The notes under the pieces were generated by a model. It did no database searches and was not told the origin of the DNA. It saw only the letters and a list, made by a program, of their open reading frames with translations. Of a DNA stretch of 64,000 bases, positions 1-64,000 are shown one piece after another. The stretch is taken from the NCBI GenBank assembly GCA_963733145.1, contig CAVTCJ010000003.1:222896-286895 (forward strand). The letters are read 5' to 3'. Position numbers and translations under genes: made by a program. Source of the DNA: an uncultured Planctomycetota bacterium (GTDB lineage: Bacteria > Planctomycetota > Planctomycetia > Pirellulales > Thermoguttaceae). Numbering within the stretch: the first letter of the stretch is position 1; every line of letters begins with the position of its first letter.

Positions 1-29
1 CAGCCAGTTCCAGGAGGCGAGCATGGGAA

Positions 30-245
30 TTATTGGGGCTGGGGGTTCGGGACTCGGGGCTGGGGAATGGGGAATCGGGCGGCAAGCATTTTCCCGAGTC
101 CGTACGTTTCATGCTTCGGAAACTGTTGTGACAAGCGATAGACTTCTTCAGCCAACTGCATTCCCAGTTGCCACACCTTCAAGTCACGGAAATTCATTCC
201 ATCCATTGCCGGCTCCTCTAATCCCCAATCCCTAATCCCGCTCAA
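30..245 (-). pseudogene. four-helix-bundle protein (23S rRNA intervening-sequence protein family, TIGR02436-like); N-terminal ~50 aa only, C-terminus replaced by translation of a G-rich repeat
   Basis: N-terminus MSGIRDWG..NFRDLKVWQLGMQLAEEVYRLSQQFPKHETYGLGK matches the FxDLxVWQ four-helix-bundle family. Homology stops after ~52 aa and the tail ARFPIPQPRVPNPQPQ is encoded by a GGGGATCGGGGA-type repeat. No continuation found in other frames. Confidence 0.5.
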
Positions 246-1291
246 AACTGGTGCAAAAACCTCACGTCATTCTTGAACAACTCGCGAATGTCGGCGATGC
301 CGTGCCGCCGGGCGCAGATGCGCTCGATGCCCAGGCCGAAGGCGAAGCCGGAGAATTCCTCCGGGTCGTAACCCACGGCCTGCAACACGTTCGGATCGAC
401 CATGCCGGCCCCGCCCATCTCGATCCAGCCCTCGGCCCAACTCATGTCCACCTCGACGCTCGGCTCGGTGAAGGGGAAGAACGACGGCCGGAAGCGGATA
501 TGCACGTCGTCGGCGAAGGCGCTGCGGGCGAACAGCCGCAACGTGCTCTTCAGATCGGCCATCGTCACGCCGTGATCGACCAGCAGGCCCTCCATCTGAT
601 GGAACATGGGGAAGTGGGTGGCGTCGGCCGTGTCGGGGCGATAGACCCGGCCGCAGGAGATGATCCGCACCGGCGGCCGCATCCGCTCCATCGCCCGAAT
701 CTGCACCGTGCTGGTTTGGCTCCGCAAGAGGAAAGGGGGCTGGGGGACGGGGATCGGGGATCGGGGATCGGGGTTCGGGGTTCGGGACTCGCCGCTTGCG
801 GCTTCACATTGACCGCGAACACCTGCTTCCAAATAGAAGTTTTCCAGCGGATTCCGCGCCGGGTGATCGGGCGGGATGTTCAACGCCTCGAAGTTGTGCC
901 ACTGGTCCTCGACTTCCGGCCCGTCGGCAACGCTGAACCCCAGCCGGCCCATGATCTCCTTCAGCTCCTCGATGGTCTGCGTGATCGGGTGCAGCCGGCC
1001 CAGCCGGGGGCGGACGCCGGGGACAGTGGGATCGACCGCGCGGACCGCGGCCGTCGGACGCGACGCCGAGGCCAGCCGCTCGGCAGCCGCCTGATGGGCC
1101 GCTTCGATCGCCTGCTTGACCTCGTTGAAGCGTTTTCCGGCGGCGGGGCGATCGGCCTTGTCCACCTTGCCCAGCCCCTTCTGCACGGCCTTCAACCGGC
1201 CGCTCTTGGCGCCGATGAACTCGACGCGGGCGGCCTCCAACGCGGCCGCGTCGCCGGCCGCGCCGAAAGCCTCCGTCGCCGCGGCGAGCAA
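242..1291 (-). CDS. pheS: phenylalanine--tRNA ligase alpha subunit, with a ~30-aa Pro/Gly-rich in-frame insertion
   Basis: Class II aaRS core motifs present ([34 protein letters not shown]). Insertion [30 protein letters not shown] lies between FYLEAG and [12 protein letters not shown]. Confidence 0.9.
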
Positions 1292-1429
1292 TCGTCAAGT
1301 TCGGTCAGATAAGCGAGATAGGCCAGTGATGAGCCATGAGTTTGACGAACACTCACTGCGGAATCGATCGAATGGACGCTTGCTGCTCGTCGGCTTATCG
1401 TTCATCATTCAGCATTCGATCATTCGCCG

Positions 1430-1783
1430 TCATCCGGGCTCTGTCTTCACCAATTCCACGACCGTGTCGAAGCCCTGGGGATCGGCGATCGCCATTTCGG
1501 ACAGCGTCTTGCGGTCCAACTCGATGTTGGCCTTCTTCAGGCCAGCGATAAGTTCGCTGTAGCGGAGTCCGCGTTCGCGGGCGGCGGCGTTCAGCCGGAT
1601 GATCCACAGGCGGCGGAAGTCGCGTTTCCGGCGGCGGCGGTCGCGGAAGGCGTATTTGCCGGCGCGGACCAGGGTCTCTTTGGCGGTCCTGAGCAGGCGG
1701 CGGCGGCCGCCGACGTAGCCTTTGACTTTCTTGAACAGACGGTTTTTGGCCCGATTGCGGGCCGCGCCCTTGGTGGTGCGCAT
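1430..1783 (-). CDS. rplT: 50S ribosomal protein L20
   Basis: [59 protein letters not shown] is canonical L20. Confidence 0.95.
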
Positions 1784-2151
1784 GGCTGAAACCTCGCGGT
1801 TTTGCGCGGGAGCCAGGCCCTGTCCGATACGAGGGCAGCGTTTGTCAGCCCGTCCCGCTGGTGTTGTAGCACAGCCGCCATCGGCTGTGATGAATGAACT
1901 AAATTACCATTTTGCACAGCCGGGGGCGGCTGTGCCACAAGCCATTTCAGTAGCTGTGTTTCCCCAAAGCGTTGCGAATCCGGGCCGACTCGACGTCGTT
2001 GACGACTGCGCGTGCCGCGGAGATTTCGCTTGCGCTTGTGGCTCATGCGAGCGGCCAGGTGGCTCGTCCCGGCGGCGCGGTGTTTGGCCTTTCCGGTGGC
2101 GGTCAGGCGGAAACGCTTCTTTGTCCCCTTATGGGTCTTCATTTTGGGCAT
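1591..2151 (-). CDS. rpmI: 50S ribosomal protein L35 (conserved part ~65 aa at 2151..~1950); frame has no stop and reads through 186 codons into rplT
   Basis: [44 protein letters not shown] is the L35 signature. The expected stop near 1950 is absent in this frame. Either a lost stop or indel, or a real extension. Confidence 0.7.
1870..1935 (-). promoter_or_regulatory. two tandem hairpins with identical 8-bp stems (CACAGCCG..CGGCTGTG) in the rpmI-rplT junction
   Basis: cacagccgccatcggctgtg (1870-1889) and gcacagccgggggcggctgtgc (1914-1935) are perfect inverted repeats. Position matches where L20-type translational operators or processing sites occur. Confidence 0.35.
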
Positions 2152-2283
2152 GATCGATTCCCACTAATTTCGGTTCGGCAAATTGATAGACTCCTCATTC
2201 TACTAAAATCTCCGGGCAGCGGAAGTGGGAACGAAGGGAATTATGGGGTTACGCTGTACCAATGGGGGGCTGCTGGGCATAAT

Positions 2284-2415
2284 CTAGCCCGGATTATTCA
2301 TAAACGTCATCCTGAGCGCAGCGAAGGATCTGCCGATGCGTCCGCAAACAGCCCAGATTCTTCGCTGCGCTCAGAATGACAATGTTCCTTCGTGTTTATG
2401 AATAATCCGGGCTAG
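2284..2415. mobile_element. MITE-like palindromic element (132 bp) with 22-bp terminal inverted repeats related to those of the IS4-family element at 24646-25527
   Basis: ctagcccggattattcataaac ... gtttatgaataatccgggctag, with inner inverted repeat gagcgcagcgaag/cttcgctgcgctc. TIR core CCCGGATTATTC(A/G)TAAA is shared with the IS remnant. Confidence 0.6.
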
Positions 2416-2424
2416 CACCGGCAT

Positions 2425-2536
2425 CATTTAGCCCCCGGTGAATACACCGGGGGCACGATGCACGGAACGTCGCCGCGCGCTACCCGCCGTGCATTCACGG
2501 CGGGCTAAATGGGCGGATCACGGCGGGCTAAATGGG
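2425..2536. repeat. REP-like palindromic unit cluster (TTAGCCC + GC-rich hairpin family)
   Basis: catttagcccccggtgaatacaccggggg and ccgccgtgcattcacggcgggctaaatggg, plus a partial tandem duplicate. Flanks catttagccc / gggctaaatg are reverse complements. Confidence 0.6.
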
Positions 2537-2565
2537 CGGGCGGCGGCACAAAACCGGACACCCCG

Positions 2566-5130
2566 TTACTCGTACTGCAGCGCGATCAGCAGATTCAGCC
2601 GGGCGGCGCGCTCGGCGGGGAGCCAGGCGGCGGCGATGATGACCGCCATGCCCGTGGCGAAGCAGATCACCAGCAGCGCGGGATGGATGACGAAGTCGAC
2701 CGAGTACCCCAGCACCGGCACCATGCAGAGGTTGGTGACGAAGGAGCCGACGGTTCCGCCGGCCACGCCAAGGCCCAGCCCGATCAGGCCGATAATGACC
2801 GCCTGGGCGAGGATCGTCTTGCGGACCTGGCGGCGGGTCATGGCCACCACGCGGAGCAGGGCCAGCTCGCGGGTCTGCTCCAGCACGTTCATCGTCAACG
2901 TGTTGGCGATGCCGAACGAGCCGACGACGAATCCCAGGGCGAGCAGTCCCCACAGGCTGGCGATGACGCCGTTCATCATGTTGTTCAGCCGCCGGCGGAG
3001 ATCGGCGAAGGAGTGGAGCATCAAGCCCGACTTTTCGCAGATCGGCTTGAGGAGTTTGCGGACGCTGTCGATTTGGCCCGGTTTGGCGTTGACGATGAAA
3101 GTGTCCACGTCGCCGATGTCCATCATGTGCCGGGCGGCCTTGCCCTGCATGTAGATCATCTTTCCGCCGGCCAGGTAGGCGGTGGCGGTGCCGGCCACGG
3201 TGAGCGTCTTGGGGCCCTTGCCGGTCTCGATGGTGATCTGGTCTCCGACGCGGGTGTGGGTGCGGTTGGCCAGCACGGTGCCGATGACGACTTCTCCTTT
3301 GTCCAGGCCTTTGCGGACTTCCTCGGGATTGCCGTCTTTCAGGGCCAGCGGCAATTCGTTGCCGCGGTCGAAATCGCGGACGAACATCGTCACGTACATC
3401 TTCCCCGCCTTGGGATCGGCGGTTTTCACCGAGGTGTTGATAGTGCTGATGGCGTCGACGTTGGCGACCCCTGCGACGGCGCGGATTTCAGCGCCGAGCG
3501 ATTCGGGCATGGGGGGCGATTGGCCCGATTTCAAGTCCGGGTTCATGCGGCGGATGATGAAATCGCCTCGAAACGTCTTGGCCTGCCAGGTGCGGATGTC
3601 GCTCACGTTGTTGAGGATGGTGGTTCCCAGGTTGGTGGCCGTGCTGACGGCGAAGTAGAGCAGTCCGATGGTCAGCGTGGTGCGGACCGTGCGGCGAAGG
3701 ATTTGCCGCTGGGCGATCTTTCCTTCCGTGTGGAAAAACGGGTGCAGCAACCAGGCCGCCAGCCGGCTCAGAGCGGTCAGCACGATCGGCACCAGCAGCA
3801 CGAAGGCAGTGGTGAAGATCACTCCGACGTAGGTAGTGAAAGAGATCGGCAAATAACCGACGATGCAGGCGGCCAGCGCGGAACCGGTCACCAGGAAGAA
3901 CGCCAGGCTGAACAGTACGTAGAGCAGCGGGAGGCGGCCGCGGGTCTTTAAGGGAACGAAGCGCATGCTCTCCAACGGCGAGATTCGGCTGGCGATCCAG
4001 GTGGGGATGAACATCGCCAGCAGCGGAGATGCCCGGCCCGAGCAGCGCGGCCAGGATGAACGTCCTGGGGCCGATTTGCAGCGGGGGCATGGGCGTCGAG
4101 TACACGCGGCTCATGGCGTCGGTGAGGAAATAGGCCCCGGCCAGTCCCAGCAGCGCAGCCGAGGACGGTGCCCACGAAGCCCATCGCCAGCCCTTCGAGC
4201 AGCAACATCCGCATGATTTGCCGGCGGGTGGCGCCGACCGCCCGCAGCACGGCCAATTGCCGGCGGCGCTCGCCGACGTTCATCAGGTAGGTGTTGAAGA
4301 TCGTGAACAGCCCGAGAACGATCATCAGCAAGTAGGCCATGTTCAGGCCGCTTTCGGCGGATTGCATGGTTTCCTTGGCCGAAGTGGGCGCGGGCCATCG
4401 GCGAGCGGACCGTCAGCCCGGCGGGCAGGATGCCGGCGATCTTCGGTTGCACGGCCTTTTCGTCGGCCGAGCCGGCCAGCACGACGCTGACTTGATTGAT
4501 GTAGCCGGCGCCCTCTTTGGCAAAGAAGTATTCGGCGGCGGGCAGGGGGAGGAAGATCACTCCGCCCTGGTTGAAGTTGGCGGCGCCCTGGGGCGAGAGC
4601 AGGCCGATGATGCGGAAATCCTTGACGCTGCCGCTGAGCCCGCCGCGGGTGGTGCCCAACTTGACTTCGTCGCCGACTTTGACGCCCAAGCCGTGAGCGA
4701 AGCCGGTCTCCAAGAGGGCGTCGTAGGGCTTGCTGTCCTTGCCGAAATACTCCCCTTCGTACAATTTATAGTCGCGGACCGCTTCGTCTTGCTTCGGGTC
4801 GATGCCCATCACCAGCAGGCTGACTTTGGCCTCTTTGAACCAGAGGATGGAGACTTTTTGCACGCTGGGGACGGCCGTTTTCACGCCCGGCACTTGCCCG
4901 ATGCGCTGGACGATGTCCTCGGGAAAGAAGCTGCCGTCCTCGGCGACGACCTCGAAGGCGGCGCGGCCGGCCATGCCTTCGTACATGTTCTGATAGGCCA
5001 GGTGAGTGGTGGTCGTGCCGATGTCGACGGCTACCATGGCGGCCACGCCGATGACGATGCTCAGCAGGGTGAGCGTTGCCCGGCCGGGGCGGTTCCTGAT
5101 CTCGCGGAGAGTGAATTTCCAGAGAAACAT
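2566..5130 (-). CDS. MacB/LolE-type FtsX-family ABC transporter permease (~850 aa, two FtsX domains), at least 3-4 apparent frameshifts
   Basis: N-terminal TM + periplasmic MacB-like domain in ORF 4111-5130; first FtsX helix LNMAYLLMIVLGLFTIFNTYLMNVGERRRQLAVLRAVGATRRQI in ORF 3948-4367; LLGLAGAYFLTDAMSRVYSTPMPP in a third frame; second FtsX domain intact in ORF 2566-4014. Frame changes at ~4380, ~4110, ~4020. Confidence 0.75.
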
Positions 5131-5155
5131 GCCGGTTTGCCCGATGCTGAGGGGA

Positions 5156-5905
5156 CTAGACGGTTTTCTTGAACAAACAACTGCGAACGGGCTGCAACTG
5201 CGGGGTCGAGAGGGCCGCCTCGGGATGCCCGTTGCTTTCCTCCAGCCCGTCGCGGAGGCGTATCAAGCGATCCGCCTGCGCCGCGACGCTGGCGTCGTGC
5301 GTGACCATCACAATCGTCTGTTCGTCTTGCGTGACCAGTCTTCGCAGCAGGGACGTGACTTGCCGGCCGTTGGCGCTGTCGAGGTTTCCGGTCGGTTCGT
5401 CGGCCAGCAGCAAGGCGGGCCGCATGACCAGGGCCCGGGCGATGGCCACCCGCTGCTGCTCGCCGCCCGACATCGCGCTGGGCACGTGGTTGCGGCGGTG
5501 CAACATCCCCACCAGCCGGAGCGTATCGTCGGCCCGGCGGCGGGCTTCCACGCCGGCCATGCCGCCCAGTTCCAGCGGCAGCGCCACGTTCTCTTCCGCG
5601 GTGAAGGCCGGCAACAGATTGAACGACTGGAAGATGAAGCCCATCCGCTCGCGGCGGAGGATGGTCCGCTGGTCGTCGGTCATCGTGGCCAGGTCCACGC
5701 CCTCGAGCAAGACTTGTCCGCTGGAGGGCGTTTCCACGCCGCCGAGGATGTGCAGCAGGGTGCTCTTGCCCGAGCCCGACGGTCCCATGATCGCCAGCAG
5801 TTCGCCTTTGCGGACCTGAAGGTTGATGCCCCGCAAGGCATGGACGCAGACTTCGCCCTCGGCGCCGTAATCTCTTCTCAAGCCGCGGGTTTCGAGGACG
5901 TACAT
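5156..5905 (-). CDS. ABC transporter ATP-binding protein (MacB/LolD-like), partner of the downstream FtsX permease
   Basis: Walker A GPSGSGKST, signature SGGEQQRVAIARAL, Walker B LLLADEPTGNLD. Start taken at MYVLETRGLRRDYG; the upstream 71 codons of the ORF are non-conserved. Confidence 0.9.
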   Translation of the reverse strand: MYVLETRGLRRDYGAEGEVCVHALRGINLQVRKGELLAIMGPSGSGKSTLLHILGGVETPSSGQVLLEGVDLATMTDDQRTILRRERMGFIFQSFNLLPAFTAEENVALPLELGGMAGVEARRRADDTLRLVGMLHRRNHVPSAMSGGEQQRVAIARALVMRPALLLADEPTGNLDSANGRQVTSLLRRLVTQDEQTIVMVTHDASVAAQADRLIRLRDGLEESNGHPEAALSTPQLQPVRSCLFKKTV

Positions 5906-6393
5906 GGGCAGTTTCTCGACGGGGGAGAGTGGGCGATGAAGTCCCTGCGAAACGAGCATCGCGTGCTTTCGGGGTTTCACCTTGAACGCCGCCTGGGCTT
6001 CTTCAACCAGTAAACTCGGACAGGGTACATCCGTGGGCCACGGCCGCAGCTTGGGCTGACGCGCCGTCATCGTGCTTGATAGACTCTTCATCATACTGCT
6101 GCTGTGATTGCTGGGCAAGCGGCCCTTATAGCGGGGGGTGATGGATGGGGTTCATTGACGGCGCCGCGACCACTGCCGCTCGGGTTGCGGTCCGGTCCTA
6201 ACCTTAGTGTCGGTTATAACCACCGTGCGAGTAGAGATTGTCGGAAGCAATTATTATTCTGCGGTAAAGTATGCCGGAGAGGCAAAATTTACGGCCGGCG
6301 AGGGCGGCAAATCGGCCGTAACTCGATAAGAACTTGTCGCCGGCACGAAGCGAAATACAAGAACGACCGTTCACTGTTTTGCAAGTAAGACCG

Positions 6394-6475
6394 TCTAGCC
6401 CCGGCGTCGACGCCCGATGCGCGACCGAACGGGAAAAGGGCCCTTTCTGCCCGGCGTGGACGCCGGGGCTAAACG
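6394..6475. repeat. REP-like inverted pair (TCTAGCCCCGGCGTCGACGCCC ... CCCGGCGTGGACGCCGGGGCTAAAC)
   Basis: Same family as 8797-8879 and 15436-15519; each half is itself a GC hairpin. Confidence 0.65.
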
Positions 6476-6507
6476 GTTCTTTCTTCCAAGATCGATTGCC
6501 GCGGGCG

Positions 6508-7938
6508 CTATTTCGGCGGTTGCGGCTGCGGCGTGGTTTGCGGTTGCGGTTGCGGTTGAGCCGGCGGCGGCAGGCTTGGAAGCGGCTGGCCCTGTTGCGG
6601 CTGAGTCTTGCGCAGTTGATCCAACAGCGCCTTGGCGTCCTCGCGCTGGGCGAAGGGGGCGGTGGTGCTCAGCGCGCCTTGGAGCAAACGGATGGCGTCC
6701 GCATCGTGCTGACCGCGATCGGCCAGTACGCAAGCCAGATAATAAGCCGTCTCGGCGCTTAAGGATCCGCCGGAGACCGCCCTCCGCAGGGCGGCCTCGG
6801 CGTCCTGCAAGCGGCCGAGCTTGTAGAGGACCCAGCCGTAGGTCGAATAGGCGTCGGCCATTCGCGGATATTGCTTGACGTTGTTTTCGGCGTATTCCAG
6901 GGCGCGTTTCCGTTGTTCCGCGCCCTTTTGACCGGACAGCGCCAAGGCCAGGTTGTTGCTGGCGGCGAAATCGTTGGGCGATTGCAGGTGGGCATTCTCG
7001 AAATACTTTTCGGCCTTCGTGTAGTCCTTACGGAACAGAGCAATCACCCCGCGGAGAATCTTGGCCTGGTAGTAATTCGGATCGAGCTGCAGCGCGGCGT
7101 CCGCTTGTTTCGCGGCCTCTTCGAGTTGACCGTTTTCCCATGCCCATTGGGCGGCGACCAATCGGGCTTCGGCATTTCTGGGCGCGGAAGTCAAGGCCTT
7201 GACGAACCATTCGCCGGCAGTTTTCTGTTCGCCCGACTGGGCGTACCACCGGGCGATTACGGCCTCGGGCGGCAACATGTCGGTGCTGATCTTGGCCGCC
7301 GCCCGGAGCTTCTCCAAGGCCCCCTTCACGTCCTTCTGCTCGAACAGGCATCGAGCCAGTTGCTGCAAGGCCGGGACGCTCTTCGCGTCCAGTTTCAGCC
7401 AGGCCTCGAGATGTTTTTGGGCCTCGGTCCAGTTGCCGCGGGCCTCGGAGGTCGAGGCCAAGCCGCCGTAAAGCTGCGGCATCATCGCGTCCTTCCGCTT
7501 GGCGCTCCCCTTCCATTGCGCCAGCAGGCTCTGGGCCTTCTCGTACAGCAGCCGGGACTCGGCCAGCCGCCGCTCGCGCAGGGCGAGGTCGCCCAGGATC
7601 AGATACGCCTGCGGATCGTCGGGCGCATCGATCACCGCCCGCTCCAGCGAGTTCTGCACGCCCGCCAGATTGTTCGACTGGGCGAAAAATTGGGCCATGA
7701 TGACGTTCGGCGGCGGCAGGTTGGGATCTTTCTTTGCGGCCTTCTGCAACATCTCCAGCGCGCCGGCGTAATCGCGCTTGTTAAACTGCCCCACCGCGTC
7801 GGTCAACTCCTGCATTTGCGCCGGGGTTTCGGGGGCGGTCTTGATGCTGCCGGGGGCAATCGGCTCCGCGGCCAAATACGACGTCGCGCAGACCGGAAAC
7901 GAGACGACAACGGCGAAAAGTAGCGTGCGTATCATGAT
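6508..7938 (-). CDS. secreted tetratricopeptide-repeat protein with C-terminal PQ-rich tail
   Basis: Signal-like MIRTLLFAVVVSFPVCATSYLAA; multiple TPR-like helical repeats; tail PQPQPQTTPQPQPPK. Start chosen at MIRT (7935); the ORF extends to 8055. Confidence 0.8.
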   Translation of the reverse strand: MMIRTLLFAVVVSFPVCATSYLAAEPIAPGSIKTAPETPAQMQELTDAVGQFNKRDYAGALEMLQKAAKKDPNLPPPNVIMAQFFAQSNNLAGVQNSLERAVIDAPDDPQAYLILGDLALRERRLAESRLLYEKAQSLLAQWKGSAKRKDAMMPQLYGGLASTSEARGNWTEAQKHLEAWLKLDAKSVPALQQLARCLFEQKDVKGALEKLRAAAKISTDMLPPEAVIARWYAQSGEQKTAGEWFVKALTSAPRNAEARLVAAQWAWENGQLEEAAKQADAALQLDPNYYQAKILRGVIALFRKDYTKAEKYFENAHLQSPNDFAASNNLALALSGQKGAEQRKRALEYAENNVKQYPRMADAYSTYGWVLYKLGRLQDAEAALRRAVSGGSLSAETAYYLACVLADRGQHDADAIRLLQGALSTTAPFAQREDAKALLDQLRKTQPQQGQPLPSLPPPAQPQPQPQTTPQPQPPK

Positions 7939-8131
7939 TATCGCGGTCCTTTTGTGAACGAGGAAAGCTGATATATATGATCGGTTTAACCCGCGCGGCC
8001 GTCCGTGGGTCCTATTGCACAAGTTTAGCCTACGCCCAGGGGTTACGCGGGGCAAGACCCCCTCTTCGGCCGCGAAATGTTGACCCCGGCGGCCGCTATC
8101 TTGGATTATTCGTTAGGGTGCCATCGCATTA

Positions 8132-8209
8132 CTTAGCCCCCCGTTAATACACGGGGGGGCAGAGCATGGAACCACCAGACAATGTCCCCGGTGCATTCAC
8201 CGTGGGCTA
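8132..8209. repeat. REP-like unit pair (TTAGCCC-hairpin family, variant)
   Basis: cttagccccccgttaatacacggggggg ... ccccggtgcattcaccgtgggctaaaa; related to 2425-2536. Confidence 0.55.
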
Positions 8210-8349
8210 AAAAACTACGACAACAAATCCGCCGCAACCGAGTCCCCGCCACAGAGGGTATAGCTTTGGCCCCAGGATGTTTGTACAATTCCGCTCATAT
8301 CGACCGGCAACCTTGCCCCCCTTCCCATTTTTCAACAGGAGACTTCACG

Positions 8350-8775
8350 ATGGCGAAAACACTCGTGCGGCGGCTGGCGTCCTGGACCTTGTTGAGTTGC
8401 ATCGCCTTTGCCGTGGCAACCATGGCGCAACCGGTGGTAAGCGCGGACGACCCGGCGCCCCCTAAGACGACGGCGAAGAAGAAGGAAAAAGCGAAAGCCC
8501 CCAAAGCCCGCCATCGCTTGCCGCAATATTTCGGCGACGTGGTTAAAGACGAGGAGCAACGCGAGAAGATTTTCCAAATCCAGGACGAGTATCAACCCAA
8601 GATCGACGAGTTGTGGGCGCAGTTGAAGGCGTTGATCAATGAGCGGAACAAGAAAATCGATGCCGTCCTAACCCCCGAGCAGAAAACACAAATCGACGAG
8701 GCCAAGGTCAAAGCCAAGGCCAAGCGAAGGGCCAAACAGCCGAAAAACGAGCCCCCGGCCGAACCCAAGCAGTAA
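8350..8775 (+). CDS. periplasmic LTXXQ-motif protein (Spy/CpxP/ZraP family), Lys-rich
   Basis: RBS aggag 8 nt upstream; signal peptide MAKTLVRRLASWTLLSCIAFAVATMAQP; VLTPEQKTQIDEAKVKAKAK LTXXQ motif; coiled-coil character. Confidence 0.7.
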   Translation: MAKTLVRRLASWTLLSCIAFAVATMAQPVVSADDPAPPKTTAKKKEKAKAPKARHRLPQYFGDVVKDEEQREKIFQIQDEYQPKIDELWAQLKALINERNKKIDAVLTPEQKTQIDEAKVKAKAKRRAKQPKNEPPAEPKQ

Positions 8776-8796
8776 GAAGATAAGGCGGCAAATTTC

Positions 8797-8879
8797 GTTT
8801 AGTCCCGGCGTCCACGCCCGGGAAAACAGCGCATCGCGAAATCGGCTATCTGTTCCCGGCGTCCACGCCGGGGCTAAAC
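8797..8879. repeat. REP-like inverted pair (GTTTAGTCCCGGCGTCCACGCCCGGG ... CCCGGCGTCCACGCCGGGGCTAAAC)
   Basis: Direct sequence identity with units at 6394-6475 and 15436-15519. Confidence 0.65.
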
Positions 8880-8912
8880 GGACAGATTCCTTCCAGGAGC
8901 GGGCAAGGCTCT

Positions 8913-9134
8913 CTAGCGGAGCATGACCTTGTGGCTGCGCCCGTCTTGCTCGATGTCGATCTTATTCTCCCGGGCGAGCCAACCCAGGGCCATAATTACC
9001 GTGTCGCGGGGCTCGCCCACGGCTTTTGTCAGCTTGGCCATCGTCGTAGGACCTTTTTCCGAGAGGACCCGCCAGATCAAGCCGGCCGTCTCGCCAATGT
9101 GCGTCAAACACGGAACGGGGGGGGTTTTTGCCAT
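8913..9134 (-). CDS. small winged-helix DNA-binding protein
   Basis: 73 aa; TAGLIWRVLSEKGPTTMAKLTKAVGEPRDTVIMALGWLARENKI resembles a wHTH recognition unit. Small palindrome TTTTGCAGGCAAAA lies upstream. Confidence 0.55.
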   Translation of the reverse strand: MAKTPPVPCLTHIGETAGLIWRVLSEKGPTTMAKLTKAVGEPRDTVIMALGWLARENKIDIEQDGRSHKVMLR

Positions 9135-9286
9135 TTGACCACCTCGGTTTTAGATAGGGGCCTGTTTTGCAGGCAAAATCGTAATGTGCGTCAATTATAG
9201 CGAGTCTACTACTAAAGTGTAGGTGGTCTACGCACTACAGGGAAGTAGGCGACTTTTTCGACCGCCTCGTTAAACGAGGGCTGGGC

Positions 9287-9754
9287 TTACCCGTCGTCAA
9301 AATCGGACCAGCCCCCTGCTTCTGCCGCCACCTCGCTTACCAAACTTGTTGTCATGGCCAGAAAGACGGCCGCGAGTTTATCGAACTCACGGTCTTCGGC
9401 TTGACAAAAGATCGTATAGGTAGACTGGGCGATTCGTAGGCTGCGAATCTGGGCCGTATTGGTCAGGTCCAGGCAGTAGAAGGCCAAGTTGTAACCCAGC
9501 AATTCGTGCCCGGCCACCGTTTCGCGGGCCTCTTCGGCCTCCAGCCCTTCGTACTCCTGTCGCATGGCCTCGACGGCCGTGGCGGCCAATTTGCCCGGGT
9601 CGGCCGAGCCGGAGTGGATGGCCACCGACCAGAAAGCCCCGCCGGGACTAATCACCGTCACCGAGTGGCGGCCCAGAATGGCGTCGGAGTCGTCGAGCGT
9701 CCAGTTTTCCGGGTATTGGAATGAAATACCGAGGCTATTGAAACGTGCCGGCAT
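9287..9754 (-). CDS. hypothetical protein
   Basis: ORF with protein-like composition; start placed at MPARFNSL. No recognisable domain. Confidence 0.45.
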   Translation of the reverse strand: MPARFNSLGISFQYPENWTLDDSDAILGRHSVTVISPGGAFWSVAIHSGSADPGKLAATAVEAMRQEYEGLEAEEARETVAGHELLGYNLAFYCLDLTNTAQIRSLRIAQSTYTIFCQAEDREFDKLAAVFLAMTTSLVSEVAAEAGGWSDFDDG

Positions 9755-9960
9755 GGTGGGGCTTTCGCGTTGTTCGGCCCCGACATTCAAGCGGGGCTTC
9801 CTCAAACCATGTTATCAAAGGCCCCGTTGGCCCGAAACCGGCCACGGGCCGAAAAATCGGGATGGTTCCAATTGGCCCATTTTGCTAGGCTTTCGGGTTG
9901 TTTTTCAGGTCCGCGGCGAAAAACGGAGTCGTTTGCAGCAACCGGCCCGACGACGAAAAT

Positions 9961-10860
9961 ATGCGTCATACCCAGTGTGAGATAACCCTTGTCTTTCTGC
10001 TGGCATTGGTCTCGGCCGGCTGCCGATTGCCCGGCCGCGAGGGGCCGGTGCCGCAATCCCTGGCCGATTGCCGGCGTCTTTCGCGGCAAGGCGTGGCGGC
10101 GTTGGAGCGTGGCCGGCAGCAGACTGCCGAAACGATGTTGGCCCAGGCCGTGACCGCTTGTCCGGTCGACGCCGAGGCCCGGCGCCATTATGCCGATTCG
10201 CTCTGGCAGCGCGGCGCGCGAGCGGAAGCGATTGCCCAAATGGAAGAGGCCGTGCGGCTGGCCGATGAAGACGCGTCGTTTTCCGTCCGTTTGGCGGAGA
10301 TGTACTCGGCCGACGGCCGCGCGGCGCTGGCCCGCGAGAGCGCCGACCGGGCAATCGATCTCGATCCGAAATTGCCGGGGGCCTGGGCCGTGCGGGGCGG
10401 AGTCCTGCGGTCGCTCGGTCAGCCCCGCGAAGCCCTTGCCGATTACCTCCGCGCCCTGGGCCAGGCCCCCGAGGACAGGGAGATTCTGCTGGCGGTCGCC
10501 GAGTTGTATCGTCGCTTGAACGAGCCTCGCCGCGCGCTGCAAACCTTGCAGGGATTGGCCGAAACCTACTCGCCCGGCGAAGAGCCGGGGCAGGTGCTGT
10601 ATCTGATGGGCTCGGCGTATCTCGCCGTGGGGCGCTACGACGACGCCGTGGAGAGTCTGGCGGCGGCCGTGACCCGCGGGAAACCGACCGCGGAAATGTA
10701 TTGCCGGCTGGGCGAGGCCCAACTGGCGGCCGGCCGGCCCGAGGAGGCCGGCGCCGCGGCGCGGCAAGCCCTGAAATTGCAGCCGGACTATAAGCCCGGC
10801 GCCGAGCTGTTGCAGCGGATCGAAGTCGCCCGGCGGCCGTCGGCGGCAGCGGTGAAGTAA
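9961..10860 (+). CDS. TPR-repeat lipoprotein
   Basis: Lipobox LVSAGC after MRHTQCEITLVFLLA; repeated TPR-like segments (AEARRHYADSLWQRG, AVRGGVLRSLGQPREALADYLRAL, YLMGSAYLAVGRYDDAVESL). Confidence 0.8.
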   Translation: MRHTQCEITLVFLLALVSAGCRLPGREGPVPQSLADCRRLSRQGVAALERGRQQTAETMLAQAVTACPVDAEARRHYADSLWQRGARAEAIAQMEEAVRLADEDASFSVRLAEMYSADGRAALARESADRAIDLDPKLPGAWAVRGGVLRSLGQPREALADYLRALGQAPEDREILLAVAELYRRLNEPRRALQTLQGLAETYSPGEEPGQVLYLMGSAYLAVGRYDDAVESLAAAVTRGKPTAEMYCRLGEAQLAAGRPEEAGAAARQALKLQPDYKPGAELLQRIEVARRPSAAAVK

Positions 10861-11140
10861 GAAGAGCGAAGAGAGAAGAGGGAAGAGAGAGGAGCGAGTT
10901 GGTGCGTAGGGTGGGGCAAGCGAAGCGCGGTCCCACCAATAACGGGGAAAATGGTGGTGGGACCGCGCTTCGCTTGCCCCACCCTACTCTCCGCAGCAGG
11001 GGCAAAGCAAGGAAGAGAGAGGAGCGAGTTGGTGCAAAGCGGCGTAAAAGATGATTTGAAGCAAGAGGGGCGGTCGCCGAGCGGTGAGCTGTCACCCGGT
11101 AGTCGCTCTTCCCTCTTCTCTCTTCCCTCTTCCGTCCTTT
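10860..11140. repeat. composite repeat block: GA-rich tracts flanking an 82-bp GTAGGGTGGG palindrome, with a TC-rich inverted copy
   Basis: gaagagcgaagagagaagagggaagagagaggagcgagttggtgc occurs at 10860 and partially at 11005; its reverse complement at 11100-11135. Perfect palindrome gtagggtggggcaagcgaagcgcggtcccacc..ggtgggaccgcgcttcgcttgccccaccctac at 10906-10987. Confidence 0.6.
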
Positions 11141-12843
11141 CCATCAACGCCTTGGCCCTGCTAACCGCGGCGGTGTTCCTCCGTTTCTACGCCCTGGGCA
11201 CGATTCCCGGCTTCAACGGCGACGAGGGGTGGTACGGCGTTCGGGCCTGGGAGATGTTCCGCGGCGGGGCCGGCGATTGGAATACGCCCACCGGCAATCC
11301 GTTGAACCCGTTGTTCGTCGGCCCGTTGGCGCTGCTGCATTTGTGGTTGCCACCTTCGCTGTGGTTGTTGCGGGCGGCGGCCTTGGCCAGCGGAATCGCC
11401 GCCTTGGCGATCAACTGGCTGATGTGCCGCTGGGTATTCGACCGGCGGACGGCGGCGATCTCGACGGTCGTGCTGGCCGTGCTGCCGATCGACATCGCCT
11501 ACAGCCGTTTCGCCTGGGACGCCTGCCAGTCGTTGGCTGCCACGTTGCCGGTGGTCTATTTCTCGCTGGCGGCGGTCCGGTTTCCCGAGCGCTTCGGCCG
11601 CTGGATAGCGGCGGCGATTCTCGCCCAGGCGGTCGCCCTGTGGGTGCATCCGACCAATGTTTTTGTCGGCGCGGCGATTGCCGCCGCGTGCGCGGCCCGG
11701 CTCTTGGCGCGGAAACCGAGCGCCCGCGGCGGCGAATTCGCCACGCAACTGTTTAGCGGCCGTCGGTACGACGGTCTGTCGGCGCTGCTGCTGGCCGTGG
11801 CCGGATCGGCGGTGCTGGCCTGGGTGTTGGTCGCCGGCGGCGCCAAAGGGGCCGTCTGGGAACAGGTCGCGCGGTACTCTGGCAACCTCCGCGATGCAGC
11901 CCGGGCGAGCTATCTTTATCCGCAACTGTTCACCGGCGGAACGGTTTATCGCGACATTGCCGGCTCGCGGTCCTGGATCGAAGGCCGAGGAATCGACGTG
12001 GCCCTGTTCTGGGCCTGCGTGCTCGGCTCGGCGTGGATCATCCGGATGAGCTTCTCGCGATTTCGCGAACAGGGAGGGGGAGAAGAGAGAGGGGAGAAGA
12101 GTGAAGAGAGAAGAGCGAAGAGCGAAGAGCGAAAAGACGCGACTTACCGCTTGCGGTTTCGCAGGTGCGACGCAGTTCTCCTGGCCGCCTGGGCGATGAC
12201 GCTGGCGGCGTTCGTGGTTCTCGCCGGTCCCGACGCGCTGCTCCCCGGCCAGGAGCGGTTTGCCGTCTGTCTGATTGGGCCGACCGTGCTGCTGGTGGCC
12301 CGGGGTGGGGCATTGGCTTGGAAGGCCGCCGCGCCGAAATGGCGACTCGCGCTGGCGTTCGCGGCCCTAGCCGGTTGGCCCCTGCTGGCCGACTTCTACG
12401 TCCATTACTTCCGCTTCATCGAGCAAACCGGCGGCCAGGCGCATCTGACGTTCCGCGCCGCGGAGGTCGAACCGAAGCAGGCGGCATTGCGATACATCCT
12501 CGCCGACGCCGCCCGGCGGGGGACCGAGCAGAACAATCCGCGCGAACTGTGGATCGTCGCCTCCCAATGGTGGATTTGCCAGCCGATCCGCTATCTGGCC
12601 CTCGGCGGACACGATGTTCACGTGGCGTTGCCGGACGAGGCCCGCTCGTCGGTTGAGTATCGCCGGGCGCTCGCCGACGGGGACGTGTGGTTCGTCGAGT
12701 TTTCCGGCACAAAGGAATTGCGGCAAGTGGAGCGGGAACTGGCCGGCCGACATCCCACGCGGCAGGAGTTCCTCGATTTCGGCCGCCGCCCGGTGATCTG
12801 CGTACTCCACGCGGAGGGCGTTTCCGGCGTTGTTCCGCATTGA
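11029..12843 (+). CDS. PMT/ArnT-family (GT39/GT83-like) membrane glycosyltransferase, with in-frame GA-repeat-encoded EERGEKSEERRAKSEERK insert
   Basis: LLTAAVFLRFYALGTIPGFNGDEGWYGVRAWEM is the family N-terminal motif; >10 predicted TM helices. Start uncertain (TTG/GTG candidates 11029-11068); the ORF track starts at 10951 inside the palindromic repeat. Confidence 0.75.
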   Translation: MVQSGVKDDLKQEGRSPSGELSPGSRSSLFSLPSSVLSINALALLTAAVFLRFYALGTIPGFNGDEGWYGVRAWEMFRGGAGDWNTPTGNPLNPLFVGPLALLHLWLPPSLWLLRAAALASGIAALAINWLMCRWVFDRRTAAISTVVLAVLPIDIAYSRFAWDACQSLAATLPVVYFSLAAVRFPERFGRWIAAAILAQAVALWVHPTNVFVGAAIAAACAARLLARKPSARGGEFATQLFSGRRYDGLSALLLAVAGSAVLAWVLVAGGAKGAVWEQVARYSGNLRDAARASYLYPQLFTGGTVYRDIAGSRSWIEGRGIDVALFWACVLGSAWIIRMSFSRFREQGGGEERGEKSEERRAKSEERKDATYRLRFRRCDAVLLAAWAMTLAAFVVLAGPDALLPGQERFAVCLIGPTVLLVARGGALAWKAAAPKWRLALAFAALAGWPLLADFYVHYFRFIEQTGGQAHLTFRAAEVEPKQAALRYILADAARRGTEQNNPRELWIVASQWWICQPIRYLALGGHDVHVALPDEARSSVEYRRALADGDVWFVEFSGTKELRQVERELAGRHPTRQEFLDFGRRPVICVLHAEGVSGVVPH

Positions 12844-13054
12844 CTGCATGAGAAGAAACGCCCCGCGACTGTGGTCGCGGGTGGGCGAAACGGTACGTTT
12901 GCCCGCGGAATCGTTACAATCGTTTCCCCTCCTCGTTTGCCCATTGCGGCGGAGTATTGCGGCGGAAAAACCGCCCGGCCTCGATTCCTGGGGTAAGATT
13001 AAGTGGAAGGTTCCAACGATCACGAATAGGTAGCGCTTTACGAGGAGTAAAGGA

Positions 13055-13303
13055 ATGTCGCAAACCATGGAGTCTCCGATGACGGGGAGCGCCGGACCGT
13101 TTTTCGATCGCCGCGGACCAGCGGGCATCGAGCCGATGCCGGGCGTCGAGCGGAGACAGTTCGGCAACTCGCACGACGATCTCTCGCCGGAGGCCGCCGA
13201 GTTGGCCCAGGCCGTCGACCAGTACAAGCTTCTTCACCGCCGCCGCTTTGTCACCTTCGAGGAGATCTTGGGGGTGGTCAAGTCGCTGGGCTACCATCGG
13301 TAA
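13055..13303 (+). CDS. hypothetical small protein (82 aa)
   Basis: RBS aggagtaaaggaatg; no detectable domain. Confidence 0.45.
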   Translation: MSQTMESPMTGSAGPFFDRRGPAGIEPMPGVERRQFGNSHDDLSPEAAELAQAVDQYKLLHRRRFVTFEEILGVVKSLGYHR

Positions 13304-13324
13304 ACCGGCGTCTGTTGCGGATTG

Positions 13325-13406
13325 TAGGGTGGGACAAGCGCAGCGCAGTCCCACCAAGCTGTTGGCCGTAATTTGGTGGGACCGCGCTGCGCTTGTCCCA
13401 CCCTAC
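13325..13406. repeat. 82-bp GTAGGGTGGG palindromic element (copy 2)
   Basis: gtagggtgggacaagcgcagcgcagtcccacc..ggtgggaccgcgctgcgcttgtcccaccctac. Confidence 0.65.
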
Positions 13407-13426
13407 AAATCTCGGCCACCGACAGG

Positions 13427-15237
13427 TCACTCGTCGATGGTCGTCCGCCCGGTGGCCACGTCGAACTCGCAGATGGCCGGCACCAGCATCGCCGCGGTGG
13501 TGAAACCGTAGGCGGCGACCACCGCCAGCAACGCCGCCAGCGGCGAAGGGGGCGCCATCAGGTAGCTGGTGATGGCGTAGAACGTGGCGATGGGGCAAAA
13601 AAACGAGGCCACGCCGATGGCCGTCGACGGATTGCGGGCGCCCAGCACGGCGTACAGCCCCGCCCCGCCAAACACCATGAAGGCCACGAACGGCAGCAAC
13701 TGCGCCTGAACGAACCGCTGAAGGCCATCATAATTCTCATGCACACCGCCACGCCGATCAGCAGGAAGAAGACGGTTCCCAGGCTGGTGGCCACGGCCAC
13801 GCCCGAGTTGGCGTAGGTCATGCCGGCGTGCAGGCCCAGCGTGGCCACGAAGAGATACATCACCGCCAGTCCGACGAGGACGTAGAGCAGATATTCGAGG
13901 CTCAGCATACCGGCCAGCCACAGCCCCACGCAGAGCAGCATCGGCAGCAGCACCATTTCCTTGGTGTTGTAGAACGCCCCGCCCAGCTTGCCGAAGACGA
14001 TCTCCTTGGGTGTCAAGTCGGTCACCAGCAGCAGGTCCAGCGCCCGGGCGTCGCGCTCGCTGGTCAGCGAGGTCACGGCCTGGGCGTTGACCAGCACCAG
14101 GCTCAACAGCACCAGAGCGGCCAGCACCAGCGGGCCTTGGTCGGCCGACAGCCCGCCGGAGACCATCAAGTAGAAGCTGCCCGCCGCCAGGGCGAAGAGC
14201 ACGAGATAGGCCAGCCGTATCACAAGCATCTTGCGCCCGTAGGCCCAGGTCCGCATCTCCCGCCAGATCACTGGATTGTCCCAGACATGCCGGGACGCTT
14301 TGAGGGGAGAGGGGAGAGGGGAGAGTGGAGAGGGGAGATTCGATTCCTGCCCTGCCTCCAGCCCCTCATCCCTCATCCCTCTTCCCTCTCCCCTCTTCTC
14401 CCCTCGCTCTTCCCCCCGCACAATCTCCCGCGACGGGTTCCACACCCGCACCATTGCCACGGCCAAGCCGTCGAGCAACAACGAAGCTCCCACGGCGACG
14501 ACGAGGAACAGATTGACGGGCGTGCCCAGCGGCCCCAGCGCCGGCTGGTCGTAGACGTAAGGCCGCGCGGCCTCGAGGATCGCCTGCCACGGGCTGATTC
14601 CGGCGGCCAGCGCGCGGCAAGGCAGGCCGCCGAATTGATCTCCCAACACGCCGGCGGCGACGATTTCGCCGGCGGCCAGCCAAGCCACCAAGACCAGCAC
14701 GGTCAGGGCCAGCGCCTGAAAGGTCTTCTCGCGCCACAAGGCCAGCAGCGAGCCGAGGCTGCCGCAGACCAGGACCGCGGCCAGGGTGACGGCCATCGCC
14801 CGGGCGATCTGACCGTAGGACACGCCGCCCAACAGCGCGGCCAGCAGGAACACCGGCAGGGCGGCGGCTAACATCACCAAAACATTCAGCAGGCTCGCCA
14901 GCAGCTTGCCCAGCACCAATTCGCTGTTGGACAGGTTGGTCAGTAACAGCAAGATCAGGGTGCGGCGGTCCTTCTCGTGGGCCACCTCGCTGGCCGCCAA
15001 CAAGGCCGAAAAGAAGATCGCCAAGGCCAACTGCAAGGGGGCCAGAATCTGAAACAGGATCGTGCCGAACCGGGCCAGATCGCCCACGTCCCGGACCATC
15101 TGCGTCCCCGTCAATACCAGCCAGGCCGTGCTCATCAGCACCAACAGCCCCAGCGGGTAGGCCGCCCGGGCGACGTACAGCTTCGTCCGCCGCGGGACTA
15201 TCGCCAGTTCGCGCGTAAATACCGGACCGATCAACAC
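13427..15237 (-). CDS. ABC-2 family transporter permease with two membrane domains, in-frame GA/TC-repeat insertion, one apparent frameshift near 13745
   Basis: Two blocks of 6 TM helices; linker RGEERGEKRGEGRGMRDEGLEAGQESNLPSPLSPLPSPL encoded by repeat at 14285-14420; C-terminus continues in ORF 13427-13921 (ENYDGLQRFVQAQLLPFVAFMVFGG...). Confidence 0.7.
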
Positions 15238-15257
15238 GATGAATCTCTCCGCCGGAC

Positions 15258-15340
15258 GTAGGGTGGGTCAGTCGCAGCGCTGCCCCACCGTCTGTTTTCG
15301 CCGATTTGGTGGGGCTCGCGCTGCGCTTGACCCACCCTAC
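15258..15340. repeat. 82-bp GTAGGGTGGG palindromic element (copy 3)
   Basis: gtagggtgggtcagtcgcagcgctgccccacc..ggtggggctcgcgctgcgcttgacccaccctac. Confidence 0.65.
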
Positions 15341-15435
15341 GCGATTCCTGTCCGCAGTATACGAACTTGCTATCCAAACACCATCTTACCAGAATCGATC
15401 CCCGAGGTGGAGTACGCTCTTGGGAGGAGCCGGTT

Positions 15436-15519
15436 TGTTTAGCCCCGGCGTCCACGCCGGGAGGAAAACGTCAAAATACCGATGCGTTCCTGCGCCCGGC
15501 GTGGACGCCGGGGCTAAAC
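15436..15519. repeat. REP-like inverted pair (GTTTAGCCCCGGCGTCCACGCCGGG ... CCCGGCGTGGACGCCGGGGCTAAAC)
   Basis: Identical family to 6394-6475 and 8797-8879. Confidence 0.65.
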
Positions 15520-15542
15520 GAATGCCGTCTGAATGATCCGCA

Positions 15543-17087
15543 CTATCCGCACGACGGCAACGTGCCCGGCGGCAGAAACGCGATGTACGCCGAACTCTCG
15601 ATCAAGCTCTGCGCCGCTTCGATGTCGGGCGAGAACCAGCGGTCGCGGTCGTAAAACGGGACCTTGCCGCGCAACAGCGACTTGGCCTCCTCCAGCCGGG
15701 GCGACGTTTTCAGCGGGGCCCGGAAATCCAAGCCCTGCGCGGCCGCCAACATCTCGACGGCCAGGATGCCCGCCGTGTTCGCGGCCATGTCGCCCAGCCG
15801 CCGGGCGGCGAACGCGGCCATCGAAACATGGTCCTCCTGGTTCGCCGAGGTCGGCATGCTATCGACCGACGCCGGATGGGCCAGCGTCTTGTTCTCGCTG
15901 GCCAACGCCGCGGCCGTCACCTGGGCGATCATGAACCCCGAGTTCAAACCGCCGTTCTCGACCAGAAACGGCGGCAGCTTCGAGAGCGTCGCGTCGATCA
16001 GCAGGGCGATCCGCCGCTCGGACAAGGCCCCGATCTCGGCGATGGCCAGCGCCAGGTTGTCGGCGGCGAAGGCCACCGGCTCGGCGTGAAAGTTTCCGCC
16101 CGAGAGGATTTCGTTGTCCTCGGCAAAAACCAGCGGGTTGTCGGAAACCGCGTTGGCCTCGACCAACAACGTTGCGGCGGCCTGGCGGATTTGCGCCAGG
16201 CAGGCCCCCATCACCTGCGGCTGGCAGCGGAGCGAATACGGGTCCTGCACCTTCTCGCAGTGCAGATGCGACTGTCCGATCTCGCTCTGCTCGCCGAGCA
16301 TATAGCGATAAGCCGCGGCCGCGTCGATCTGACCCGTCTGACCGCGGGCGGCGTGAATCCGGGCGTCGAAAGGGACGCGGCTGCCGCGGGCCGCCTCGAC
16401 CGACGCGGCCCCGGCCACCACGGCCGCGGCGAAGAGGTCCTCCGCCCGGAATAAGCCCTCCAAGGCCATTGCGGTCGAGGCCTGCGTGCCGTTCAACAGG
16501 GCGAGACCTTCCTTCGGGGCCAGCGTGATCGGCGCGAGCCCGGCGATTTTCAGGGCTTCAACACCTGGGACGCGTCGGCCTTGGTGCAGGGCCGCGCCCT
16601 CGCCCAGCAACACCAAGGACATGTGCGCCAGCGGGGCCAGGTCGCCGGACGCCCCGCACGAGCCTTTTTGCGGGATGCAGGGATAGACCTCGGCCCGCAG
16701 CAGTTTTACCAGTGCGTCGATCACCGTCCGGCGAACGCCCGAGCGGCCCAGGGCCAGGCTGTTGATTTTGAGCGTCATCAGCAGCCGGGTTTGGGCCTCG
16801 CTCATCGTCGGACCAACGCCGGCGGCGTGCGAGAGCACCAGACTCCGCTGCAAGAGTTCCAATTCCTCGGACGAAATGTGCTGTTGCGCCAGCAGTCCGA
16901 AGCCGGTGTTCACGCCGTAGACGGTTCGCCCTTCGGCGATGACCCGCGCGACGGTGGCCGCGGCCGCATCGATGGCGGTGAAACAGTTCGGATCGAGTTC
17001 AACATCGGCCGCTTCCCGCCACACACGGCGGAGATCGGCGAGGGTCAGCGTTCCGGGCAATAAAGTCAGTTTCATTCCAGGTTTCAT
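15543..17087 (-). CDS. hutH: histidine ammonia-lyase
   Basis: 514 aa; MIO-forming ASGD motif context ([16 protein letters not shown]); full-length PAL/HAL family. Confidence 0.95.
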
Positions 17088-17283
17088 TTTCCTTCAGAAA
17101 TCACCGGCACGGCAGCGAGTATTCAAAGAGGGCCATTCATGGCCCTTGTCCGCCGCAGGCGGTATTAGGCCCGACGTTCACGTCGGGTGAGCGGGGAGAC
17201 GTACACGTTTCGATTATCTCATGTTCGATTGGATTTGTCAGTCTCGTTTGCGAGCGATTTTGGGCCGAAGGCCCTCCGGTTCA

Positions 17284-17436
17284 CCCAGCCCAGGGCAGCG
17301 CCCTGGGAAAGGGTGTAGTCGCGTCAATTTCGCGCCGGCCCAACGGGCCAACCGTTCCCGAGGGCGATGTGTTGGCCCGTTGGGCCGATACGATCTTCTC
17401 GCCCTCCCGCATACCCAGGGCGGCGCCCTGGGCTGG
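17284..17436. repeat. nested palindromic element between hutU and hutH (outer IR CCCAGCCCAGGGCAGCGCCCTGGG, inner IR GGCCCAACGGGCCAA)
   Basis: Outer arms at 17284-17307 and 17413-17436; inner arms at 17338-17352 and 17371-17385. Confidence 0.5.
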
Positions 17437-17484
17437 GAGAACAGCCGCCCCTTTGGGGTTGCAAACGGCTATAGCGTTACGAAA

Positions 17485-17649
17485 TCATGATTCTCCCCGC
17501 ATGATTGTCCCCAAACGTCTTTGCGCGGGAGTGAGCTTCGGTGATTTGTTCAATTCCTTCCGGAAAGCCAACTGCTGTTCGGGCGTCAATTTGATGGCGG
17601 TTTCGATCGTCGTCGACTTCATCTTTCTCGAAGAACCGGATTTCTTCAT
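17485..17649 (-). CDS. small Lys-rich protein (54 aa) with two LTPxQ motifs; not in the supplied ORF track (<60 aa)
   Basis: ggag RBS 8 nt upstream of ATG; translation MKKSGSSRKMKSTTIETAIKLTPEQQLAFRKELNKSPKLTPAQRRLGTIMRGES; lies between hutU and hutH on the same strand. Confidence 0.35.
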   Translation of the reverse strand: MKKSGSSRKMKSTTIETAIKLTPEQQLAFRKELNKSPKLTPAQRRLGTIMRGES

Positions 17650-17698
17650 CGCGTATACTCCTTATCGCAACCCTCGATCATAGCGGCCACCGTTTCCA

Positions 17699-19390
17699 TC
17701 ACTCCACCATCGGCAAATCCAGCCCGTTCTCCTTGGCGCACTCGACGGCCTCCTCGTAGCCGGCGTCGGCGTGGCGCATTACGCCGCTGCCGGGGTCGTT
17801 CCAGAGGACGCGGGCCAGCCGGCGGGCGGCGGCCGCGGTGCCATCGGCCACGATCACCAGCCCGGCGTGTTGACTGAAGCCGATGCCCACCCCGCCGCCG
17901 TGATGGAAGCTGACCCAGGTGGCCCCGCCCGCCGTGTTCAACAGGGCGTTCAGCAGCGGCCAGTCGGAAACGGCGTCCGAGCCGTCGCGCATCCCTTCCG
18001 TCTCGCGGTTGGGACTGGCCACCGAGCCGGAATCGAGGTGGTCGCGGCCGATCACGATCGGCGCCTGCAACTCGCCGCCGGCCACCATTTCGTTGAACGC
18101 CAGCCCGAGCCGGGCGCGGTCCTTCAGCCCGATCCAGCAAATCCGCGACGGCAGCCCCTGGAAATGAATTCGCTCGCGGGCCATGTCCAGCCAGCGGTGC
18201 AGGTGCGGATCGTCCGGCAGCAGCTCCTTGACCTTGGCGTCGGTGCGGTAGATGTCCTCCGGCTCGCCGGAGAGCGCCACCCAGCGGAACGGGCCCACGC
18301 CGCGGCAGAACAACGGGCGGATGTAGGCCGGCACGAAACCGGGGAAGTCGAAGGCGTTGGCGACGCCCTCGTCCTTGGCCACCTGCCGGATGTTGTTGCC
18401 GTAGTCGAAGGTGATCGCGCCGCGTGTTTGCAGATCGAGCATCGCCCGGACGTGGACGGCGATCGAGGCCTGCGCCGCGATGATGACCGCCTGCGGATCG
18501 GACTTTCGCGTCGCGGCGGCTTGCTCCAAGGTCCAGCCGGCCGGCAGGTATCCGTTCAGCGGATCGTGGGCGCTGGTCTGATCGGTCAACAGGTCGGGCA
18601 CGATGCCGCGGCGAACGATCTCGGGCAGCACCTCGGCGCAGTTGCCCAGCAGGCCGACGGAGATCGCTTTGCGCTGCCGGCAGGCGTTTTGGATCAATTC
18701 GAGCGCCTCGTCGAGCGAGTCGGCGCGGCGGTCGAGGTATCCGGTTTCCAAGCGGCGTTGGATTCTGCTCGGGTCGCATTCGACGGCGAGCATCGCGGCG
18801 CCGGCCATGGTGGCGGCCAGGGGCTGCGCACCGCCCATGCCGCCCAGTCCGCCGGTGAGGATCCAGCGTCCGGCCAGCTCGCCGCCGAAGTGTTTCTTGC
18901 CCGCCTCGACGAAGGTCTCGTAGGTGCCCTGGATGATGCCCTGGGTGCCGATGTAGATCCAGGAGCCGGCGGTCATCTGGCCGTACATCATCAGTCCGCG
19001 GCGGTCGAGCTCGTGGAAGTGCTCCCAGTTGGCCCAGTGCGGGACGAGGTTCGAGTTGGCGATGAGCACCCGGGGTGCGTCCGGGTGGGTTTTGAACACG
19101 CCCACCGGCTTGCCCGACTGCACGAGCAGCGTTTCGTCGTCCTCCAGGCGGCGAAGGGTTTCGACGATTTTGTCGAAGCACTGCCAATCGCGGGCGGCCC
19201 GACCCATGCCGCCGTAGACGACCAGTTCGGCGGGCCGCTCGGCGACTTCCGGGTCGAGATTGTTCATTATCATCCGCAGCGGGGCTTCGGTGAGCCAGCT
19301 CTTCGCGGACAGTTCCGTGCCCCGCGGGGCGCGAATTTTACGGGCGGGGTCGTTGCGGTTGGATGTGGACATTAAGAATCTCACTCTCAA
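17699..19390 (-). CDS. hutU: urocanate hydratase
   Basis: 563 aa, full-length urocanase; NAD-binding [13 protein letters not shown] motif. Confidence 0.95.
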
Positions 19391-19421
19391 TTTTCAGGAG
19401 GATTTGATTCGCGTGGCACTA

Positions 19422-19451
19422 TATTGGCACGAGACCTTGGAAAATGATATA
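19422..19451 (+). promoter_or_regulatory. sigma70-like promoter TTGGCA-N18-TATAAT immediately upstream of the antitoxin ATG (near-leaderless)
   Basis: ttggcacgagaccttggaaaatgatataat; ATG at 19460. Confidence 0.4.
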
Positions 19452-19459
19452 ATAAAAGC

Positions 19460-19750
19460 ATGAAGGATTTTGGAAAAGGGCCGACGTTGATTGAGTCGAA
19501 TCCGTGGCTTCGGAATGAGGCGGAGCGTATCGAACGGATTCTGGATGTGACCAATCGCAACAGCGTCATTGAAGGCTTGCCCCCCCTTACGGCAGAGGTT
19601 CTTGATGCTTTGCGTCGAGAACTTGCTGCTGATGGCGAGCATCTTCAAGTGCACCGGCGGATGAGAATGGTCATCGGGGCATATTCTCGCTGGAAAGCCT
19701 CTTTTGCCGCTTCGATGTATAGACGCCGTCCCTCCTCGCTCAGGTCGTAA
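19460..19750 (+). CDS. VbhA-like Fic antitoxin carrying the S-x-x-x-E-G inhibitory motif (conserved part ~19460-19655)
   Basis: NRNSVIEGLPPLTAEVLDAL matches the (S/T)xxxE(G/N) Fic-inhibition helix of class I antitoxins; small size; convergent with and overlapping the 3' end of fic. Confidence 0.55.
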   Translation: MKDFGKGPTLIESNPWLRNEAERIERILDVTNRNSVIEGLPPLTAEVLDALRRELAADGEHLQVHRRMRMVIGAYSRWKASFAASMYRRRPSSLRS

Positions 19751-20278
19751 CTCAATAGAGGGCGGCCGGTTTGCACAGCCAGCAAATCGGCGACCAGCTT
19801 GATGGTGCGGGCGTTTCCTTCTCGGAAGGGATGGATTACCGAGAAACTCACCTTCGATTTCTCCCACAGCCGTACAGAAGTCGTCTGTGCCGACAAGTCT
19901 ATCGGCGGGATATTTTCGGAGCACTTCTTGTTCGTACTTCCGCATGTTCGCGTCCAGAAAGTCCGGGGCCGGCCAGGTGATGCCGGGCTTGCTGATCCAA
20001 ACGGTTCGCCAACGTCCGGCCCATTCGTACAAACCACTGAAAATGCGGGCGTGAATATGCCGGATGAGGTCGCAGGTGATGGGCGTGTCGATTTCCGTTT
20101 CACGAAGCAAATCGCGATAAGCACGAGCGAGCGATTTCTCTTCCTCCGTCTGAAGCGAGACGAGGTCCGTGATCCCCAGTTTGTTTTGCAGCACAGTCCC
20201 CGCGGCATCGACATACTGAGCTTCGACATTGCCGGAGACGTCGTATCGGTTTCGAGGCTGGTCTGATTTATCCGTCAT
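19645..20278 (-). CDS. fic: Fic/Doc-family protein (class I Fic toxin), one apparent frameshift near 19860
   Basis: N-terminal frame RHIHARIFSGLYEWAGRWRTVWISK; second frame carries the Fic motif HPFREGNARTIKLVADLLAVQTG. Confidence 0.8.
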
Positions 20279-20309
20279 GGTCTTGCCGTGTAAATCGATG
20301 GTTGCGGTT

Positions 20310-21549
20310 TCATGGAGTCCCGCGAAACACCCGCTGCCGCAGCCGGGGAACGCCGAACTCGCAGACCAGTTCGGAGGGGTGATCTACGTCCCAAACCAGG
20401 AAATCGGCCTGCCGGCCGACGGTCAGCGATCCGAGCCGATCGGCAAGTCCCAGCGCCCGGGCCGCCGAGCGGGTCGCGCCGGCGAGCGCTTCCTCCGGCG
20501 TTAGGCCGAACAACGTGCTCGCCATGTTCAGTGCCAGCCGCAGCGAACAGAGCGGGGCGGTGCCGGGGTTCAGGTCGGTGGCCACGGCCATCGGCACGCC
20601 CGCCGCGCGCAATTCGGCCACCGGCGGCTTCCGCGTCTCGCGGAGGAAATAATACGCCCCGGGCAAAAGCACGGCCGTCGTGCCCGATGCGGCCAGCGCC
20701 GGAAGGTCGTCCGTGCCGAGATGTTCGAGGTGATCGGCCGAGAGGGCGCCGAAGCGGGCGGCCAGCCGGGCCCCGCCCAGGTTCGATAGCTGCTCGAAGT
20801 GCCCCTTCACCGGCAGGCCGCAGCGCCGGGCGGCCTCGAACACCCGCTCGCACTGCGCCGGCGAGAAGGCGATCCGCTCGCAAAACACGTCCACCGCGTC
20901 GGCCAGCCCTTCCGCGGCCGCGGCCGGTATGATTTCGTCGCAGACCAGCGCGATGTATTCGTCCGAACGTCCGGCGAACTCCGGCGGCAAGGCGTGTGCG
21001 GCCAGCAGCGTCGTCGAGACGTGTACCGGCACGCGCTCGGCCAGCCGCCGCGCGACGCGGAGCATCTTCAGTTCGTCGGCGGTCGTCAGGCCGTAGCCCG
21101 ACTTGATCTCGACGGTCGTCGCGCCCTCGTCGGCCAGCGCGGAGCCGCGGCAGCGAGGCGTCCAACAGTTGCGACTCGTCCATCGCGCGGGTGGCGCGGA
21201 CGGTCGAAAGAATTCCGCCGCCCCGCCGGGCAAGCTCCTCGTAGGACACGCCCGAGCGGCGCTGCTCGATCTCGCGCGAGCGGTTGCCGCCGTAGACCAG
21301 ATGGGTGTGGCAATCAATCAGGCCCGGCGTGATCCAGGCGCCGCGGGCGTCGATCACTTCGGCGGGGGCCGGATTTGCGGGCAGGCCGTCCATCGGCGCG
21401 ATGGCCGCGATCTTGCCGTCTCGGACGCCAATGGCGTGATTCTCGAGCGCCCCGTACGGCGCGGCCACGGCCGGGTCGAACGTGGCCAGCCGGGCGTTGA
21501 TCCAAACCGTTTGGCAAGTTGAAATTGGAGCGATTGGCATGTGCGACAT
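20310..21549 (-). CDS. hutI: imidazolonepropionase, one apparent frameshift near 21165
   Basis: N-terminal frame [35 protein letters not shown]; C-terminal frame [25 protein letters not shown]...[10 protein letters not shown] single-base offset in ccgcggctccgcgctggccgacgag. Confidence 0.85.
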
Positions 21550-21898
21550 TGTAGCACACCCCAGCGTCGGGCGAAAACGCCCGCGGTCAATCGTACTCCC
21601 CCCCGATATGTGCCGGAAACAGCGCGGCTCTCCCCCCGACGGGCGCAGCCGATGAGCGTTTACTCGGCAGACTTTTGCTCGTTTTCTCGATGATTCCTCG
21701 CCGCTCGCGATTTGGCGCAAACCGAATTGAGTTGCGTTTCGCCGCTCGACGTGGTATCATGGTGGGTAGCAAAAGTCGCCGGACCGGGGGTGTCGCTGCG
21801 ACGCAACGCAAGGAGCAAACCAAGACTACGGAGAACACCGACATCCTGTCTGACAATCTTTTCCAGACTTCAGAATCACTCTTATCTTACGCGGGAGG

Positions 21899-22207
21899 AT
21901 GAAGATCATGGACATGACGCAAGAAATCGGGACGGAGCAGGATGGCAAACGAGTAGTGGCGCTGGAAATCGCCTTGAAAGTCGGGCTGATCGAGAAGTGC
22001 GAGGAGCATGGCTGCGTCTACGACGCCATGAACGACTTCGCACTGGAGGACGCCATTCGCTTCGCCGACACGCTGATGGCCCAGAACGATTCGTCGGTGG
22101 CCGTTTTCGCGGGCAACCGCAAACGGATGCACCACGTGATCGAGAACATCCGCACGGGAATGCCCAACTGCTGCCCGGACTGCTTTTACGCAAGGCAGAA
22201 CGAGTAG
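21899..22207 (+). CDS. hypothetical Cys-rich small protein (102 aa)
   Basis: RBS gggagg; CEEHGC...CCPDC cysteine pairs. Its last ~27 bp are duplicated on the far side of the adjacent MITE. Confidence 0.5.
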   Translation: MKIMDMTQEIGTEQDGKRVVALEIALKVGLIEKCEEHGCVYDAMNDFALEDAIRFADTLMAQNDSSVAVFAGNRKRMHHVIENIRTGMPNCCPDCFYARQNE

Positions 22208-22223
22208 ACGGCGTGGTTGCCAA

Positions 22224-22525
22224 CGTAGGTTATGCTTTAGCCTAGCGCGGCGTAGCCGCAACCAATTGTGACGACGTAAGTTCCGATTATCGCCAGAAAA
22301 ACATTGAGGATGTTTCCTCAATCCTAAAGTCTAATGGTATTACGCAGGCCGGCGGGTGTTATGCCATTAGTTTTTGGGATTGAGAAATCGTCCTCAATCT
22401 TTGACGGTCTTGGGTCTTAGGTCTTGGGTCTTAGGTCTTGGCACGAAGACCCAAGACCTAAGACCCAAGACCCAAGACCACAATTGGTTGCGGCTAAGCC
22501 GCGCTAGGCTAAAGCATAACCTACG
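22224..22525. mobile_element. MITE (~300 bp) with 47-bp terminal inverted repeats and internal long hairpins including a GGTCTTGGGTCTTAGG tandem-repeat stem
   Basis: TIRs cgtaggttatgctttagcctagcgcggcgtagccgcaaccaattgtg / cacaattggttgcggctaagccgcgctaggctaaagcataacctacg (1 mismatch). Flanked by 27-bp imperfect direct repeats tgcttttacgcaaggcagaacgagtag (22181-22207) and ctgcttttgcgcaaggcggaacgagtag (22527-22554). A truncated second copy is at 35928-36066. Confidence 0.65.
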
Positions 22526-22560
22526 TCTGCTTTTGCGCAAGGCGGAACGAGTAGGCTCTC

Positions 22561-24390
22561 TCACCAATTCCGATACGCTGTCGCGGCCAAACCCTCGAAA
22601 AATGCGCGGGCGTTGACGCCCAGGGTGCTGGTGCGATAGCCGCCCTCTTGAACGACCAGGATCGGCAGGCCGAGGCCGCCGAGCATCCGCCCGTTCTCGC
22701 GGAAGTCCTTCGAGGTGAGGTTCCAGGTGCCGGTCGGATCGCCCTTGGCCGTATCGAGCCCGAGGGACACGATAAGAAAATGCGGATTGAACTTGGCCAC
22801 GCGTTTCAGGGCCTTGGCCAGGGCCGTGCGATATTGCGGTCCGTCGAGCCGCTCGGGCAGGGGCACGTTCAGGTTGTAGCCCTTGCCCGCCAACTCGCCG
22901 TGTTCGTCGCGGAAGCCGGAGAAGTAGGGATAGGCGAAACTCGGATGCCCGTGCAAGGAGACGGTCAGCACGTCGTCGCGGGCGTAGAAGATGTCCTGGG
23001 TCCCGTTTCCGTGGTGGTAATCGACGTCGATGACGGCGGTTTTGCCCAGTCGGCTGAGATAGTGAGCGGCCACGGCGGCGTTGTTGAAGTAGCAGAAGCC
23101 GCCGAAGCTGCGGCGTTCGGCATGATGGCCCGGCGGCCGGACGAGCGCGTAGGCCAGCCGCCGCCCGCTGAGAATTTGATCGGCGGCGGTGAGCGTGCAG
23201 TTGACGGCCTGCCGCGCCGCCAGGAAGGCGTTGGGGTTCAACGGCGTAAAGGTGTCGATGCAATAGTAGCCCGCCAGCACGGACAGTTCCTTGGGCGGCC
23301 GGGCGCTGTTGCGGATGGGAAACACGTAGGGATAGACCGACTTCCCCTCGGGCACGGCCGCGCACGCGCGGCGGAGATAATCGAGAAAGTTCGAGTCATG
23401 CACCGCCCGCAGATGACGCTCCAAATGGAAGCGGGTCTCCAGCCGGGTGAACATCCCGGTCGGCTCGATCTTCGAGAGGATGGACTTGATCCGCACGGGC
23501 GCCTCGACGTAGCCCCGCTCGCGGACGTGATGGATGTCGTGCTTTTCGTTGACGACCAGGGCGATCGGTTCCTGGATGCCCGCCGGCTGCGCCGGGGGCA
23601 TCTCCCGCTCGCGGTAGCGCGGCGGGCGGATATGCACCGGATCGTCGCGGAACGAATCGACCACTTTCCGCACGTATTCCGGCGGGCAGAGATGCGGATA
23701 TTTTCGTTCCAGGATGGCCCTGGCCGCGCGGCGGGCGAAATCGCGGCGCAGCGGCTTGCCCCGGTCCAGCCCATCGAACATCAGGTGTGGCATGCCGATT
23801 TCGCCCGGCCGGAGAGGAGTCTCGTATTCCGTGTCGACGATCGGCCGGACCCCGAAGCGTTCGTAGAAGCGGAGCCGGGCGACGTTCTGGGCCAGCACGG
23901 CCGCGTCGGGACATTGTTCGGGATCGTCCGGCAGGCACTCGAAGAAGATCGCCTCGGCGCCCAGCCGCAAGGCGTCGCGGCGGGCCCGTTGGTAGATCGC
24001 CGCCCCGATCCCGCGTCCGATCAGCCGCTTGTGGGAGGCCAGAAAATCGAGGAAGCTGAACTTCATTTCCGGCTCGTGCATCAGCAGGGCGAAGCCCGAC
24101 ACGCGGCGGCGGTCTTCGGTCACGTACAACACCGTGCGGAACCGCTGCTTGAAGGGGTTTTTGAGCTTCTCCGCCAGCAGCTCGATTTCCTCGGGCCGGA
24201 CGGCGGCGAAGTGCTCGTGCAACATCTGCTGGACCTGCCGGATGGCGTCCTTGTTCAACGGCAGGACGTCGTCGTATATCTGGCGGATGTTGAACATGGA
24301 CGGCGGCGATTCAAATTCGGTCCAGCATGTCTGCGGGGGCGGACAAACCAGCACATCATACTCGTTAATTGGGTTTGGAAGAAGCGGCAT
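22561..24390 (-). CDS. GNAT acetyltransferase - histone-deacetylase-family (AcuC/HDAC-like amidohydrolase) fusion protein
   Basis: N-terminal GNAT fold (RVSGFALLMHEPE..LIGRGIGAAIYQRAR); C-terminal HDAC motifs (PPGHHAERRSFGGFCYFNNAAVA, DVDYHHGNGTQDIF, SLGLDTAKGDP). Alternative start at MFNIRQ (24297). Confidence 0.85.
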   Translation of the reverse strand: MPLLPNPINEYDVLVCPPPQTCWTEFESPPSMFNIRQIYDDVLPLNKDAIRQVQQMLHEHFAAVRPEEIELLAEKLKNPFKQRFRTVLYVTEDRRRVSGFALLMHEPEMKFSFLDFLASHKRLIGRGIGAAIYQRARRDALRLGAEAIFFECLPDDPEQCPDAAVLAQNVARLRFYERFGVRPIVDTEYETPLRPGEIGMPHLMFDGLDRGKPLRRDFARRAARAILERKYPHLCPPEYVRKVVDSFRDDPVHIRPPRYREREMPPAQPAGIQEPIALVVNEKHDIHHVRERGYVEAPVRIKSILSKIEPTGMFTRLETRFHLERHLRAVHDSNFLDYLRRACAAVPEGKSVYPYVFPIRNSARPPKELSVLAGYYCIDTFTPLNPNAFLAARQAVNCTLTAADQILSGRRLAYALVRPPGHHAERRSFGGFCYFNNAAVAAHYLSRLGKTAVIDVDYHHGNGTQDIFYARDDVLTVSLHGHPSFAYPYFSGFRDEHGELAGKGYNLNVPLPERLDGPQYRTALAKALKRVAKFNPHFLIVSLGLDTAKGDPTGTWNLTSKDFRENGRMLGGLGLPILVVQEGGYRTSTLGVNARAFFEGLAATAYRNW

Positions 24391-24645
24391 CCTTAATGCG
24401 TTGTTTGCGGAGAATCACCGGTAAGCTGACGATACGCGGAATATGCCTGTTGGAATTCAACTCGTTTCGACAATCTCTTTTTCGTGTGCTGGCTTTTGGG
24501 GTCTTCAGCCCTCGCAAGTCAGGATTGTGATTATTGACAGCCAGGTCTGGTAAATACCCCGCCGCAGAGGTAATTTTGGGAAAATCTCCCATCTTATTGT
24601 CAGGAATCGCACTTTGGCGGACTATAAGGTTGTAGAATAATGCCT

Positions 24646-25527
24646 CTAACCCGGATTATTCGTAAATCTGCAAACAAAAGCGCCTCCGCGAGCGTCTAAA
24701 GTGTTAAGTGATAAACATTTTGGACAACCCACGGAGGCGCATTGTGGTAAAGCAGTCTGCTTTTCAGGTTTCCTTCGATTTTCTCACATCGAAGGCGATT
24801 GTGGTAGAGCCCGCAGCGGCACAGGTTTCCAGCGACGCGGGCTTGTTGCCCTTTCGGCAACTCGACGAGCGGCTGGGGCTGACGCGGCAGTTCGCCAATG
24901 CGCTCAGCGACCGACGGCATCCCGGATACGTCGATCATCCTCTGCTGGAGATGACCCGCACGCGGGTCTATGGCATACTCGCCGACTATCCCGACCAGAA
25001 CGACCACGACGTGCTGCGCAGCGATCCGATCTTCAAGCTCCTCTGCGATCGCTCCACGACCGACGACGATCTGGCCAGCCAGCCCACCCTCTCGCCGATC
25101 CGCCTCCGCCGCCGGCTTCTGCGGAAGTCCCCCTGGAAGCCCTCGCCGACCATGATCGCCGCCGCTGGCACAATCACCGCCGCGAGCGCGATCCGCTGGG
25201 CAAAGGGCAACCCTGTACCTGGCGGACGCGCTTGATTAAAGTCAGCGCGTACGTGCGTGAAACCACTCGCCGCGTGGTAGTGGAACTCTCATCGAACTGG
25301 CCTTACCTGCACCACTTTCAACAGGTCAGCCAGCGGATTCTCGTCCTTGCCGGAGCGGCTCCCAACAGCAGTTAGCCCCTGCCGACAACTTCCTCTGCCG
25401 CGCCCACCAGCTTTTGGCCACGGGGGGAAGGGGGCCTTGTGTCTTTCCACAACCCCATCGTCTTCTCTTGCCTCTTCCCACCGCCAGCCAGCACGAACAG
25501 ACAGCGTTTACGAATAATCCGGGTTAG
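24646..25527 (+). mobile_element. defective IS4-family insertion sequence (internal deletion): transposase N-terminal ~175 aa plus C-terminal ~40 aa, 21-bp TIRs
   Basis: TIRs ctaacccggattattcgtaaa / tttacgaataatccgggttag; ORF 24708-25235 has the IS4-type N-terminus (PFRQLDERLGLTRQF..EMTRTRVYGILADYPDQNDHDVLRSDPIFKLL); frame 24701-25375 ends LIKVSAYVRETTRRVVVELSSNWPYLHHFQQV, the typical IS4 transposase C-terminus. Catalytic DDE core missing. Confidence 0.75.
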
Positions 25528-26016
25528 CCAAGCTTCTGCCAGCCGACGTTGTCCTATCAAAAACAATGCCAGTTCACGGTGGAGCCATGCATCGTGAGGG
25601 TTTTGGGCCACTGCCTGACGGATCGCCGGCCCATTGCCAGCAGAGAAGACCCCGCTACGGGCAGGCGGAAAGCCAAACCACAACTTTAGGCACGCTCTTG
25701 CTGTTGCCAAACCGATTCCGGCCGGCAGTCCGACGAACCACCACCGCAGATGCCACGCTAAACGGCGCTGGAAGGCATCGGCGTTGGTAGGATGCCTCAA
25801 AAGTGACTGGGCGACGAACAGGGCGTGTTCGGTGTCATCACTGACCATACCACGCCCGAACAAGAAGCGGTGTTGCCATGACCCCGGCATCATTCGACGC
25901 CGGCGAGCGGGGGATATTCCTTCGGCAGGCAAGCCCACAGCATCACCCACGGCCGTGCCCAACAGGATGCCGGCAAGGCGGTCGGATGCGGCATGTTCTC
26001 CCAAAGTACTCGACAT
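25528..26016 (-). pseudogene. ADP-ribosylglycohydrolase (DraG/ARH family), truncated after ~160 aa by the IS4-family element
   Basis: GILLGTAVGDAVGLPAEG and MVSDDTEHALFVAQSLL match the ARH N-terminus. Homology ends exactly at the IS right end; the remainder is not found beyond the IS. Confidence 0.65.
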
Positions 26017-26020
26017 GGTC

Positions 26021-26971
26021 TTAGGGCAACCTCTGGGCGAAGTACAACGCCGCGTAGATCTTCGGGCTAATCATCATGCCCTCTTGACGCTTCGATTGCA
26101 GCCACCCGTGTACCTCGTTGAGCGACACAACATGGACTCGGATGTCTTCGTTCTTGTCACCGCCGCCTGGGCCAACTTTTCGCGCATCCCTGGCCAGCAA
26201 CAACGTGTAGACTTCGTTGGTCAGGCCGGACGAACTCGGGCCCTCAAGCAAGTAGTCGAAGTGTGCTGCCTCATAGCCGGTCTCCTCGAACAACTCGCGG
26301 CGTGCCGCCTCCATCAGGTCTTCTTCCTTGCTCTCTGCCAGATCACCGACCAGTCCCGCTGGCAGCTCAATCACTCGACTTTCCAGTGGAATGCGATACT
26401 GCTCGATAAGCACCAATTCCTGCTTCTCTGTAATCGCTACGACCACCACAGCAGCAGAAGTATTCGTTCGCTCAGCCCACTCCCAACCGCAACGGCTGAG
26501 CAGGCGGATGAAACGCCCTTCTGCGAGAATCCGAGGTGGTTCCTTGCGATCGTTTGTGTCGGGTGCGGTACCAATGACAATCGAGTCGTAATGCGGGCCT
26601 TGATAGTCATCACCATAATAGACGTCGACAACCCGAATCCTCCCCTGAATGTTGTCATTGAAGTAATCCAGTTGCTCTGACGGCACCCATAGCTCTCGAT
26701 GCAAAGCGGAACCAACTTGGTGCTCCTCGAAGCGATTCAAATAGTCGGCTGGCAGATCGCACTCGACAACGAAGCCAACCTGCGTAGGTCGCCCAGCGGA
26801 ATCCTTGGTATTCCACTGACTGGCAATCTGTTGGGCGTATTCGCGCGTGAGCACGGGGTAGAAGATTGGTTGTCCTGGCAGTCGCGGGGGAAAGCGTTGC
26901 AGTCCTGTCGCCTGGATCAGTGCAAGTTCATCGAGTCCAACAGGACGATACAAGGTTCGTAGTTGTCTCAT
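26021..26971 (-). CDS. Nudix hydrolase (ADP-ribose pyrophosphatase-like) with an uncharacterised ~110-aa N-terminal domain
   Basis: Nudix box LPAGLVGDLAESKEEDLMEAARRELFEETGY; NudF-like pre-Nudix region RVVDVYYGDDYQG...AAVVVVAI; N-terminal MRQLRTLYRPVGLDELALIQATGLQRFPPRLPGQPIFYPVLTREYAQQIASQWN has no match I can name. Confidence 0.8.
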   Translation of the reverse strand: MRQLRTLYRPVGLDELALIQATGLQRFPPRLPGQPIFYPVLTREYAQQIASQWNTKDSAGRPTQVGFVVECDLPADYLNRFEEHQVGSALHRELWVPSEQLDYFNDNIQGRIRVVDVYYGDDYQGPHYDSIVIGTAPDTNDRKEPPRILAEGRFIRLLSRCGWEWAERTNTSAAVVVVAITEKQELVLIEQYRIPLESRVIELPAGLVGDLAESKEEDLMEAARRELFEETGYEAAHFDYLLEGPSSSGLTNEVYTLLLARDARKVGPGGGDKNEDIRVHVVSLNEVHGWLQSKRQEGMMISPKIYAALYFAQRLP

Positions 26972-26986
26972 AAGACTCCTCTCGTC

Positions 26987-27409
26987 TCATCGGTCTTCGT
27001 GTTGAACGTCACTGGCGTCCGCGCATCTTCGTTCCCACGGCACCAAGGAGTACCCAACACCATGGTAATCCTTTCCGAACACAGCCAGGGCGATGAACAA
27101 CACCGTCACCGGGGTTTGCACCACGAGAACTCCGGACCATGTGAACAGGTCAAGGGCCGACCATGTTCCGACATTAACAACAAAGACAGCGCTCCACAAT
27201 AGCTCGGGCTTCCGGGGAATGCGGAAGACATTACAGAACAGGAAGAAGTGGCCAAGAACAACCGGGAAGATGGCCGCCATCTCACCGAGCAGCGACCATG
27301 TGCCACATGTCACAGCCGCACAGAGTGCAATCGCAACTCCATCGGTAAGCGAGAACCGAAATCCGGCCGCCGGCCTCCAGTTCCACCATGAGCATGAGGA
27401 ATTATACAT
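26987..27409 (-). CDS. hypothetical small membrane protein (~4 TM helices)
   Basis: Hydrophobic segments AIALCAAVTCGTWSLLG, IFPVVLGHFFLFCNVF, LLWSAVFVVNVGTWSAL, VTVLFIALAVFG. Confidence 0.45.
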   Translation of the reverse strand: MYNSSCSWWNWRPAAGFRFSLTDGVAIALCAAVTCGTWSLLGEMAAIFPVVLGHFFLFCNVFRIPRKPELLWSAVFVVNVGTWSALDLFTWSGVLVVQTPVTVLFIALAVFGKDYHGVGYSLVPWERRCADASDVQHEDR

Positions 27410-28745
27410 GAAACCTTTTCCCTACGACATTCCCATCCCCAGCGAAGGTCAATTCCAGGCCACCAAAACTCCCACCGAAGTTCCTGATCCGCAGATCTCG
27501 GCAGATTATCTCAGTCGTGTCTCCATCATTGGCAACCTCAACTGCACGGTAGCCAGGCGACAGCTCGCACATTAAGCGGTATTCGATCACTTGATTGAGC
27601 CAGTTCACGTATTTGGAATCAAATGTCTGCCAACTTGTGGGTATCGTAGTTTCGCCGCGAATTGCACTCAACTCGAAAATCTGAACAACCTCTGCCTGCT
27701 CCCGACAGGCGAGAAAACGCCGCGGCGCAACCGCACTCGGGATCATGCTCAGCATCCCGGCGGGAGCTAAGCAAGCAGCACGACGATGCACCAGCCAACG
27801 CAGTATCCAATAGACAGCCACAAAAGTCCCATACGCCGCAGCCAAGGACGGCCGCACCATTTGCCCACCATGTGACTGAGCGAGGATGGCAATCAAGAAG
27901 CCGCTGCTGACAGTAATCATGATGCCGTCAATAAAGAACACCCATTCGGTGCACCATCGTTTCCGGCTCAGTGGCGCCAACAATGCCACACCATAGGTGT
28001 TGGTTGCATCCATCAGCGTATGCAGAAGCATTCCCGCTCCCAAGGCAACAGGTGCCCACATCTCGTCGATGCCGAACCATGCTAGCAGCGGCCAGAGCAG
28101 GATGGCCAGCCCAATTATCACAGGCAATGAATGCGTGTACGTCTGATGCCATCGTAGAAACGACACCTTGCCGAAAAGTCTGCTGAGCGAGTCGAGATCC
28201 GGCAATACAGACCCCAAGACGAAACAGCCCGCTGTCACCGGTGTGGCGTGAAGGAACGGACTGGCAATGATCGTGCCCGCCAGCCCGCATAGCACCAAGC
28301 CAAAATAGGCACAAGCGGACAGACACTGTCGGCTTGCGTGGGTTGTAAGACTGGACTCGGTGAAGTAGCGCACCAGTTTTTCCAGATCATTCGGAAAGTG
28401 GTGGGCATAACGGATCGGCACGGGGGCTAAACGCATGATTGATCCATTGCCACTAGCGTGCTCTGATTTATCTCCTGATTTTCTGGCGTCACCGGTCTCT
28501 GCGAACCGGCTCAGAGCCCACCGGGTGGTAATACCAATGTCGAAACAGTGGCCATTGACGGAGTATTTGCCGTCGCGCCACCAGGCAACATAGCGTCGGG
28601 CCTGATCATTGAGGTCCCAACCGATGCTGGCGATGCTGTCGGCCAAGGCCTGCCGCCACGGTGAAACCACCGCCGAACGGGTGTTTTCGGAAGAACAAAT
28701 GGAACACGGATTGGTGGTCGTGGTTTCCTGTCTTCCAATAGCCAT
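27402..28745 (-). CDS. chimeric ORF: C-terminal half of an ADP-ribosylglycohydrolase fused in frame to a YdjM-like (DUF457) membrane-bound metal-dependent hydrolase
   Basis: ARH part: [39 protein letters not shown]; YdjM part: [29 protein letters not shown] plus TM helices. The ARH N-terminal half is absent. Confidence 0.55.
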
Positions 28746-28848
28746 AGGCCATTGTGAGTTGGTAGAGGTCTGTCAGCAGCCCCAAGGAAGACTTATACAG
28801 CGTGCCCAACGTACTCATGTTCACCTCCGCATTGTTAGTGTGCAGCAT
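28606..28848 (-). pseudogene. nicotinate phosphoribosyltransferase N-terminal fragment (~65 aa) abutting the chimeric ORF
   Basis: [47 protein letters not shown] is the NAPRTase N-terminus. The frame ends after 80 aa and the adjacent frame continues as ARH sequence. Confidence 0.55.
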
Positions 28849-28962
28849 ACACTAAGATAAACTGCTTGTCAAGTGGTCTCCAAGGGGACTCGGTCAGGAA
28901 AAGGTATCCGCACACAGGGCATGATATCTTGCTCTCTGGTTATCGGAGACTGCCCAATCAGT

Positions 28963-30576
28963 TCATTTCACATCGTGTAGATCGTCCCAACTCAGTCCGA
29001 AACGGCTGAGATATTTGCGCAGCCGGTCGGCGTCGTTTGGCGACTTCTTGCGTGTGCGAGAGACGTCGTACAGACGACGCCCGGCCTCGGAAAGCGTTTT
29101 CGATTGACGGCAGACGCGAATCGCTTCGGCAAGCTGAACGCCATCGAACCGATCCAACTCAGCCATTCTGTCGGGACCGAGTATCTCGACTAGCAGGCTT
29201 TCGTCTTTGTCTGGCGTCGAGCTTTTCCAGGCGACTTCCAGCCGCCAGATTTCCTCTTCGACCGTCTCGACGTTGATGCGATTGCCGGGAGCAAGGGTTG
29301 CCATTCGCATGACGGCCCCGTTCAGGTCACGGAAGTTTGCCCGCCACGTTGCTGCATCGGAAACGGCAAAATCAAGGAACCGGCGGCGAGCCTCTTTGTT
29401 AAACGTCACCTTGGTCCCGGTTTGGGCCGTGTATTGTTCCAACTCGTAATCCAGATTCGGCTCGATGTCTTCGTGACGCGAGGAAAGACCGGGAAGCCGA
29501 AAGGTCCACAGGTTGATGCGGGAAAGCAGGTCCTCGCGGAATTGTCCGTGGGCCACTTCCGCGGTCAGATCGCGATTGGTCCCGGCTATGAGTTGAAAAT
29601 CGCTTTGCACTTCTCGGTCCGAGCCGACGGGCAGAAATCGCCTTTCTTCGACCGCCCGTAAAAGCATGGCCTGCTCGTCGGCACCAAGTTCGCCAATTTC
29701 ATCGAGAAACAACATGCCGCCGTCGGCAGCCCGCAACAGACCGGGCCGATCGGTCGTGGCGCCGGTAAATGCACCCTTCATGTGGCCGAACAAAGCCGAC
29801 ATCGCCTGATCGCCGCGGACGGTGGCGCAGTTGACCTCGACGAACTGGCCGGCGACTTGCTGCCGTTGCCGCTTGAGTTCGTAGATGCGGCGTGCCAGTT
29901 GCGACTTGCCGGCGCCCGTAGGGCCGGTCAATAGCAACGGCGAGCTGCTGGCGATCACCACGCGCTCGATTCGGTCGATCAGGCGGTTGAAATCGGTATT
30001 GCGGGTGTCGATGCCGGACTTGAGGAACGACGTGGCCTGTTTCTGGTCCAGAGTGAATCGGGTCGCTAGGCGATCATACTTCGACAGGTCCAGGTCGATG
30101 ATCCGATAGGAACCGATCGGGTCTTGCTGATGTCGCCGGGCCGGGGGCGAGCACTGGAGCAGCTTGCCTGGCAAGTGACGCGATTCGGTCAGTAGGAACA
30201 GGCAGATTTGAGCGACGTGCGTGCCCGTGGTGATGTGAACCAGATAGTCTTCGGTCTCGGTGTTGAACGGATAGGCCCGGGCGAAATCATGCAATGCCGC
30301 ATACACCTCCTCAAAGTCCCACGGGTCTTTCATCTGAACCAAGTGGGTGCGGACCTCGGTCTCGGGCGAAACCGAGGTAATGTCGGCGGCAACCAACTGG
30401 GCCAGTTTTTCTTCCTTCGGCCCGTAGAGCAACTCAAAACGGTGAACCAGCAGGTTCTCATGCTGGCAGATCGAGACGCTCGGCCGCCACGAGACCCAGC
30501 GGTCTGCCGTTGTGCCGGCGTCCAATCGAGTGCCAAGCAATCCGACCACGACGTGTTTTGCGTTCTGATTATCCAT
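28963..30576 (-). CDS. rtcR: sigma54-dependent transcriptional regulator RtcR (CARF domain + AAA+ sigma54 activator + HTH)
   Basis: N-terminal CARF-like region; GPTGAGKSQLARRIY Walker A; GAFTGA sigma54-contact motif (KGAFTGATTDRPG); divergent from the rtcB operon. Confidence 0.9.
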   Translation of the reverse strand: MDNQNAKHVVVGLLGTRLDAGTTADRWVSWRPSVSICQHENLLVHRFELLYGPKEEKLAQLVAADITSVSPETEVRTHLVQMKDPWDFEEVYAALHDFARAYPFNTETEDYLVHITTGTHVAQICLFLLTESRHLPGKLLQCSPPARRHQQDPIGSYRIIDLDLSKYDRLATRFTLDQKQATSFLKSGIDTRNTDFNRLIDRIERVVIASSSPLLLTGPTGAGKSQLARRIYELKRQRQQVAGQFVEVNCATVRGDQAMSALFGHMKGAFTGATTDRPGLLRAADGGMLFLDEIGELGADEQAMLLRAVEERRFLPVGSDREVQSDFQLIAGTNRDLTAEVAHGQFREDLLSRINLWTFRLPGLSSRHEDIEPNLDYELEQYTAQTGTKVTFNKEARRRFLDFAVSDAATWRANFRDLNGAVMRMATLAPGNRINVETVEEEIWRLEVAWKSSTPDKDESLLVEILGPDRMAELDRFDGVQLAEAIRVCRQSKTLSEAGRRLYDVSRTRKKSPNDADRLRKYLSRFGLSWDDLHDVK

Positions 30577-30716
30577 TGGTATAAATACCTATCTCGTATT
30601 ATCGCCTATTAAGTATATCTGATCTGCATGGGCGTGCCAGATATCAATGCCGAAATATGCCATAACAGATTACGGCACAACGCTTTGCAGCGTGCTTTGT
30701 TGGGTGTTTCGTGAGT

Positions 30717-30733
30717 CTGGCACGAGGGCTGCT
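30717..30733 (+). promoter_or_regulatory. sigma54 (-24/-12) promoter for the rtc operon
   Basis: cTGGCACGagggCTGCTa fits TGGCACG-N4-TTGCW with correct GG-N10-GC spacing, oriented toward rtcB. Confidence 0.55.
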
Positions 30734-30804
30734 ATAGGATCATGCCAAGAAACAAAGATGCGACGCAAAAAAACACCCCCCGTAACCGATTTTCCGAGAA
30801 AGCA

Positions 30805-30879
30805 GTCCTTGGAGTGTGGCGGACACCATGCACGCAACTCTACGAAGGTTGAGGACCAGGTTCGACTCCTGGCAAGGAC
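30805..30879 (+). ncRNA. tRNA-like module 1 in the rtc operon leader (perfect acceptor and T arms, non-canonical anticodon region)
   Basis: Acceptor GTCCTTG/CAAGGAC, T arm CCAGG-TTCGACT-CCTGG, short D arm GTGT/ACAC; no foldable anticodon stem; no encoded CCA. Confidence 0.4.
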
Positions 30880-30980
30880 ATTTTGGAAGCAAGATGCGGC
30901 AGGACCAACGGCGCGACTCGCCCCGTCCTCCTATGAGGCGGTCGGCGGTGCGCGTTCCGTGCATGGGTTCTGACCGAAAG

Positions 30981-31052
30981 CCGTGTCAACCTGTGGTTAG
31001 CTCAGTGGGTAGAGCACCAGACCAAGAATCTGGCTGTGACGGGTTCGACTCC
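30981..31052 (+). ncRNA. tRNA-like module 2 in the rtc operon leader (canonical D, anticodon-like and T arms; imperfect acceptor stem)
   Basis: GCTC-AGTGGGTA-GAGC D arm, CCAGA-CCAAGAA-TCTGG, ACGGG-TTCGACT-CCCGT T arm; acceptor CTGTGGT vs ACCAACG has 2 mismatches; position 33 is C. Confidence 0.4.
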
Positions 31053-31448
31053 CGTACCAACGTCGCGGGCCGTAAAACAGCCCGCTACCAAGAAAGCCCG
31101 AGGGAGGCGGGCCAACGTGTGATCGGCCATCGGACTGCTGGCATGTCGGCGTTCGACATGCGGCGTCGATGGCAGCATTTCCGAGCGCCATGCAGTGCGT
31201 GGATACCGATTTTGTCAATCCTCGGCCTACCGGCGATGGATGTCCTGCGAGTTGCGATGGGGTTTGCCCCGTTGGCGACAAGCGTCACAAAACCGCCGTG
31301 TCGGCCGAAGGTCCTGCAGAAACTCAAACGGCACTCCGCACTCGTCCGTGTGATCACCGTTGGTTCCGCCGCCCAACGGCGTTGCCAAACAACAATCCAG
31401 TACACAATTGGAATGACGCAATAACGACCGCAGAAAGGAAGGTGCAGA

Positions 31449-32552
31449 ATGTTGACCAAAAGAATCCGTAAATACGAAGTGGGACTCCACTTCCGTGACG
31501 GCGAGTTCCGCGGCCTGCTCGACACTGGGCACCACTGGTTCTTCGATCCGTTGCGCAAGGTTCAAGTGGAGGTTGTCTCGCAGCGCAGTCCGTGGTTGAG
31601 CCATGAAAAGCTCGACGTGATGGTTAAGACCGGCGTTTTGAAGGACCGCGCCGTCGTGCTCGATCTGAAAGACAATCAGCGGGCACTGGTGTGGATCGAC
31701 GGGCGATTCAGTCACATTCTGCCGCCGGGCCTGTATGCCTACTGGACTGCGTTCCGTGACGTGGTTGTCCAAATCGTCGAGGCCGATGCCCAAAACATCC
31801 GCTTCCAACACAAGGATTATCAGGTCATCGTCCGTTCGGCGATGGCCGACCGCGTGTTGGACACCATCGCCGTCGAGCACGGACAAGTCGGTGTGTTGTT
31901 CCAGGACGGCAACTACGTGGAAACCCTGCCGCCCGGAAAGTACGCCTTCTGGAAGAACGTGGCCAAGGTCGCGCTGGTGCCGGTGGACCTGCGCGAAACG
32001 ATGTTGGACATTGGTGGTCAAGAGATCATGACCGCCGACAAGGTCACATTGCGGCTCAATGCGGTTGTCACATTCCGGGTGACGGATGCCCACAAGGCCC
32101 TTAGCACGACCGACGACATTCGCCAGGCGTTGTATCGCGAGGCCCAGTTGGCCTTGCGGGCGGTGATCGGCTCACGCGAACTCGACCAGTTCTTGGCCGA
32201 CAAGGATGTTGTGGCCAAGGAGTTGGAAGTTACGGTTCGCCAGCGAGTAACGTCGTTGGGCTTAGAAGTCGTTTCACTTGGCATCCGCGACGTGATCTTG
32301 CCCGGCGACATGAAGGATTTGATGAACAAGGTTACGGAGGCGAAGAAGGTGGCCGAGGCCAACTTGATCGCCCGCCGTGAGGAAACGGCGGCCATGCGCA
32401 GCCAGGTCAACACGGCAAAGCTGCTGGAAGGCAATCCGACATTGATGCGGCTCCGTGAATTGGAGGTTTTGGAGAAGGTCGCAGCCAACAGCAAGTTGAA
32501 CGTACTGTTGGGCGAAAAGGGCCTCGCCGAGCGAGTTGTCAACCTGCTCTGA
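31449..32552 (+). CDS. SPFH/band-7 domain protein (no N-terminal TM) encoded first in the rtcB operon
   Basis: C-terminal SPFH core (TADKVTLRLNAVVTFRVTD..ALRAVIGSRELDQFL..GLEVVSLGIRDVILP) plus coiled-coil tail; N-terminal duplicated PPG(L/K)YA(Y/F)W beta modules; RBS gaaaggaagg. Confidence 0.85.
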   Translation: MLTKRIRKYEVGLHFRDGEFRGLLDTGHHWFFDPLRKVQVEVVSQRSPWLSHEKLDVMVKTGVLKDRAVVLDLKDNQRALVWIDGRFSHILPPGLYAYWTAFRDVVVQIVEADAQNIRFQHKDYQVIVRSAMADRVLDTIAVEHGQVGVLFQDGNYVETLPPGKYAFWKNVAKVALVPVDLRETMLDIGGQEIMTADKVTLRLNAVVTFRVTDAHKALSTTDDIRQALYREAQLALRAVIGSRELDQFLADKDVVAKELEVTVRQRVTSLGLEVVSLGIRDVILPGDMKDLMNKVTEAKKVAEANLIARREETAAMRSQVNTAKLLEGNPTLMRLRELEVLEKVAANSKLNVLLGEKGLAERVVNLL

Positions 32553-32560
32553 TCGCTGTC

Positions 32561-32604
32561 GGCCCGGAAGACCGGGCGTTGTCCCGGTCTTCCGGTTGCG
32601 GGCC
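32561..32604 (+). other. perfect 13-bp stem-loop between the SPFH gene and rtcB
   Basis: ccggaagaccggg-cgttgt-cccggtcttccgg; no U-tract, so more likely a processing/stability element than a terminator. Confidence 0.4.
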
Positions 32605-32646
32605 AAAACCTAGCAACTATGCTCCGAATGCCTGCTACAAAAGTCG

Positions 32647-34185
32647 GTGCGAATTGATACAATGGTCATAAAAGAAAGCCAAAGACTCAGCATGACTACT
32701 GAAAACAATCTCACACTGATCCCCACTGGCGAAGCCACGGCCATGCTGCCCGTAGGCAACGGCAGGCCGATCACCGTCATCGGCACTAAAGCGATTCACG
32801 CGACGTTTGACGAGCAAACACTTCGGCAGGCCGTCCATTCGCGGCTCGCGCCGGGGGTGACCGACGTGGTACTGAATCCTGACGCCCACGTGGGCTATGG
32901 GGCGCCGATCGGCTGCGTGATGGTCTCGCCGTCGCACATCTATCCCGGTCCGGTCGGGGTGGACATCAAGTGCTCGATGAGCCTGCTGCAATTGAACGTG
33001 CCGGCCGACGCCATCGCTGAGCGACCGATCCGCCGGGCTTTGATCAACGCCATCTGCGATCGCACTCCCACGGGGCCGGGCATGGGACAACGAAACGTGC
33101 CGAAGTCCCGCCGGGTTGATGCCACTCTTGGCCATCAGGTTGTGATTGAAGGTGCCTCGCCTGCTGTGTGCAACGCGCTGGGTATTCCGACCGACTGGGC
33201 CGCGCGGTGCGAAGATGCCTTCCACACCGGACACGACGAAACGCAAGACGCCCTGGCTGATCGTATCGATCACCTGTTGGCCGTCGGCGCCTTCCCGAAG
33301 TTTGCCGAGAAGATCACGCAACTCGGCTCCTACGGCGGCGGGAACCATTTTGGCGAGTGCGAGGTGGTTCAAGTGGCCGACAACCAGCGGGCACGCGAAG
33401 TCGCCAGCGTTTTCGGTCTGATCGATGGCGACGTGGCGTTCCTCTCGCACTGCGGCTCGCGGGGACTCGGCTACAATCTGGCCTCCGGCCAATTCCGCAC
33501 GCTGCAACAGAAGTTCGAGACTTGGAGCATCCCGCTACCCGGCGGAGATCGGGAGTTGGTCTACGCGCCGCTGGGTACGCCCGAGGCGGACGATTACTTG
33601 GACGACATGGCCTTGGGCGGCAACTTCGCCACGGTCAACCATTTGCTGATCAACGCCCTGGTGCTGGAAGCCTTTCAGGAGGTCATCCCCGGCGTCACGG
33701 GGCAGTTGGTCTACTTCATCAGCCACAATATCGCGCGGAAAGAGGTGGTGGACAATCGGCTGGCGTGGGTCCATCGCAAGGGCGCAACCCGGGCGTTTCC
33801 CGCCGGCCATCACGCCCTGAAGAACACGCCGTTTGCCGAAACCGGCCATCCAATCCTCTTGCCTGGCAATCCCCAGGCAGGATCGGTCGTCATGGTGGCC
33901 GACGAAGGTGCGGTGAAAAGCTGCTATAGCGTCAACCACGGCGCCGGCCGCCAAATGGGTCGCAAAGCGGCAATTCGCGAACTCGATCAGAAGGCGATCG
34001 ACAACCAGTTCGACGCGAACGATATTTTGACAAATTGCCGGCAGTATCCCAAGGACGAGGCCCCGGTGGCCTACAAGGATTTCGACGAAGTCGTTCGGTC
34101 AGTCACAGGCGCCGGATTGGCAAGCGAGGTGGCAAGGCTTCGGGCAAAGTTCGTCGTCAAAGACGCAAGCAAGGCCGACGATTGA
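32647..34185 (+). CDS. rtcB: RNA-splicing ligase RtcB
   Basis: Full-length RtcB with metal-binding histidines and the NHGAGR motif region (SVNHGAGRQMGRKAA). Alternative start at MTTENNL (32692). Confidence 0.95.
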   Translation: MRIDTMVIKESQRLSMTTENNLTLIPTGEATAMLPVGNGRPITVIGTKAIHATFDEQTLRQAVHSRLAPGVTDVVLNPDAHVGYGAPIGCVMVSPSHIYPGPVGVDIKCSMSLLQLNVPADAIAERPIRRALINAICDRTPTGPGMGQRNVPKSRRVDATLGHQVVIEGASPAVCNALGIPTDWAARCEDAFHTGHDETQDALADRIDHLLAVGAFPKFAEKITQLGSYGGGNHFGECEVVQVADNQRAREVASVFGLIDGDVAFLSHCGSRGLGYNLASGQFRTLQQKFETWSIPLPGGDRELVYAPLGTPEADDYLDDMALGGNFATVNHLLINALVLEAFQEVIPGVTGQLVYFISHNIARKEVVDNRLAWVHRKGATRAFPAGHHALKNTPFAETGHPILLPGNPQAGSVVMVADEGAVKSCYSVNHGAGRQMGRKAAIRELDQKAIDNQFDANDILTNCRQYPKDEAPVAYKDFDEVVRSVTGAGLASEVARLRAKFVVKDASKADD

Positions 34186-34212
34186 CCTATTTGTCCACAT
34201 ATCGTTTTCAAC

Positions 34213-35256
34213 ATGAAAGAATCTATCCTCACAATCGACGGCTCCCACGGTGAAGGCGGCGGGCAGGTCCTCCGTTCCTCGCTAGCGATGTCCCTGGTCA
34301 CCGGCCGGCCGTTTGTCATCGAGAACATCCGTGCCGGACGTAAGAAGCCGGGACTCATGCGACAGCACCTCACGGCCGTGAATGCTGCCACGGAGGTCAG
34401 CCATGCCGAGGTCGAAGGGGCCGTGATCGGATCGTCGCGGTTGGAGTTTCGGCCGGGCAAGGTCTCCTCCGGCAACTACACGTTCAGTGTGGGCACGGCG
34501 GGCAGCACGACCCTAGTACTACAAACGGTGTTGCCGGCACTGCTCCTGGCCGAGAGCGAGTCGAATCTGATCCTTGAAGGCGGCACTCACAATCCGTTCG
34601 CGCCGCCGTTGGATTTCCTGATGAAGAGCTATCTTCCCTTGGTGAACCGAATGGGGCCAACGGTTGAGACCCAACTGATCCGACCGGGGTTCTATCCGGC
34701 CGGCGGCGGGCAGTTCACTGTCCGCATTCGGCCAACCCAGCAACTTGGGCGGCTGGAACTCACGGAGCGGGGTGAAATCCGGGCCCGCCGTGTCCGGGCG
34801 GTAGTGGCCAATCTGCCCCGCCAGATTGCCGAGCGGGAATATCGCGCCATTGCTCAGAAGACTGGCTGGGATGAAGGATGTTTTTCGGTCGAAGAAGTGC
34901 GCGAATCGCGCGGGCCGGGCAACATCGTTCTCATCGAGTTGGAGTCCGAGCGCATTACCGAAGTATTCACCGGCTTTGGTCAGATCGGCGTGCGGGCCGA
35001 AGCTGTAGCCATGCGTGTGCTCGACGAAGCTCGCGCTTATCTGGCTGCCGGAGTACCGGCTGGCAAGTACCTCGCCGATCAACTGCTGCTTCCTTTGGGG
35101 ATCGGTGCCCATCTAGGCACTGGCGGTGGCGCCTTTCGGACGATGGCACTGTCGCTCCATGCCACGACGCACATCGAGATTCTCCACCGATTCCTCGAAC
35201 TCGATGCCAAAGTCGAGCAAAACGGCCGAGATGACTTTGTTGTCCAGATCGGCTGA
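34213..35256 (+). CDS. rtcA: RNA 3'-terminal phosphate cyclase
   Basis: MKESILTIDGSHGEGGGQVLRSSLAMSLVTGRPFVIENIRAGRKKPGL is the canonical RtcA N-terminus with the adenylated His region; 347 aa. Confidence 0.95.
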   Translation: MKESILTIDGSHGEGGGQVLRSSLAMSLVTGRPFVIENIRAGRKKPGLMRQHLTAVNAATEVSHAEVEGAVIGSSRLEFRPGKVSSGNYTFSVGTAGSTTLVLQTVLPALLLAESESNLILEGGTHNPFAPPLDFLMKSYLPLVNRMGPTVETQLIRPGFYPAGGGQFTVRIRPTQQLGRLELTERGEIRARRVRAVVANLPRQIAEREYRAIAQKTGWDEGCFSVEEVRESRGPGNIVLIELESERITEVFTGFGQIGVRAEAVAMRVLDEARAYLAAGVPAGKYLADQLLLPLGIGAHLGTGGGAFRTMALSLHATTHIEILHRFLELDAKVEQNGRDDFVVQIG

Positions 35257-35689
35257 ATCAGCGCCTCTGACGCAGCGAACGAGTTGAATCCGGGCGTTGC
35301 AAGCGAGACGCCAACGTGGCAATCATCAGGCATGGGCTATTCCGAATCGGTCTCATCCAGGAATTCGCGAAACAACTCGAATTCTGCCTGAGCCTCGATC
35401 CCAAGCTGATCGAGATCGTCGAAATCGATCTCCGGCATGAGGCCCCCGTGCTCGACATACCGTCCCAGAACCTTCCTGGAGGAAACAACCCACCGCGATT
35501 CTTTTGCCTCTTCAGGCAACTCAACCAGATCCGGATCGACAATCGCTGCAACCCCAGACACGGTCATCGAGATTTCTGGAATATGGCAGCTTGGCATCGG
35601 GTCGTTCTCGTAGCCTCCTTGCTCGTGGAGTTGCCGCGGGTCAAACTCGAAGATCACCGCTGTCTTTCCTGCACGAGCAAGCCTGATCC

Positions 35690-35900
35690 AGTTATGGTGG
35701 ATTCGCTCCTCCGGCGCGCGGCACTGGTAATACCCATTATCACCGTTGGGGCTCTTGTGCTCGCCTTGGCGCAAAACTTTGGAGCGTGGGTGGTTGGTTC
35801 GCAGTGGCAAGATGCAATAGCATTTGTTGTTTTGCTGGCGTTTCTGGTTTTCCGACCAGAAGGCGTGATGGGAAAGAAGGTCAGGGAAGCGACTGTGTGA
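35690..35900 (+). pseudogene. 3' fragment of a branched-chain amino-acid ABC permease (LivH/LivM-like C-terminus)
   Basis: IITVGALVLALAQNFGAWVVGSQWQDAIAFVVLLAFLVFRPEGVMGKK matches the LivH C-terminal helix and RPxG motif. Upstream part of the ORF is non-protein-like. Confidence 0.5.
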
Positions 35901-35927
35901 GCAACGATCACTATGGAATACCTTCTA

Positions 35928-36066
35928 CCTAGCGCGGCTTAGCCGCAACCAATTGTGTCTGGTCTTGGGTCTTAGGTCTTGGGTCTTCGTGCCAAGACCT
36001 AAGACCCAAGACCCAAGACCGTCAAAGATTGAGGACGATTTCTCAATCCCAAAAACTAATGGCATA
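35928..36066. repeat. truncated copy (one TIR + hairpin + internal segment) of the 22224-22525 MITE, inverted orientation
   Basis: cctagcgcggcttagccgcaaccaattgtg, followed by the GGTCTTGGGTCTTAGG hairpin and attgaggacgatttctcaat; matches 22375-22521 as reverse complement. Confidence 0.7.
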
Positions 36067-36502
36067 TCCTGATTCTGATCGGCATCCACACTATCTTGGC
36101 GGTAATCTGTCCGGGGGAGAACAGCAGATGCTCGCTTTCGCCCGCGCCCTGGTCGCAAAGCCCAAATTGCTCATGTTGGACGAGCCTTCCCTTGGCCTCT
36201 CCCCTAATCTGGTGCACAGCGTTTTCGATAAGATCGTAGAGAAAAGAGACAACCCTTCCCGATCAATCTGCGTATGTTCTCTAATATTGCCCTTTTCGTC
36301 CACCCCAATTTGTGCCATATTCACCCACGGCGGTATAAACCAGGATACCGGGATAGGCGTTCTTATCGTGGAACAGAAGGTTCGTGAAGTTCTCAGGGTC
36401 TGCAAGCGAGTGTACTCATTGAAGCTGGGAAAGCTGGCCTTCGACGGTACGCCAGAAGAGCTGCAAGACGACAAAGCGAAACTGAAGGAGTTGTTCTTGT
36501 GA
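36065..36502 (+). pseudogene. 3' fragment of a LivF-like branched-chain amino-acid ABC ATPase with internal corruption
   Basis: LSGGEQQMLAFARALVAKPKLLMLDEPSLGLSP (signature + Walker B), then ~40 aa unrelated, then GVLIVEQKVREVL...LGKLAFDGTPEELQDDKAKLKELFL (LivF C-terminus). Walker A absent. Confidence 0.55.
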
Positions 36503-36957
36503 GTGCGGCCCACCATGAATCGCGGTGTGGATGAGAGACTTGGCGTAGCGGTGTCGCCGCCGCGGCAGACCTCCTGTCGGTTGGCGATTGAACTATGGCC
36601 TTTGGAACAGCGTTCCGAAAACCACCGTCGCTGCAACGCCACGCCAGCCGGTGACTCAACGCTTCTTTTTCTTGCCCGTGGCGGTCGTTCGCATTTCGGT
36701 CTGCACCGCTCGCGTATCGGTGATGATTGTCGTCAGGTGTGCCGATCCAGGGAAACTTGACAACCGACGTGACGGGGAAACAAACCCCGAGGAATAGTGA
36801 GACAAACGGCGTTGAACGAGACGATTTCCGAGTGTGTTTTGCGTAGTGCGGCTGACAGCCGATTCGTTCTTTGAAAATTTGCACTAAAAGCGAGTTGACC
36901 GGCTGGCGCCTGCGCGCACCGGCAGCGCGACCGTTGATGGAATGACCGTTGCGCTGC

Positions 36958-37761
36958 TCAGGCCGCCCGCTTGAGCTTGATGATTGGCAAATGCCGGCGG
37001 CCCTTGTGGAAGCTGACCTCCAACGTCAGCTTGGCACCAGGTCTGCCGCGAACAAGTGCCCAGGGTTTGGCACAAGGCGAGCCCCGCGGCCACCGTGGGC
37101 GCGTTTCGTAGCGTGGCTTGCGGTGGGCGGGATGACTGCCGAAGTAAACTTCATTGGGTGTCTTGCCGCCAAGCCATTCGTGCGGTCGGTGTTGGTTGTA
37201 CCACTCGACTATCGCCGAAAGCTCCTGTTGGAACCTTTCTCGGCGATAGGGAATCAACAACAAACAGCCGAGTAGGGTTTTCAGCGTGAGGATGAAGCGT
37301 TCGACCACGGCGATTGAACCATGTTTGCCGATCGCGCCGAAACGCGGTTTCAGTCCTCGGGGGACACGAACTGATTATGAGACAACAGGTAATCCGGTGA
37401 TTGCTTTAACCAGCCAGTACGACGCCGGCAGCCGATACGCCACGATCGAGAGTTCGGCCCAATGTCATAGTTTGGTGCTGGCTGAGAACCCAAGCGGCTT
37501 CATGCTCGCCGAATCCTTCCTGACGTAGCGTTCGTCCGAGCAGGTCGAGGAAAAAGGGGACATTACGGCATAGTCCGCCTTCTTTACGGCGATGCCAAGA
37601 CACACAAACAGAGTCCGCTCGTTGATGAAGAGAATGCACTTGCGGCGTTTTACGGTGAAGATGTTTCCGTACCAGTCCCCGACCGCCGACGGTGCAACGT
37701 CGTCCATTGACGGATCATCAATGCCGGCAAGTAACCTTGACGTGCAACGAATGACTGACAT
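36958..37761 (-). pseudogene. IS3/IS481-family transposase (integrase-core rve domain) remnant in at least two frames
   Basis: WYGNIFTVKRRKCILFINERTLFVCLGIAV (DDE region) in ORF 37465-37761; ERFILTLKTLL...LSAIVEWYNQHRPHEWLGGKTPNEVY (rve C-terminus) in ORF 36958-37308. Confidence 0.6.
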
Positions 37762-37771
37762 AATCGCCGCC

Positions 37772-38191
37772 TCACACCAGGGTGAACGGGCCTCCGTCGC
37801 CGATGAGTTTCAGACATTCATCAACCGTCAGGTCGGCAAAAATGGTATGCCATTTCTCCGTATGCCGGAAATACGCAAGATTGAATTTCCGCTCGCCGGC
37901 ATACTCCAGCCGAGCGAAGCGGACCTCGAAAGTTGGCGCGGTTCTGTTCGGACCAGGGCTTGCCCAGGTGGAACCGAAGTAGAAGAAGCTCCCGTGCCAC
38001 TTCGTCCAGATTTCGATGGGATAGTTGAAATCGGTATCCGCCGGCGGCGCGGTGATGTACCGAGGCATCAACACCCTTTCCACCAGATCGTTGCCCTTGG
38101 TACGCAATTCTTGTTTGAGCGAATCTGGAATCGTGGGCTTATGTTGCCGATCGGGAGCATAACCCCAAACATAGCCGGTCTTTCTTGCCAT
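37772..38191 (-). CDS. hypothetical protein
   Basis: Start at MARKTGYVWGYAPD; Trp/aromatic-rich; no recognised domain; immediately downstream of the HD gene. Confidence 0.4.
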   Translation of the reverse strand: MARKTGYVWGYAPDRQHKPTIPDSLKQELRTKGNDLVERVLMPRYITAPPADTDFNYPIEIWTKWHGSFFYFGSTWASPGPNRTAPTFEVRFARLEYAGERKFNLAYFRHTEKWHTIFADLTVDECLKLIGDGGPFTLV

Positions 38192-38216
38192 TGCCAAACC
38201 CTCCTCCGACCAAAGT

Positions 38217-38756
38217 TTATCTGTGGATTTTGTCTGGAATGTCGATTCCCCAATCTTGCTTGACCAATTCGGGCACGACCTGGAAACAAGCACGACCATC
38301 CGCCCATTTGAGGATTTCCGGCCGTTTGGCTGCTTCCGTACAAAGCCGTTGTGTATCGGGGCAGATGCCGACCCGCCCCAAGTCCAACCGATCTGAATCC
38401 CAACAGGTCTGCACTGTTACGTCCTGTGCGATTCCGCCATCGGTATGGCTGGCACATGCCTCGTAAAGCAAGTCTAAATCCGCGTTCGACATGGAGAACC
38501 ACTTGCCGCGAAGCTCCACGGCCAGTTTGGCTGCTCGCCTGCCATGCTCGTCATCAATGCCCTCGTTCACTCGTCGAGCATCATGCAAAACGGCGAACAG
38601 TCGCACAACCTCAACGTTTGCGCCGGTTAGTTCAGCGAGCCGATGCCCATTTTCCAGCACCCTTGCCCAGTGGGAAACGCCATGCGTTCCACTGAACGGG
38701 AGAACGTACTGTTCGAGAACTGAGTGAACGATGGGTTTCAGGTCCAGCATTTCCAT
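38217..38756 (-). CDS. HD-domain metal-dependent phosphohydrolase
   Basis: GVSHWARV...FAVLHDARR...CWDSDRLD give the H..HD..D HD signature; directly follows pnkp. Confidence 0.75.
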   Translation of the reverse strand: MEMLDLKPIVHSVLEQYVLPFSGTHGVSHWARVLENGHRLAELTGANVEVVRLFAVLHDARRVNEGIDDEHGRRAAKLAVELRGKWFSMSNADLDLLYEACASHTDGGIAQDVTVQTCWDSDRLDLGRVGICPDTQRLCTEAAKRPEILKWADGRACFQVVPELVKQDWGIDIPDKIHR

Positions 38757-38776
38757 ATCGACATAAGGTAGCCGTT

Positions 38777-41418
38777 TTAGAGCCTCGGATCAACCGGCTC
38801 GCTCTCCAAGGCCAGTACGCCGAAAACGCATTCGTGAACGCGGCGGAGCGGCTCTCGCCGCACGAAGCGTTCGAGGCTTTCGATGCCGAGGGCGAATTCT
38901 CGGAGGGCCAGGGACCGCTTTGTGGCCAAGCCCCGCTTCCGCAGCCGGGAAAGGTTTTCGGGGAAAGTGTATTCAGGGCCGTAGATGATCCGCAGATATT
39001 CGCGCCCGCGGCACTTCACGGCCGGCTGGACGAGACCTTTCGAGCCGGAGGCGATGAACTGATAGGGCTTGACCACCATGCCCTCGCCGCCGCGGCCGGT
39101 CAGTTCCAGCCACCACTCGACGCCCTGCCGCTGGCTCTCGGGATCGGCCAGATCGACGATCTTGAAAGGAGTTGCCATCAACAGCGCCGGATCGTGACGG
39201 CAGATGCCGGCGAGCGTTTCCATGTGCCAGACGTGATTCTGGTCGGTATGGACCGTTCCCTCGGTGGCCATCAGGTGGAACGGGGCCACTTTCAGATCGT
39301 CCAAAGACTTGACCGGCCAGCAATACTGGCGATACGCGCGGACGAATTGGCCGATCGCCTCGCCGCGGCTTTCGTATTGATCCAGCAGGCCATCTATGTC
39401 CGATGCGTAGGACGAGGCATTTGCAGTTGGCGAAGATGGCTCTTGACCGGCCAGTCCGCTCGGCCGCTTGCCGGAGCACAGAGACGGCCTTGGGCAGCGA
39501 GGCTCGGCCCGAAGCCCCCACGGCGGCATACTGCGAGCGAAGCAACTCCTGGGCCTTGACCGACCACGGCATCAATTCGCAATCGAGGCAGGCCCAATCG
39601 GTGTTGAACTGCGTCCAGAAATCGCCGGCGTCCATCGCGGCTCGAATCCGGGCGAGCAACCGTTCCTCCAACTCGCCGTCGGAGAAAAAGCGCCGGCCGG
39701 TGCGAGTAGAGACGATGCCCGTCTCCCCGCCGACTATCCCGAATCGCTGCTGAGCCGCCTCCGCACTCCGGCAGACGATGATGACGGCCCGCGACCCCAT
39801 GTGCTTCTCTTCGCACACGACCTGCGACACACCGCGCGAACGATAGTACGAAAACGCCTCGGTCGGGTATTCGAGAAAGCCGTCCTGGTCGCTCGTTTCG
39901 CACGGCGACATCGTGGGCGGCAGATAGATGAGCCATTTTGGATTGGCGGCGAAGCGGCTCATTATCTCCAAGGCCGCCACGGCGTTTTCCTCGCGGATCG
40001 TCACGCTGGAGCGCAGCCGGGTCGTGATGATCCGCTTGCCGAGCACGTCCTCGGCGTCCAGCAGATCGTCGTGAATCTGCTGGCTCGTCAACGCCGACGC
40101 CTCCGGCTCCTCGGGCAGGAACGGCCGAACCGGCTCGCAGTATGTCCGAGCGGCGGGCACCGACACGAACTCCCGCTCCGGCCAGCGCAGTGCGGTCAGC
40201 TTACCGCCGAACACGCAGCCGGTGTCGATGTTCGTTGTGCGGTTGAGCCATTCCGGCTCGGGAACCGGCGTGTGGCCGTAGACCACTGTCGCCCGGCCGC
40301 GATACTCGGCAGCCCAATTGCAGCGGACGGGCAGGCCGAACTCGTCGGTCTCGCCCGTCGTTTCGCCGTAAAGGGCGAACTCCCGCACCTTGCCCGAGCC
40401 GCGCCCCTGCATCTCCTCTTTCATGCCGGCATGGGCGACCACCAGCTTCCCGTCGTCCAGTACATAATGGCTGACCAGTTCGTCAAGGAAATCGGCCGCT
40501 TCTCCGGCGAGCTTGCGGCGAACGTCCTCGGGCAGGGCCTCGATCTCGGCGAGCGATTCGGCCAGCCCGTGCTTCACCTGGACGTTTTTGCCCCGCAATG
40601 CCCGCATGAACTTCACATCATGGTTGCCGGGCACGCACAGGGCACTACCATCGGTCGACCATGTTGCGCACAACCGAGCGTGTCGAGAATCCGCGGCCCT
40701 CGATCCGACCAAGTCGCCGAGGAACACGGCTTTCCGGCCTTCTGGATGCCGTATAAACCGGTTGCCCCAGACCGGATCGTCGCCATCCCGCTAGACCGGC
40801 ACGATAGCCGAGGTTTCTGGAACAGCGCTTCCAGTTCATCGCAACAGCCATGCACGTCGCCGATGATGTCGAACGGCCCGTGGTCGTCGCGTTTGTCGTT
40901 CCAGAGCGGAACACGCTCAATCGTGACCGCCTCGACTTCCTCGGGCGAGTCGAAGATGAAAACGTGCGAGAAGCCTTCGCGTTTCATTCCTCGGATGGAC
41001 CGCCGCAACTGCGACCGCTGCTGCCGGATCACATGCGGCCCGAAACTGCGGTCTTCCCGCCCCCGGTTCCGCTGCTCGCAAACCTTCTCGGGCAGGTTGA
41101 AGACGATGCGCCACCGGCAGGCAATGCAGTTCCCGAGCAAGCTGCACCAGCGGCTTACGAGCCTCCGGCTGCACGTTCGTGGCGTCCGCAACTGTCAGAT
41201 GCCCCAACGCCAACCGTTTCCGGGCGATGAAATGCAGCAACTCGAACGCCTCGTTGGTCACGGTTTGGTCGTTCTCGTCGTTGCTGAGCATTCCCCGGCA
41301 GGCGTCGGACGATAGTATCTCGGTCGGCAGAAAGTGTCTTGCGGGCAAACGTGCTCTTGCCCGAGCCGCTGGGGCCGATGAGGACGACGAGGGAAAGGCG
41401 AGGAATACTAATGTGCAT
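38777..41418 (-). CDS. pnkp: polynucleotide kinase-phosphatase-ligase Pnkp (bacterial RNA repair), at least 4 apparent frameshifts
   Basis: Kinase P-loop MHISIPRLSLVVLIGPSGSGKSTFARK; phosphatase DIIGDVHGC and GNHD (calcineurin-like); C-terminal ligase/adenylyltransferase region (KVAPFHLMATEGTV..GGEGMVVKPYQF). Pieces lie in ORFs 41155-41418, 40917-41348, 40613-41191, 38973-40727, 38777-39529. Confidence 0.8.
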
Positions 41419-41425
41419 TGAAATA

Positions 41426-42249
41426 CTACCGATGTTGTGAATCCGATGTCTGCATTACCGCACGTTTTCCAGTCTTATCCTCACGAGCAAATCGTTCAAT
41501 GCCGCCGTGCTGGTGGGCGTTTCGGGCAAATGACTCGCCTCGGACGCCGCTTCGAGTTCGCGGCAGAGCCGTTCGTATTCCTGTTCGTGGAATGAGAGAT
41601 CGGCCTGTGCCAATCGACCCTTCTCCGGCCCGGCTTTCTTGCGCTCGATGAACTCGGCAATGTAGGGAAGTCTCGGCCTCTTCGTTCAGACGAACCAAGT
41701 TCGCCTCGACCTCGCCGGTTCGCATCAGATGAATGCCGGTCAGCAGCACGCGGTAAACGTAAAGCAGCGGCTTGACATGCGGCGGGTCTTCCTTCTGAAA
41801 GAGCTTCCATTGCGTGGCCGCGAACCCGAGGTAATGATGGGCGTGATGCCGGGTCAGGCATGCTTCGGCAATCGCCTTCAGTTCCTCGTGATACGGCGTC
41901 GTGTGGACCACCAGCGGCGAAAACACCTGCTCCATCACGTAGCCGTTCTTCCGCAAGCATCAGTCCGAAGAACTTCTTCACATCGTGCGTCACGAGGTCG
42001 ATCTCCACGCCGTCGCGGATGCCCGATTTCGGTGATCGTTTCGCGGCCCGGTTTCAGTCCAACGACTTCCCGCAGCGGCAACACGTGGACGCCCCGCAGA
42101 TCGTAGTCGGAGTCGGGCGAGGGAAACCCATAGAGATGCGCCCCGCTGATCGTGGCGAACACCAACGGGTATGGATGTTCTTCGACCTGCTTGACTAGCC
42201 GAGGATCGCGGGAAACGGCCATTGCTGCGTTTGTGCTGTCGTGCGTCAT
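41426..42249 (-). CDS. PF10127/COG3541-type predicted nucleotidyltransferase, at least 2 apparent frameshifts
   Basis: N-terminal LVFATISGAHLYGFPSPDSDYDLRGVHVLP (GS..YG...SD.D..GV); C-terminal HHYLGFAATQWKLF...KPLLYVYRVLLTGIHLMRTGEVE. Confidence 0.65.
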
Positions 42250-43195
42250 GGTCCAAAGCCCTCCACGGCCTGCCGCCGGGCCTTCACCAGAAACCGATTC
42301 GCCCGCTCGTAATCCGGCCGCTCCGGCAGCGATGTCGTCTCAAACGCCTTGTTGAACTCCTCGTGCAGGGCGAGCCGCCAGCGGTTCACGTCCTCCCACG
42401 GCGTCTCGCCCCGCTTGATTGCCAGCAATGCCTCTCGATGCTCCTCGACCCGGACGGGCACGAATCCTTCACGCAAAACCGTGACGCCGGAAAGCAGCAG
42501 GCGGATCAGGTGCATGACGTGCTTCCATTTGATGTCGCCCTGATTGCGAAGGTGCGCCTGCATCCGCTTGAATTGCGACATGACGTAGCCGTTATATGTC
42601 TGATACACCATGCGTGAGAGAAACGAGGCCCGCATGGCGAGCAGTTCGTCGGCCAGCGGCGTGGTGGTCTCGACCAGCGGCGAGAACAGACATTCCAGCA
42701 CGTTGGGATTCGCCTTGAGCGCCAACACCAAGAACTTCTGGATTTCCCAATAGACCTCTTGGGTAGCGTCGTTTTCGAGTTGTTCGGGCACGCCGTAGAG
42801 CGACCAGTGCAGATCGGCATGGCGGCAGATAGATGCCCCTTCGATCCGTGTCCGAATCGGAATCGTCGAGTCCGTATGCCCGCGAACCGATCACGCATCG
42901 GTAGATGACCCGCTCGTACAGATTGCACTGCTTGGCGGCGATTTCCTCGTGGCCGATCGCGCCTTCCTTGTAGTCGGGCCAGCGCCATGACATCGCGCCG
43001 GGCCAGCGTTGCTTCAACGTCGTCGGGAAAGCGGACCCGGTAGCCCGGCTCGTCGTCCGCCTGTGATCGCACGACAATGCCGACCGCCCCGCGCGGATGC
43101 AAAACGTGCCCCTGGTCCACAACGTCCCTGAGCGCGACCACCTGCGTGCCCGGCGAATAGATCAGGTTCGGATGGAAGTGGACTCTTTTGGTCAC
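42246..43195 (-). CDS. second PF10127/COG3541-type nucleotidyltransferase paralogue with ~70-aa N-terminal extension, at least 2 apparent frameshifts
   Basis: NLYERVIYRCVIGSRAYGLDDSDSDTDRRGIYLPP in one frame; C-terminal NPNVLECLFSPLVE..MVYQTYNGYVMSQF..IKWKHVMHLIRLLLSGVTVLREG in ORF 42246-42791. Confidence 0.65.
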
Positions 43196-43211
43196 GACAG
43201 ACTACTCCTGG

Positions 43212-43609
43212 TTACGTCGAAGCAACACTGTTTGGCGGATTACCGCGCCGGATCACATTGTCTGGGTCGTGCCATTCCATGCCACATGAGAGGCACTGTT
43301 TGGCCTTGGTTGTCCGCAAAGAACACCCGCAATATGGGCAAGGGCAAGTTTTCTCTGGGCCATCGGGATGTGCCACCCATATTTTTGCCCATGAAATGTT
43401 ACATCCCGTGATACGAATTAGCTCCTTGGCAGCAAAAGAGGGCGTTGTTTGGCGAGTTGCCGCAATGATGTCTCTTGTGACGGGGTCAAATCGGCAAAAG
43501 CTGGAATGTGCGTATGGCACTTCTCGCACAATGGCCCACGAGTCGGCCACGCATCGTCGGGCAACGATTCGAGTTCACGGTTCGTGTAGGAATCCATTGT
43601 TATGCACAT
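43212..43609 (-). CDS. hypothetical zinc-ribbon protein (two Cys clusters), one apparent frameshift
   Basis: CEKCHTHIP in the upstream frame; CPCPYCGCSL...CLSCG in the downstream frame. Confidence 0.4.
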
Positions 43610-43647
43610 CCCGATCTATGAAGATTGATTCTGCTGTCCATTATCCA

Positions 43648-45426
43648 TCACGAGTGAAAAGCCGCCTTCAATCCTTCCTGTGATGCCCAGCGGCTGAGTA
43701 CGTCTTTCTCTTTTTCCGTTGCAAGCCGATTACTCTTCCCGCGAACTTGACGGATTTCCCTCCGTTGGTTGTTGACCTCAACAGTCACAAGCGGCTCAAC
43801 CCCTTCTCCCGTTTCAACCTCCATCGACCAAATTGAACACACGTTCTTATAACAGGAATTGGCATAACTCGCGACACAATGGCGCATTCGACGACCTTCC
43901 GCGATCAGTTCCTGACTACTGAGAAGCTCTCGAATCCGCCACACCCTCATGTTTTGCGACTCCTTTGTCCCTTCAATGAACTTGTAGTCGTGGAACGGTG
44001 ATTTTCGCCATTGTAGGCGTCCGCCGGCGGTTTCACGCCCTAGTTGTCGATGCCATTGGTTGACGGCACGCAAGAGTGAAGCGACGGTTCGCCCGTGCAT
44101 GGAAAAGTTGGGCTGTTCCGGCCCAAGTTCTTGTGCCACGCCGCGCTCGATGAAAGCGACGCGGGGTTCATACCGTTGATTCCAGATATAATCGACAATC
44201 GGCTGGACGTGGACGAGATCAAGCATGGGATTCCGCACGAAGAACCGAATGACGCTCAGCCAAAACTCGTTGTCCCGAAAGTCCTGAACGAGTCGTGTCT
44301 CGCGTAACGCATCGGCCAAGCGACGATCACCGCCGAGGGCGATGACCTGCCCCCATCGAAACGCCGCCTCGATGGAATAGGTTGCGGGCGACTCCGAAAA
44401 ATGGTGGGCCATCTTCTTCGTAAACGGAATTGGCAATCCTTCGGCCGTTTGGATGTTTTTGCCGGCCCCAATATGCTTGAACCACGATTGTTGGATGGCA
44501 TTTCCTTGCAGCCAAGCCTTGTCCATGAAAAGAGGCACATCGTAAATCGCCCACAAGTGACGCGATAGCGAAGAAAACTGCCGCTCGGGGTTGTGCGACT
44601 TCGGCGTCCATTGTTCGAGCGGATTGATCCACTCGGCGGCGTCCTTGCTGAGTTCGATGACTCCTCGAACGTGGGCTGCGGACTTCAGCAGTTTTGATTT
44701 TGCATCGACATAACGTAGCATCGCCAAAAGAGCATCTCGATCGACGGCACGCTCAAAGCCCGCATGGATTTCAGAGGCTATGGTCGTATCCAATTCGTCC
44801 TTCGTCAGTTCACCGCGATGGATCAGCGATAGGAGCGAACGATTCTTTCGTGTCTTTTTGGCGTCTGGCAATCGTGAGGCAGCCTGTCGGCTCTTTTCCT
44901 TCTTCTCCGCTTTGGTGGGGACATTTGGATGAACGAGGTGCCTCAACTTGAGGTTTTCGGCCATCTCCCGAAAATTGCCGGCAGCCAAGCCTTCTGCCTC
45001 GCATCGCAACTGGTGAAATAGCTGAATCAAGGGATGTGCCCCATCCAGTTTCAAGGTGCGAAGCCGTCGTTTGCCAAGCCGCCGGTCAAGCATCCCGATT
45101 GTCCGAATGAGAACGTCCTTTGATTGTAGGATGTCATCTATCGACATCGTGAGATAACGTATCATCGCATGGCGAAGACTACCCTTGGCGCACAGAGACA
45201 CATAGTCGGCAAATGGTTTCGGCAAATCCGGTTGATCGACATAGTTTCGCAACATCCATTCATACCAGTGCGGCATGTTGACGATTTCTTGGCCATCAAC
45301 GGTAATCCAATTTCGGCCTTCTTCATCGTGCATTCCGTGATAGCCCGTCTCATGGAGCCGTACACGTCCTTTCACGCTGTCGGCGAACATATCCTCAACA
45401 CGTTTGCGCAATTGGCTCCACTGCAT
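43648..45426 (-). CDS. PcfJ-like domain protein (592 aa)
   Basis: C-terminal LIAEGRRMRHCVASYANSCYKNVCSIWSMEV matches the PcfJ-like E-G-x-x-M-x-H-C-V signature; N-terminal ~450 aa have no assignable domain. Confidence 0.65.
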   Translation of the reverse strand: MQWSQLRKRVEDMFADSVKGRVRLHETGYHGMHDEEGRNWITVDGQEIVNMPHWYEWMLRNYVDQPDLPKPFADYVSLCAKGSLRHAMIRYLTMSIDDILQSKDVLIRTIGMLDRRLGKRRLRTLKLDGAHPLIQLFHQLRCEAEGLAAGNFREMAENLKLRHLVHPNVPTKAEKKEKSRQAASRLPDAKKTRKNRSLLSLIHRGELTKDELDTTIASEIHAGFERAVDRDALLAMLRYVDAKSKLLKSAAHVRGVIELSKDAAEWINPLEQWTPKSHNPERQFSSLSRHLWAIYDVPLFMDKAWLQGNAIQQSWFKHIGAGKNIQTAEGLPIPFTKKMAHHFSESPATYSIEAAFRWGQVIALGGDRRLADALRETRLVQDFRDNEFWLSVIRFFVRNPMLDLVHVQPIVDYIWNQRYEPRVAFIERGVAQELGPEQPNFSMHGRTVASLLRAVNQWHRQLGRETAGGRLQWRKSPFHDYKFIEGTKESQNMRVWRIRELLSSQELIAEGRRMRHCVASYANSCYKNVCSIWSMEVETGEGVEPLVTVEVNNQRREIRQVRGKSNRLATEKEKDVLSRWASQEGLKAAFHS

Positions 45427-45435
45427 AATTGTCGC

Positions 45436-46861
45436 TCAAGTGTCGAGTGTGACGTTTGCTCCAAGTTTGAACACTCCCATCTGCGTCGGCGGTCCCCACT
45501 CGGCGTGTTCCGGCCCAACTGGCCGAAACTCGACGGAATAACCGAATCGGCTCGGCCACGCCCGTCGCCCAAGCCCGGAACTCCTCCCGAGTCCACTCGA
45601 AACGGTGGTCTTCGTGCCGAAACGCACCGGCGGCAAGGTTGGGCCAGCTTGCATTGTACTCGCGGTTGGGCGTGGTGAGCACGATCGTCGTTGGACGGGC
45701 AAACTCGAACACGACCCGCTCGAAGGCGGCCAGACGCGGCGGATCGAGATGCTCGATTACTTCGACGACGGCCGCCGCATCGAAGCCGGCGAGACGCTTG
45801 TCACGATACATCAGCGAACCGTGCATCAACCGGATGCGCTCGCGTTGGCGCGGCGGCAGGTCGTCCATTCGCAATCGGGACGCGGCGATTTCCAACGGGC
45901 GGATCGACACGTCCATGCCCACGATCTCCTCGAACTGCTTCTCCTTGAGCAATTCCCGCAGCAGCCGGCCCTCGCCGCAGCCGAGGTCGAGCACCCGTTT
46001 GGCGCCGGTCGCCTTCAACACGGCTGCAACCGAACTGAGCCGTTCTTCGTTGAGGCTGATTGGCTTTTCCAGCGATTCTTCGCGGCTCACCGCGCGGGCC
46101 TCGGCAAGAAAATCCTCCGCCGGTTGATCCTCCTGCTCGACAAGCCGCTCGATCGCCTGCCGGGCAAGGCTGGGCCGATGCTTCAAGTAGCGGCGGACAA
46201 TCGCCTCTCGCTTCGGGTGCGACGCCAGCCAGCCCTCGCCCTGTTTCAACAGCTTCTCCAACTCCTCGAAACCCACGTAATAATGCTTGAAATTGTCGAA
46301 AACTGGCATCAAAACGTACAAATGCGTGAGCAATTCGCTGAGCGTCGTGGTTTTCGACAGTGTTACCGAGTAGTAGGGACTTGGCCCCCAGTCGGGAAAC
46401 GTCTCGTCGAGCGGATAGCGGACGGCCTCGATCTCATATCCCAGCGGATCGAAGACCTCGTGCAAGAAGTCCTCTCCGCCCCGGCAGGGAAGCACTTCGA
46501 TCGCGGCGACCAGTGGAATCGGCGTCCCGGCCAACTCCGGCCGCTCCTTCGAGCGCCCATTCAGCGCCGGGCCGAGCACCTGTGCAATCGCCACGCTCAT
46601 AAACGACGACGCCACGTAAGGCCGGTCGTTGACGTACTGGGCCAAGACCGTGTGCGTCAAGCCGCTCTTTCCCCGCACCATCGCCACCGGGTCCACGTCC
46701 AGGAGCAGGGCGGCGGTGCAGCGGTCCTCCGTCGCCTCGGTATAGAACACGTGGGCGCTGCCGAAACTGAGCGGAAAACTCTGGCACCGCGCCGGGTTCT
46801 TGTGCAGCAGATAGCCCAGGTCGGTCGCCGGCCGGTGCGTGGATGTAATTGTCAGCAACAT
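45436..46861 (-). CDS. hen1: bacterial Hen1 RNA 3'-terminal 2'-O-methyltransferase, one apparent frameshift near the C-terminus
   Basis: MLLTITSTHRPATDLGYLLHKNP is the characteristic bacterial Hen1 N-terminus; SAM-MTase motifs VLDLGCGEGRLL, AAVVEVIEHLD; C-terminal YSVEFRPVGPEHAEWGPPTQMGVF in the adjacent frame. Confidence 0.85.
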
Positions 46862-47228
46862 TATGATTCAAGCTGAAAGCGTGTGGCGAAAAGGTCCATT
46901 TTGGCAAGGATACGGACTACCGGCAAGAGGGGGCAAGTCTCCCGTCTCGAAAGCCGGAAAAGATGCGACTCGCTGGAACGTAGCCCATCACCGTCGTCAC
47001 GGCAAATCGGCGTCTGACTTGCGGCCGGAGTACGGGTGAAATGATTGCGTTCCCGGCTTTGCGGTGCTGCGAATCATCTTGTCACCGATATGGATTGCTA
47101 CCTGGCATGATCGGCCGCCGGCCAAAACTGTGTCGGCTTGCTAAACCAAAACGAAAAAAGGATAGGCGACCTGGTGCAATGATGCGGTCGACGTCCAATA
47201 GCGGTTTCACTTCGGAACTCCTTGCTCT

Positions 47229-48080
47229 CTAGGACGCCTCCCACAGTGGTTCGGAGTAACTTTCGCACCACTGAACGTAATGCTTCCAGCAAACTTGCGG
47301 CGTATTGCCGAGCAACTTGGCCAAGGTCTCGATGGTGGCCGCCCTGCCCGTCCAGTAGCCTTGCAATGTTCGTTTTGCGTAGGTGTGCCGGCAAGAATAC
47401 ATGCAGGCGTCGGCGTCAAACTTTAGGCTTTCTCTTTTCTCAACGCGACGCCGCAAGCGAACGAAAGCTGTTGTCAGGTTGCTCGGCGTCCAAGGCCCCC
47501 CATTACGGTTTCGGAATATCGGCCCCGCCGGGAACTCCTCCATCTGCTGTCGCGTTATGGCAATAATCTCGGGGGCAGTTACCCGGACGATCCGGTACTT
47601 TTGTGTGGTTTTTGTTTTTTTGGGCGTTACCCTCCCCTCCATACGGTTTCCCATATCCGCGATCTGATCCTTCGTCAGTGTGGTAAATTCGATTCCATAC
47701 CGAAGGCCCGTCCGAATGCCCAACCGTGACACGAGGCCCCACATCTGGGCCTCATGGATGACGAGGGCGGGAAACAGCGACAATTACCCTGTAATCAGAA
47801 AGGACTCGTGCTCGATTTCGCTGTCCCGATAGCTAATCACGCCGGCAGAATCGTCCTTGATCGGCGTCACACGCCCCAGCAGAAAATCCGGCAGACTGGC
47901 GAAGTAGTATCCGCCGGCCGTCTCGCCGGAGGAGAGCGGGCCACTAACTAACGGCCGTCCAAAAAAACGACAACGTCGCTTCGCGCTCTCGCCATAATCT
48001 TTCCCGTTCTGGTACAATGGAAGGTAAAAAGGGCAAAGAGGTGCAACGCGGGGATTTTCTGGAACAGGGAGGAACGCCAA
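47229..48080 (-). pseudogene. tyrosine recombinase/phage-type integrase with an in-frame TAA stop
   Basis: Catalytic C-terminal domain with CRHTYAKRTLQG...LLGNT...KHY (R..H..R..Y) in ORF 47229-47783; the N-terminal part in ORF 47784-48080 shares the frame, separated by TAA (..ESFLITG*LSLFP..). Confidence 0.7.
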
Positions 48081-48082
48081 TC

Positions 48083-49816
48083 ATGTCAAGCCATCGCGGA
48101 CGCGGAAATCACTTGATCATGGTTGCCCTCGCGCTGCTGGGTGCCGGCTGTTGGGTGTTGCCGGTGGCCGCGGCTGACGGCCCGCCCCAACACGCTTTGC
48201 TCCGGGCACAAATTACGGCGGGCGAATTTGCCCCGGCCATCGCTCTGGCCCGACGGGCAGAAAGCCCTGGGCAGCGCGACGCCTGGCTGGCGGAAATCGC
48301 CCACGCCCAGGCCCAAGCGGGCATGCGCGACGCCTCATTGAGGTCCGCCGCCGAGATCGGCGACGACCGCCTCCGCGCGCAGGCGCTCTCCGGCGCCGCC
48401 CCGCGCCACGGGGCGGAAAGGGCGGCGCCGCCCAGGCCGACTTCGACTCGCTCATCGACCTGATTACTTCCACCGTCCGGCCCTCGACTTGGGACGTCGT
48501 CGGCGGTCCCGGCTCGATTTCCCCCTTTCCCACCGGCGTTTTCATCGATGCCCGGGGCGTGTTGAAACCGCTCTTGAAAGAGGAGCCGGCCGGAGACCTG
48601 GAGCGGCTGCGCCGCCGGCGGACCACGTCCCGGCGGAGGCGACGCCCGCCACGCTTCGCCCCTCCGCAAGGTCTCGCTCACGCGGCTGGAAAAACAGGTC
48701 CAGTTGCTGCTCGCCGCCGGGCGGCACCCCGGCGAGGCCATGCAAGTCCTGGCCGGCCTGCAACGCATCCAATACGTGTTCGTCTATCCGGAATCGGGCG
48801 ACCTCGTGCTGGCCGGACCGGCCGGCGATTGGCGGCCCGGCCCCGAGAACATCATCGTCGGCGCCGACACCGGACTGCCGGTTGTGCGGCTGGACGACCT
48901 GGTGGTCGTTTTGCGCCAATGACGGGCGGCCCCGACGCCGCCTTCGGCTGCATGATCAATCCTCGGCCGGAAGCGCTCGCCGCAGTGAAGGCCTTCGTGA
49001 ATGACTCGAACAAGCGGCCCATCCGACCCGACGAGCGGAAGCGCGTGGCTCGAGCAGCTCCGCTCCCGGCTGGGCAAGCAAGACATCGAAGTCTACGGGC
49101 TCGATGCCCGCACGCGGGCGGCGCGGGTCATGGTCGAGGCCGACTACCGCATGAAACTCGTCGGCATGGGCCTGGAGGAGGGCGTGCCGGGCATGCAAAG
49201 CTATCTGGCCTCGATCACCATTCCGCTCAGGCAAGCCGGCCCCGCCGATGGGCGTGCTCCGCTGGTGGTTCACGCTCAATTACGACTCCGTCGTCGCCTC
49301 GGCCGACCGCCGGGCTTTCGCCCTTCGCGGCCAGGGCGTGAAAGTGGAGAGCGAAAACGAGCGGCTTTCCGCCGAGGGCCGGCGGATCCACACCGGCCAG
49401 TCCGAAGAGCTGAACCGCAAGTTCGCCAGCGGCTTCACCGAGCATTTCGAGGCCCTCTGCCGGAAATATCCCATCTACGCCGAGTTGCGGAACCTCTGCG
49501 ACCTGGCTCTGGTCTGCGCCCTGGTGCGGGAAGAGGGCCTGGCCGAAAAGGCCGGCTGGCACATGACCTGCTTCGCCAGACCCGCCGGCGTTATCCTGTC
49601 CAGTTGGGCGAAACGCCCAGGGAGGTCGATACGGTGATCAACTACCGCATCGTCAACCACATTCACATCGTGGCGGGCGTCAGCGGCGGCGTGCGGGTGC
49701 ATCCCGCCGCGCTGGTGCGGCGCGAGGCCATCGAAATCGACCGCGCCGGCTACCTGAGAAAACAGCGTTCGGCAGCGGCAAAGAACCATGCCGGGGATGA
49801 CTGGTGGTGGGATTGA
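48083..49816 (+). CDS. secreted DUF1598-like Planctomycete-type protein, at least 4-5 apparent frameshifts
   Basis: Signal peptide MSSHRGRGNHLIMVALALLGAGCWVLPVAAA; conserved blocks spread over ORFs 48017-48463, 48489-49004, 48704-48922, 49001-49816, 49248-49637. Confidence 0.5.
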
Positions 49817-50811
49817 TGATGAGGAGGACATCTATAGGTTCGCTTTGGCTGCTCGCCTCTTTTCTCGGCACAAGATGCTCGTCGCCGGCCGATACCCCGT
49901 CGGAGCAGGACAATGCCATCGTCGCCCTGGTCGGCGGCGACCCGGTTCGGGCGGCCGAAGTGGACCGCCTGTTGGCCAAGTCGGCCGGCTTTAGGCCGCT
50001 CAACGCCGAGGCGCAAACGATCCTCCGGGCACAGGCGCTCGAGGAGTTGATCGACCGCCGGTTGGTGCTGGCCTACGCGCGGCGGACCGGCTTGGCCCCT
50101 ACGGCGGCGGAAATCGACTCCCAGTTGGCCGGATTGAAGGCGAAGCTCAAACAGCAGAACCGTTCGCTCGAAGATTTTCTCAAGGCCCGGTCGGTCAGCG
50201 AAGCCGATCTGCGGCGACAGCTTGCCTGGAACGTGGACTGGGAGAAATGCCTGACCCGCTACGACACGCCGGCGCGACGGGAGGCGTACTTTCAGGCCCA
50301 TTGCCGGGAGTTGGACGGCAGCCGGGTTTCCGTGAGCCAGATCTTGCTCCGGCCGTCGGCCGGCGGCGGGGTTCAGTCGTCCGAAGCGCTGATCGAGCAG
50401 GCCGAAGGCATCCGCGGCCGGATTCTCTCCGGCGAAATCTCCTTTGCCGAAGCCGCCAAGAAATACTCGGCCGCGCCAAGCCGCAAGCAGGGTGGCCGTC
50501 TGGGCGAGATCGCTCGCCACGGCGCCATGAGCGAGTCCTTTTCGCGGGCGGCCTTCGCCCTGGAGTTGGGCGAGGTGAGCCGGCCCGTGCTCTCTCCCTT
50601 CGGCGTTCACCTCATCCGCTGCGACGCGGTCCTGTCCGGTGGCAAACGGCTCTCCGACGTCCAAGAGGAGGTGGCGGAGGGCTTGGCCCGTGAGCTATTG
50701 GAAAAGTTAGCCGGGTTGGAACGGCGCGATACCCAGGTCGAGTACCGCGGCCCGGCCCCGCATTTCCAGCCGGGGACGCGCAAGCTGATTTGGCCGCACA
50801 GCGGCGAATAG
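49804..50811 (+). CDS. SurA-like periplasmic chaperone / parvulin-type peptidyl-prolyl isomerase
   Basis: N-terminal SurA-like helical domain; parvulin domain (ISFAEAAKKYSAAPSRKQGGRLGEIARHGAMSESFSRAAFALELGEVSRPVLSPFGVHLI). Confidence 0.8.
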   Translation: MVGLMMRRTSIGSLWLLASFLGTRCSSPADTPSEQDNAIVALVGGDPVRAAEVDRLLAKSAGFRPLNAEAQTILRAQALEELIDRRLVLAYARRTGLAPTAAEIDSQLAGLKAKLKQQNRSLEDFLKARSVSEADLRRQLAWNVDWEKCLTRYDTPARREAYFQAHCRELDGSRVSVSQILLRPSAGGGVQSSEALIEQAEGIRGRILSGEISFAEAAKKYSAAPSRKQGGRLGEIARHGAMSESFSRAAFALELGEVSRPVLSPFGVHLIRCDAVLSGGKRLSDVQEEVAEGLARELLEKLAGLERRDTQVEYRGPAPHFQPGTRKLIWPHSGE

Positions 50812-51239
50812 GCGGAGTCAAGTAGTCGAGTGGGGCGCGTCCGCGACGCACAACCGCTAAGAAAAACGACTGCTCCTTCCCTCGTGCGCAAAACACCCGC
50901 GTGCTTTGTCCGGTCCAGGCACGGCCAGTCCGTTCTGAAGATTGCCGCGGTGCGGGAAGAGATCGCCCGCGTAATGCCGCCGCGAACGAGAAAGCCTGCC
51001 AGGCTGGGATTTACTGCCGTGCGGCCGTTTTTATCAGCCGTTTCCGCTCCTTCCCAGCAAAAAATCATAGGGATTGCCCTCCTCGTGGCGGAAGGCGGCC
51101 AGCAAGGCCCACGTTTGCGCCCTGTTTGGCGGGGGGCAAGGGGCTGGCGTTCTTCTCCCCAGCCCCGGCCACAACGCGACGTTGGGCCAACAGTGGGGCC
51201 GTGTCGGGTTTTGTGGGGAGGAGGGTTGGCGGACGAAAA

Positions 51240-51455
51240 CCAACCAAAGTCCCGTGGGAGGGTTACCTGACCGACGTGCTGCGACGCCTTCCGGCCATTG
51301 CGCCCAATGATACTGCCGCCCTGGAAGCTCTGCTGCCAGACCGTTGGGTTGCCGCTCATCCCGAGCACCGGCTGGAGCAGCGGGAAGAAGAATCCCGTGA
51401 AGCCCAGGCCCGTCGTCGTAAGCGGGCTTCGCGCCGGATCGTCGTTGCCCAGTAG
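51240..51455 (+). pseudogene. IS66-family transposase C-terminal tail remnant
   Basis: PWEGYLTDVLRRLPAIAPNDTAALEALLPDRWVAAHPEH resembles the conserved IS66 TnpC C-terminus; nothing upstream of it is transposase-like. Confidence 0.4.
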
Positions 51456-51552
51456 GCTTGTTTCCCACATGTTGCCTCAATGATACAATTGAGGGAGCAT
51501 ACTATTGGGGATTAACGCTAGGTCAAATGGCACAATGTCGTGCAAAGTCGAC

Positions 51553-52508
51553 ATGGCAGACAGCACCGAAATCACGGGCCGAATCGTGATCGCTGGCGGT
51601 ACGGGGTTTCTCGGTTTGAATCTCGCCCGCTATCTCACTAGGTCTAAAGTGTGAAGTAACCCTGCTTTCACGACATCCGCCCTTAGAAGGACAGCCATTG
51701 GCGACACGTTGTCTGGAATGCGCGCAATCTGGGGGAGTGGGTGGGTTTTCTTGACGGTGCGGCGGCATTAGTGAACTTGGCTGGCCGGACCGTGGATTGC
51801 GTAAAGACCCCCGCTCATTGCGACGAAATACTGGCTCGCGTGTCGAGGCAACCGACGTGCTTGGTCAGGCCGTGCGGAAGAGTTCAATCGCCGCCGCCAG
51901 TCTGGGTGCAGATGGCGACCGCCCACCGCTATGGAGACCCGCCGGATAGGGTTTGCGACGAGGATGCTGCCTTCGGCTATGGCTTGGCACCGTTTGTGGG
52001 CCAAGCCTGGGAAGAGGCGTATGCTCGGGCAGTGCTCACTGAAATGCGGCAAGTAATCTTGCGGACCAGTTTCGTGCTCGGACGTGGTGGTGGCGCATTG
52101 CCGCGACTTGCCAAGCTGGTTCGTTGGGGCCTGGGCGGGAAAGTGGGCCAGGGGCGACAGGGAATCAGTTGGATACACGAGGAGGACATGAACCGCCTCA
52201 TGGGCAGGGCAATATCGGATGTCCGCATGAAGGGAGCGTACTTGGCCACCGCGCCCAACCCAGTTTCCAACACTGATTTCATGCGCGAGCTGCGGCGAGC
52301 TCTCCGGGTGCCCTTGGGATTGCCCGCCGCGAGTTGGATGGTGCGGATTGGCGCGTCATTGCTCATGCGGACGGACCCGGAACTCGCGATTTACGGGCGT
52401 TACTGTGTCTCGCGACGTTTGCGGGAAGAAGGATTTGATTTCCTCTTCCCGGATTTGACTTCAGCACTGCATAACCTTTTCAGTTCGGAAGATACTGCTA
52501 GGCGATGA
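51553..52508 (+). CDS. YfcH/TIGR01777-family epimerase (SDR39U1, DUF1731 C-terminus), at least 2 apparent frameshifts in the N-terminal third
   Basis: [22 protein letters not shown] Rossmann motif then TGA; continuation [13 protein letters not shown] and ..[11 protein letters not shown] in other frames; intact C-terminus [22 protein letters not shown]...GFDFLFPDL. Confidence 0.7.
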
Positions 52509-52582
52509 AGGAGGGCAGGTATGGTGTTGAACTGTGAGCGGCTACAACGCCGATCGCAACACGTTACGAGAGAAAGATTGTA

Positions 52583-53078
52583 ATGCTTATCAGAACTACC
52601 TGGCACTTTCGCCAGCCGCCGGAGGTGGTTCTGGCCACTGTTGTGCAACTCGCGCATGGAAGCCAACTCCTCCTGTTTGTTCAGGCTGGGGTTGCCGCAA
52701 CCGCAGCAGTGTCGGCTCGTCAGCGATCAGGGCGGCGTTGGAAGCCGCCGACAATGTGTTTCGGATCGTGGCGTAGTTGAGCAGACTATCCTGATCTGGG
52801 AAGAGCCACACCACTTGGCGTTCAGCATGGATCGGTCCGACATGTGGTTTCGAGCATGGGTCCGCAGTATCGTCGATGACTTCGGACTGGCTTTAACACC
52901 TGAAGGCGGCACACGGGTTACCAGGACGACGAGTATCCAAGCGATCGGCGGGTTTCGGTGGCTAAAAAGGATAGCCCTGTGGGCGGGTTTGAAGAAGGTT
53001 CATCGGTTTGTATTTCGCAACTGGGAGCGCCTAGCAGCCGAAATCAGTGTGCCCTGTGGCAACATCGGGCAAATCGCG
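52583..53078 (+). CDS. SRPBCC-superfamily (polyketide cyclase/START-like) protein, apparent frameshift(s)
   Basis: MLIRTTWHFRQPPEVVLATVV N-terminus in ORF 52583-52780; continuation ...ILIWEEPHHLAFSMDRSDMWFRAWVRSIVDDFGLALTPEGGTRVTRTT in ORF 52641-53522. Confidence 0.45.
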
Positions 53079-53522
53079 ATGGACGCCAGACTTATCGTCA
53101 TGTTTGATGGAGCGTGCAATCTGTGCGCTCGCGGAGTTCGGTTCATCCTTCTCCATGAGCGTGACCACTTGATTCGGTTCGCCGCCCTGCAATCGTCTGC
53201 CGGGCAGGGGTTGCTCCGCGAGTTCGGAATTGACCCGCAGCATGTCGCAACTTTTGTCTTCATAAAGGGTGGCGCAGCTTTTGTTGGTTCCGACGCCGCC
53301 ATCGAAGCGGCAAAACATCTCCGTCTACCTTGGAGAATGTTCCGCGTCCTTCGCGTTGTTCCCCGGCAGGTTCGTGGGTCGATTTATAATCTTGTGGTGC
53401 GGAATCGGTATCGCTGGTTCGGCAAGCGGGAAACTTGCGTTGTGCCAACGCCGGAACTGCGGTCTCGGTTCATCGCAGCTGGTGAAATGCAACGGAATGA
53501 GTCTGATCCGAGGCCGATATGA
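53079..53522 (+). CDS. DCC-family thiol-disulfide oxidoreductase (DUF393)
   Basis: MDARLIVMFDGACNLCARGVRFILLHERD carries the CxxC of the DCC family; ~147 aa. May be translationally fused to the preceding SRPBCC frame. Confidence 0.65.
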   Translation: MDARLIVMFDGACNLCARGVRFILLHERDHLIRFAALQSSAGQGLLREFGIDPQHVATFVFIKGGAAFVGSDAAIEAAKHLRLPWRMFRVLRVVPRQVRGSIYNLVVRNRYRWFGKRETCVVPTPELRSRFIAAGEMQRNESDPRPI

Positions 53523-55267
53523 ATATCCTAGGATTCTCCGGCATCGCCAATGGGCAATACTATCGAGAGAAGTTCGGGCTCCGCTTCGTCGGGCACGATA
53601 GCTCCATTGCCTTGGTGGTGGATGGGAAGGCCATCTTCGCGGGCGAGGAGGAGCGGCTATCACGCGAGAAGCACACGTCCCGATTTCCTGTTCAGACGCT
53701 TCGAGCGGCGCTTCAGTTTGCGGGACTCGAATTGAACGACATTGACCGCATAGCCTATACCTGGTGTGCCTCACCTGGCCGAGTCGCACACATGTTCACC
53801 CATCACGGCTTGCGCGTGCCGCTACCGTATTGGCCGGAATTGGCCTTGGCGGGGACGCGGGTAATCTGTGATGTGATGTGGCCGCAACGAATTGCCCGCC
53901 AGTTCGGGAAAACATTCGGTCACCAACTTCCGCCGTGCGAAGGCGTTTCTCACCACATGGGGCACTCGGCCTGTGCCTATTTCACGTCTCCCTTCGATCA
54001 TGCGGCAGTGCTAACGGTTGACGGGCAAGGCGAGGATGAAAGCGGCTCGCTTGGGGAGTGGCAGGGGGCCGAGTATCGCCCCTTCGGGTCAATCTACTCA
54101 CCGGATTCGATTGGCATTCTCTACGGGGTGGTGACGGACTTTCTCGGGATGCGGGCGGCCTGGGACGAATACAAGGTTATGGGGATGGCCGCCTACGGCG
54201 ACCCGGAGCGATTCGCCCCACAGTTTCGGAAGTTGGTCACGTTACGACCGGATGGCCGATACCGCACGCATCGAACCGCGATGGTCTTCAAGCCCGGTTA
54301 CTGCGACCGGATGCTCTCCAGGATTTTGGATATCCCGAAGCGTGATTCTCGTGAGCCGTTGGATCAGGTTCACTTCGATATTGCGGCCTCTCTCCAGCAG
54401 ACGACCGAGAATGTCTTGTTTCATCTCCTTCGCTATCTGAGGCAACGGTCTAGTGCTCGACACCTTTGCTTGGCTGGCGGCGTTTTCCTGAACAGTGTTG
54501 CCAATGGCAAGATCCGACAGAGCGGTCTTTTCGAGGACGTGCATATCCCTCCTGTACCAGGAGATCATGGTGGAACCTTAGGAGCGGCGCTATTGGTCTA
54601 CCATCGGCGTTCCGGTGCCCCACGTGAGGACATTGGCTTCACCACATTCAGTGGGCCAGGTTACAGCGAGGCGGGTATGGAGCGGACTCTTGGAACGGCA
54701 AGTGACTCAATCTGTTACAGGAGATGCGAGCACCTTGCGGAGGAGACGGCGGATCTTCTGGCGAGAGACAAAGTTGTCGGTTGGTTTCAAGGGCGGATGG
54801 AGTATGGCCCCCGCGCGCTTGGCCACCGCAGCATCCTTGCCAACCCCTCGAAGGCCGAGATGAAAAACACGGTAAACGCAAGTATCAAACATCGTGAACC
54901 GTTCCGTCCATTCGCCGGTGCAGTGCCGCTGGAATCCGCGAACAAGTATTTTAGGATCGCCGGGGCTTCACCGTACATGCAATTCGTGCTCCCGGTAATT
55001 GAGAGCTTCCAATCCCGCATTCCTGCTATTGTTCACCACGGTACATGCCGGGTCCAAACGGTGGCCCAAGAAGACGATCCGCTATTCCACGGTTTGCTCC
55101 ACGCCTTTGGTCGTCGAGTCGGTTTTCCCATCCTGCTGAACACGTCTTTCAACGACGCCGACGAACCTATCGTGTGCTCTCCCGAGCATGCACTTGCCAC
55201 ATTTCTCAGGACGGACCTCGATGCTCTGGTGCTCGGGCCATTCCTGACGACGAAACGAAAAGAGTGA
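53519..55267 (+). CDS. NodU/CmcH-family carbamoyltransferase
   Basis: MNILGFSGIANGQYYREKFGLRFVGHDSSIALVVDGKAIFAGEEERLSREKH is the Kae1/YgjD-like N-terminal domain of carbamoyltransferases; 582 aa full length. Confidence 0.9.
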   Translation: MNILGFSGIANGQYYREKFGLRFVGHDSSIALVVDGKAIFAGEEERLSREKHTSRFPVQTLRAALQFAGLELNDIDRIAYTWCASPGRVAHMFTHHGLRVPLPYWPELALAGTRVICDVMWPQRIARQFGKTFGHQLPPCEGVSHHMGHSACAYFTSPFDHAAVLTVDGQGEDESGSLGEWQGAEYRPFGSIYSPDSIGILYGVVTDFLGMRAAWDEYKVMGMAAYGDPERFAPQFRKLVTLRPDGRYRTHRTAMVFKPGYCDRMLSRILDIPKRDSREPLDQVHFDIAASLQQTTENVLFHLLRYLRQRSSARHLCLAGGVFLNSVANGKIRQSGLFEDVHIPPVPGDHGGTLGAALLVYHRRSGAPREDIGFTTFSGPGYSEAGMERTLGTASDSICYRRCEHLAEETADLLARDKVVGWFQGRMEYGPRALGHRSILANPSKAEMKNTVNASIKHREPFRPFAGAVPLESANKYFRIAGASPYMQFVLPVIESFQSRIPAIVHHGTCRVQTVAQEDDPLFHGLLHAFGRRVGFPILLNTSFNDADEPIVCSPEHALATFLRTDLDALVLGPFLTTKRKE

Positions 55268-55545
55268 ATGGTTGCCGGTCAACTATGCGGGCATTCGCAG
55301 GCTCGCGACACCGAGGGCTGTTGATTTGTTGACGGTTACCTCACCATCGCCTGGTCCTCCGAATGGCCTTGGGTGAATTTTGCCCAGGTATCCAGCTTAC
55401 CACGGTCCGCAAGGCTGGCGATTTATTGACGGCAACCTTAGTCCAGCGTCCGCCATTGGGTCAGCGTTCTGATAATGCTGCAATTTGGTTTTGCTTATCT
55501 CTCCCTCAACTTGCCGAACTGTTCACCAGTCTCTATTATCCAGGA

Positions 55546-57444
55546 ATGCCACGAATCGCTTTGTCCGACGTCAACCTGAGCTTCCGCGGCCCTCCAGTCT
55601 TGGAACAAGCCAATCTGACGATTGAGCCGGGAGAGCGAGTGTGCCTCTTGGGCCGCAATGGAACGGGCAAGACGACTCTCCTCCGCCTCCTCCAGGGAGC
55701 CTTGGAGCCCGATCGAGGCGAGGTCATCCGACAACAGGGGCTGAGTACCGCGATGCTTCCCCAGCAAGTGCCGAGCGACCTACACGGCTCGGTCTTTGAT
55801 GAGGTCGCCCGGGGCTTCGGCCCCAAGATGGAATTGCTGGCCGAGTATCATCACCTGGCGAGCCGCCTTGCCAGCGAGGGAAACGACGACCTTCAGGCGG
55901 AGTTGGGGCGTATCCAACACGCACTCGAAGCCGATGGCGGCTGGCTCATGCACCAGCAGGTAGAAGCCGTCGTATCGCGTATGAACCTCCAGCCGGAGGC
56001 GGACGTGGCGACTCTTTCCGCCGGGATGAAACGCCGCGTGCTCCTGGCCAAGGCTGTAGTCAGCAGCCCGGACCTCCTGCTATTGGACGAGCCGACCAAT
56101 CACCTCGACATCGACTCCATTCGCTGGCTGGAGGATTTTCTGCTGCGCTATGGCGGTACGCTGTTGTTCGTTACTCACGATCGAGCCTTGCTGCGCAAAG
56201 TGGCCACCCGCATCCTGGAACTCGACCGCGGCCGGCTTACAAGCTGGTCGTGCGACTATGCGACCTTCCTGAATCGAAAAGAGGCGGCCTTGGAGGCCGA
56301 GACGCGACAGAACGTCGAGTTCGACAAGAAGCTGGCCCAAGAAGAGGTCTGGATCCGCACGGGAATCAAGGCCCGGCGCACTCGCAACGAAGGCCGAGTC
56401 CGCGCCCTGGAGGCCCTGCGTGAAGTCCGCCGCGATCGCCGCGAGCGGCCAGGTGACGTAAAAATGGAGATTCAGGAGGCAGAACGCTCCGGCCGCATGG
56501 CTATCAAGGCCGAGAAGCTCCATTTCCATTATGGCGACCGTGTCGTCGTCCGCGACTTCTCGACGATGATCATGCGGGGCGACCGGGTAGGGTTAATCGG
56601 CCCCAATGGATCGGGCAAGACAACACTCTTGCGCCTGCTGCTAGGTAATCTGCACCCTCAGAAGGGTATCGTTCGCCACGGAACAAATCTGGAAGTCGCT
56701 TATTTCGACCAACTCCATGCCCAATTGGACGAGACGAAATCGGTGCGCGAAAACATCCGCGACGGCTCGGACACGGTAACGATCAACGGCCGCACGCGCC
56801 ATATCATCGGCTACCTCGCAGGATTTTCTCTTCACTCCCGAGCAGGCAAGTGGTCCTGTCGCGCGGCTCTCGGGGGGCGAACGGAATCGATTGCTGCTGG
56901 CCCGGCTATTCACCAAACCGTCCAATGTGCTGGTCATGGACGAGCCCACCAATGACCTGGACCTTGAGACGCTCGAACTGCTGGAAGACCTCTTGAGCGA
57001 GTATGCCGGCACGCTGCTGTTGGTCAGTCACGACCGCGAATTTCTCAACAACGTGGTGACCAGTACGCTGGTATTGGAAGGCGAGGGCCGGGTCAAGGAA
57101 TATGCCGGCGGCTACGACGACTGGCTAAGGCAACGACCAGCAGAGCCGCTGTCAGCCACCAAACCTCCCCCCGCCGATCCGAGCCGAGAAAGTCGTCGCC
57201 ACAGCGTACCCGACGCTTGACGTACAAAGAGCAGCAGGAGTTGGATTCCTTGCCGAAACGAATCGAGGCATTAGAAGCTGCACTGGACGCACTCCATGAA
57301 CAGATGGCCGATCCGGCGTTCTATCGCAAGGCCCCGGCTGAGATCGTCGGCATCAAGGCCCGTCTTCAGTCCCTCCAGGTCGAGGTTGCCGAGGCGTATC
57401 GCCGGTGGGAAGAGTTGGAGAGCGCAGGCACACATGGCCTGTGA
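55546..57444 (+). CDS. ABC-F family ATPase (Uup-like; two ABC domains + C-terminal coiled coil), 2 apparent frameshifts
   Basis: Two Walker A boxes ([28 protein letters not shown]); second signature/Walker B continues in ORF 56891-57220 ([11 protein letters not shown]); Uup-type C-terminal helix in ORF 57217-57444. Confidence 0.85.
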
Positions 57445-57750
57445 TCGCAGGCGATGGATATCTCGATGCACTTGATGGCCTTGGGGGCGGTCGGCTTGCG
57501 GGCCTTCTTCGTGGTTGTTCTCTTGGTAGCCGTCTGTCGTTGCCGTTGTCACAGCGGACAAACATCTTGCACGGCTGAACGTAGCCGAAGACCTTTCCAT
57601 CGAATGGCTGGAAATTGAAAATCTCGTGGCCATACCCGTGTTCCTTGACAAATGCCCCACCTCCTGTGATCTGGTCAGTTGCGGTTCGGCCCTGATAACG
57701 GGTCAGCCACCCGATTCGGAGGAAAATCATCGGGACTGTCATTGGATCGC
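57353..57750 (-). CDS. hypothetical protein with GW...GGG...GYGHE motifs (possible HNH/EndoVII-like GH-E fold), apparent frameshift; Lys-rich tail in adjacent frame
   Basis: MMTSDPMTVPMIFLRIGWLTRYQGRTATDQITGGGAFVKEHGYGHEIFNFQPFDGKVFGYVQP; adjacent frame reads [36 protein letters not shown]. Confidence 0.3.
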
Positions 57751-57961
57751 TAGTCATCATCCCTCTCCCTGGAGCCGGCATTCTACGCCTCGCACAGCCA
57801 AGTCGCAAGTTGCTGAAGGGCAATGGTCTCGCCGATGACCAACCTCTTATGCACATCGGCTGCCAAGCTCGGTTTGATATACAAGGTTCTTTCCGTAAGC
57901 CAGCACACGAGCCACCTGTGTGGGATTCCAATCTTGATCCCGCCGCGTAGAGTGGCCCATC

Positions 57962-58420
57962 TTATTCAGCCAATCGGCTATCTGTCGAAGAGTTTCCCCC
58001 CCTGGCCCTCATCGTGCTGATTGTGGGCAGCAAATCAATATACGCCTCCCGGGCCGCTCGCTTGTTGGCCTCCGCTGCGGCCTTGGCGGCAAGCTTGGTT
58101 CCCATAAGCCTTCGGTCTTCTTGGCCATCCCAATGTCCCGGTCGCGCAGAACCCAATTTTACCCCACGGGCCTTGGCTGCAGCCAGCGCCGCCTTCGTGC
58201 GTTCTGAAATCGCCACGGCCTCGGCTTCAGCTACGGCGGCCAGAATGTGGATGGTCAGTCGGTTGGCGTGCGGGTTGCCGATGCCCCAGATCACCTTCAG
58301 GTCGTGGAAGCCTTGTTCGATGGCGGTCCGATCGGCGAAAGCTTCGAGAATTTTCACAACGCTCGTGTTCGGGTCGGTGCAAAAGAAGAGTTGTGGGCCG
58401 GCGGCTTCCTGAACGATCAC
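57962..58420 (-). pseudogene. gene debris: serine-recombinase (resolvase) fragment fused to an IS4/IS701-type transposase C-terminal fragment
   Basis: [39 protein letters not shown] (resolvase catalytic-domain end) preceded by [18 protein letters not shown]...[15 protein letters not shown] (transposase C-terminal W.IE..F..LK motif). Confidence 0.5.
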
Positions 58421-58731
58421 CACGCGAATCGTACCATAGGCCGGGCGGTAGGTGGCCAAAAAAGCTCTTGTATTGCTTGACCACGGGCTTGCCGTATTGG
58501 ACACAGGGGACGGTTTGCCAGCCGCGGCGGGCCGAAGATTCACGTAGGCCGGCGTCCGCGCGTGGTGCTGAAAGCCGCCCCCCTCGTGCGCCTCCTGGAG
58601 CAGACCCGCGCAGCGACTGAGATCGACCGAAAAGCCGATATCCAGCGCGTAGTACAAATGGCAGCAGCCACGGACAACAAGCCCGGCGGTTTCATTAGAC
58701 GTCATGGTCCGTTTTCACTCCACGTGTTCTC

Positions 58732-59473
58732 TCAATAACCGGCAAACTCCTCGATACGAATGTCGTCGTCATCGACTCCCGTATCTTTGAGCATCGCATG
58801 GATGGCTTGGACCATGGTCGGCGGTCCGGTGATGTAGTAGATGGGCGAAACGACTTCCTTCAGGTGCTTGGTCAGCATGGGGACGTCGATCACGCCCGTC
58901 TCACCGTGCCAGGCGGCGCTGCGAATGCTCCATCTCGTTCATGCAGGCAATCAATCGGTAATTGGGGTTCTGCTTCTCCAGGTCCTGAAGTTCGTCGAGA
59001 AACGCGGCATCTTCCGGCCGGCGGTTCCCGTAGAAGACGAATATGCGGATCGGCCGCTTCTCCTTCGCGGCAGCGAGAAGAATACTGCGAAACGGCGTGA
59101 TCCCGATCCCCCCGGTCAGGACCACGGCAGCCCGGGACTCGTCATGATGAAGTCTCAAGTCGCCAAACGGCCCCTCCACCCTTACGTCCGCGCCCAGGGG
59201 AAGATTGCTCAGCACCCGCTTGAAAGCCGTGTCCCGCAAGCGGGTAGCCACCATAAGGAAGTCTTCATAGGGTGCGCTGGCAATTGAGAAGGCGCGCGAA
59301 TTGCCTTCGGCGTCGCTCTCGGGTGGATTCAGCAAAGTCAGCTCGATGAACTGGCCGGGCGTAAATCGGAAGGTAGCCGGCTTTTCAAAGCAACAGGCCA
59401 GGGTTTGCTCGGCCACCTCTTGGCGACTTTTCAGTTTCACGAAGTATGTCGGGCTGGCATCGGCGATACTCAT
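58732..59473 (-). CDS. ferredoxin-NAD(P) reductase-like FAD/NAD-binding oxidoreductase, one apparent frameshift near 58920
   Basis: FAD-binding RAFSIASAP, NAD-binding VVLTGGIGITPFRS; C-terminus AWHGETGVIDVPMLTKHL...IRIEEFAGY in the adjacent frame. Confidence 0.75.
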
Positions 59474-59500
59474 TTTGGGTCCTGTGAGTGTTGGTCGTTG

Positions 59501-59866
59501 TCAAACGTCTTCACTTGTCCGAACCAGCACGTCGTCTCCCTCGACTTTCACCTCATGTACAGCGAGGTCTACAGACGCCGGCGGAGAGAGAACTTCGCCC
59601 GTACGAATGTCAAACCGTGCACCGTGCCGCGGGCAGACAATCGTGTAGCCATCCAATCGCCCGTCGACTAACTGCCCGCCGTCGTGCGTGCAGCGGTCAT
59701 CGGTTGCCCAAAACCGTCCGGACACCCGAAAGAGAGCCACCCTTCGATCGCCGGCCTGGACGACCATCGAGCCCGGATCGGGAAGATCGCTAAGTCTGCA
59801 CACGCAAACGAATCCGCCGGCCTCGCTTTCGGATTTCATTCCTTCCTCCTCGGCTTCGCCCTTCAA
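59501..59866 (-). CDS. Rieske [2Fe-2S] ferredoxin
   Basis: CTHDGGQL...CPRHGARF Rieske ligand boxes; ~110 aa. Confidence 0.85.
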   Translation of the reverse strand: MKGEAEEEGMKSESEAGGFVCVCRLSDLPDPGSMVVQAGDRRVALFRVSGRFWATDDRCTHDGGQLVDGRLDGYTIVCPRHGARFDIRTGEVLSPPASVDLAVHEVKVEGDDVLVRTSEDV

Positions 59867-60370
59867 CGCTGCAATCTAATTTGAGCCACATCCAATTGTA
59901 CGCTGCCGGGATAGTTCCCCGGGCAAGGAATACGGAAGAAGTTGTCGGGAACGTGCTTTCCCTTTTGCGGGGCATTTTTTTCCGACAACCTACGCCATCC
60001 CATTCCGTTTCGGTGCTCCCGCGAACTGACACAACGCAACGGATACTCGGCGGTGACAGTCAACGCGGAATACTCATGGACCACGTTTCACCAATCGTTG
60101 ACAATGTTTTACCAAAGTATTACTCGCCTGTTGGCGCTCGGGTGGAGGCCATTTTCCCGCGGAATCGGGCGATTCTGACTCTCCCGGGCCACCCCTTAAG
60201 GACCGATCGATACTCTTAGGTGGGCATCTATCACTCTATCGCGGCACGCCACCCCAACGTGGCACGATAAGAATTGATTGTAACCAATCGAGATTCCATT
60301 GGGGGTCGGCGGCGTGGCGGGCCATGGTGGCATCTTACGGGGCCAAGGCCCTCAGTTCACTTTTGAAAGC

Positions 60371-61369
60371 ATGTGTGCGATGAAGACTTCAACAGACGAT
60401 ATTGCCCAGCGCGATATAGATTTGGACGACCCATTGGATGCGGCGAGCGATGTGGCCGTGGTGTCTGCAACAGCCGAACCCTGCCCCCTTCTAACGCCCG
60501 TTGCATTGGCTTCGTTTCCAACAGAGCGATGGTCGCATGGCCTTGACTGGACGACCATCGTTTGGATCGGAGTGGTCCACATCGGCGCCTTGGCGGCGCC
60601 ATTCGTATTCACTTGGCAGGGCCTATTGCTATTCCTTGTTCTGTCGTGGATGACCGGCGGGTTGGGGGTGTGCTTGGGCTACCATCGGCTGCTGGCTCAC
60701 GACAGCTTCCAGACGTATCCGGTCGTGCGGGGCATTCTGGCGTTTCTCGGCGCTGTGGCAGGGCAAGGTCCACCCATCACCTGGATAGGCGTGCATCGCA
60801 AGCATCATCAGTACACTGACATGCCCGGCGACCCGCATTCGCCCCGTGAAGGCGCGTGGTGGAGCCACGTGCTCTGGCTCTTTCCTCGGCCGCGTGAACC
60901 ACAATGGACCAAGATGATTAGCCGCTATAGCAAAGACCTGTTGAAGGACCCATTCATGCGGCTGCTCGACAAGACCTATCTGGTTTGGCACCTGATCTTG
61001 GGCGCCGCTCTGCTTACCGCCGGTTGGCTTGGCTGGGGACTTTTCACCGGAATATCTCTTCTCGTCTACGGCATGTTCCTTCGGCTGGTGTGGGTTATGC
61101 ACATCACCTGGGCAGTCAATTCGGCGTCGCACATGTGGGGTTACCGGAATTACGACACGCCCGACGACAGTCGTAACCTGTGGTGGGTCGGACTGCTGGC
61201 CTACGGCGAAGGCTGGCACAACAACCACCACGCCTTCTCCAACTGCGCCCGGCATGGCCACCGCTGGTGGGAAGTCGACATGACCTATATGATCATCTGG
61301 GTCATGGAGAAGTTCGGTCTGGCCTGGAACATCGTGCGCCGGCGGCAGGCAAACTGGATGCCGTCCTGA
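60371..61369 (+). CDS. membrane fatty-acid (acyl-CoA/acyl-lipid delta9-type) desaturase
   Basis: Three His boxes HRLLAH, HRKHH, HNNHH; 4 TM helices. Confidence 0.9.
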   Translation: MCAMKTSTDDIAQRDIDLDDPLDAASDVAVVSATAEPCPLLTPVALASFPTERWSHGLDWTTIVWIGVVHIGALAAPFVFTWQGLLLFLVLSWMTGGLGVCLGYHRLLAHDSFQTYPVVRGILAFLGAVAGQGPPITWIGVHRKHHQYTDMPGDPHSPREGAWWSHVLWLFPRPREPQWTKMISRYSKDLLKDPFMRLLDKTYLVWHLILGAALLTAGWLGWGLFTGISLLVYGMFLRLVWVMHITWAVNSASHMWGYRNYDTPDDSRNLWWVGLLAYGEGWHNNHHAFSNCARHGHRWWEVDMTYMIIWVMEKFGLAWNIVRRRQANWMPS

Positions 61370-61523
61370 TCGCCGCAGGCAGTTTTTTCGAGCCAAGCGG
61401 CTGTCCGAGAATAAGTGGTAGTGCAGACGCTGGCGCCCGCACGGTGCAGCCGGGACGGTCGCACCCCAGAAGTCCCAACTTATTCTTGGACAGCCGCTGA
61501 ACACGTCCGCCTAGGTTGTCGGA

Positions 61524-61853
61524 TTAGGCGACATCGGAGAGGGGTAGATCGGGTAGGACCTGCAGATTGTCCGCGTCGGCGACGAATTCGATTCTTTCAA
61601 TCCTACGCTCCTTGAGTATCGACAGCAGCGCCATTCGACGTTCCCGCTCGTTGCCATTCATGATGCCGCAGACCTGCTGGTCGGTGACGGTCCAGCCGTG
61701 CTGCTCCCACTTCCACTTCGAGCATCCGCTCAAATACGTGTTCGGCAACCGCAGAACCCCCTGCATGTTCGGGTGTTCGCTCTGCAGCCGATCGATTTCC
61801 GCATTGAGACGTTCCAATTGTTCGTGCGGTGTCATTATTCCCTCTCTCATCAT
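61524..61853 (-). CDS. hypothetical protein
   Basis: MTPHEQLERLNAEIDRLQSEHPNMQG... with no recognised domain; downstream of the csp/RRM pair. Confidence 0.4.
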   Translation of the reverse strand: MMREGIMTPHEQLERLNAEIDRLQSEHPNMQGVLRLPNTYLSGCSKWKWEQHGWTVTDQQVCGIMNGNERERRMALLSILKERRIERIEFVADADNLQVLPDLPLSDVA

Positions 61854-61913
61854 GGCAAACTCATGACGGCTACGGCCATGCGGAAGCCGTCGACCAGTCC
61901 CGCTCCTGCCTCG

Positions 61914-62160
61914 GTCAGCCGGTGTTGGATGACGCGTTGTGGACCGCGATCGACTGGCCGCGGAATCGGCAGTGGTTTAGCTGTCGGATGGCGGTGGCCG
62001 CCTCCATGTCGTCGGCCATTCCCACCAGGGAAAAAGCCGCGCGGATCACCCGTCTCGTCATCCCCGACGATGTCTATATTCAACGCCTTGCCGTAAACGA
62101 CGAACGCACGGCGGAGGTCACTGGCGGTGGCACTATGCGGCGAGTTGCCCATGTAGAGCC
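61914..62160 (-). CDS. RRM-type RNA-binding protein, frameshift inside the RNP1 motif
   Basis: RLYMGNSPHSATASDLRRAFVVYGKALNIDIVGDDETGDPRGF (RNP2 + start of RNP1), then the adjacent frame gives MADDMEAATAIRQLNHCRFRGQSIAVHNA. Confidence 0.55.
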
Positions 62161-62194
62161 TGGCCGTGGTACACTCCTGCGGTGAGCGGCGGTG

Positions 62195-62392
62195 TCACGC
62201 CAGCTTGACGTTCTCGGCGCGAGGTCCCTTGGGGCCGCGTCCTTCTTCGTAACTGACCCGCTGCCCGATCTGCAGCGATTCGATGCTCGTGCCTTCCACG
62301 GCACTGTGGTGAAAGAACAAGTCGCCTCGCTCTCCTTCAATGAATCCAAACCCCTTGTCCGCGATTACCTTCTTGATCGTCCCTTGTGACAT
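62195..62392 (-). CDS. cold-shock protein (CspA family)
   Basis: MSQGTIKKVIADKGFGFIEGERGDLFFHHSAV with RNP1/RNP2 of the cold-shock domain; long 5' UTR region upstream. Confidence 0.9.
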   Translation of the reverse strand: MSQGTIKKVIADKGFGFIEGERGDLFFHHSAVEGTSIESLQIGQRVSYEEGRGPKGPRAENVKLA

Positions 62393-63147
62393 ACTGCCAC
62401 TCCTTAAGAAAATGTGAAAAATGCGCACCGGCCACGGCCACTTCACTCAGGGCCCTTTCCCGTCAAGGAAGACCGCGGGAAAACAGGATAGCGAGAAAAT
62501 CAGCCGCAACCAGAGAGTGACACCCTTCAGAGAAGGTCGTCGGCAAGCGAATCGCAGGGTGACCTGAATGAGAGGGCTCCGAAAAGAGCCAGGGCTCACA
62601 TCGCTTCTCACCACTCTATCGCCATTCTATCACACTAGCTGAGCAAAAGGAAGGGCACCGACGAAACGTGGCTATTTCGTCTCGGTTGCCCCCCGCTTGG
62701 CAACTTCTCGGCAGCGAGTACATCTTGGATCGACTGTCCGTGCCGAAGATACCAGCGGAGAAATGCTCCTTTGGCATCGGGATGCTGGCAGCCCATTGGC
62801 AGCAGTGAATCTGGCGCTCCGACCGTACCGATCAGCATGTCATCAACTCTTGGTTTGCCGGGCCGCCTTTCTGGCCTTCCCCCTCTGGCGATGTCCTGCC
62901 GTCCCGAAATCCTCCCCAGCACCGTTTGACGGAACCGCAAAAGTCGTTCCGAAAAAGGGGTCCATTGATGGAACGTCTCGAAATACGGATGAGATTGCGA
63001 GACGATGCCCAACGACCGCATAACCAGTTTTGAGGCGTATCCGAAAAATCCGTGTTCATGCGTTTGCTATACGGCGGTAGCACGCAAGTTACTCTACTCA
63101 ACCATCCTTCCTGATGAAACAATTATGTTTTCCCATTTTATTTCTCC

Positions 63148-63741
63148 TTAAGCTCCAACAGTGCCTGTCTTGACTTTTCCAGCCCGCTTGTAATTAGCCA
63201 TAATCAAACCGCTTGGTGTAACAGTACTTTCCACCAATGTAAAGGCTGCTGGTATTGTGCCATCCTGAAACAACTTTTTCCCGGTGCCAAGAGTCAGTGG
63301 GTAAGTGTTGAGCCAGAGTTCATCCACTAAATCATGTTTCAGTAGTAACTGGATAAGCTTGCTACTTCCCCAAACTTTGATGCCAGAACCTGCCCCCTTT
63401 TTGAGGTTTTTGATATCAGCCAAACTTTTTAGGAAAATAGTATTTTCCCAATCCGAGGTTGCTCTTGTGTTAGACAAGACGTATTTGGTGACATCATTGA
63501 TGCCTGGCCAGCCGGCTGCATGTTCTGGCCAATAGCCCTCAAAAATATCAAAGGTTTTCCTGCCAAGTAGAAGATCAGCCGCTTTCATCTGTTTTTTCCA
63601 GACCTTGCCAGAAGCATCGTCTGCATAAGGCGCAGTCCAGCCGCCATATTTGAAACCTTCTGAGGCGTCTTCCTTGGATCCACCGGGTGCTTGCATTATT
63701 CCATCCAGTGTAATCATTGATATTACGACTATTTTTCTCAT
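63148..63741 (-). CDS. dihydrofolate-reductase-like protein (RibD C-terminal domain family)
   Basis: MRKIVVISMITLDGIMQAPGG...; sits in a locally AT-rich segment (63100-63900). Confidence 0.8.
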   Translation of the reverse strand: MRKIVVISMITLDGIMQAPGGSKEDASEGFKYGGWTAPYADDASGKVWKKQMKAADLLLGRKTFDIFEGYWPEHAAGWPGINDVTKYVLSNTRATSDWENTIFLKSLADIKNLKKGAGSGIKVWGSSKLIQLLLKHDLVDELWLNTYPLTLGTGKKLFQDGTIPAAFTLVESTVTPSGLIMANYKRAGKVKTGTVGA

Positions 63742-64000
63742 ATATATCTACTTCCCGGTTAATCTCTGCAATTTTTGATTTCAATTTCTTCGGATGTTGA
63801 TTTTCAATTCCGTCCGCATAACGGCCAAAATCACGGGGTTGCGGCGAAAGACCCGACCATAAGGAAATGCCCGACCCGCAACTCCCGCGCATTTCATTGG
63901 TTATGCCGCAGTAGTGGCAGGCGTCCGCCGATCATTGGTGCGATTGGGCGTTAGCAATGTTTCGGTCGATTGCATCGCGAAGGGACCGAAGAAATGAAAC

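Follow-up and report, generated by a model that had tools for sequence, protein, structure and literature searches.

What lies in the long leader between a divergently transcribed rtcR gene and the operon SPFH-rtcB-rtcA? The question arises within a 64,000-nt stretch of planctomycete DNA, referred to below as the window, for which a reading made from the sequence alone had proposed a sigma54-controlled leader carrying two tRNA-like modules. Pfam searches on all four ORFs bore out the gene order, with rtcR divergent from SPFH-rtcB-rtcA and the first coding sequence starting at 31449. RtcR belongs to the sigma54-dependent activators, and its N-terminal domain is of the RtcR/CARF type. By its genes and predicted promoter (divergent RtcR, -24/-12 element, rtcB, rtcA), the locus is an rtc operon of the RtcR/sigma54 type. 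A divergent rtcR was also found in the loci L081, L207, L086, L210 (Burkholderia) and L213 (Citrobacter). The sequence-only reading had the leader RNAs as possible ligands of the RtcR CARF domain; the published ligand of RtcR in Salmonella is a 5′ tRNA half with a 2′,3′-cyclic phosphate end (PMC7790460). PaFlo8 is located within the rtc locus of P. aeruginosa (PMC13086221). The features of the region are listed in Table 1.

Table 1. Genes, promoter element and RNA features around the leader, numbered along the window.
Feature	Position	Strand	Evidence
rtcR	28963-30576	minus	Pfam RtcR 1.4e-83 and Sigma54_activat 2.6e-49
sigma54 -24/-12 element, TGGCAC-N5-CTGCT (full sequence TGGCACGAGGGCTGCT)	30718-30733	plus	read from sequence
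module 1, tRNA-Arg(ACG)-like	30805-30880	plus	Rfam tRNA 23.1 bits; ARAGORN call of the L081 orthologue
variable hairpin at the 5′ edge of the element, stem CCG(U)CCUC/GAGGCGG	30923-30941	plus	read from sequence
block A, GCGYGUUCCGnnnAUGGGUUCUGAC, near-invariant	30950-30974	plus	80-99% column conservation, 61 loci
module 2, tRNA-shaped domain	30991-31064 (ARAGORN); 30994-31059 (Rfam tRNA)	plus	ARAGORN, Rfam, covariation in 68 loci
hairpin GCGGGC/GCCCGC with A-rich loop	31065-31085	plus	covariation
long irregular stem domain (285 nt)	31096-31380	plus	long-range covarying helices, RNAalifold consensus
SPFH ribosome-binding site, AGGAAGG	31436-31442	plus	read from sequence
SPFH/Band-7 ("slipin") gene	31449-32552	plus	Pfam Band_7, residues 142-312
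rtcB RNA ligase	32647-34185	plus	Pfam RtcB 3.5e-100
rtcA RNA 3′-phosphate cyclase	34213-35256	plus	Pfam RTC 7e-74

The -24/-12 element is present and conserved, its first nucleotide being 30718 rather than 30717 as initially read. Identity to the copies in L081, L207 and L208 is 94-100%, against 62-79% for the flanking upstream spacer. When 84 SPFH loci and 13 metagenome or viral element loci were scanned, the motif was confined to loci with an adjacent rtcR, namely the window, L081 and L086. The leader itself contains no coding gene, as had been assumed. Two ORFs (30816-31424 and 31169-31471) were considered as genes and rejected as coding because they are broken by frameshifting indels of 1 nt and 5 nt in the 93%-identical locus L081.

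The presence in the leader of two tRNA-like elements with a common T-arm sequence, GGTTCGACTCC, was confirmed with ARAGORN and Rfam. The sequence-only reading had treated the two as equivalents. However, only module 2 lies within the element that is linked to SPFH, where it forms part of a far larger RNA that had gone unnoticed in that reading. Module 2 scored 46 bits with the Rfam tRNA model (E 1e-6; gathering score 29), the match covering model positions 4-67 only, and ARAGORN made one tRNA call over the whole 64-kb window. The D, anticodon and T arms of module 2 are intact, the acceptor stem is imperfect and a C occupies position 33 in the window, all as first described, although the limits then given (30981-31052) were about 10 nt off. 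The conserved nucleotides include U8, A14, G18G19 and UUCGAnU. In the window, two of the seven acceptor pairs are mismatched; the family consensus has an acceptor stem of 3-4 bp, and full acceptor stems are present in L086 and in Burkholderia. A search for more distant sequence able to extend the acceptor stem to full length (for example, an upstream GGUYGG pairing with ACCAAC) gave no supported partner, covariation being limited to the adjacent 4 bp.

The cloverleaf of module 2 is well supported by comparative data. Across 68 aligned loci, 97% of its cells are in standard pairs, compared with 25-42% in slid controls, and none of 500 shuffles reached the observed pairing values. Double changes in the cloverleaf and the hairpin that follows it amount to 116 cells, compared with 9-15 in the slid controls. 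The triplet at 31024-31026 is unconstrained: 26 different triplets were found in 65 orthologue loops, with an entropy of 1.7-1.9 bits versus 0.47 elsewhere, while the loop size is constant at 7 nt. U33 is present in 42 of the 68 sequences. Taken together, the variable triplet and the 3-4 bp acceptor stem indicate that module 2 is not a decoding tRNA, and it is predicted to be non-aminoacylatable because the acceptor stem has only 3-4 bp.

Tracing the family by BLAST, pattern search and alignments indicated that module 2 is a single domain of a conserved structured RNA of ~470 nt, spanning 30920-31385, with module 1 outside it. The hairpin at its 5′ edge was missed by RNAalifold; on inspection of the alignment by eye, its sequence differs between loci while pairing is still possible. 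Block A, used as a search pattern, retrieved 21 true elements, 20 of them from metagenomes and one viral. The hairpin directly 3′ of module 2 shows a compensatory change in L081 (GCGAGC/GCUCGC) and many double changes at 4/5 pairs over the 68 loci. The long irregular stem domain includes a branch hairpin at 31126-31173, and its conserved blocks lie at 31096-31112, 31121-31129, 31171-31210, 31322-31338, 31347-31356 and 31365-31382. In the RNAalifold consensus of this domain, 87% of the cells are canonical compared with 35-44% when shifted, and compensatory cells number 788 compared with 228-297. The structure also held out of sample, with 53-77 of ~80 pairs kept in 12 sequences outside the derivation set, including that of L086, which is only 50% identical. 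A local hairpin considered for GCCCGAGGGAGGCGGGC was superseded by a covarying long-range pairing of 31106-11 with 31365-70. Searching the leader with Rfam at a permissive threshold returned tRNA-type matches only, with no match to YrlA, Y_RNA, GOLLD or ROOL. Identity among relatives is 95-96% for module 2, 94% for block A and 81-84% for the long stem, compared with 62-67% for neutral proxies.

Module 1 was correctly described as having a 7-bp acceptor stem and a T arm, but the statement that it lacks an anticodon stem was wrong. The stem is CAACU/GGUUG (30835-39/30847-51), closing the loop CUACGAA with U33 and the triplet ACG, so that the anticodon arm spans 30835-30851. A G8, an enlarged D loop and a discriminator A complete the molecule. 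Module 1 is accordingly read as a putative complete cloverleaf rather than as a minihelix made of the acceptor stem and T arm. The Rfam tRNA score is under the gathering score of 29, and ARAGORN called the L081 orthologue as tRNA-Arg(acg) but missed the window copy. In 31 of 40 loci the best match of module 1 is a tRNA-Arg(gcg) belonging to a long tRNA array (L-array), at 74-85% identity, with the G8 and the D stem common to both. By this sequence comparison, module 1 is identified as an orthologue of the L-array tRNA-Arg. It is 95-99% identical among close relatives, compared with 65-67% at SPFH third codon positions, and its substitutions preserve stem pairing, including compensatory changes with respect to the array orthologues. 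In the arrays the next gene after this tRNA-Arg is a tRNA-Cys, which is absent from the window.

The structured RNA was found upstream of an SPFH gene in at least 80 loci. In 69 of the 84 SPFH loci, a module 2 match shares the strand of SPFH and precedes it by no more than 1.7 kb, mostly by 390-620 nt. Conversely, in a search starting from the RNA, SPFH was found 530-620 nt downstream in 15 of the 16 true elements having enough 3′ sequence. RtcB or other RNA-repair genes are found beside the RNA-SPFH pair in the window, L081, L206, L207, L208, L001, L002, L086 and Burkholderia L210. In most Planctomycetota loci, rtcB, rtcA and rtcR are not near the pair, and the conserved partnership is therefore between the RNA and SPFH, often with a tRNA array, and not between the RNA and RtcB. 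In other Planctomycetota, the same RNA-SPFH cassette is found at the 3′ end of L-arrays; counts of upstream tRNA genes reach at least 10 in 28 of 55 loci, with a maximum of 40. Downstream of SPFH, no gene is conserved across loci. Most of the gene "families" obtained by crude ORF calling were artefacts, lying over tRNA arrays or antisense to SPFH.

More distant loci show a related layout. L086 has, in order, rtcR, a sigma54 motif (121 nt upstream of block A), SPFH, rtcA and rtcB. In Burkholderia L210 and Photobacterium L214, a sigma54-like motif is followed by one or more tRNA-like elements and then by SPFH; only in L210 were rtcR and RtcB located by tblastn. No tRNA-like element was detected in the enterobacterial rtcR-slipin loci (E. 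coli, Citrobacter), and no SPFH homologue was found in the phage collection.

The SPFH protein of the window has 367 residues. In an AF2 model (pLDDT 81), it consists of N-terminal beta-repeats, the SPFH domain and a long helix. No hydrophobic segment is present (maximum KD19 of 1.31), and the protein is predicted to be soluble and to resemble the major vault protein (MVP). Among the PDB structure matches, only MVP chains span the whole protein, aligning over ~425 columns (E 1e-11 to 2e-9; TMq 0.37-0.46), and stomatin is the top match across the SPFH part alone. In the model, the likeness to the eukaryotic vault extends to the beta-repeat domains, the SPFH "shoulder" and the long helix, and it would further include the predicted pairing of the protein with a small structured RNA. 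In contrast to MVP, which has ~800-860 residues and 9 repeats, the window protein has only 2-3 repeats, and its RNA shows no sequence relationship to vault RNAs.

With slightly better than even confidence, we regard the leader as supplying the RNA component of an RNA-repair cassette built around SPFH/Band-7, the b7a-tRNA kind predicted in 2016. As described in 10.1101/312249, where it is called unvalidated, the b7a-tRNA is a predicted RNA partner of Band-7 proteins encoded beside RtcB (Burroughs & Aravind 2016). According to the same summary and PMC13404743, that proposal puts SPFH and a tRNA mimic in place of Rsr and a Y RNA. The sequence-only reading, which had suggested such a substitution, agrees with it in this respect, although the RNA itself is no Y RNA. 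MVP homologues and ncRNAs have also been described in shared operons with RtcB (PMC13404743).

The window RNA is like the b7a-tRNA, as far as the citing papers describe it, in being tRNA-like, directly upstream of and co-oriented with the gene of a predicted soluble SPFH/Band-7 protein, and associated with RNA-repair genes, here an rtcB-rtcA operon under predicted RtcR control. Both are also candidate RNA partners of a scaffold protein, on the pattern of Ro and its Y RNA. In contrast to those summaries, the tRNA part is here one domain of a ~470-nt RNA that also includes an invariant block and a covarying stem of 285 nt; its acceptor stem has 3-4 bp, and the triplet is unconstrained. Moreover, the Planctomycetota cassette usually lacks rtcB and closes long tRNA arrays on their 3′ side. 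The b7a-tRNA family is absent from Rfam.

In the mechanism that we propose, activation of RtcR would cause the sigma54 promoter to fire, giving a transcript that would run through module 1, the ~470-nt RNA, SPFH, rtcB and rtcA. Module 1, a tRNA-Arg(ACG)-like RNA that derives from an L-array and has its acceptor stem complete, would probably be excised by tRNA processing enzymes. The ~470-nt RNA would fold into a non-aminoacylatable tRNA-shaped domain, the adjoining invariant block and a long stem whose internal loops are conserved. It may bind an oligomer of the soluble, vault-protein-like SPFH protein, as a Y RNA binds Ro60, and the resulting particle could present, recruit or protect tRNA-shaped substrates for RtcB and RtcA. 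Induced through RtcR, the structured RNA would most likely serve tRNA repair as the partner of the SPFH protein.

An unlikely alternative is that the leader acts only in cis. The tRNA-shaped domain and the long stem would then serve solely as cleavage signals, for RNase P/Z and RNase III, which free the SPFH mRNA from the tRNAs ahead of it and define its 5′ terminus, with no RNA acting in trans. The constant position of the element between same-strand tRNA genes and the SPFH start is in keeping with such a role, as are the long imperfect duplex, a plausible RNase III substrate, and the weak match of the Rfam mascRNA model to module 1. In addition, no U-run intrinsic terminator and no sigma70-like promoter were detected on the plus strand of the leader 3′ of the sigma54 promoter. 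However, the blocks are 80-99% identical where the SPFH proteins are 67-86% identical, a constraint exceeding what cleavage sites need. An acceptor stem of 3-4 bp is a poor substrate for RNase P. The element is also retained without any upstream tRNA in L086, and in the 18 of 55 loci with 0-2 tRNAs. Finally, the ribosome-binding site is outside the conserved structure, from whose long stem it is separated by 55 nt of low conservation.

We consider it improbable that the RNA is a decoy or sensor for anticodon nucleases, in which a tRNA-shaped domain with a freely varying loop would soak up toxins, or would be cut to give the cyclic-phosphate fragment that activates RtcR. Such a role would suit a hypervariable triplet set in a loop of constant size within a near-invariant domain, but a triplet without function explains the unconstrained variation equally well. 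5′ tRNA halves with a cyclic-phosphate end are indeed ligands of RtcR, and YrlA has been suggested as a competitive inhibitor (PMC7790460), yet YrlA is uncleaved in Salmonella according to the same study. A sponge role has been proposed for L-array tRNAs (PMC8421152). Use as a sensor would, however, need expression ahead of induction, and rtcR is missing from most of the loci that bear the element.

That the RNA is a bona fide Y RNA of the YrlA/YrlB family, with its Ro60/Rsr partner encoded elsewhere in the genome, now seems highly improbable. The position in an rtc operon and the tRNA-like domain beside a long stem are superficially reminiscent of YrlA, and the Burkholderia locus L210 gave a weak YrlA match (21 bits, E 0.24, gathering score 69). 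The Y-RNA-like identity put forward in the sequence-only reading was nevertheless not upheld, as no YrlA or Y_RNA match at E<=10 was found in 30500-31500, the topology is different, and the genomic linkage is to SPFH. The same reading had noted the lack of an rsr gene, and indeed none is present in the operon, nor was a TROVE domain found in the 16 ORFs scanned, among them the operon genes and 10 further large ORFs of the window. Bacterial Y RNAs such as YrlA occur with Rsr (Ro60) in rsr-yrlBA-rtcBA operons (Chen et al. 2014, PMC4201824; 10.1101/312249). YrlA and the window RNA are alike in being operon-encoded ncRNAs with a tRNA-mimic domain, under RtcR/sigma54 control (predicted for the window) and with rtcB and rtcA as neighbors, but the protein partner is putatively SPFH here and TROVE for YrlA. 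In YrlA the acceptor end is closed, and the kinked equivalent of the anticodon stem leads into the Ro-binding stem (10.1101/312249), whereas in the window the acceptor is truncated, the anticodon arm forms an intact closed hairpin and the long stem makes up a domain of its own on the 3′ side.

Equally little credence can be given to the idea, named in the sequence-only reading as one that would count against it, that the modules are two functionless pseudo-tRNAs left decaying after deletion of an L-array: module 1 is indeed orthologous to an array tRNA-Arg whose following tRNA-Cys is gone, scores below threshold with the Rfam tRNA model and was missed by ARAGORN in the window, but both modules evolve under strong purifying selection in related genomes (95-96% identical against ~65% for neutral positions) and are therefore not decaying remnants, the changes in module 1 keep its stems paired, and ~80 loci show both conservation and covariation in module 2 and its flanks.

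The preferred reading, an RNA partner of SPFH in RNA repair, gives a body to the b7a-tRNA/Band-7 pair, a nine-year-old prediction, since the RNA now has boundaries and a covariation-supported structure far exceeding the size of a tRNA. Its invariant nucleotides are listed here and can be used as mutation targets. Two separate puzzles, the purpose of the cryptic long tRNA arrays and the role of the soluble vault-like SPFH proteins in RNA-repair loci, are thereby connected, for in many Planctomycetota the two are physically one cassette. By motif and gene context, at least two divergent lineages have brought this cassette under the control of RtcR and sigma54. Should the particle exist, bacteria would have a counterpart of Ro/Y RNA, and perhaps also of the vault, with its inducer, operon and substrates all defined.

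A broader version of this reading is more speculative, and we think it improbable as a whole. The RNA and the vault-like SPFH would be the terminal cassette of mobile L-arrays. Together they would make a vault-like bacterial particle of RNA and protein in which spare unusual tRNAs are stored, shielded or handed over, feeding RtcB where it is present, under attack by tRNA-cleaving toxins. The tRNA-shaped domain would act as a built-in surrogate, and the rtcR-linked version in the window would be a minimal derivative keeping one spare tRNA-Arg. L-arrays are long operons of tRNA genes that spread by horizontal transfer (Santamaria-Gomez et al. 2021, PMC8421152; Tran et al. 2016, PMC4758250). In neither text are the arrays said to end, on the 3′ side, in a structured RNA or a gene for an SPFH/Band-7 protein. 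A link between L-arrays and rtcB has been reported in cyanobacteria. The window retains a single array tRNA, in contrast to the ~20 or more tandem same-strand tRNAs that define an L-array, and is predicted to be under RtcR/sigma54, whereas the Anabaena arrays are under a direct-repeat system. Its relatives, on the other hand, have 20-40 same-strand tRNA genes, to one of which module 1 is orthologous, and an embedded HNH endonuclease gene that is located between tRNA-His and tRNA-Trp.

Pfam matches bear out the genes that the sequence-only reading had placed around the leader, namely rtcR, SPFH, rtcB and rtcA (see the table below). This rtcR-leader-SPFH-rtcB-rtcA layout is common to three close relatives (L081, L207 and L208, the last with rtcR and rtcB called as fragments); between them and the window, SPFH protein identity is 93-97%.

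Features of the rtc locus and related loci (window positions unless a locus handle is given)
Feature	Position	Strand	Basis
NUDIX protein gene	26021-26971	-	domain matches
ADP-ribosylglycohydrolase/YdjM membrane domain fusion	27402-28745	-	domain matches
rtcR	28963-30576	-	Pfam RtcR 1.4e-83, sigma54-interaction domain
sigma54 -24/-12 element TGGCACGAGGGCTGCT	30718-30733	+	read from sequence
Module 1	30805-30880	+	tRNA model 23.1 bits
Composite element: variable hairpin			alignment of 68 loci, profile of 61
Composite element: near-invariant block A, GYGUGUUCCGnnnAUGGGUUCUGAC	30950-74		alignment of 68 loci, profile of 61
Composite element: tRNA-shaped domain (module 2), then covarying hairpin			68-locus alignment
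Composite element: further blocks, 80-99% conserved	31096-112, 31121-29, 31171-210, 31322-38, 31347-56, 31365-82		
SPFH/Band_7 protein gene	31449-32552	+	Pfam
rtcB	32647-34185	+	Pfam
rtcA	34213-35256	+	Pfam
Neighbour of Hen1-type gene	43648-45426	-	Pfam
Hen1-type gene	45395-46861	-	Pfam
HNH gene in tRNA arrays	L003 ~1650-2231, L005 ~3060-3661, L084 7960-8616, 13 more loci		
Paired cassettes	L003 + L005, contig CAWDRV010000004.1, 50 kb apart; L004 + L076, same MAG		

ARAGORN makes a single tRNA call across the 64-kb window, and it is module 2 ('tRNA-Leu(aag)', 30991-31064). The Rfam tRNA model matches it at 30994-31059 (46 bits) over model positions 4-67 only, so the match lacks the acceptor stem; these placements show the coordinates first proposed, 30981-31052, to be about 10 nt off. 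In the family consensus the acceptor stem is limited to 3-4 bp; an alternative partner for its 3′ strand was sought and not found. The nucleotides of the tRNA L-shape (U8, A14, G18G19 and the T loop) are retained in the 68-locus alignment. The 'anticodon' triplet is free to vary: 65 seven-membered loops show 26 different triplets, and the entropy there is 1.7-1.9 bits, the mean over the remainder of the domain being 0.47 bits. Module 2 is a tRNA-shaped RNA and not a decoder. For the cloverleaf and the following hairpin, 97.1% of cells hold standard pairs (25-42% with partners slid) and both sides have changed in 116 cells (9-15 in the slid controls), values reached by none of 500 shuffles.

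Sequence comparison further shows that module 2 is one part of a composite conserved element. Searching with aligned SPFH homologues led to 80 genome loci, mainly Planctomycetota MAGs (66-86% protein identity), and BLAST of the leader showed that window positions 30893-31386 have, in most of these loci, a homologous stretch directly ahead of SPFH. The element was defined from an alignment of 68 loci and a conservation profile over 61. Long-range helices were detected by a covariation scan (31106-11/31365-70, 31126-29/31170-73, 31175-78/31348-51 and 31194-97/31332-35). The RNAalifold consensus of 30920-31400 has 112 pairs, mostly in one irregular stem (31096-31380) with a branch at 31126-73; 87% of its cells are canonical and 788 are compensatory, compared with 35-44% and 228-297 with shifted partners. 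In 12 metagenomic or viral-contig sequences, none used in deriving the structure, each of the 17 cloverleaf pairs is kept in 12/12, and 53-77 of about 80 long-stem pairs are kept (21-38 when shifted); some of these sequences share just 50-59% identity with the window.

The element is linked to the SPFH gene from the RNA side as well. Scans for block A, with a degenerate pattern on a metagenome collection and the exact pattern on a viral one, gave 121 matches, of which 21 have the full element and the others are chance. Where 1 kb or more lies downstream of a true element, the SPFH gene follows on the same strand in 15/16. One of the contigs, classed as viral in IMG/VR (IMGVR_UViG_3300007072_000340, 94 kb), has SPFH (82% identity) together with the element, the HNH gene and at least 9 tRNAs; it may come from a phage or a prophage, or may be misclassified.

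Upstream of the element, the relatives have long same-strand tRNA gene arrays, with up to 36 tRNAs within the 5 kb examined and 39-40 in two metagenome loci (L195, L119). Among 55 loci whose upstream sequence covers 3 kb or more, 28 have at least 10 tRNAs, 9 have 3-9 and 18 have 0-2. The recurring order is ...Ser-Arg-His-[HNH gene]-Trp-Thr-Arg-Arg-Arg-Arg-Cys, then the element, then SPFH, and the HNH endonuclease (~198 aa) has this one fixed position, between tRNA-His and tRNA-Trp. Some genomes have two complete array-element-SPFH cassettes. These are the arrays called 'L-arrays' by Santamaria-Gomez et al. 2021 (PMC8421152). According to that study they occur in seven phyla, Planctomycetes among them, and spread through horizontal gene transfer; in cyanobacteria they are associated with an HNH endonuclease and with rtcB, and in Anabaena translational stress induces them. 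Neither that text nor Tran et al. 2016 (PMC4758250) mentions SPFH, Band 7, stomatin or slipin, and no paper treating L-arrays and SPFH together was found among the ten best-ranked literature matches. The array tRNAs look unusual (ARAGORN calls, arrays of L001-L084, e.g. L005 55-4379): U8 is absent in 37% of calls (G8 in Cys, Arg-GCG, Arg-TCG and Ile; A8 in Ser-GCT and Thr-GGT), C33 is found in 15%, CCA is not encoded, and the Leu(CAA/GAG/UAG/UAA) calls are merely 75-76 nt and therefore lack a long variable arm.

Module 1 scores below threshold with both the tRNA model and mascRNA (23.3 bits) in Rfam. It had been described as having no anticodon stem; we find a stem CAACU/GGUUG with loop CUACGAA and anticodon ACG. 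Its sequence identifies it as the orthologue of the array tRNA-Arg(GCG) immediately before tRNA-Cys, its best match in 31/40 loci. G8 is common to both. Compared with the array orthologues, the GCG anticodon has become ACG, accompanied by compensatory anticodon-stem changes, the D loop is enlarged, and tRNA-Cys has been lost in the window lineage.

In a scan of 84 SPFH loci and 13 metagenome or viral element loci, a sigma54 -24/-12 motif upstream of the cassette is confined to loci with a neighbouring rtcR (the window, L081 and L086, a divergent relative); it is also conserved in L207 and L208, outside the scan. L086 has rtcR (-), the motif TGGCACACTGGTTGCT 121 nt ahead of block A, the element, SPFH (63% identity), rtcA and rtcB, and no upstream tRNA. 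The ligand known for RtcR is a 5′ tRNA half that carries a 2′,3′-cyclic phosphate (PMC7790460). The same RtcR/sigma54-tRNA-like-SPFH logic appears in Proteobacteria. In Burkholderia multivorans (L210), rtcR (59% identical) and a sigma54-like motif are followed at 4111-4226 by an acceptor/T-arm minihelix and a full tRNA-like element (44 bits) with the same GGTTCGACTCC, then SPFH and RtcB. In Photobacterium (L214), a sigma54-like motif and a pair of tRNA-like elements in tandem (2126-2263) precede SPFH, the first a full tRNA and the second covering model positions 4-67 only, as in module 2. A tandem pair of tRNA-like modules ahead of SPFH recurs outside Planctomycetota. In Citrobacter and E. coli rtcR/slipin/nucleotidyltransferase loci, Rfam and ARAGORN detect no tRNA-like element. 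This enterobacterial variant (L213 448-4401; L209 4983-6907) has rtcR, a leader of ~450-530 nt, slipin and a nucleotidyltransferase, lacks rtcB and is inserted beside lysC; a lone GGTTCGATTCC is found at L209:4797. PaFlo8 of P. aeruginosa is reported within an rtc locus (PMC13086221).

The AF2 model of the SPFH protein (mean pLDDT 81) combines the SPFH domain with N-terminal five-stranded beta units and with long helices. Hydrophobic segments are absent (maximum Kyte-Doolittle over 19 residues, 1.31), and the protein should be soluble, unlike classical stomatins. In Foldseek searches of the PDB, stomatin tops the matches to the SPFH part, with about 210 columns aligned; alignments of about 425 columns are given by major vault protein chains alone (E 1e-11 to 2e-9, TMq 0.37-0.46).

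The abstract of Burroughs and Aravind's 2016 study reportedly presents SPFH/Band-7 modules, together with 'a novel tRNA-like molecule', as possible scaffolding cofactors. A passage of Wang et al. (bioRxiv 10.1101/312249) summarises this b7a-tRNA as presumably redundant with YrlA in function and as experimentally unvalidated; a passage of a 2026 preprint (PMC13404743) credits Burroughs and Aravind 2016 with implicating MVP homologues and operon-sharing ncRNAs in RNA repair. Going by the prediction as thus summarised, the window leader is a member of the class. The earlier proposal that SPFH replaces Rsr beside a tRNA mimic is essentially that prediction, and the window fits it. As far as could be checked, what is added is the much larger covarying RNA surrounding the tRNA-like domain, the unconstrained triplet and short acceptor stem, the identity of module 1, and the Planctomycetota RNA-SPFH pair as a 3′-terminal L-array cassette, mostly without rtcB. 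An experimentally untested class thereby gains a defined, testable RNA and a link to the unexplained L-arrays.

Beyond the anatomy, covariation, selection, SPFH linkage and promoter motif that are shown here, we propose that RtcR would activate sigma54-dependent transcription from the leader promoter and that tRNA processing enzymes would cut out module 1. By analogy with Ro/Y RNA, the structured RNA would be stable, bind the SPFH oligomer and act with RtcB and RtcA on damaged tRNAs. A rival is a purely cis-acting processing leader; against it, the SPFH ribosome-binding site, 55 nt beyond the end of the long stem, lies outside the conserved structure. Another is that the RNA serves as a nuclease decoy or sensor. 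That the modules are pseudogene remnants is contradicted by selection. Between the window and L081/L207, identity is 94% in the sigma54 promoter, 95-96% in module 1, 94% in the block upstream of module 2, 96% in module 2 and 81-92% in the remaining leader to about 31380, against 65-67% at SPFH third codon positions and 62-64% in the spacer upstream of the promoter. The few leader changes leave stems paired, as in the hairpin after module 2 (GCGGGC/GCCCGC to GCGAGC/GCUCGC). The feature is real and under selection, and the identity contrast with these neutral proxies and the preserved pairing therefore reject a degraded tRNA. A coding gene in the leader is excluded by 1-nt and 5-nt indels in a relative. 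A true Y RNA is contradicted by the Rfam scan of the leader, which has no YrlA or Y_RNA match even at E<=10.

Several neighbouring genes are worth recording. A Hen1-type RNA-repair gene (Pfam Hen1_L 2.5e-110 plus a methyltransferase domain) lies ~10 kb from the rtc operon, and its neighbour has SF0329 and PcfJ-like domains and is not an obvious Pnkp. The 194-aa ORF immediately 3′ of rtcA (35316-35900, +) had no match in the Pfam search. The ADP-ribosylglycohydrolase/YdjM fusion and the NUDIX protein are directly beside rtcR, and L081 has an ADP_ribosyl_GH gene (6406-6909) after rtcA; the ADP-ribosylglycohydrolase and NUDIX neighbours may hint at ADP-ribose chemistry in the repair locus. Finally, in an 87%-identical relative (L082 4755-6557; L083 4526-6460) a TIR-domain protein follows the SPFH gene in place of rtcB.

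Follow-up and report, generated by a model that had tools for sequence, protein, structure and literature searches.

Genes of the block and of its neighbourhood

The block lies at positions 36958 to 48080 of the window, the whole 64,000-nucleotide stretch of planctomycete DNA analysed here. Its minus strand carries, in order, a tyrosine-recombinase remnant, hen1, a gene for a PcfJ-like protein with SF0329 and PcfJ domains, a double zinc-ribbon gene, two genes for RlaP nucleotidyltransferases, pnkp, a small HD-domain gene, a DUF3024 gene, a truncated DUF6933 gene and a C-terminal transposase fragment. All genes listed by an earlier sequence-only reading were recovered at their assigned positions on this strand, most of them with Pfam, NCBIfam and PHROG profiles. 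The block is a genuine RNA-repair gene cluster of known type (Hen1, two RlaP, Pnkp) with a few added genes.

The product of hen1 (45439-46861) has a Pnkp-associating, ligase-activating N-terminal domain, matched in the open reading frame 45395-46861 over profile positions 1-241 of 242 (Pfam Hen1_L, E 2.5e-110), followed by matches to methyltransferase families that define a C-terminal SAM-dependent 2'-O-methyltransferase. Relatives span just 89-90% of the uncorrected hen1 frame, and the last 40 residues are regained once one insertion is corrected. In pnkp (38777-41418, about 878 codons), the fragments between 38777 and 41348 match AAA_33, Metallophos and PNKP_ligase (up to E 3e-95), corresponding to an N-terminal P-loop 5'-kinase, a central binuclear metallophosphoesterase acting as 2',3'-phosphatase, and a C-terminal adenylyltransferase/ligase. 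The frame-corrected protein keeps all Pnkp catalytic motifs (GPSGSGKS, GDVHG, GDLVDRG, GNHD and EEKHMGS) and is colinear over its full length with the 878-aa Pnkp of the related locus L087 (tblastn). The two genes are co-oriented in one tight array with gaps of at most 51 nt. The claim of a Pnkp/Hen1 module with four interposed genes is thus upheld, with extra genes downstream too. The accompanying claim, that pnkp normally lies directly upstream of hen1 and that the order here is unusual, is wrong: hen1 is upstream in 68 of the 73 classifiable related loci and the order is reversed in none, and Hen1 and Pnkp frames have been described as adjacent and co-oriented (PMC3675462).

Both RlaP1 (42246-43195, with an N-terminal extension of about 70 aa) and RlaP2 (41464-42249) were located by Pfam and tblastn. 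Four open reading frame fragments between 41426 and 43122 match PF10127 at 43-110 bits each, above the gathering score of 23, and the corrected translations of both paralogues hold the G[SG]...DxD signature of the family in their Pol-beta carboxylate motifs (IGSRAYG...DSDSDTD in RlaP1, ISGAHLYG...DSDYD in RlaP2). The end of RlaP2 is separated from pnkp by about 48 nt, and RlaP also occurs in an RNA-ligase operon in 10 related loci. It lies between hen1 and pnkp in 8 of the 73 classifiable metagenomic loci, and in L084, L085 and L087 as well.

Among the added genes, the PcfJ-like gene (43648-45426, 592 aa) is intact. The double zinc-ribbon gene (43212-43597, about 128 aa, from three-frame translations) was found only in the window and in L002; it is frame-split near 43440 relative to L002, on whose orthologue weak Zn_Ribbon_1/DZR matches were seen. 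Downstream of pnkp lie the intact genes for the HD protein (38217-38756, 179 aa; Pfam HD, E 3.8e-5) and the DUF3024 protein (37772-38191, within the frame 37772-38299; Pfam), 82% and 79% identical, respectively, to their L087 orthologues. Upstream of hen1, a conserved leader at 46862-46935 marks the point where similarity to all relatives starts in a five-locus alignment, and blastn similarity boundaries fall at 46932-46935 in L002, L084 and L087. The leader contains TTGCCG-N17-CAAAAT, a putative promoter on the same strand.

Some 2 kb away from the block, a separate, convergent operon (28963-35256) encodes a complete Rtc system. RtcR (28963-30576) is on the minus strand, and the plus strand carries a tRNA-like gene (30991-31064; ARAGORN, Rfam tRNA 46 bits), a Band_7/SPFH gene (31449-32552), RtcB (32647-34185) and RtcA (34213-35256), the protein genes being identified by Pfam. 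A sigma-54-like site at 30718 on the plus strand matches the pattern with one mismatch; such matches occur at chance frequency window-wide.

The PcfJ-like gene and its associations

The PcfJ-like protein belongs to the SF0329/PcfJ family, with both domains above curated cut-offs in one polypeptide: SF0329 (PF25753) at E 4.7e-35 and 121.6 bits against a cut-off of 27, and PcfJ (PF14284) at E 2.1e-14 and 54 bits against 25 (Pfam). NCBIfam SF0329_fam also matches it, at 121 bits (cut-off 60), and its AF2 model has a pLDDT of 85.8. We found 218 homologues, most sharing the two-domain architecture. L087 is an intact syntenic copy of the operon (integrase ... Hen1-PcfJ-RlaP-RlaP-X461-Pnkp(878 aa)-HD-DUF3024), and its PcfJ-like protein is 96.6% identical to that of the window. 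Divergence between the loci at 4-fold sites is 0.107 for PcfJ, compared with 0.39 and 0.44 for hen1 and pnkp, respectively, and the PcfJ-like gene has a GC content of 53% against 62-63%. The PcfJ-like gene is therefore a low-GC, recently exchanged cassette in this operon.

The array hen1-RlaP-RlaP-pnkp recurs without PcfJ in L084, L085, L097, L124, L151 and L159, and is a conserved operon core in related planctomycete loci. The proposal that the architecture is undescribed holds in part: the PcfJ and HD additions occur in 0 of 80 related Hen1 loci, but the RlaP array is recurrent and the linkage of RlaP to ligases has been published. The RlaP family was reportedly named, by Burroughs and Aravind in 2016, for this linkage to RNA ligases.

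Elsewhere, PcfJ homologues directly adjoin RtcB2-PrfH in L005 and L082 and RtcB2 in L006; one lies beside PrfH-Band_7 in L003, another beside PrfH and an RNA ligase/PNK-HD pair in L169, another beside Hen1-Pnkp in L170 (Omnitrophota), and others beside RtcB in eight gammaproteobacterial loci. In at least five phyla, homologues have RtcB, RtcB2-PrfH or Hen1-Pnkp as neighbours, the taxa being Planctomycetota, Omnitrophota, Syntrophorhabdus, Anaerolineales, a delta-proteobacterial MAG and Gammaproteobacteria. As both gene order and lineage differ among these loci, inherited synteny is unlikely, and the number of juxtapositions, judged informally, looks well above chance. Gene neighbourhoods suggest for the PcfJ-like protein a probable role as a portable accessory in RNA repair and ribosome rescue, where it would recognise substrates or serve as a scaffold. 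A broader proposal, to which we give slightly less than an even chance, is that SF0329+PcfJ proteins form an unnamed, horizontally mobile accessory family common to at least three systems (Pnkp-Hen1, RtcB and RtcB2-PrfH); like RlaP, they would pair promiscuously with ligases, and their targets would be damaged tRNA or ribosomes. On that proposal, the window would hold a recently exchanged cassette in a Hen1-RlaP-RlaP-Pnkp operon beside Rtc, together an RNA-repair hub.

The opposing explanation gives the PcfJ-like, zinc-ribbon, HD and DUF3024 genes no part in RNA repair: they would be unrelated genes, mobile or filler, that had landed by chance within or next to the operon. They are missing from most related operons (PcfJ is absent from L084 and L085), and PcfJ combines a foreign GC content with very recent shared ancestry between loci. 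Furthermore, phages and plasmids commonly carry the PcfJ domain, the L001 copy has no repair neighbours, and no repair context was seen for about 50 Poribacteria homologues or for plasmid and phage homologues. Against this, PcfJ is independently juxtaposed with ligase or rescue systems of three different kinds, across varied taxa and gene orders, and for the four genes together we consider the filler explanation rather unlikely. It stands for HD and DUF3024, for which no evidence comparable to the PcfJ linkage was found. The HD family is large and uncharacterised (3576 matches), and since the one HD homologue examined has no repair genes beside it, both genes may be bystanders.

Frame breaks and edges of the block

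The sequence-only reading had described the block as decayed. When frame breaks were mapped against three relatives using tblastn frames and alignments, 15 frameshifting indels were found (one in Hen1, one in the zinc-ribbon gene, two in RlaP1, three in RlaP2 and eight in Pnkp), together with one TAG. Thirteen are single-base insertions, one is a 2-nt deletion and one a 1-nt deletion, and most lie outside homopolymers. The final 40 or so codons of hen1 are put out of frame by a single-base insertion near 45550; RlaP1 has insertions near 42973 and 42820, RlaP2 near 42032, 41957 and 41676, and pnkp has seven insertions and the 2-nt deletion. The in-frame TAG of pnkp (40791-40793) is a true substitution.

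These breaks, with the TAA in the integrase, would fit an integrative island acquired horizontally whose RNA-repair genes are truly decaying into pseudogenes. The breaks are about 15-fold denser across hen1, RlaP and pnkp than elsewhere in the window, and PcfJ, HD, DUF3024 and the nearby rtcR, rtcB and rtcA have none; this clustering in four enzymatic genes is not predicted by a uniform error process. Nevertheless, the window lineage has 6 non-synonymous and 62 synonymous substitutions, a ratio below those of intact relatives (30/157 and 23/127), and at most about 9 neutral substitutions would accompany 15 indels, the inverse of known bacterial mutation spectra. Natural gene decay is biased towards deletions, against the 13 insertions of 15 indels seen here. 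The catalytic motifs are unbroken, and unrelated genes of the window (MacB/FtsX, amidohydrolase and DUF1598) are frame-split as well. L084 has six single-base indels of its own in the same operon; its contig name suggests a long-read assembly, which would favour sequence error, but frame breaks in this second locus may also be counted for decay. Given the implausible ratio of indels to substitutions, the low N/S and the intact syntenic copy in L087, the frame breaks are most likely errors of the assembly consensus, rather than pseudogenisation. In metagenome-assembled genomes, clustered single-base indels can mimic gene decay, and comparing indels with the synonymous and non-synonymous pattern against relatives is a cheap test of error versus decay.

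The edges bear real scars. At the upstream edge, the tyrosine-recombinase remnant (47229-48080) retains a catalytic-domain frame (47229-47783; PHROG phrog_1, E 3.5e-11, and phrog_216, E 2.7e-10) preceded by the in-frame TAA (47784-47786), and is not an intact site-specific recombinase. The 98 codons before the TAA gave no match, with no recognisable core-binding domain; the remnant matched nothing in Pfam or NCBIfam, nor the L087 integrase by tblastn at E <= 1e-4. At the downstream edge, DUF6933 (37465-37761) covers profile positions 1-64 of 157 (Pfam), its similarity to the full-length L084 gene ending at 37447, and the IS3/IS481-type transposase fragment (36958-37308) holds the C-terminal 50 residues of rve_3 (Pfam) or the last approximately 55 of IS481/IS3 models (NCBIfam). 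All three remnants (recombinase, DUF6933 and transposase) are scars of rearrangement at the operon edges, and debris does bracket the block on both sides, as had been claimed.

The further step to a horizontally acquired island is not supported. L084 and L087 also have recombinase or IS genes upstream of hen1, but direct repeats across the block boundaries at 36.9 and 48.1 kb were limited to chance-level matches of 14-17 nt, and no tRNA is adjacent, the sole tRNA-like gene (ARAGORN, at 30991) being inside the rtc locus. No block-wide compositional signature was found: inside the block GC is mosaic (53-63%), and a wider region, 24-48 kb, also has lower GC. Operon contexts differ among L084, L085, L087, L124 and L159, and syntenic flanks were found in no relative. 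The core order itself recurs in L085, L097, L124, L151 and L159, and no recombinase genes were found in the flanks of L085, L124 and L159 (both sides) or L151 (downstream side only), largely as expected of an ordinary conserved operon. We therefore regard a decaying island as unlikely.

Predicted function and known systems

Together, this evidence favours, as a likely though by no means certain reading, a single co-directional operon that would repair RNA cut by ribotoxins, made of the planctomycete core hen1-RlaP-RlaP-pnkp and two gained cassettes, with PcfJ as an accessory and the frame breaks as assembly errors. Bacterial RNA repair counters ribotoxins, among them colicins, anticodon nucleases and the RNases of phage defence. 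Removal of 2',3'-cyclic phosphate and phosphorylation of 5'-OH ends by Pnkp are established family biochemistry, as are 2'-O-methylation of the 3' end by Hen1 and its activation of the Pnkp ligase for sealing. By homology, the operon is predicted to heal, 2'-O-methylate and seal breaks with 2',3'-cyclic-phosphate and 5'-OH ends. Pnkp would first heal both ends; the two RlaP proteins would then, we infer, restore one or two nucleotides at the 3'-OH where the toxin had excised bases; finally, Hen1 would methylate the 3' end and activate the ligase, so that the sealed break would resist re-cutting. Addition of 1-2 NMP to RNA 3'-OH ends has been shown for Pseudomonas RlaP, and 5'-phosphate ligases are able to use the product (bioRxiv 10.64898/2025.12.29.696909). 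In this sub-lineage, the low-GC SF0329+PcfJ and zinc-ribbon cassette would have been gained between hen1 and RlaP1, and the HD and DUF3024 cassette downstream of pnkp.

The new lead is that many unrelated bacteria have a PcfJ-like gene next to genes for RNA repair, the hen1-RlaP-pnkp core being of a type already known. To our knowledge, the core enzymes alone have been characterised in bacterial RNA repair. If the PcfJ-like protein is truly portable and partners several unrelated ligase systems, it would mark a new repair step, perhaps damage recognition, ribosome or tRNA handling, or toxin neutralisation, and the idea is within reach of in vitro assays already available for Pnkp/Hen1 and RtcB2/PrfH.

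Burroughs and Aravind reportedly described in 2016 an Rtc system under RtcR control that includes SPFH/Band-7 and a tRNA-like RNA, and the operon at 28963-35256 has exactly the same arrangement; it uses a 3'-phosphate ligase and is separate from the hen1-pnkp block. With the Pnkp/Hen1 cassette of Clostridium thermocellum and Anabaena variabilis the block shares a trifunctional Pnkp with all motifs, a Hen1 with ligase-activating N-domain and methyltransferase, and a co-oriented single operon with hen1 first; unlike that cassette, it has PcfJ-like, zinc-ribbon and two RlaP genes in between, and HD and DUF3024 after. The RtcB-RlaP-RtcA operon of Pseudomonas likewise places PF10127, the predicted restorer of ribotoxin-removed nucleotides, beside an RNA ligase, whereas the window has two tandem RlaP, with carboxylate motifs intact, linked to the 5'-phosphate ligase Pnkp. 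The RtcB2-PrfH operon of E. coli ATCC 25922, which serves ribosome rescue and repair, is the type that PcfJ homologues adjoin in L005, L006 and L082; the published accounts of it that were found (PMC9304027, PMC9223846) name no PcfJ-like partner, and the window operon has neither PrfH nor RtcB2. Finally, the three-protein Pnkp1-Rnl-Hen1 complex is, like the window operon, an expanded multi-gene Hen1-dependent repair system, but its kinase-phosphatase and ligase are separate proteins and its hen1 is unlinked (PMC4411300), whereas the Pnkp of the window is the canonical fused enzyme.

Layout and setting of the repair operon

Searches against Pfam, NCBIfam and PHROG bore out the gene list of the minus-strand block at 36958-48080. 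The block opens with 98 codons matching nothing and an in-frame TAA, after which comes the catalytic domain of a tyrosine recombinase (47229-47783); a 370-nt leader separates this domain from hen1, which ends at 45439 once its frame is corrected. Then follow a 592-aa SF0329+PcfJ protein (PcfJ-like, 43648-45426), a double zinc-ribbon protein of ~128 aa (ZnR, 43212-43597), two RlaP/PF10127 nucleotidyltransferases (42246-43195 and 41464-42249), pnkp (38777-41418), a 179-aa HD protein (38217-38756), DUF3024 (37772-38191), a truncated DUF6933 gene (37465-37761) and the last ~55 residues of an IS3/IS481-type transposase (36958-37308), all on the minus strand. Since intergenic gaps never exceed 51 nt from hen1 through DUF6933, these genes look like a single operon. 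A scan for sigma-70 promoters and terminators gave the same counts as shuffled controls, and the sigma-54 pattern matched at chance frequency across the window, with no match preceding hen1. About 75 nt 5' of the hen1 start, a conserved promoter-like motif marks the onset of similarity to four comparison loci from other genomes or metagenomes (L087, L002, L084 and L085). ZnR is found only in the window and L002. The family of the HD protein is large, strongly conserved and as yet uncharacterised; around the single homologue looked up, the genes are for methyltransferases and none is for repair. No repair role is assigned here to HD, DUF3024 or ZnR.

A complete Rtc system lies ~2 kb away, convergent with the operon (28963-35256; RtcR on the minus strand, the rest on the plus strand), so that two RNA-repair systems, each with its own ligase chemistry, are encoded in this segment. 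A sigma-54-like sequence, TGGCACGAGGGCTGC, at 30718 (plus) is plausibly positioned ahead of the rtc operon, in a window where such matches occur at chance frequency. The plus-strand genes comprise a 74-nt tRNA-like gene (30991-31064; Rfam tRNA, 46 bits), called as tRNA-Leu(aag) yet without the long variable arm, and Band_7/SPFH, RtcB and RtcA. On one side of this locus (24701-28745), two ADP-ribosylglycohydrolase genes, one of them fused to YdjM, and a NUDIX gene come after a fragment of a DDE transposase; they may form an ADP-ribose-processing cluster adjoining the rtc locus. On the other side are remnants of an ABC-transporter ATPase gene (35316-36502), interrupted at 35961-36020 by a ~60-nt near-perfect palindrome of GGTCTTGGGTCTTAGGTCTT repeats; a second foreign insert, of ~30 codons, sits within the ATPase ORF. 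The arrangement suggests that a small repeat element was inserted.

Mobile edges and frame breaks

The sequence-only reading had described the block as a decayed integrative island. Recombinase and transposase fragments do stand at its edges; these two remnants and the truncated DUF6933 gene are structural scars, of a kind that base-calling error is unable to create. An integrative element, however, was not demonstrated: a repeat search across 35-49 kb for att-like repeats bracketing the block found nothing above chance, the block has no tRNA target of its own, the sole tRNA-like gene belonging to the rtc locus, and its GC content is a mosaic, not uniformly foreign. Mobile-element genes also lie 5' of hen1 in L084 (IS21 and a serine recombinase) and L087 (an integrase), and the operon flanks differ in every locus. 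Given the edge scars and these neighbouring genes, the operon sits in recombination-prone neighbourhoods.

Frame breaks were mapped by aligning the window with L084, L085 and the fully intact syntenic copy L087, and also with L002. Fifteen frameshifting differences are private to the window: 13 single-base insertions (one in Hen1, two in RlaP1, three in RlaP2, seven in Pnkp) and two deletions, of 2 nt in Pnkp and 1 nt in ZnR. Roughly one inserted base in two differs from the bases beside it. Once the indels are removed, the P-loop, all three phosphoesterase motifs and the lysine motif of the ligase are present in Pnkp, and both RlaP proteins retain their carboxylates. A genuine in-frame TAG remains at 40791-40793, in the kinase-phosphatase linker of pnkp. 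Over codons on which all three relatives agree, 6 non-synonymous and 62 synonymous changes fall on the window lineage (30/157 in the intact L087; 23/127 in L084), so that at most ~9 neutral substitutions accompany the 15 indels. In natural bacterial mutation, point substitutions far exceed indels and deletions predominate; the pattern in the window is the opposite. Frame-split genes also occur at 3951-5262, 20278-21756, 48100-49830 and possibly 56780-57444. They encode a permease of the MacB_PCD/FtsX type, an amidohydrolase and a protein with DUF1598, and the breaks are therefore not restricted to the repair operon.

We therefore favour, with reasonable though not strong confidence, consensus error over decay as the explanation of the frame breaks. 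Against consensus error stands their strong clustering in four genes, with PcfJ, HD and DUF3024 spared, as are the rtc genes close by; this clustering could possibly reflect mis-recruited reads from co-occurring strains sharing the operon at 80-90% identity. Given 15 indels set beside so few non-synonymous changes, and preserved catalytic motifs, the apparent decay of the module is probably artefactual. In L084, an independent assembly whose contig name suggests long-read origin, hen1, RlaP and pnkp (11389-15805) carry five deletions and one insertion of a single base each, all six private to L084, while the flanking genes are called intact.

The PcfJ-like gene across repair systems

With no Hen1, Pnkp or RlaP seen in 79 genome loci of its family, the PcfJ-like gene might pass for an insertion unrelated to repair, but a search of these loci for other repair genes gave a different picture. 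PcfJ-RtcB2-PrfH occurs in Syntrophorhabdus (L005), PcfJ-RtcB2 in Anaerolineales (L006), RtcB2-PrfH-PcfJ in a delta-proteobacterial MAG (L082) and PcfJ-PrfH-Band_7 in L003; PrfH-PcfJ adjoins an RNA ligase and a kinase-HD gene in L169, an RF-1-domain gene is close to PcfJ in L168, and an Omnitrophota locus (L170) reads Hen1-Pnkp-X537-PcfJ. Furthermore, a shorter PcfJ form adjoins RtcB in eight gammaproteobacterial loci, standing first in seven, with RlaP nearby in two. A repair-type neighbour was present in ~12 of 27 non-Poribacteria genome loci, several of the remainder being very short contigs, and in none of the ~50 Poribacteria copies. A universal PcfJ partner gene was sought and rejected, as the clustering of neighbours mainly reflected synteny among Poribacteria (VapBC, ABC transporter). 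Plasmids and phages gave single-domain PcfJ matches only, with no repair neighbours. A literature search by name found no paper tying PcfJ or SF0329 to RtcB or PrfH; one text match of "PcfJ" with RtcB was the plasmid name pCFJ421. In three Planctomycetaceae/Pirellulaceae MAG loci (L009-L011) the PcfJ-like gene overlaps at its start with a gene for an HD-domain protein of 186 aa; the latter shows no similarity to the window HD protein (tblastn, E 1e-6).

Divergence at 4-fold sites between the window and L087 is 0.107 in PcfJ, 0.21 in RlaP1, 0.32 in RlaP2, 0.39 in hen1 and 0.44 in pnkp, and the PcfJ-like gene has 53% GC against 62-63% in its neighbours. This low divergence and low GC indicate that the PcfJ-like gene was exchanged recently as a cassette, with a recombination tract fading into RlaP1. 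Structure prediction for the protein was confident, and a search for structural relatives of the model gave no informative match; we infer that it might act as a substrate-recognition or scaffold factor. The association of this family with several repair systems is the most useful product of our follow-up.

Gene order among Hen1 loci

A Hen1-profile scan of metagenome contigs yielded 80 loci at 60-69% identity, 73 of them classifiable, with enough downstream sequence. The order with pnkp upstream of hen1, which had been held canonical, occurs in none of the 73, and hen1-first is consequently the norm. In 51 loci pnkp directly follows hen1, in eight RlaP genes lie between the two, in two an RlaP pair lies 3' of pnkp, in seven another insert of 0.5-1.6 kb separates them, and in five pnkp is not within reach.

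The syntenic L087 reads Hen1-PcfJ-RlaP-RlaP-X461-Pnkp(878 aa)-HD-DUF3024, and L002 holds Hen1, a 114-aa gene, PcfJ, ZnR and RlaP. L084 has Hen1-RlaP-RlaP-Pnkp-DUF6933, without PcfJ or HD, and L085, on a 7.5-Mb planctomycete contig, has Hen1, a 190-aa gene, two RlaP genes, a 143-aa gene and Pnkp among ordinary neighbours that include no recombinase. Between RlaP2 and pnkp, inserts in L087 (15005-16390; FVHEIAHHWD, also with TPR repeats) and L085 (13996-14427; YHEIGHHVD) carry an HExxH motif; they are possibly metallopeptidase-like accessory genes, absent from the window. The hen1-RlaP-RlaP-pnkp array is recurrent, and no recombinase genes were found in the flanks checked in L124, L159 and L151 (downstream only). 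L124 (7308-15735), a related metagenomic locus, is another repair cluster, differently expanded, with a Thg1-like 3'-5' polymerase and a single gene combining HD with an AAA_33 kinase directly 5' of the array.

RlaP is named from its linkage to RNA ligases and adds one or two nucleotides onto RNA 3'-OH ends (bioRxiv 10.64898/2025.12.29.696909), giving a product sealable by 5'-phosphate ligases. Given this linkage and the recurrence of the array, the RlaP part of the architecture, once considered novel, is a known theme and a conserved operon, which is largely the outcome that the sequence-only reading had named as counting against it. The PcfJ-like, HD and DUF3024 additions were found at none of the 80 metagenomic Hen1 loci and are specific to the sub-lineage of the window, L002 and L087. 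The observation made from the sequence alone stands and its interpretation stands in part: the module is a known system in modified form rather than a system of a new kind.

Follow-up and report, generated by a model that had tools for sequence, protein, structure and literature searches.

Among the closest described counterparts of the locus analysed here is the bacterial Pnkp/Hen1 RNA repair system of the Clostridium thermocellum and Anabaena type (PMC3675462, PMC4411300), for which others have shown that Pnkp heals the RNA ends, by removal of the 2',3'-cyclic phosphate and phosphorylation of the 5'-OH, and then seals them, while Hen1 carries out 2'-O-methylation of the junction nucleotide. 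Two further groups of RNA-repair genes bear on the comparison. RlaP nucleotidyltransferases were predicted in 2016 to act together with RNA-repair ligases (Burroughs & Aravind 2016), and two Pseudomonas enzymes of this family have been reported to add one or two NMPs to an RNA 3'-OH (Carruthers et al. 2025 preprint), an activity for which the published proposal is that it counters nucleotide-trimming ribotoxins. RtcB-PrfH systems, for their part, have accreted accessory genes, among them one for an unnamed protein near PrfH-RtcB with highly charged helical regions and without detectable homologs (PMC6514570).

The window, a stretch of 64,000 nt from an uncultured Planctomycetota bacterium, contains a cluster of eight co-oriented genes, given here in their order along the minus strand, whose junctions range from a 4-nt overlap to 38 nt:

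hen1, 45436..46861, minus strand: RNA 3'-terminal 2'-O-methyltransferase, the partner of Pnkp, 474 aa after frame correction
PcfJ-like gene, 43648..45426, minus strand: SF0329 + PcfJ-like protein of 592 aa, encoded by the cluster's sole intact long ORF
Zn-ribbon gene, 43212..43609, minus strand: small protein, about 131 aa once 1 nt near 43439 is restored
RlaP2, 42246..43195, minus strand: RlaP-family nucleotidyltransferase with an N-terminal extension, 315 aa after correction
RlaP1, 41453..42249, minus strand: second RlaP-family nucleotidyltransferase, 263 aa after correction
pnkp, 38777..41418, minus strand: polynucleotide kinase-phosphatase-ligase, about 880 aa after correction
HD-domain phosphohydrolase gene, 38217..38756, minus strand: Pfam HD, 3.8e-5 and 24.4 bits (cutoff 22)
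DUF3024 protein gene, 37772..38191, minus strand: the last co-oriented gene of the cluster; Pfam DUF3024, 5.8e-12

The two outer enzymes have the make-up of the known system. The Hen1 product matches Hen1_L (2.5e-110), the N-terminal region that binds Pnkp, and the methyltransferase domains Methyltransf_23/12/25, and its gene lies on the same strand as pnkp, 4 kb away. The longest Pnkp fragment (584 aa) matches TIGR04075 at 1.8e-204 and 681 bits, the full-length cutoff of 750 being out of a fragment's reach, and the corrected product is 90% identical to the intact 878-aa protein P0121, which has the AAA_33, Metallophos and PNKP_ligase modules. Kinase, phosphatase, ligase and methyltransferase are thus co-oriented in one cluster, as in the characterised pair; what differs is that four genes lie between the pair and two follow pnkp, and that the cluster is frameshifted as sequenced. 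We consider it probable, though well short of assured, that the cluster is an enlarged planctomycete (Pirellulales-like) Hen1-to-Pnkp repair operon, a judgement that covers jointly our readings of the RlaP, HD, Zn-ribbon and PcfJ-like proteins and of the frameshifts.

The earlier note on this DNA had placed four genes between hen1 and pnkp and read the arrangement as consistent with a single operon, an observation that holds with corrections: the four genes are present on the minus strand, co-oriented with their neighbours, and the short junctions are free of independent promoter or terminator signals in our scan, which across the cluster found terminator-like and promoter-like sites in no excess over shuffled sequence. 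The ATGA overlap at 42246-42249, between the RlaP1 start and the RlaP2 stop, is real. A gene end at 41426, with a 7-nt gap to 41418, was an artefact of the wrong frame; the RlaP1 stop is at 41453-41455, and 34 nt separate the corrected stop from the pnkp ATG (41418). Overall, the note's interpretation of the accessory genes is partly supported. It did not include the SF0329 domain of the PcfJ-like protein, the two genes after pnkp (HD and DUF3024), or a second RNA-repair operon 9 kb off. The HD gene starts 20 nt downstream of pnkp, and its product may add a further 3'-end phosphoesterase activity; a DUF3024 homolog lies 2.9 kb downstream of the PcfJ-like gene in the related locus L066.

Comparison with the close relatives L116 and L002 maps about 15 single-base indels to the cluster, and the PcfJ-like gene apart, every gene tested is broken, five in all. 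They comprise 1-nt insertions in RlaP1 (42029, 41957, 41676), RlaP2 (42973, 42819), hen1 (a single one, at about 45555) and pnkp (at least seven), together with the loss of 1 nt from the Zn-ribbon gene near 43439, so that 14 of the 15 frameshifting indels are one inserted base. With the indels removed, all proteins are full length and retain the key motifs inspected; one stop remains in pnkp between two closely spaced insertions whose positions are approximate. Because the corrected products reach full length and every frame-corrected gene has a Ka/Ks of 0.08-0.16 (0.08 for hen1 against L116), we consider errors in sequencing or assembly the most likely source of the frameshifts. Were they real mutations, the operon would be dead and the cluster a decaying pseudogene island in which only a recently acquired PcfJ-like gene still functions. 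We regard this as improbable, even though the frameshifts are unevenly spread, with about 14 in the 5.9 kb of hen1, RlaP2, RlaP1 and pnkp, whereas the 1.8-kb PcfJ-like ORF has none against about four expected (P ~0.015). The intact block is also the same stretch as the recently exchanged segment discussed below, other parts of the window contain many long genes that are full length and unbroken, and integrase and transposase gene fragments lie on the cluster's flanks. Natural gene decay in bacteria, however, favours deletions, whereas these indels are overwhelmingly +1 and are not restricted to homopolymer runs; apart from the one pnkp stop, no in-frame stops or truncations survive correction, and the Ka/Ks values indicate purifying selection. 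Split genes also occur among unrelated ones at 20-28 kb and 58 kb of the window, and hen1 is likewise split in a related long-read contig.

The two nucleotidyltransferases, in their frame-corrected form, both belong to the RlaP family. RlaP1 matches Pfam RlaP (PF10127) at 2.8e-58 and 198 bits (cutoff 23) over positions 8-249 of the 249 in the profile, and RlaP2 at 3.2e-50 and 171.6 bits (cutoff 23) over positions 18-248, so the PF10127 calls of the earlier note pass profile searches. The Pol-beta catalytic motif reads SGAHLYGFPSPDSDYD...THD in RlaP1 and, as GS...DSDTD, GSRAYGLDDSDSDTD...WE in RlaP2, the third acidic residue being assigned by eye in both. To call the two genes duplicated is misleading: with only about 28% identity and separate sets of orthologs, they are old paralogs kept in tandem. 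The extra N-terminal domain noticed in the second enzyme is real, amounting to some 75-90 residues, and the same extension is found in its orthologs of 314-316 aa in L006, L117 and L118. The order hen1...RlaP-RlaP...pnkp is kept in L116, L117 and L118, and RtcB-RlaP-RlaP occurs in L006/L008 and L025.

These enzymes are not the uncharacterised oddity they had been taken for, since RlaP is already a named RNA-ligase-associated family, and the idea of nucleotide addition at 3' ends fits its known activity. Full profile coverage, catalytic acidic residues and an adjacent RNA ligase are shared with the family; the Pseudomonas enzymes, by contrast, are encoded by single genes in RtcB-RtcA operons, whereas here two distant paralogs stand in tandem and one carries the additional N-domain. 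Neither the pair nor the N-terminal extension is described in the literature accessible to us. We suggest, from the conserved adjacency, that the two paralogs may act together or in sequence. The pair would rebuild nucleotides trimmed from cleaved tRNA by 'smart' ribotoxins, after which Hen1 and Pnkp would complete the repair.

The product of the small Zn-ribbon gene starts with a CxxC, followed by three helices and, at the C terminus, CxxC...CxxC, with Cys and His residues that are invariant in the family. The Zn-ribbon call draws on the CxxC motifs; the Pfam Zn_Ribbon_1 match (E = 1e-3) falls below the cutoff. The family is rare (12 matches); its ortholog in L002 is intact at 137 aa, the gene directly follows hen1 in L121, and the protein is 63% identical to residues 255-374, the C-terminal extension, of a Thg1-like protein in L117. 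In that related operon the ribbon is fused to a Thg1-type 3'-5' polymerase, and we suggest that the free protein may be a small adaptor module of the repair machinery that presumably contacts RNA or a partner protein. In the relative L119 hen1 and pnkp are adjacent, 53 nt apart, in the canonical two-gene form, so the four genes represent an insertion relative to a minimal arrangement. Elsewhere the interval holds one unknown gene (L120) or Zn-ribbon and HEAT_2 genes (L121); besides the RlaP pair, it holds HEAT_2 in L118, a DUF5677, DitA-like gene in L116, and an AAA_33 kinase and the Thg1::Zn fusion in L117. Thus, the hen1-pnkp interval acts as a variable slot collecting accessory repair genes.

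The largest occupant of this slot is the intact 592-aa PcfJ-like protein, which carries EGRRMRHCVASY. It consists of an SF0329 domain (residues 2-142; Pfam PF25753, 4.7e-35, 121.6 bits against 27; NCBIfam NF049912, 121.1 bits against 60), a charged helical linker and a conserved core at about 266-590 with the motifs E510-G-x4-H516-C517...C525 and Q560-x-R-G563. The homology call to PcfJ is borne out by PF14284, which matches residues 497-575 at 2e-14 and 54 bits (cutoff 25), over profile positions 67-145 of 147 only. With PcfJ of the Enterococcus plasmid pCF10 (PF14284) the protein shares this C-terminal domain of about 80 residues and the EGxxMxHC motif; unlike it, the protein carries SF0329 at its N terminus and has an extensive conserved helical part, with no conjugation genes nearby or among the Pfam-scanned ORFs of the window. 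The association with conjugative plasmids given in the earlier note does not hold here: the close family is carried by environmental bacteria and huge phages, on chromosomes or mobile elements; the plasmid database yielded only N-terminal SF0329-like matches, in Priestia. We collected 218 homologs, an alignment (A1) has 45 invariant columns, and the family comprises 9,285 cluster representatives at E <= 1e-3.

The AF2 model of the protein (pLDDT 86) gives a weak GNAT-like fold signal for the PcfJ domain. Since the model stops after the helix equivalent to alpha3, the C-terminal half of a GNAT fold is absent, and in our own reading only, Q560-x-x-G563-x-S may resemble GNAT motif A. The GNAT acyltransferase superfamily was considered for the domain, for which neither sequence-profile similarity nor a complete beta1-beta7 core with an acyl-CoA site is present; the protein has no acetyltransferase match in Pfam even at E <= 1 and no sequence match in the PDB.

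The company kept by this family is the new lead from our analysis, as it recurs alongside RNA ligase genes and arrays of tRNA genes, a link we did not find in the searchable literature. At 20 of 57 non-redundant metagenome loci with enough flanking sequence, RtcB, PrfH, RlaP or Hen1 is encoded within 3 kb of the PcfJ-like gene, usually 30-370 nt away and on the same strand, and a Band_7 gene lies immediately upstream in nine loci. Arrays of tRNA genes occur within 5 kb in 13 loci (L006/8, L032/33, L037, L040, L056, L082, L084, L088/89, L091, L095), about ten of them non-redundant and five of them viral contigs; the order in L006/L008 is tRNAs-Band_7-PcfJ-like-RtcB-RlaP-RlaP. Some two thirds of the loci with adequate flank have no repair gene nearby, nor do any of 24 non-redundant viral loci, so the family can work alone. 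Other loci of the family fall inside Band-7/RtcB and RtcB-PrfH neighbourhoods, although PcfJ is not a named component of either system in the accessible literature; the unnamed charged-helical protein near PrfH-RtcB (PMC6514570) might belong to the PcfJ-like family.

We considered whether the PcfJ-like gene, possibly accompanied by the Zn-ribbon gene's first half, could instead be an autonomous mobile conflict gene, whether for anti-defence, defence or toxicity, carried as cargo independent of Pnkp, Hen1 and RlaP and landing in recombination-prone regions such as the hen1-pnkp slot, tRNA arrays and defence islands. In favour of this reading, identity to L002 is 93-97% across the block 45442-43477 but 67-86% in its flanks, and the PcfJ-like gene has a Ks of 0.15 between the window and L002 against 0.91 for hen1, a six-fold difference. 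The gene stands alone between peptidase M16 genes in L003 and beside an integrase and DruA in L004, the same slot elsewhere holds a DitA-like defence protein, and C-terminal PcfJ domains are carried by Bacillus phages and huge-phage contigs. The gene has also diverged far more than the Band_7 and RtcB genes on its flanks, and its identity correlates poorly with theirs (r = 0.26 and 0.15), whereas Band_7 and RtcB follow each other (0.88). Judged by these comparisons, the gene is evolving or being exchanged much faster than its neighbours and its genealogy is decoupled from theirs, a pattern that a mobile cassette and an integrated part fit equally well.

Other observations run against independent cargo, and we think this reading rather unlikely. 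The position and strand of the gene between Band_7 and RtcB are fixed across loci whose PcfJ-like proteins are 42-73% identical, which indicates a slot long occupied and not a random landing; it occurs in linkage with RtcB, PrfH, RlaP and Hen1, which are four different repair components; and its Ka/Ks of 0.08-0.13 indicates purifying selection. PADLOC returned no match for the protein, which has no recognisable nuclease or toxin motif, nor for the Zn-ribbon, RlaP, HD or DUF3024 proteins. Under the enlarged-operon reading, which we prefer, the PcfJ-like protein would be a true member of the tRNA/RNA-repair gene set, fast-diverging and laterally exchanged around a conserved polar core, and most likely an enzyme or a specificity factor that targets damaged tRNA or the attacking toxin.

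A broader possibility, to which we give only tentative credence, is that the PcfJ-like protein is a widespread, fast-evolving and hitherto unrecognised core component of tRNA repair and tRNA replacement modules in bacteria, mobile elements and huge phages, and that the RlaP heteropair is a two-enzyme system resembling CC/A addition. If so, the PcfJ-like protein would be a candidate His-Cys/Arg-pocket enzyme on a GNAT-like half-fold that reverses or pre-empts tRNA damage, or alternatively would recognise the attacking ribotoxin, while the heteropair would rebuild excised anticodon-loop or 3'-end nucleotides. The family concerned numbers thousands of clusters at 50% identity.

Band-7/SPFH-RtcB systems with a tRNA-like RNA were reportedly described by Burroughs and Aravind in 2016, and the window has an operon of its own with this content, 9 kb from the hen1-pnkp cluster:

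RtcR, 28963..30576, minus strand: sigma-54 activator of RNA-repair operons; Pfam RtcR, 1.4e-83, and Sigma54_activat
tRNA-like gene, 30991..31064, plus strand: upstream of Band_7/RtcB; ARAGORN Leu(AAG)
Band_7/SPFH, 31449-32552, plus strand: Pfam match
RtcB, 32647-34185, plus strand: Pfam match
RtcA, 34213-35256, plus strand: Pfam match

Despite the Leu(AAG) call, position 33 of the tRNA-like gene at 30991-31064 is a C and its variable arm is short; a weaker second match lies at 30805-30879. The related PcfJ-like loci resemble the tRNA L-arrays described in 2021 (PMC8421152) in carrying 3-20 tRNA genes together with rtcB and an HNH gene. In that paper HNH, rtcB, dpsA and several hypothetical proteins, all4315 among them, are named, but PcfJ is not. 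The window differs in having only the one tRNA-like gene and the weak match, which lie some 12 kb from the PcfJ-like gene and form no array. Its Band_7 protein shares 83% identity with the L006/L008 one, whose gene directly precedes the PcfJ-like gene.

All the genes that the earlier note placed between hen1 and pnkp are found there, and the whole cluster, including two genes that follow pnkp, is encoded on the minus strand:

46861 to about 45436, minus: hen1 (Pfam Hen1_L, 2.5e-110, plus methyltransferase domains)
45426-43648, minus: PcfJ-like 592-aa ORF (PF14284, PF25753), starting 9 nt after hen1
43609-43212, minus: Zn-ribbon gene, a small Cys-rich ORF
43195-42246, minus: RlaP2 (PF10127)
42249-41453, minus: RlaP1 (PF10127)
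41418-38777, minus: pnkp (TIGR04075)
38756-38217, minus: HD-domain gene (24.4 bits against a cutoff of 22)
38191-37772, minus: DUF3024 gene

The overlap at 42246-42249 is confirmed, with the RlaP2 stop and the RlaP1 start sharing ATGA. A scan for terminator-like and promoter-like sites was uninformative, with counts equal to those in shuffled sequence and zero at the gene junctions. A single operon is plausible. This architecture is a variation on a known RNA-repair theme, and the variation is itself new. The accessory proteins of the cluster have no match in PADLOC.

Mobile-element and gene debris surrounds the cluster: a DDE transposase fragment (24701-25375), an ABC ATPase fragment containing ~35 aa of unusual internal sequence (36029-36502), an rve integrase fragment (36958-37308), and a 184-aa ORF without a Pfam match that resembles a truncated tyrosine recombinase (47229-47783).

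Among the cluster genes tested, the PcfJ-like one alone has an uninterrupted reading frame in the present sequence. The frameshifts were mapped by aligning the window to L116, a related hen1-pnkp locus with intact genes (~85% nucleotide identity), and to L002, a locus that shares the PcfJ-like gene (82-91% nucleotide identity, depending on the segment). These alignments place 1-nt insertions in RlaP1 at 42029, 41957 and 41676, in RlaP2 at 42973 and 42819, in hen1 at 45555, and in pnkp at seven positions (41341, 41109, 40816, 40804, 40706, 40655 and 39454). A 2-nt deletion is also present in pnkp near 40675, as is a 1-nt deletion in the Zn-ribbon gene near 43439. Frame correction yields proteins of 474 aa (Hen1), 315 aa (RlaP2), 263 aa (RlaP1), ~131 aa (Zn-ribbon) and ~880 aa (Pnkp), with both RlaPs covering the whole Pfam profile, and leaves one apparent lesion, in pnkp, between two insertions that lie close together. 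The frameshifts may reflect recent decay of the genes. We consider assembly error the better reading, and a rather probable one, because the indels are near-exclusively +1 and not limited to homopolymer runs, and because purifying selection is strong (Ka/Ks of 0.08-0.16 relative to L116 in all four genes compared). The 1.8-kb PcfJ-like ORF, with zero indels where about four would be expected, is a mild oddity.

Pfam coverage checks identify other split genes in the window:

20275-21720: amidohydrolase
25372-26016: ADP-ribosylglycohydrolase
27402-28745: ADP-ribosylglycohydrolase
57962-58705: resolvase

Many long genes are full length by the same checks (e.g. HutH, HutU, RtcR and a carbamoyltransferase), and the indel noise is regional rather than uniform. 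Codon-usage frame tracking proved too noisy for mapping frameshifts across the window, and the Pfam checks were used in its place. The two frameshifted ADP-ribosylglycohydrolase ORFs (region 25372-28745), one of them fused in frame to a YdjM-like region, flank a NUDIX ORF (26021-26971) whose N-terminal 117 aa are 52% identical to orf128, encoded between the RlaP genes of L116.

hen1 and pnkp bound a variable slot whose contents differ among planctomycete relatives:

L119: nothing, a 53-nt gap
L120: one unknown gene
L118: HEAT_2, RlaP, RlaP, orf143
L116: DUF5677 (PADLOC DitA, 1e-45), RlaP, orf128, RlaP
L117: AAA_33 kinase, Thg1, RlaP, RlaP, HEAT_2
L121: Zn-ribbon, chimeric RlaP remnant, HEAT_2; the contig stops before pnkp

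The interval thus amounts to a catalogue of candidate repair cofactors, comprising a Thg1::Zn-ribbon fusion, HEAT proteins, DUF5677, an extra kinase and the PcfJ-like gene. The DitA match of the DUF5677 gene in L116 (6358-7851), the closest pnkp relative, indicates that defence-type genes, too, settle in the space separating hen1 from the paired RlaP genes. In L002, the closest relative, a 114-aa ORF without a family match (2681-3025) lies between hen1 and the PcfJ-like gene; it is missing from the window, where 28 nt stand in place of ~370 nt.

The Zn-ribbon protein aligns over its whole length, at 63% identity, with residues 255-374 of the Thg1-like protein of L117, in which the Zn-ribbon module is fused C-terminally to a 3'-5' polymerase, a nucleotide-adding repair enzyme. 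The fusion gene (L117 5843-6982) is preceded by the small AAA_33 kinase gene and occupies the same slot as the window's PcfJ-like gene. The Zn-ribbon family is small (12 matches), with invariant cysteines consistent with two zinc sites and zero structural neighbors in the PDB.

The earlier note had taken duplicated nucleotidyltransferases beside an RNA ligase/kinase to suggest 3'-end tailing or healing outside the characterized Pnkp/Hen1 pathway. Addition at 3' ends is upheld. PF10127 is a known family, named in Pfam 'RlaP, RNA repair pathway DNA polymerase beta family', and this component of the cluster is already explained by it. According to two other papers, the name originates in the 2016 survey by Burroughs and Aravind. 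A December 2025 preprint reports two RlaPs from Pseudomonas that extend RNA 3'-OH ends by one or two NMPs. It proposes that they act against ribotoxins which remove nucleotides once they have cut, and notes RlaP genes with 5'-phosphate ligases too.

RlaP1 and RlaP2 are only ~28% identical to each other, and each shares 53-79% identity with orthologs of its own. Tandem pairs also occur in the hen1-pnkp operons of L116, L117 and L118 and in the RtcB operons of L006/L008 and L025; we found no description of such pairing in the searchable literature. The extra N-terminal domain noticed earlier on the second enzyme proves to be a regular feature of the upstream pair member. This extension appears to be a small domain; its only Pfam matches, to DUF4926 and DUF1918 (both small domains too), fall below threshold. 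Judging from their conserved adjacency, we suggest that two distantly related RlaP paralogs often act together as a pair, an arrangement that bears on the faithful restoration of lost nucleotides and on which recent single-enzyme biochemistry is silent. A 168-aa ORF in L121 (2232-2738) joins the RlaP2 N-terminal extension and start to the C-terminal end of RlaP1 and looks like a deletion derivative of the pair. The RlaP1-like protein of the L006/L008 RtcB operon (7380-8576) carries a C-terminal cupin domain fusion.

A second, apparently intact repair system (28963-35897) is located 9 kb from the hen1-pnkp cluster:

28963-30576, minus: RtcR, divergent from the tRNA-like gene(s), Band_7, RtcB and RtcA
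30805-30879: weaker tRNA-like match (23 bits), 110 nt upstream of the next
30991-31064: tRNA-like gene, called tRNA-Leu(AAG) by ARAGORN
31449-32552: Band_7/SPFH
32647-34185: RtcB
34213-35256: RtcA

In the gene at 30991-31064, position 33 is C instead of U, and the variable arm is short. The C33 and the lack of a long variable arm disfavor a decoding tRNA, and the product is probably a tRNA-like RNA. The Band_7 protein shares 83% identity with its counterpart in L006/L008, a locus arranged as tRNAs, Band_7, PcfJ-like, RtcB, RlaP, RlaP; the window genome has the same parts divided over two operons. A 209-aa ORF without a family assignment also belongs to the RtcB operon (region to 35897), and the two operons together make up an RNA-repair region of ~18 kb.

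The PcfJ-like ORF, which includes EGRRMRHCVASY, matches PF14284 (PcfJ) at residues 497-575 (2e-14) and SF0329 at its N-terminus (PF25753, 4.7e-35; also NF049912). Nearly all of its 218 close homologs are ~590 aa long with the same SF0329+PcfJ arrangement, and a shorter form of ~478 aa without SF0329 also occurs. Profile searches recovered 9,285 PcfJ representatives of 50%-identity clusters at E <= 1e-3 and 2,134 at E <= 1e-30; a genome-collection scan with the protein itself returned a single relative. Across 51 PcfJ-like sequences 45 columns are invariant, many of them polar, with Ka/Ks of ~0.1. Foldseek comparison of the model with the PDB gave nothing significant, a profile search of PDB sequences gave low-complexity noise only, and PHROGs matches were to phage families of unknown function.

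We collected 115 PcfJ-like loci and screened neighbors by tblastn and iterated HMMs. Removing redundancy and requiring 1.5 kb or more of flank left 57 metagenome loci, and in 20 of these RtcB, PrfH, RlaP or Hen1 is encoded within 3 kb, usually 30-370 nt away on the same strand. Unsupervised clustering of neighbors ranked RtcB first (19 loci), with Band_7/SPFH directly upstream in 9, RlaP and an HNH protein in 7 each, and PrfH in 6. Arrays of 3-20 tRNA genes lie within 5 kb in 13 loci (~10 non-redundant), among them viral contigs (54-495 kb) whose array has the PcfJ-like gene embedded in it. These loci share companions with long tRNA arrays, for which HNH, rtcB and hypothetical proteins are reported (PMC8421152), and with Band-7-RtcB and PrfH-RtcB systems (PMC6514570). 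In Anabaena, hen1-pnkP and rtcB are responsive to antibiotics that target the ribosome (PMC8421152), and the gene all4315 is regulated together with the tRNA L-array. A link between PcfJ and RNA repair or tRNA arrays was not found in the searchable literature. We consider the apparent tie of the family to both a worthwhile, testable lead, replacing the uninformative label of 'conjugative plasmid protein'.

The PcfJ-like gene also behaves like an exchangeable cassette. The window and L002 share 93-97% identity across 45442-43477 and 67-86% in the flanks of this block, and Ks between them, only 0.15 in the PcfJ-like gene, reaches 0.91 in hen1. Among seven Band_7-PcfJ-like-RtcB loci, Band_7 and RtcB identities correlate (r = 0.88), while PcfJ-like identity tracks neither (r = 0.26 and 0.15, respectively) and the protein is far more diverged; for the pair L037 and L056, the Band_7, RtcB and PcfJ-like identities are 84%, 88% and 42%. 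Nucleotide similarity in these loci falls off at the PcfJ-like gene borders. A conserved core on a fast-changing or often replaced background is typical of conflict-facing proteins, and the pattern is compatible with a mobile cargo gene and also with an integrated factor that confers specificity or acts as an enzyme.

Against ribotoxins, RNA-repair operons provide modular counter-measures; most of their accessory parts are, to our knowledge, uncharacterized. The PcfJ context, the RlaP pairing and the slot cofactors are all testable by existing in-vitro repair assays. In a further locus, L003 (9367-13373), a PcfJ-like gene followed by a 70-aa ORF stands alone between two peptidase M16 genes and looks like a solitary insertion.
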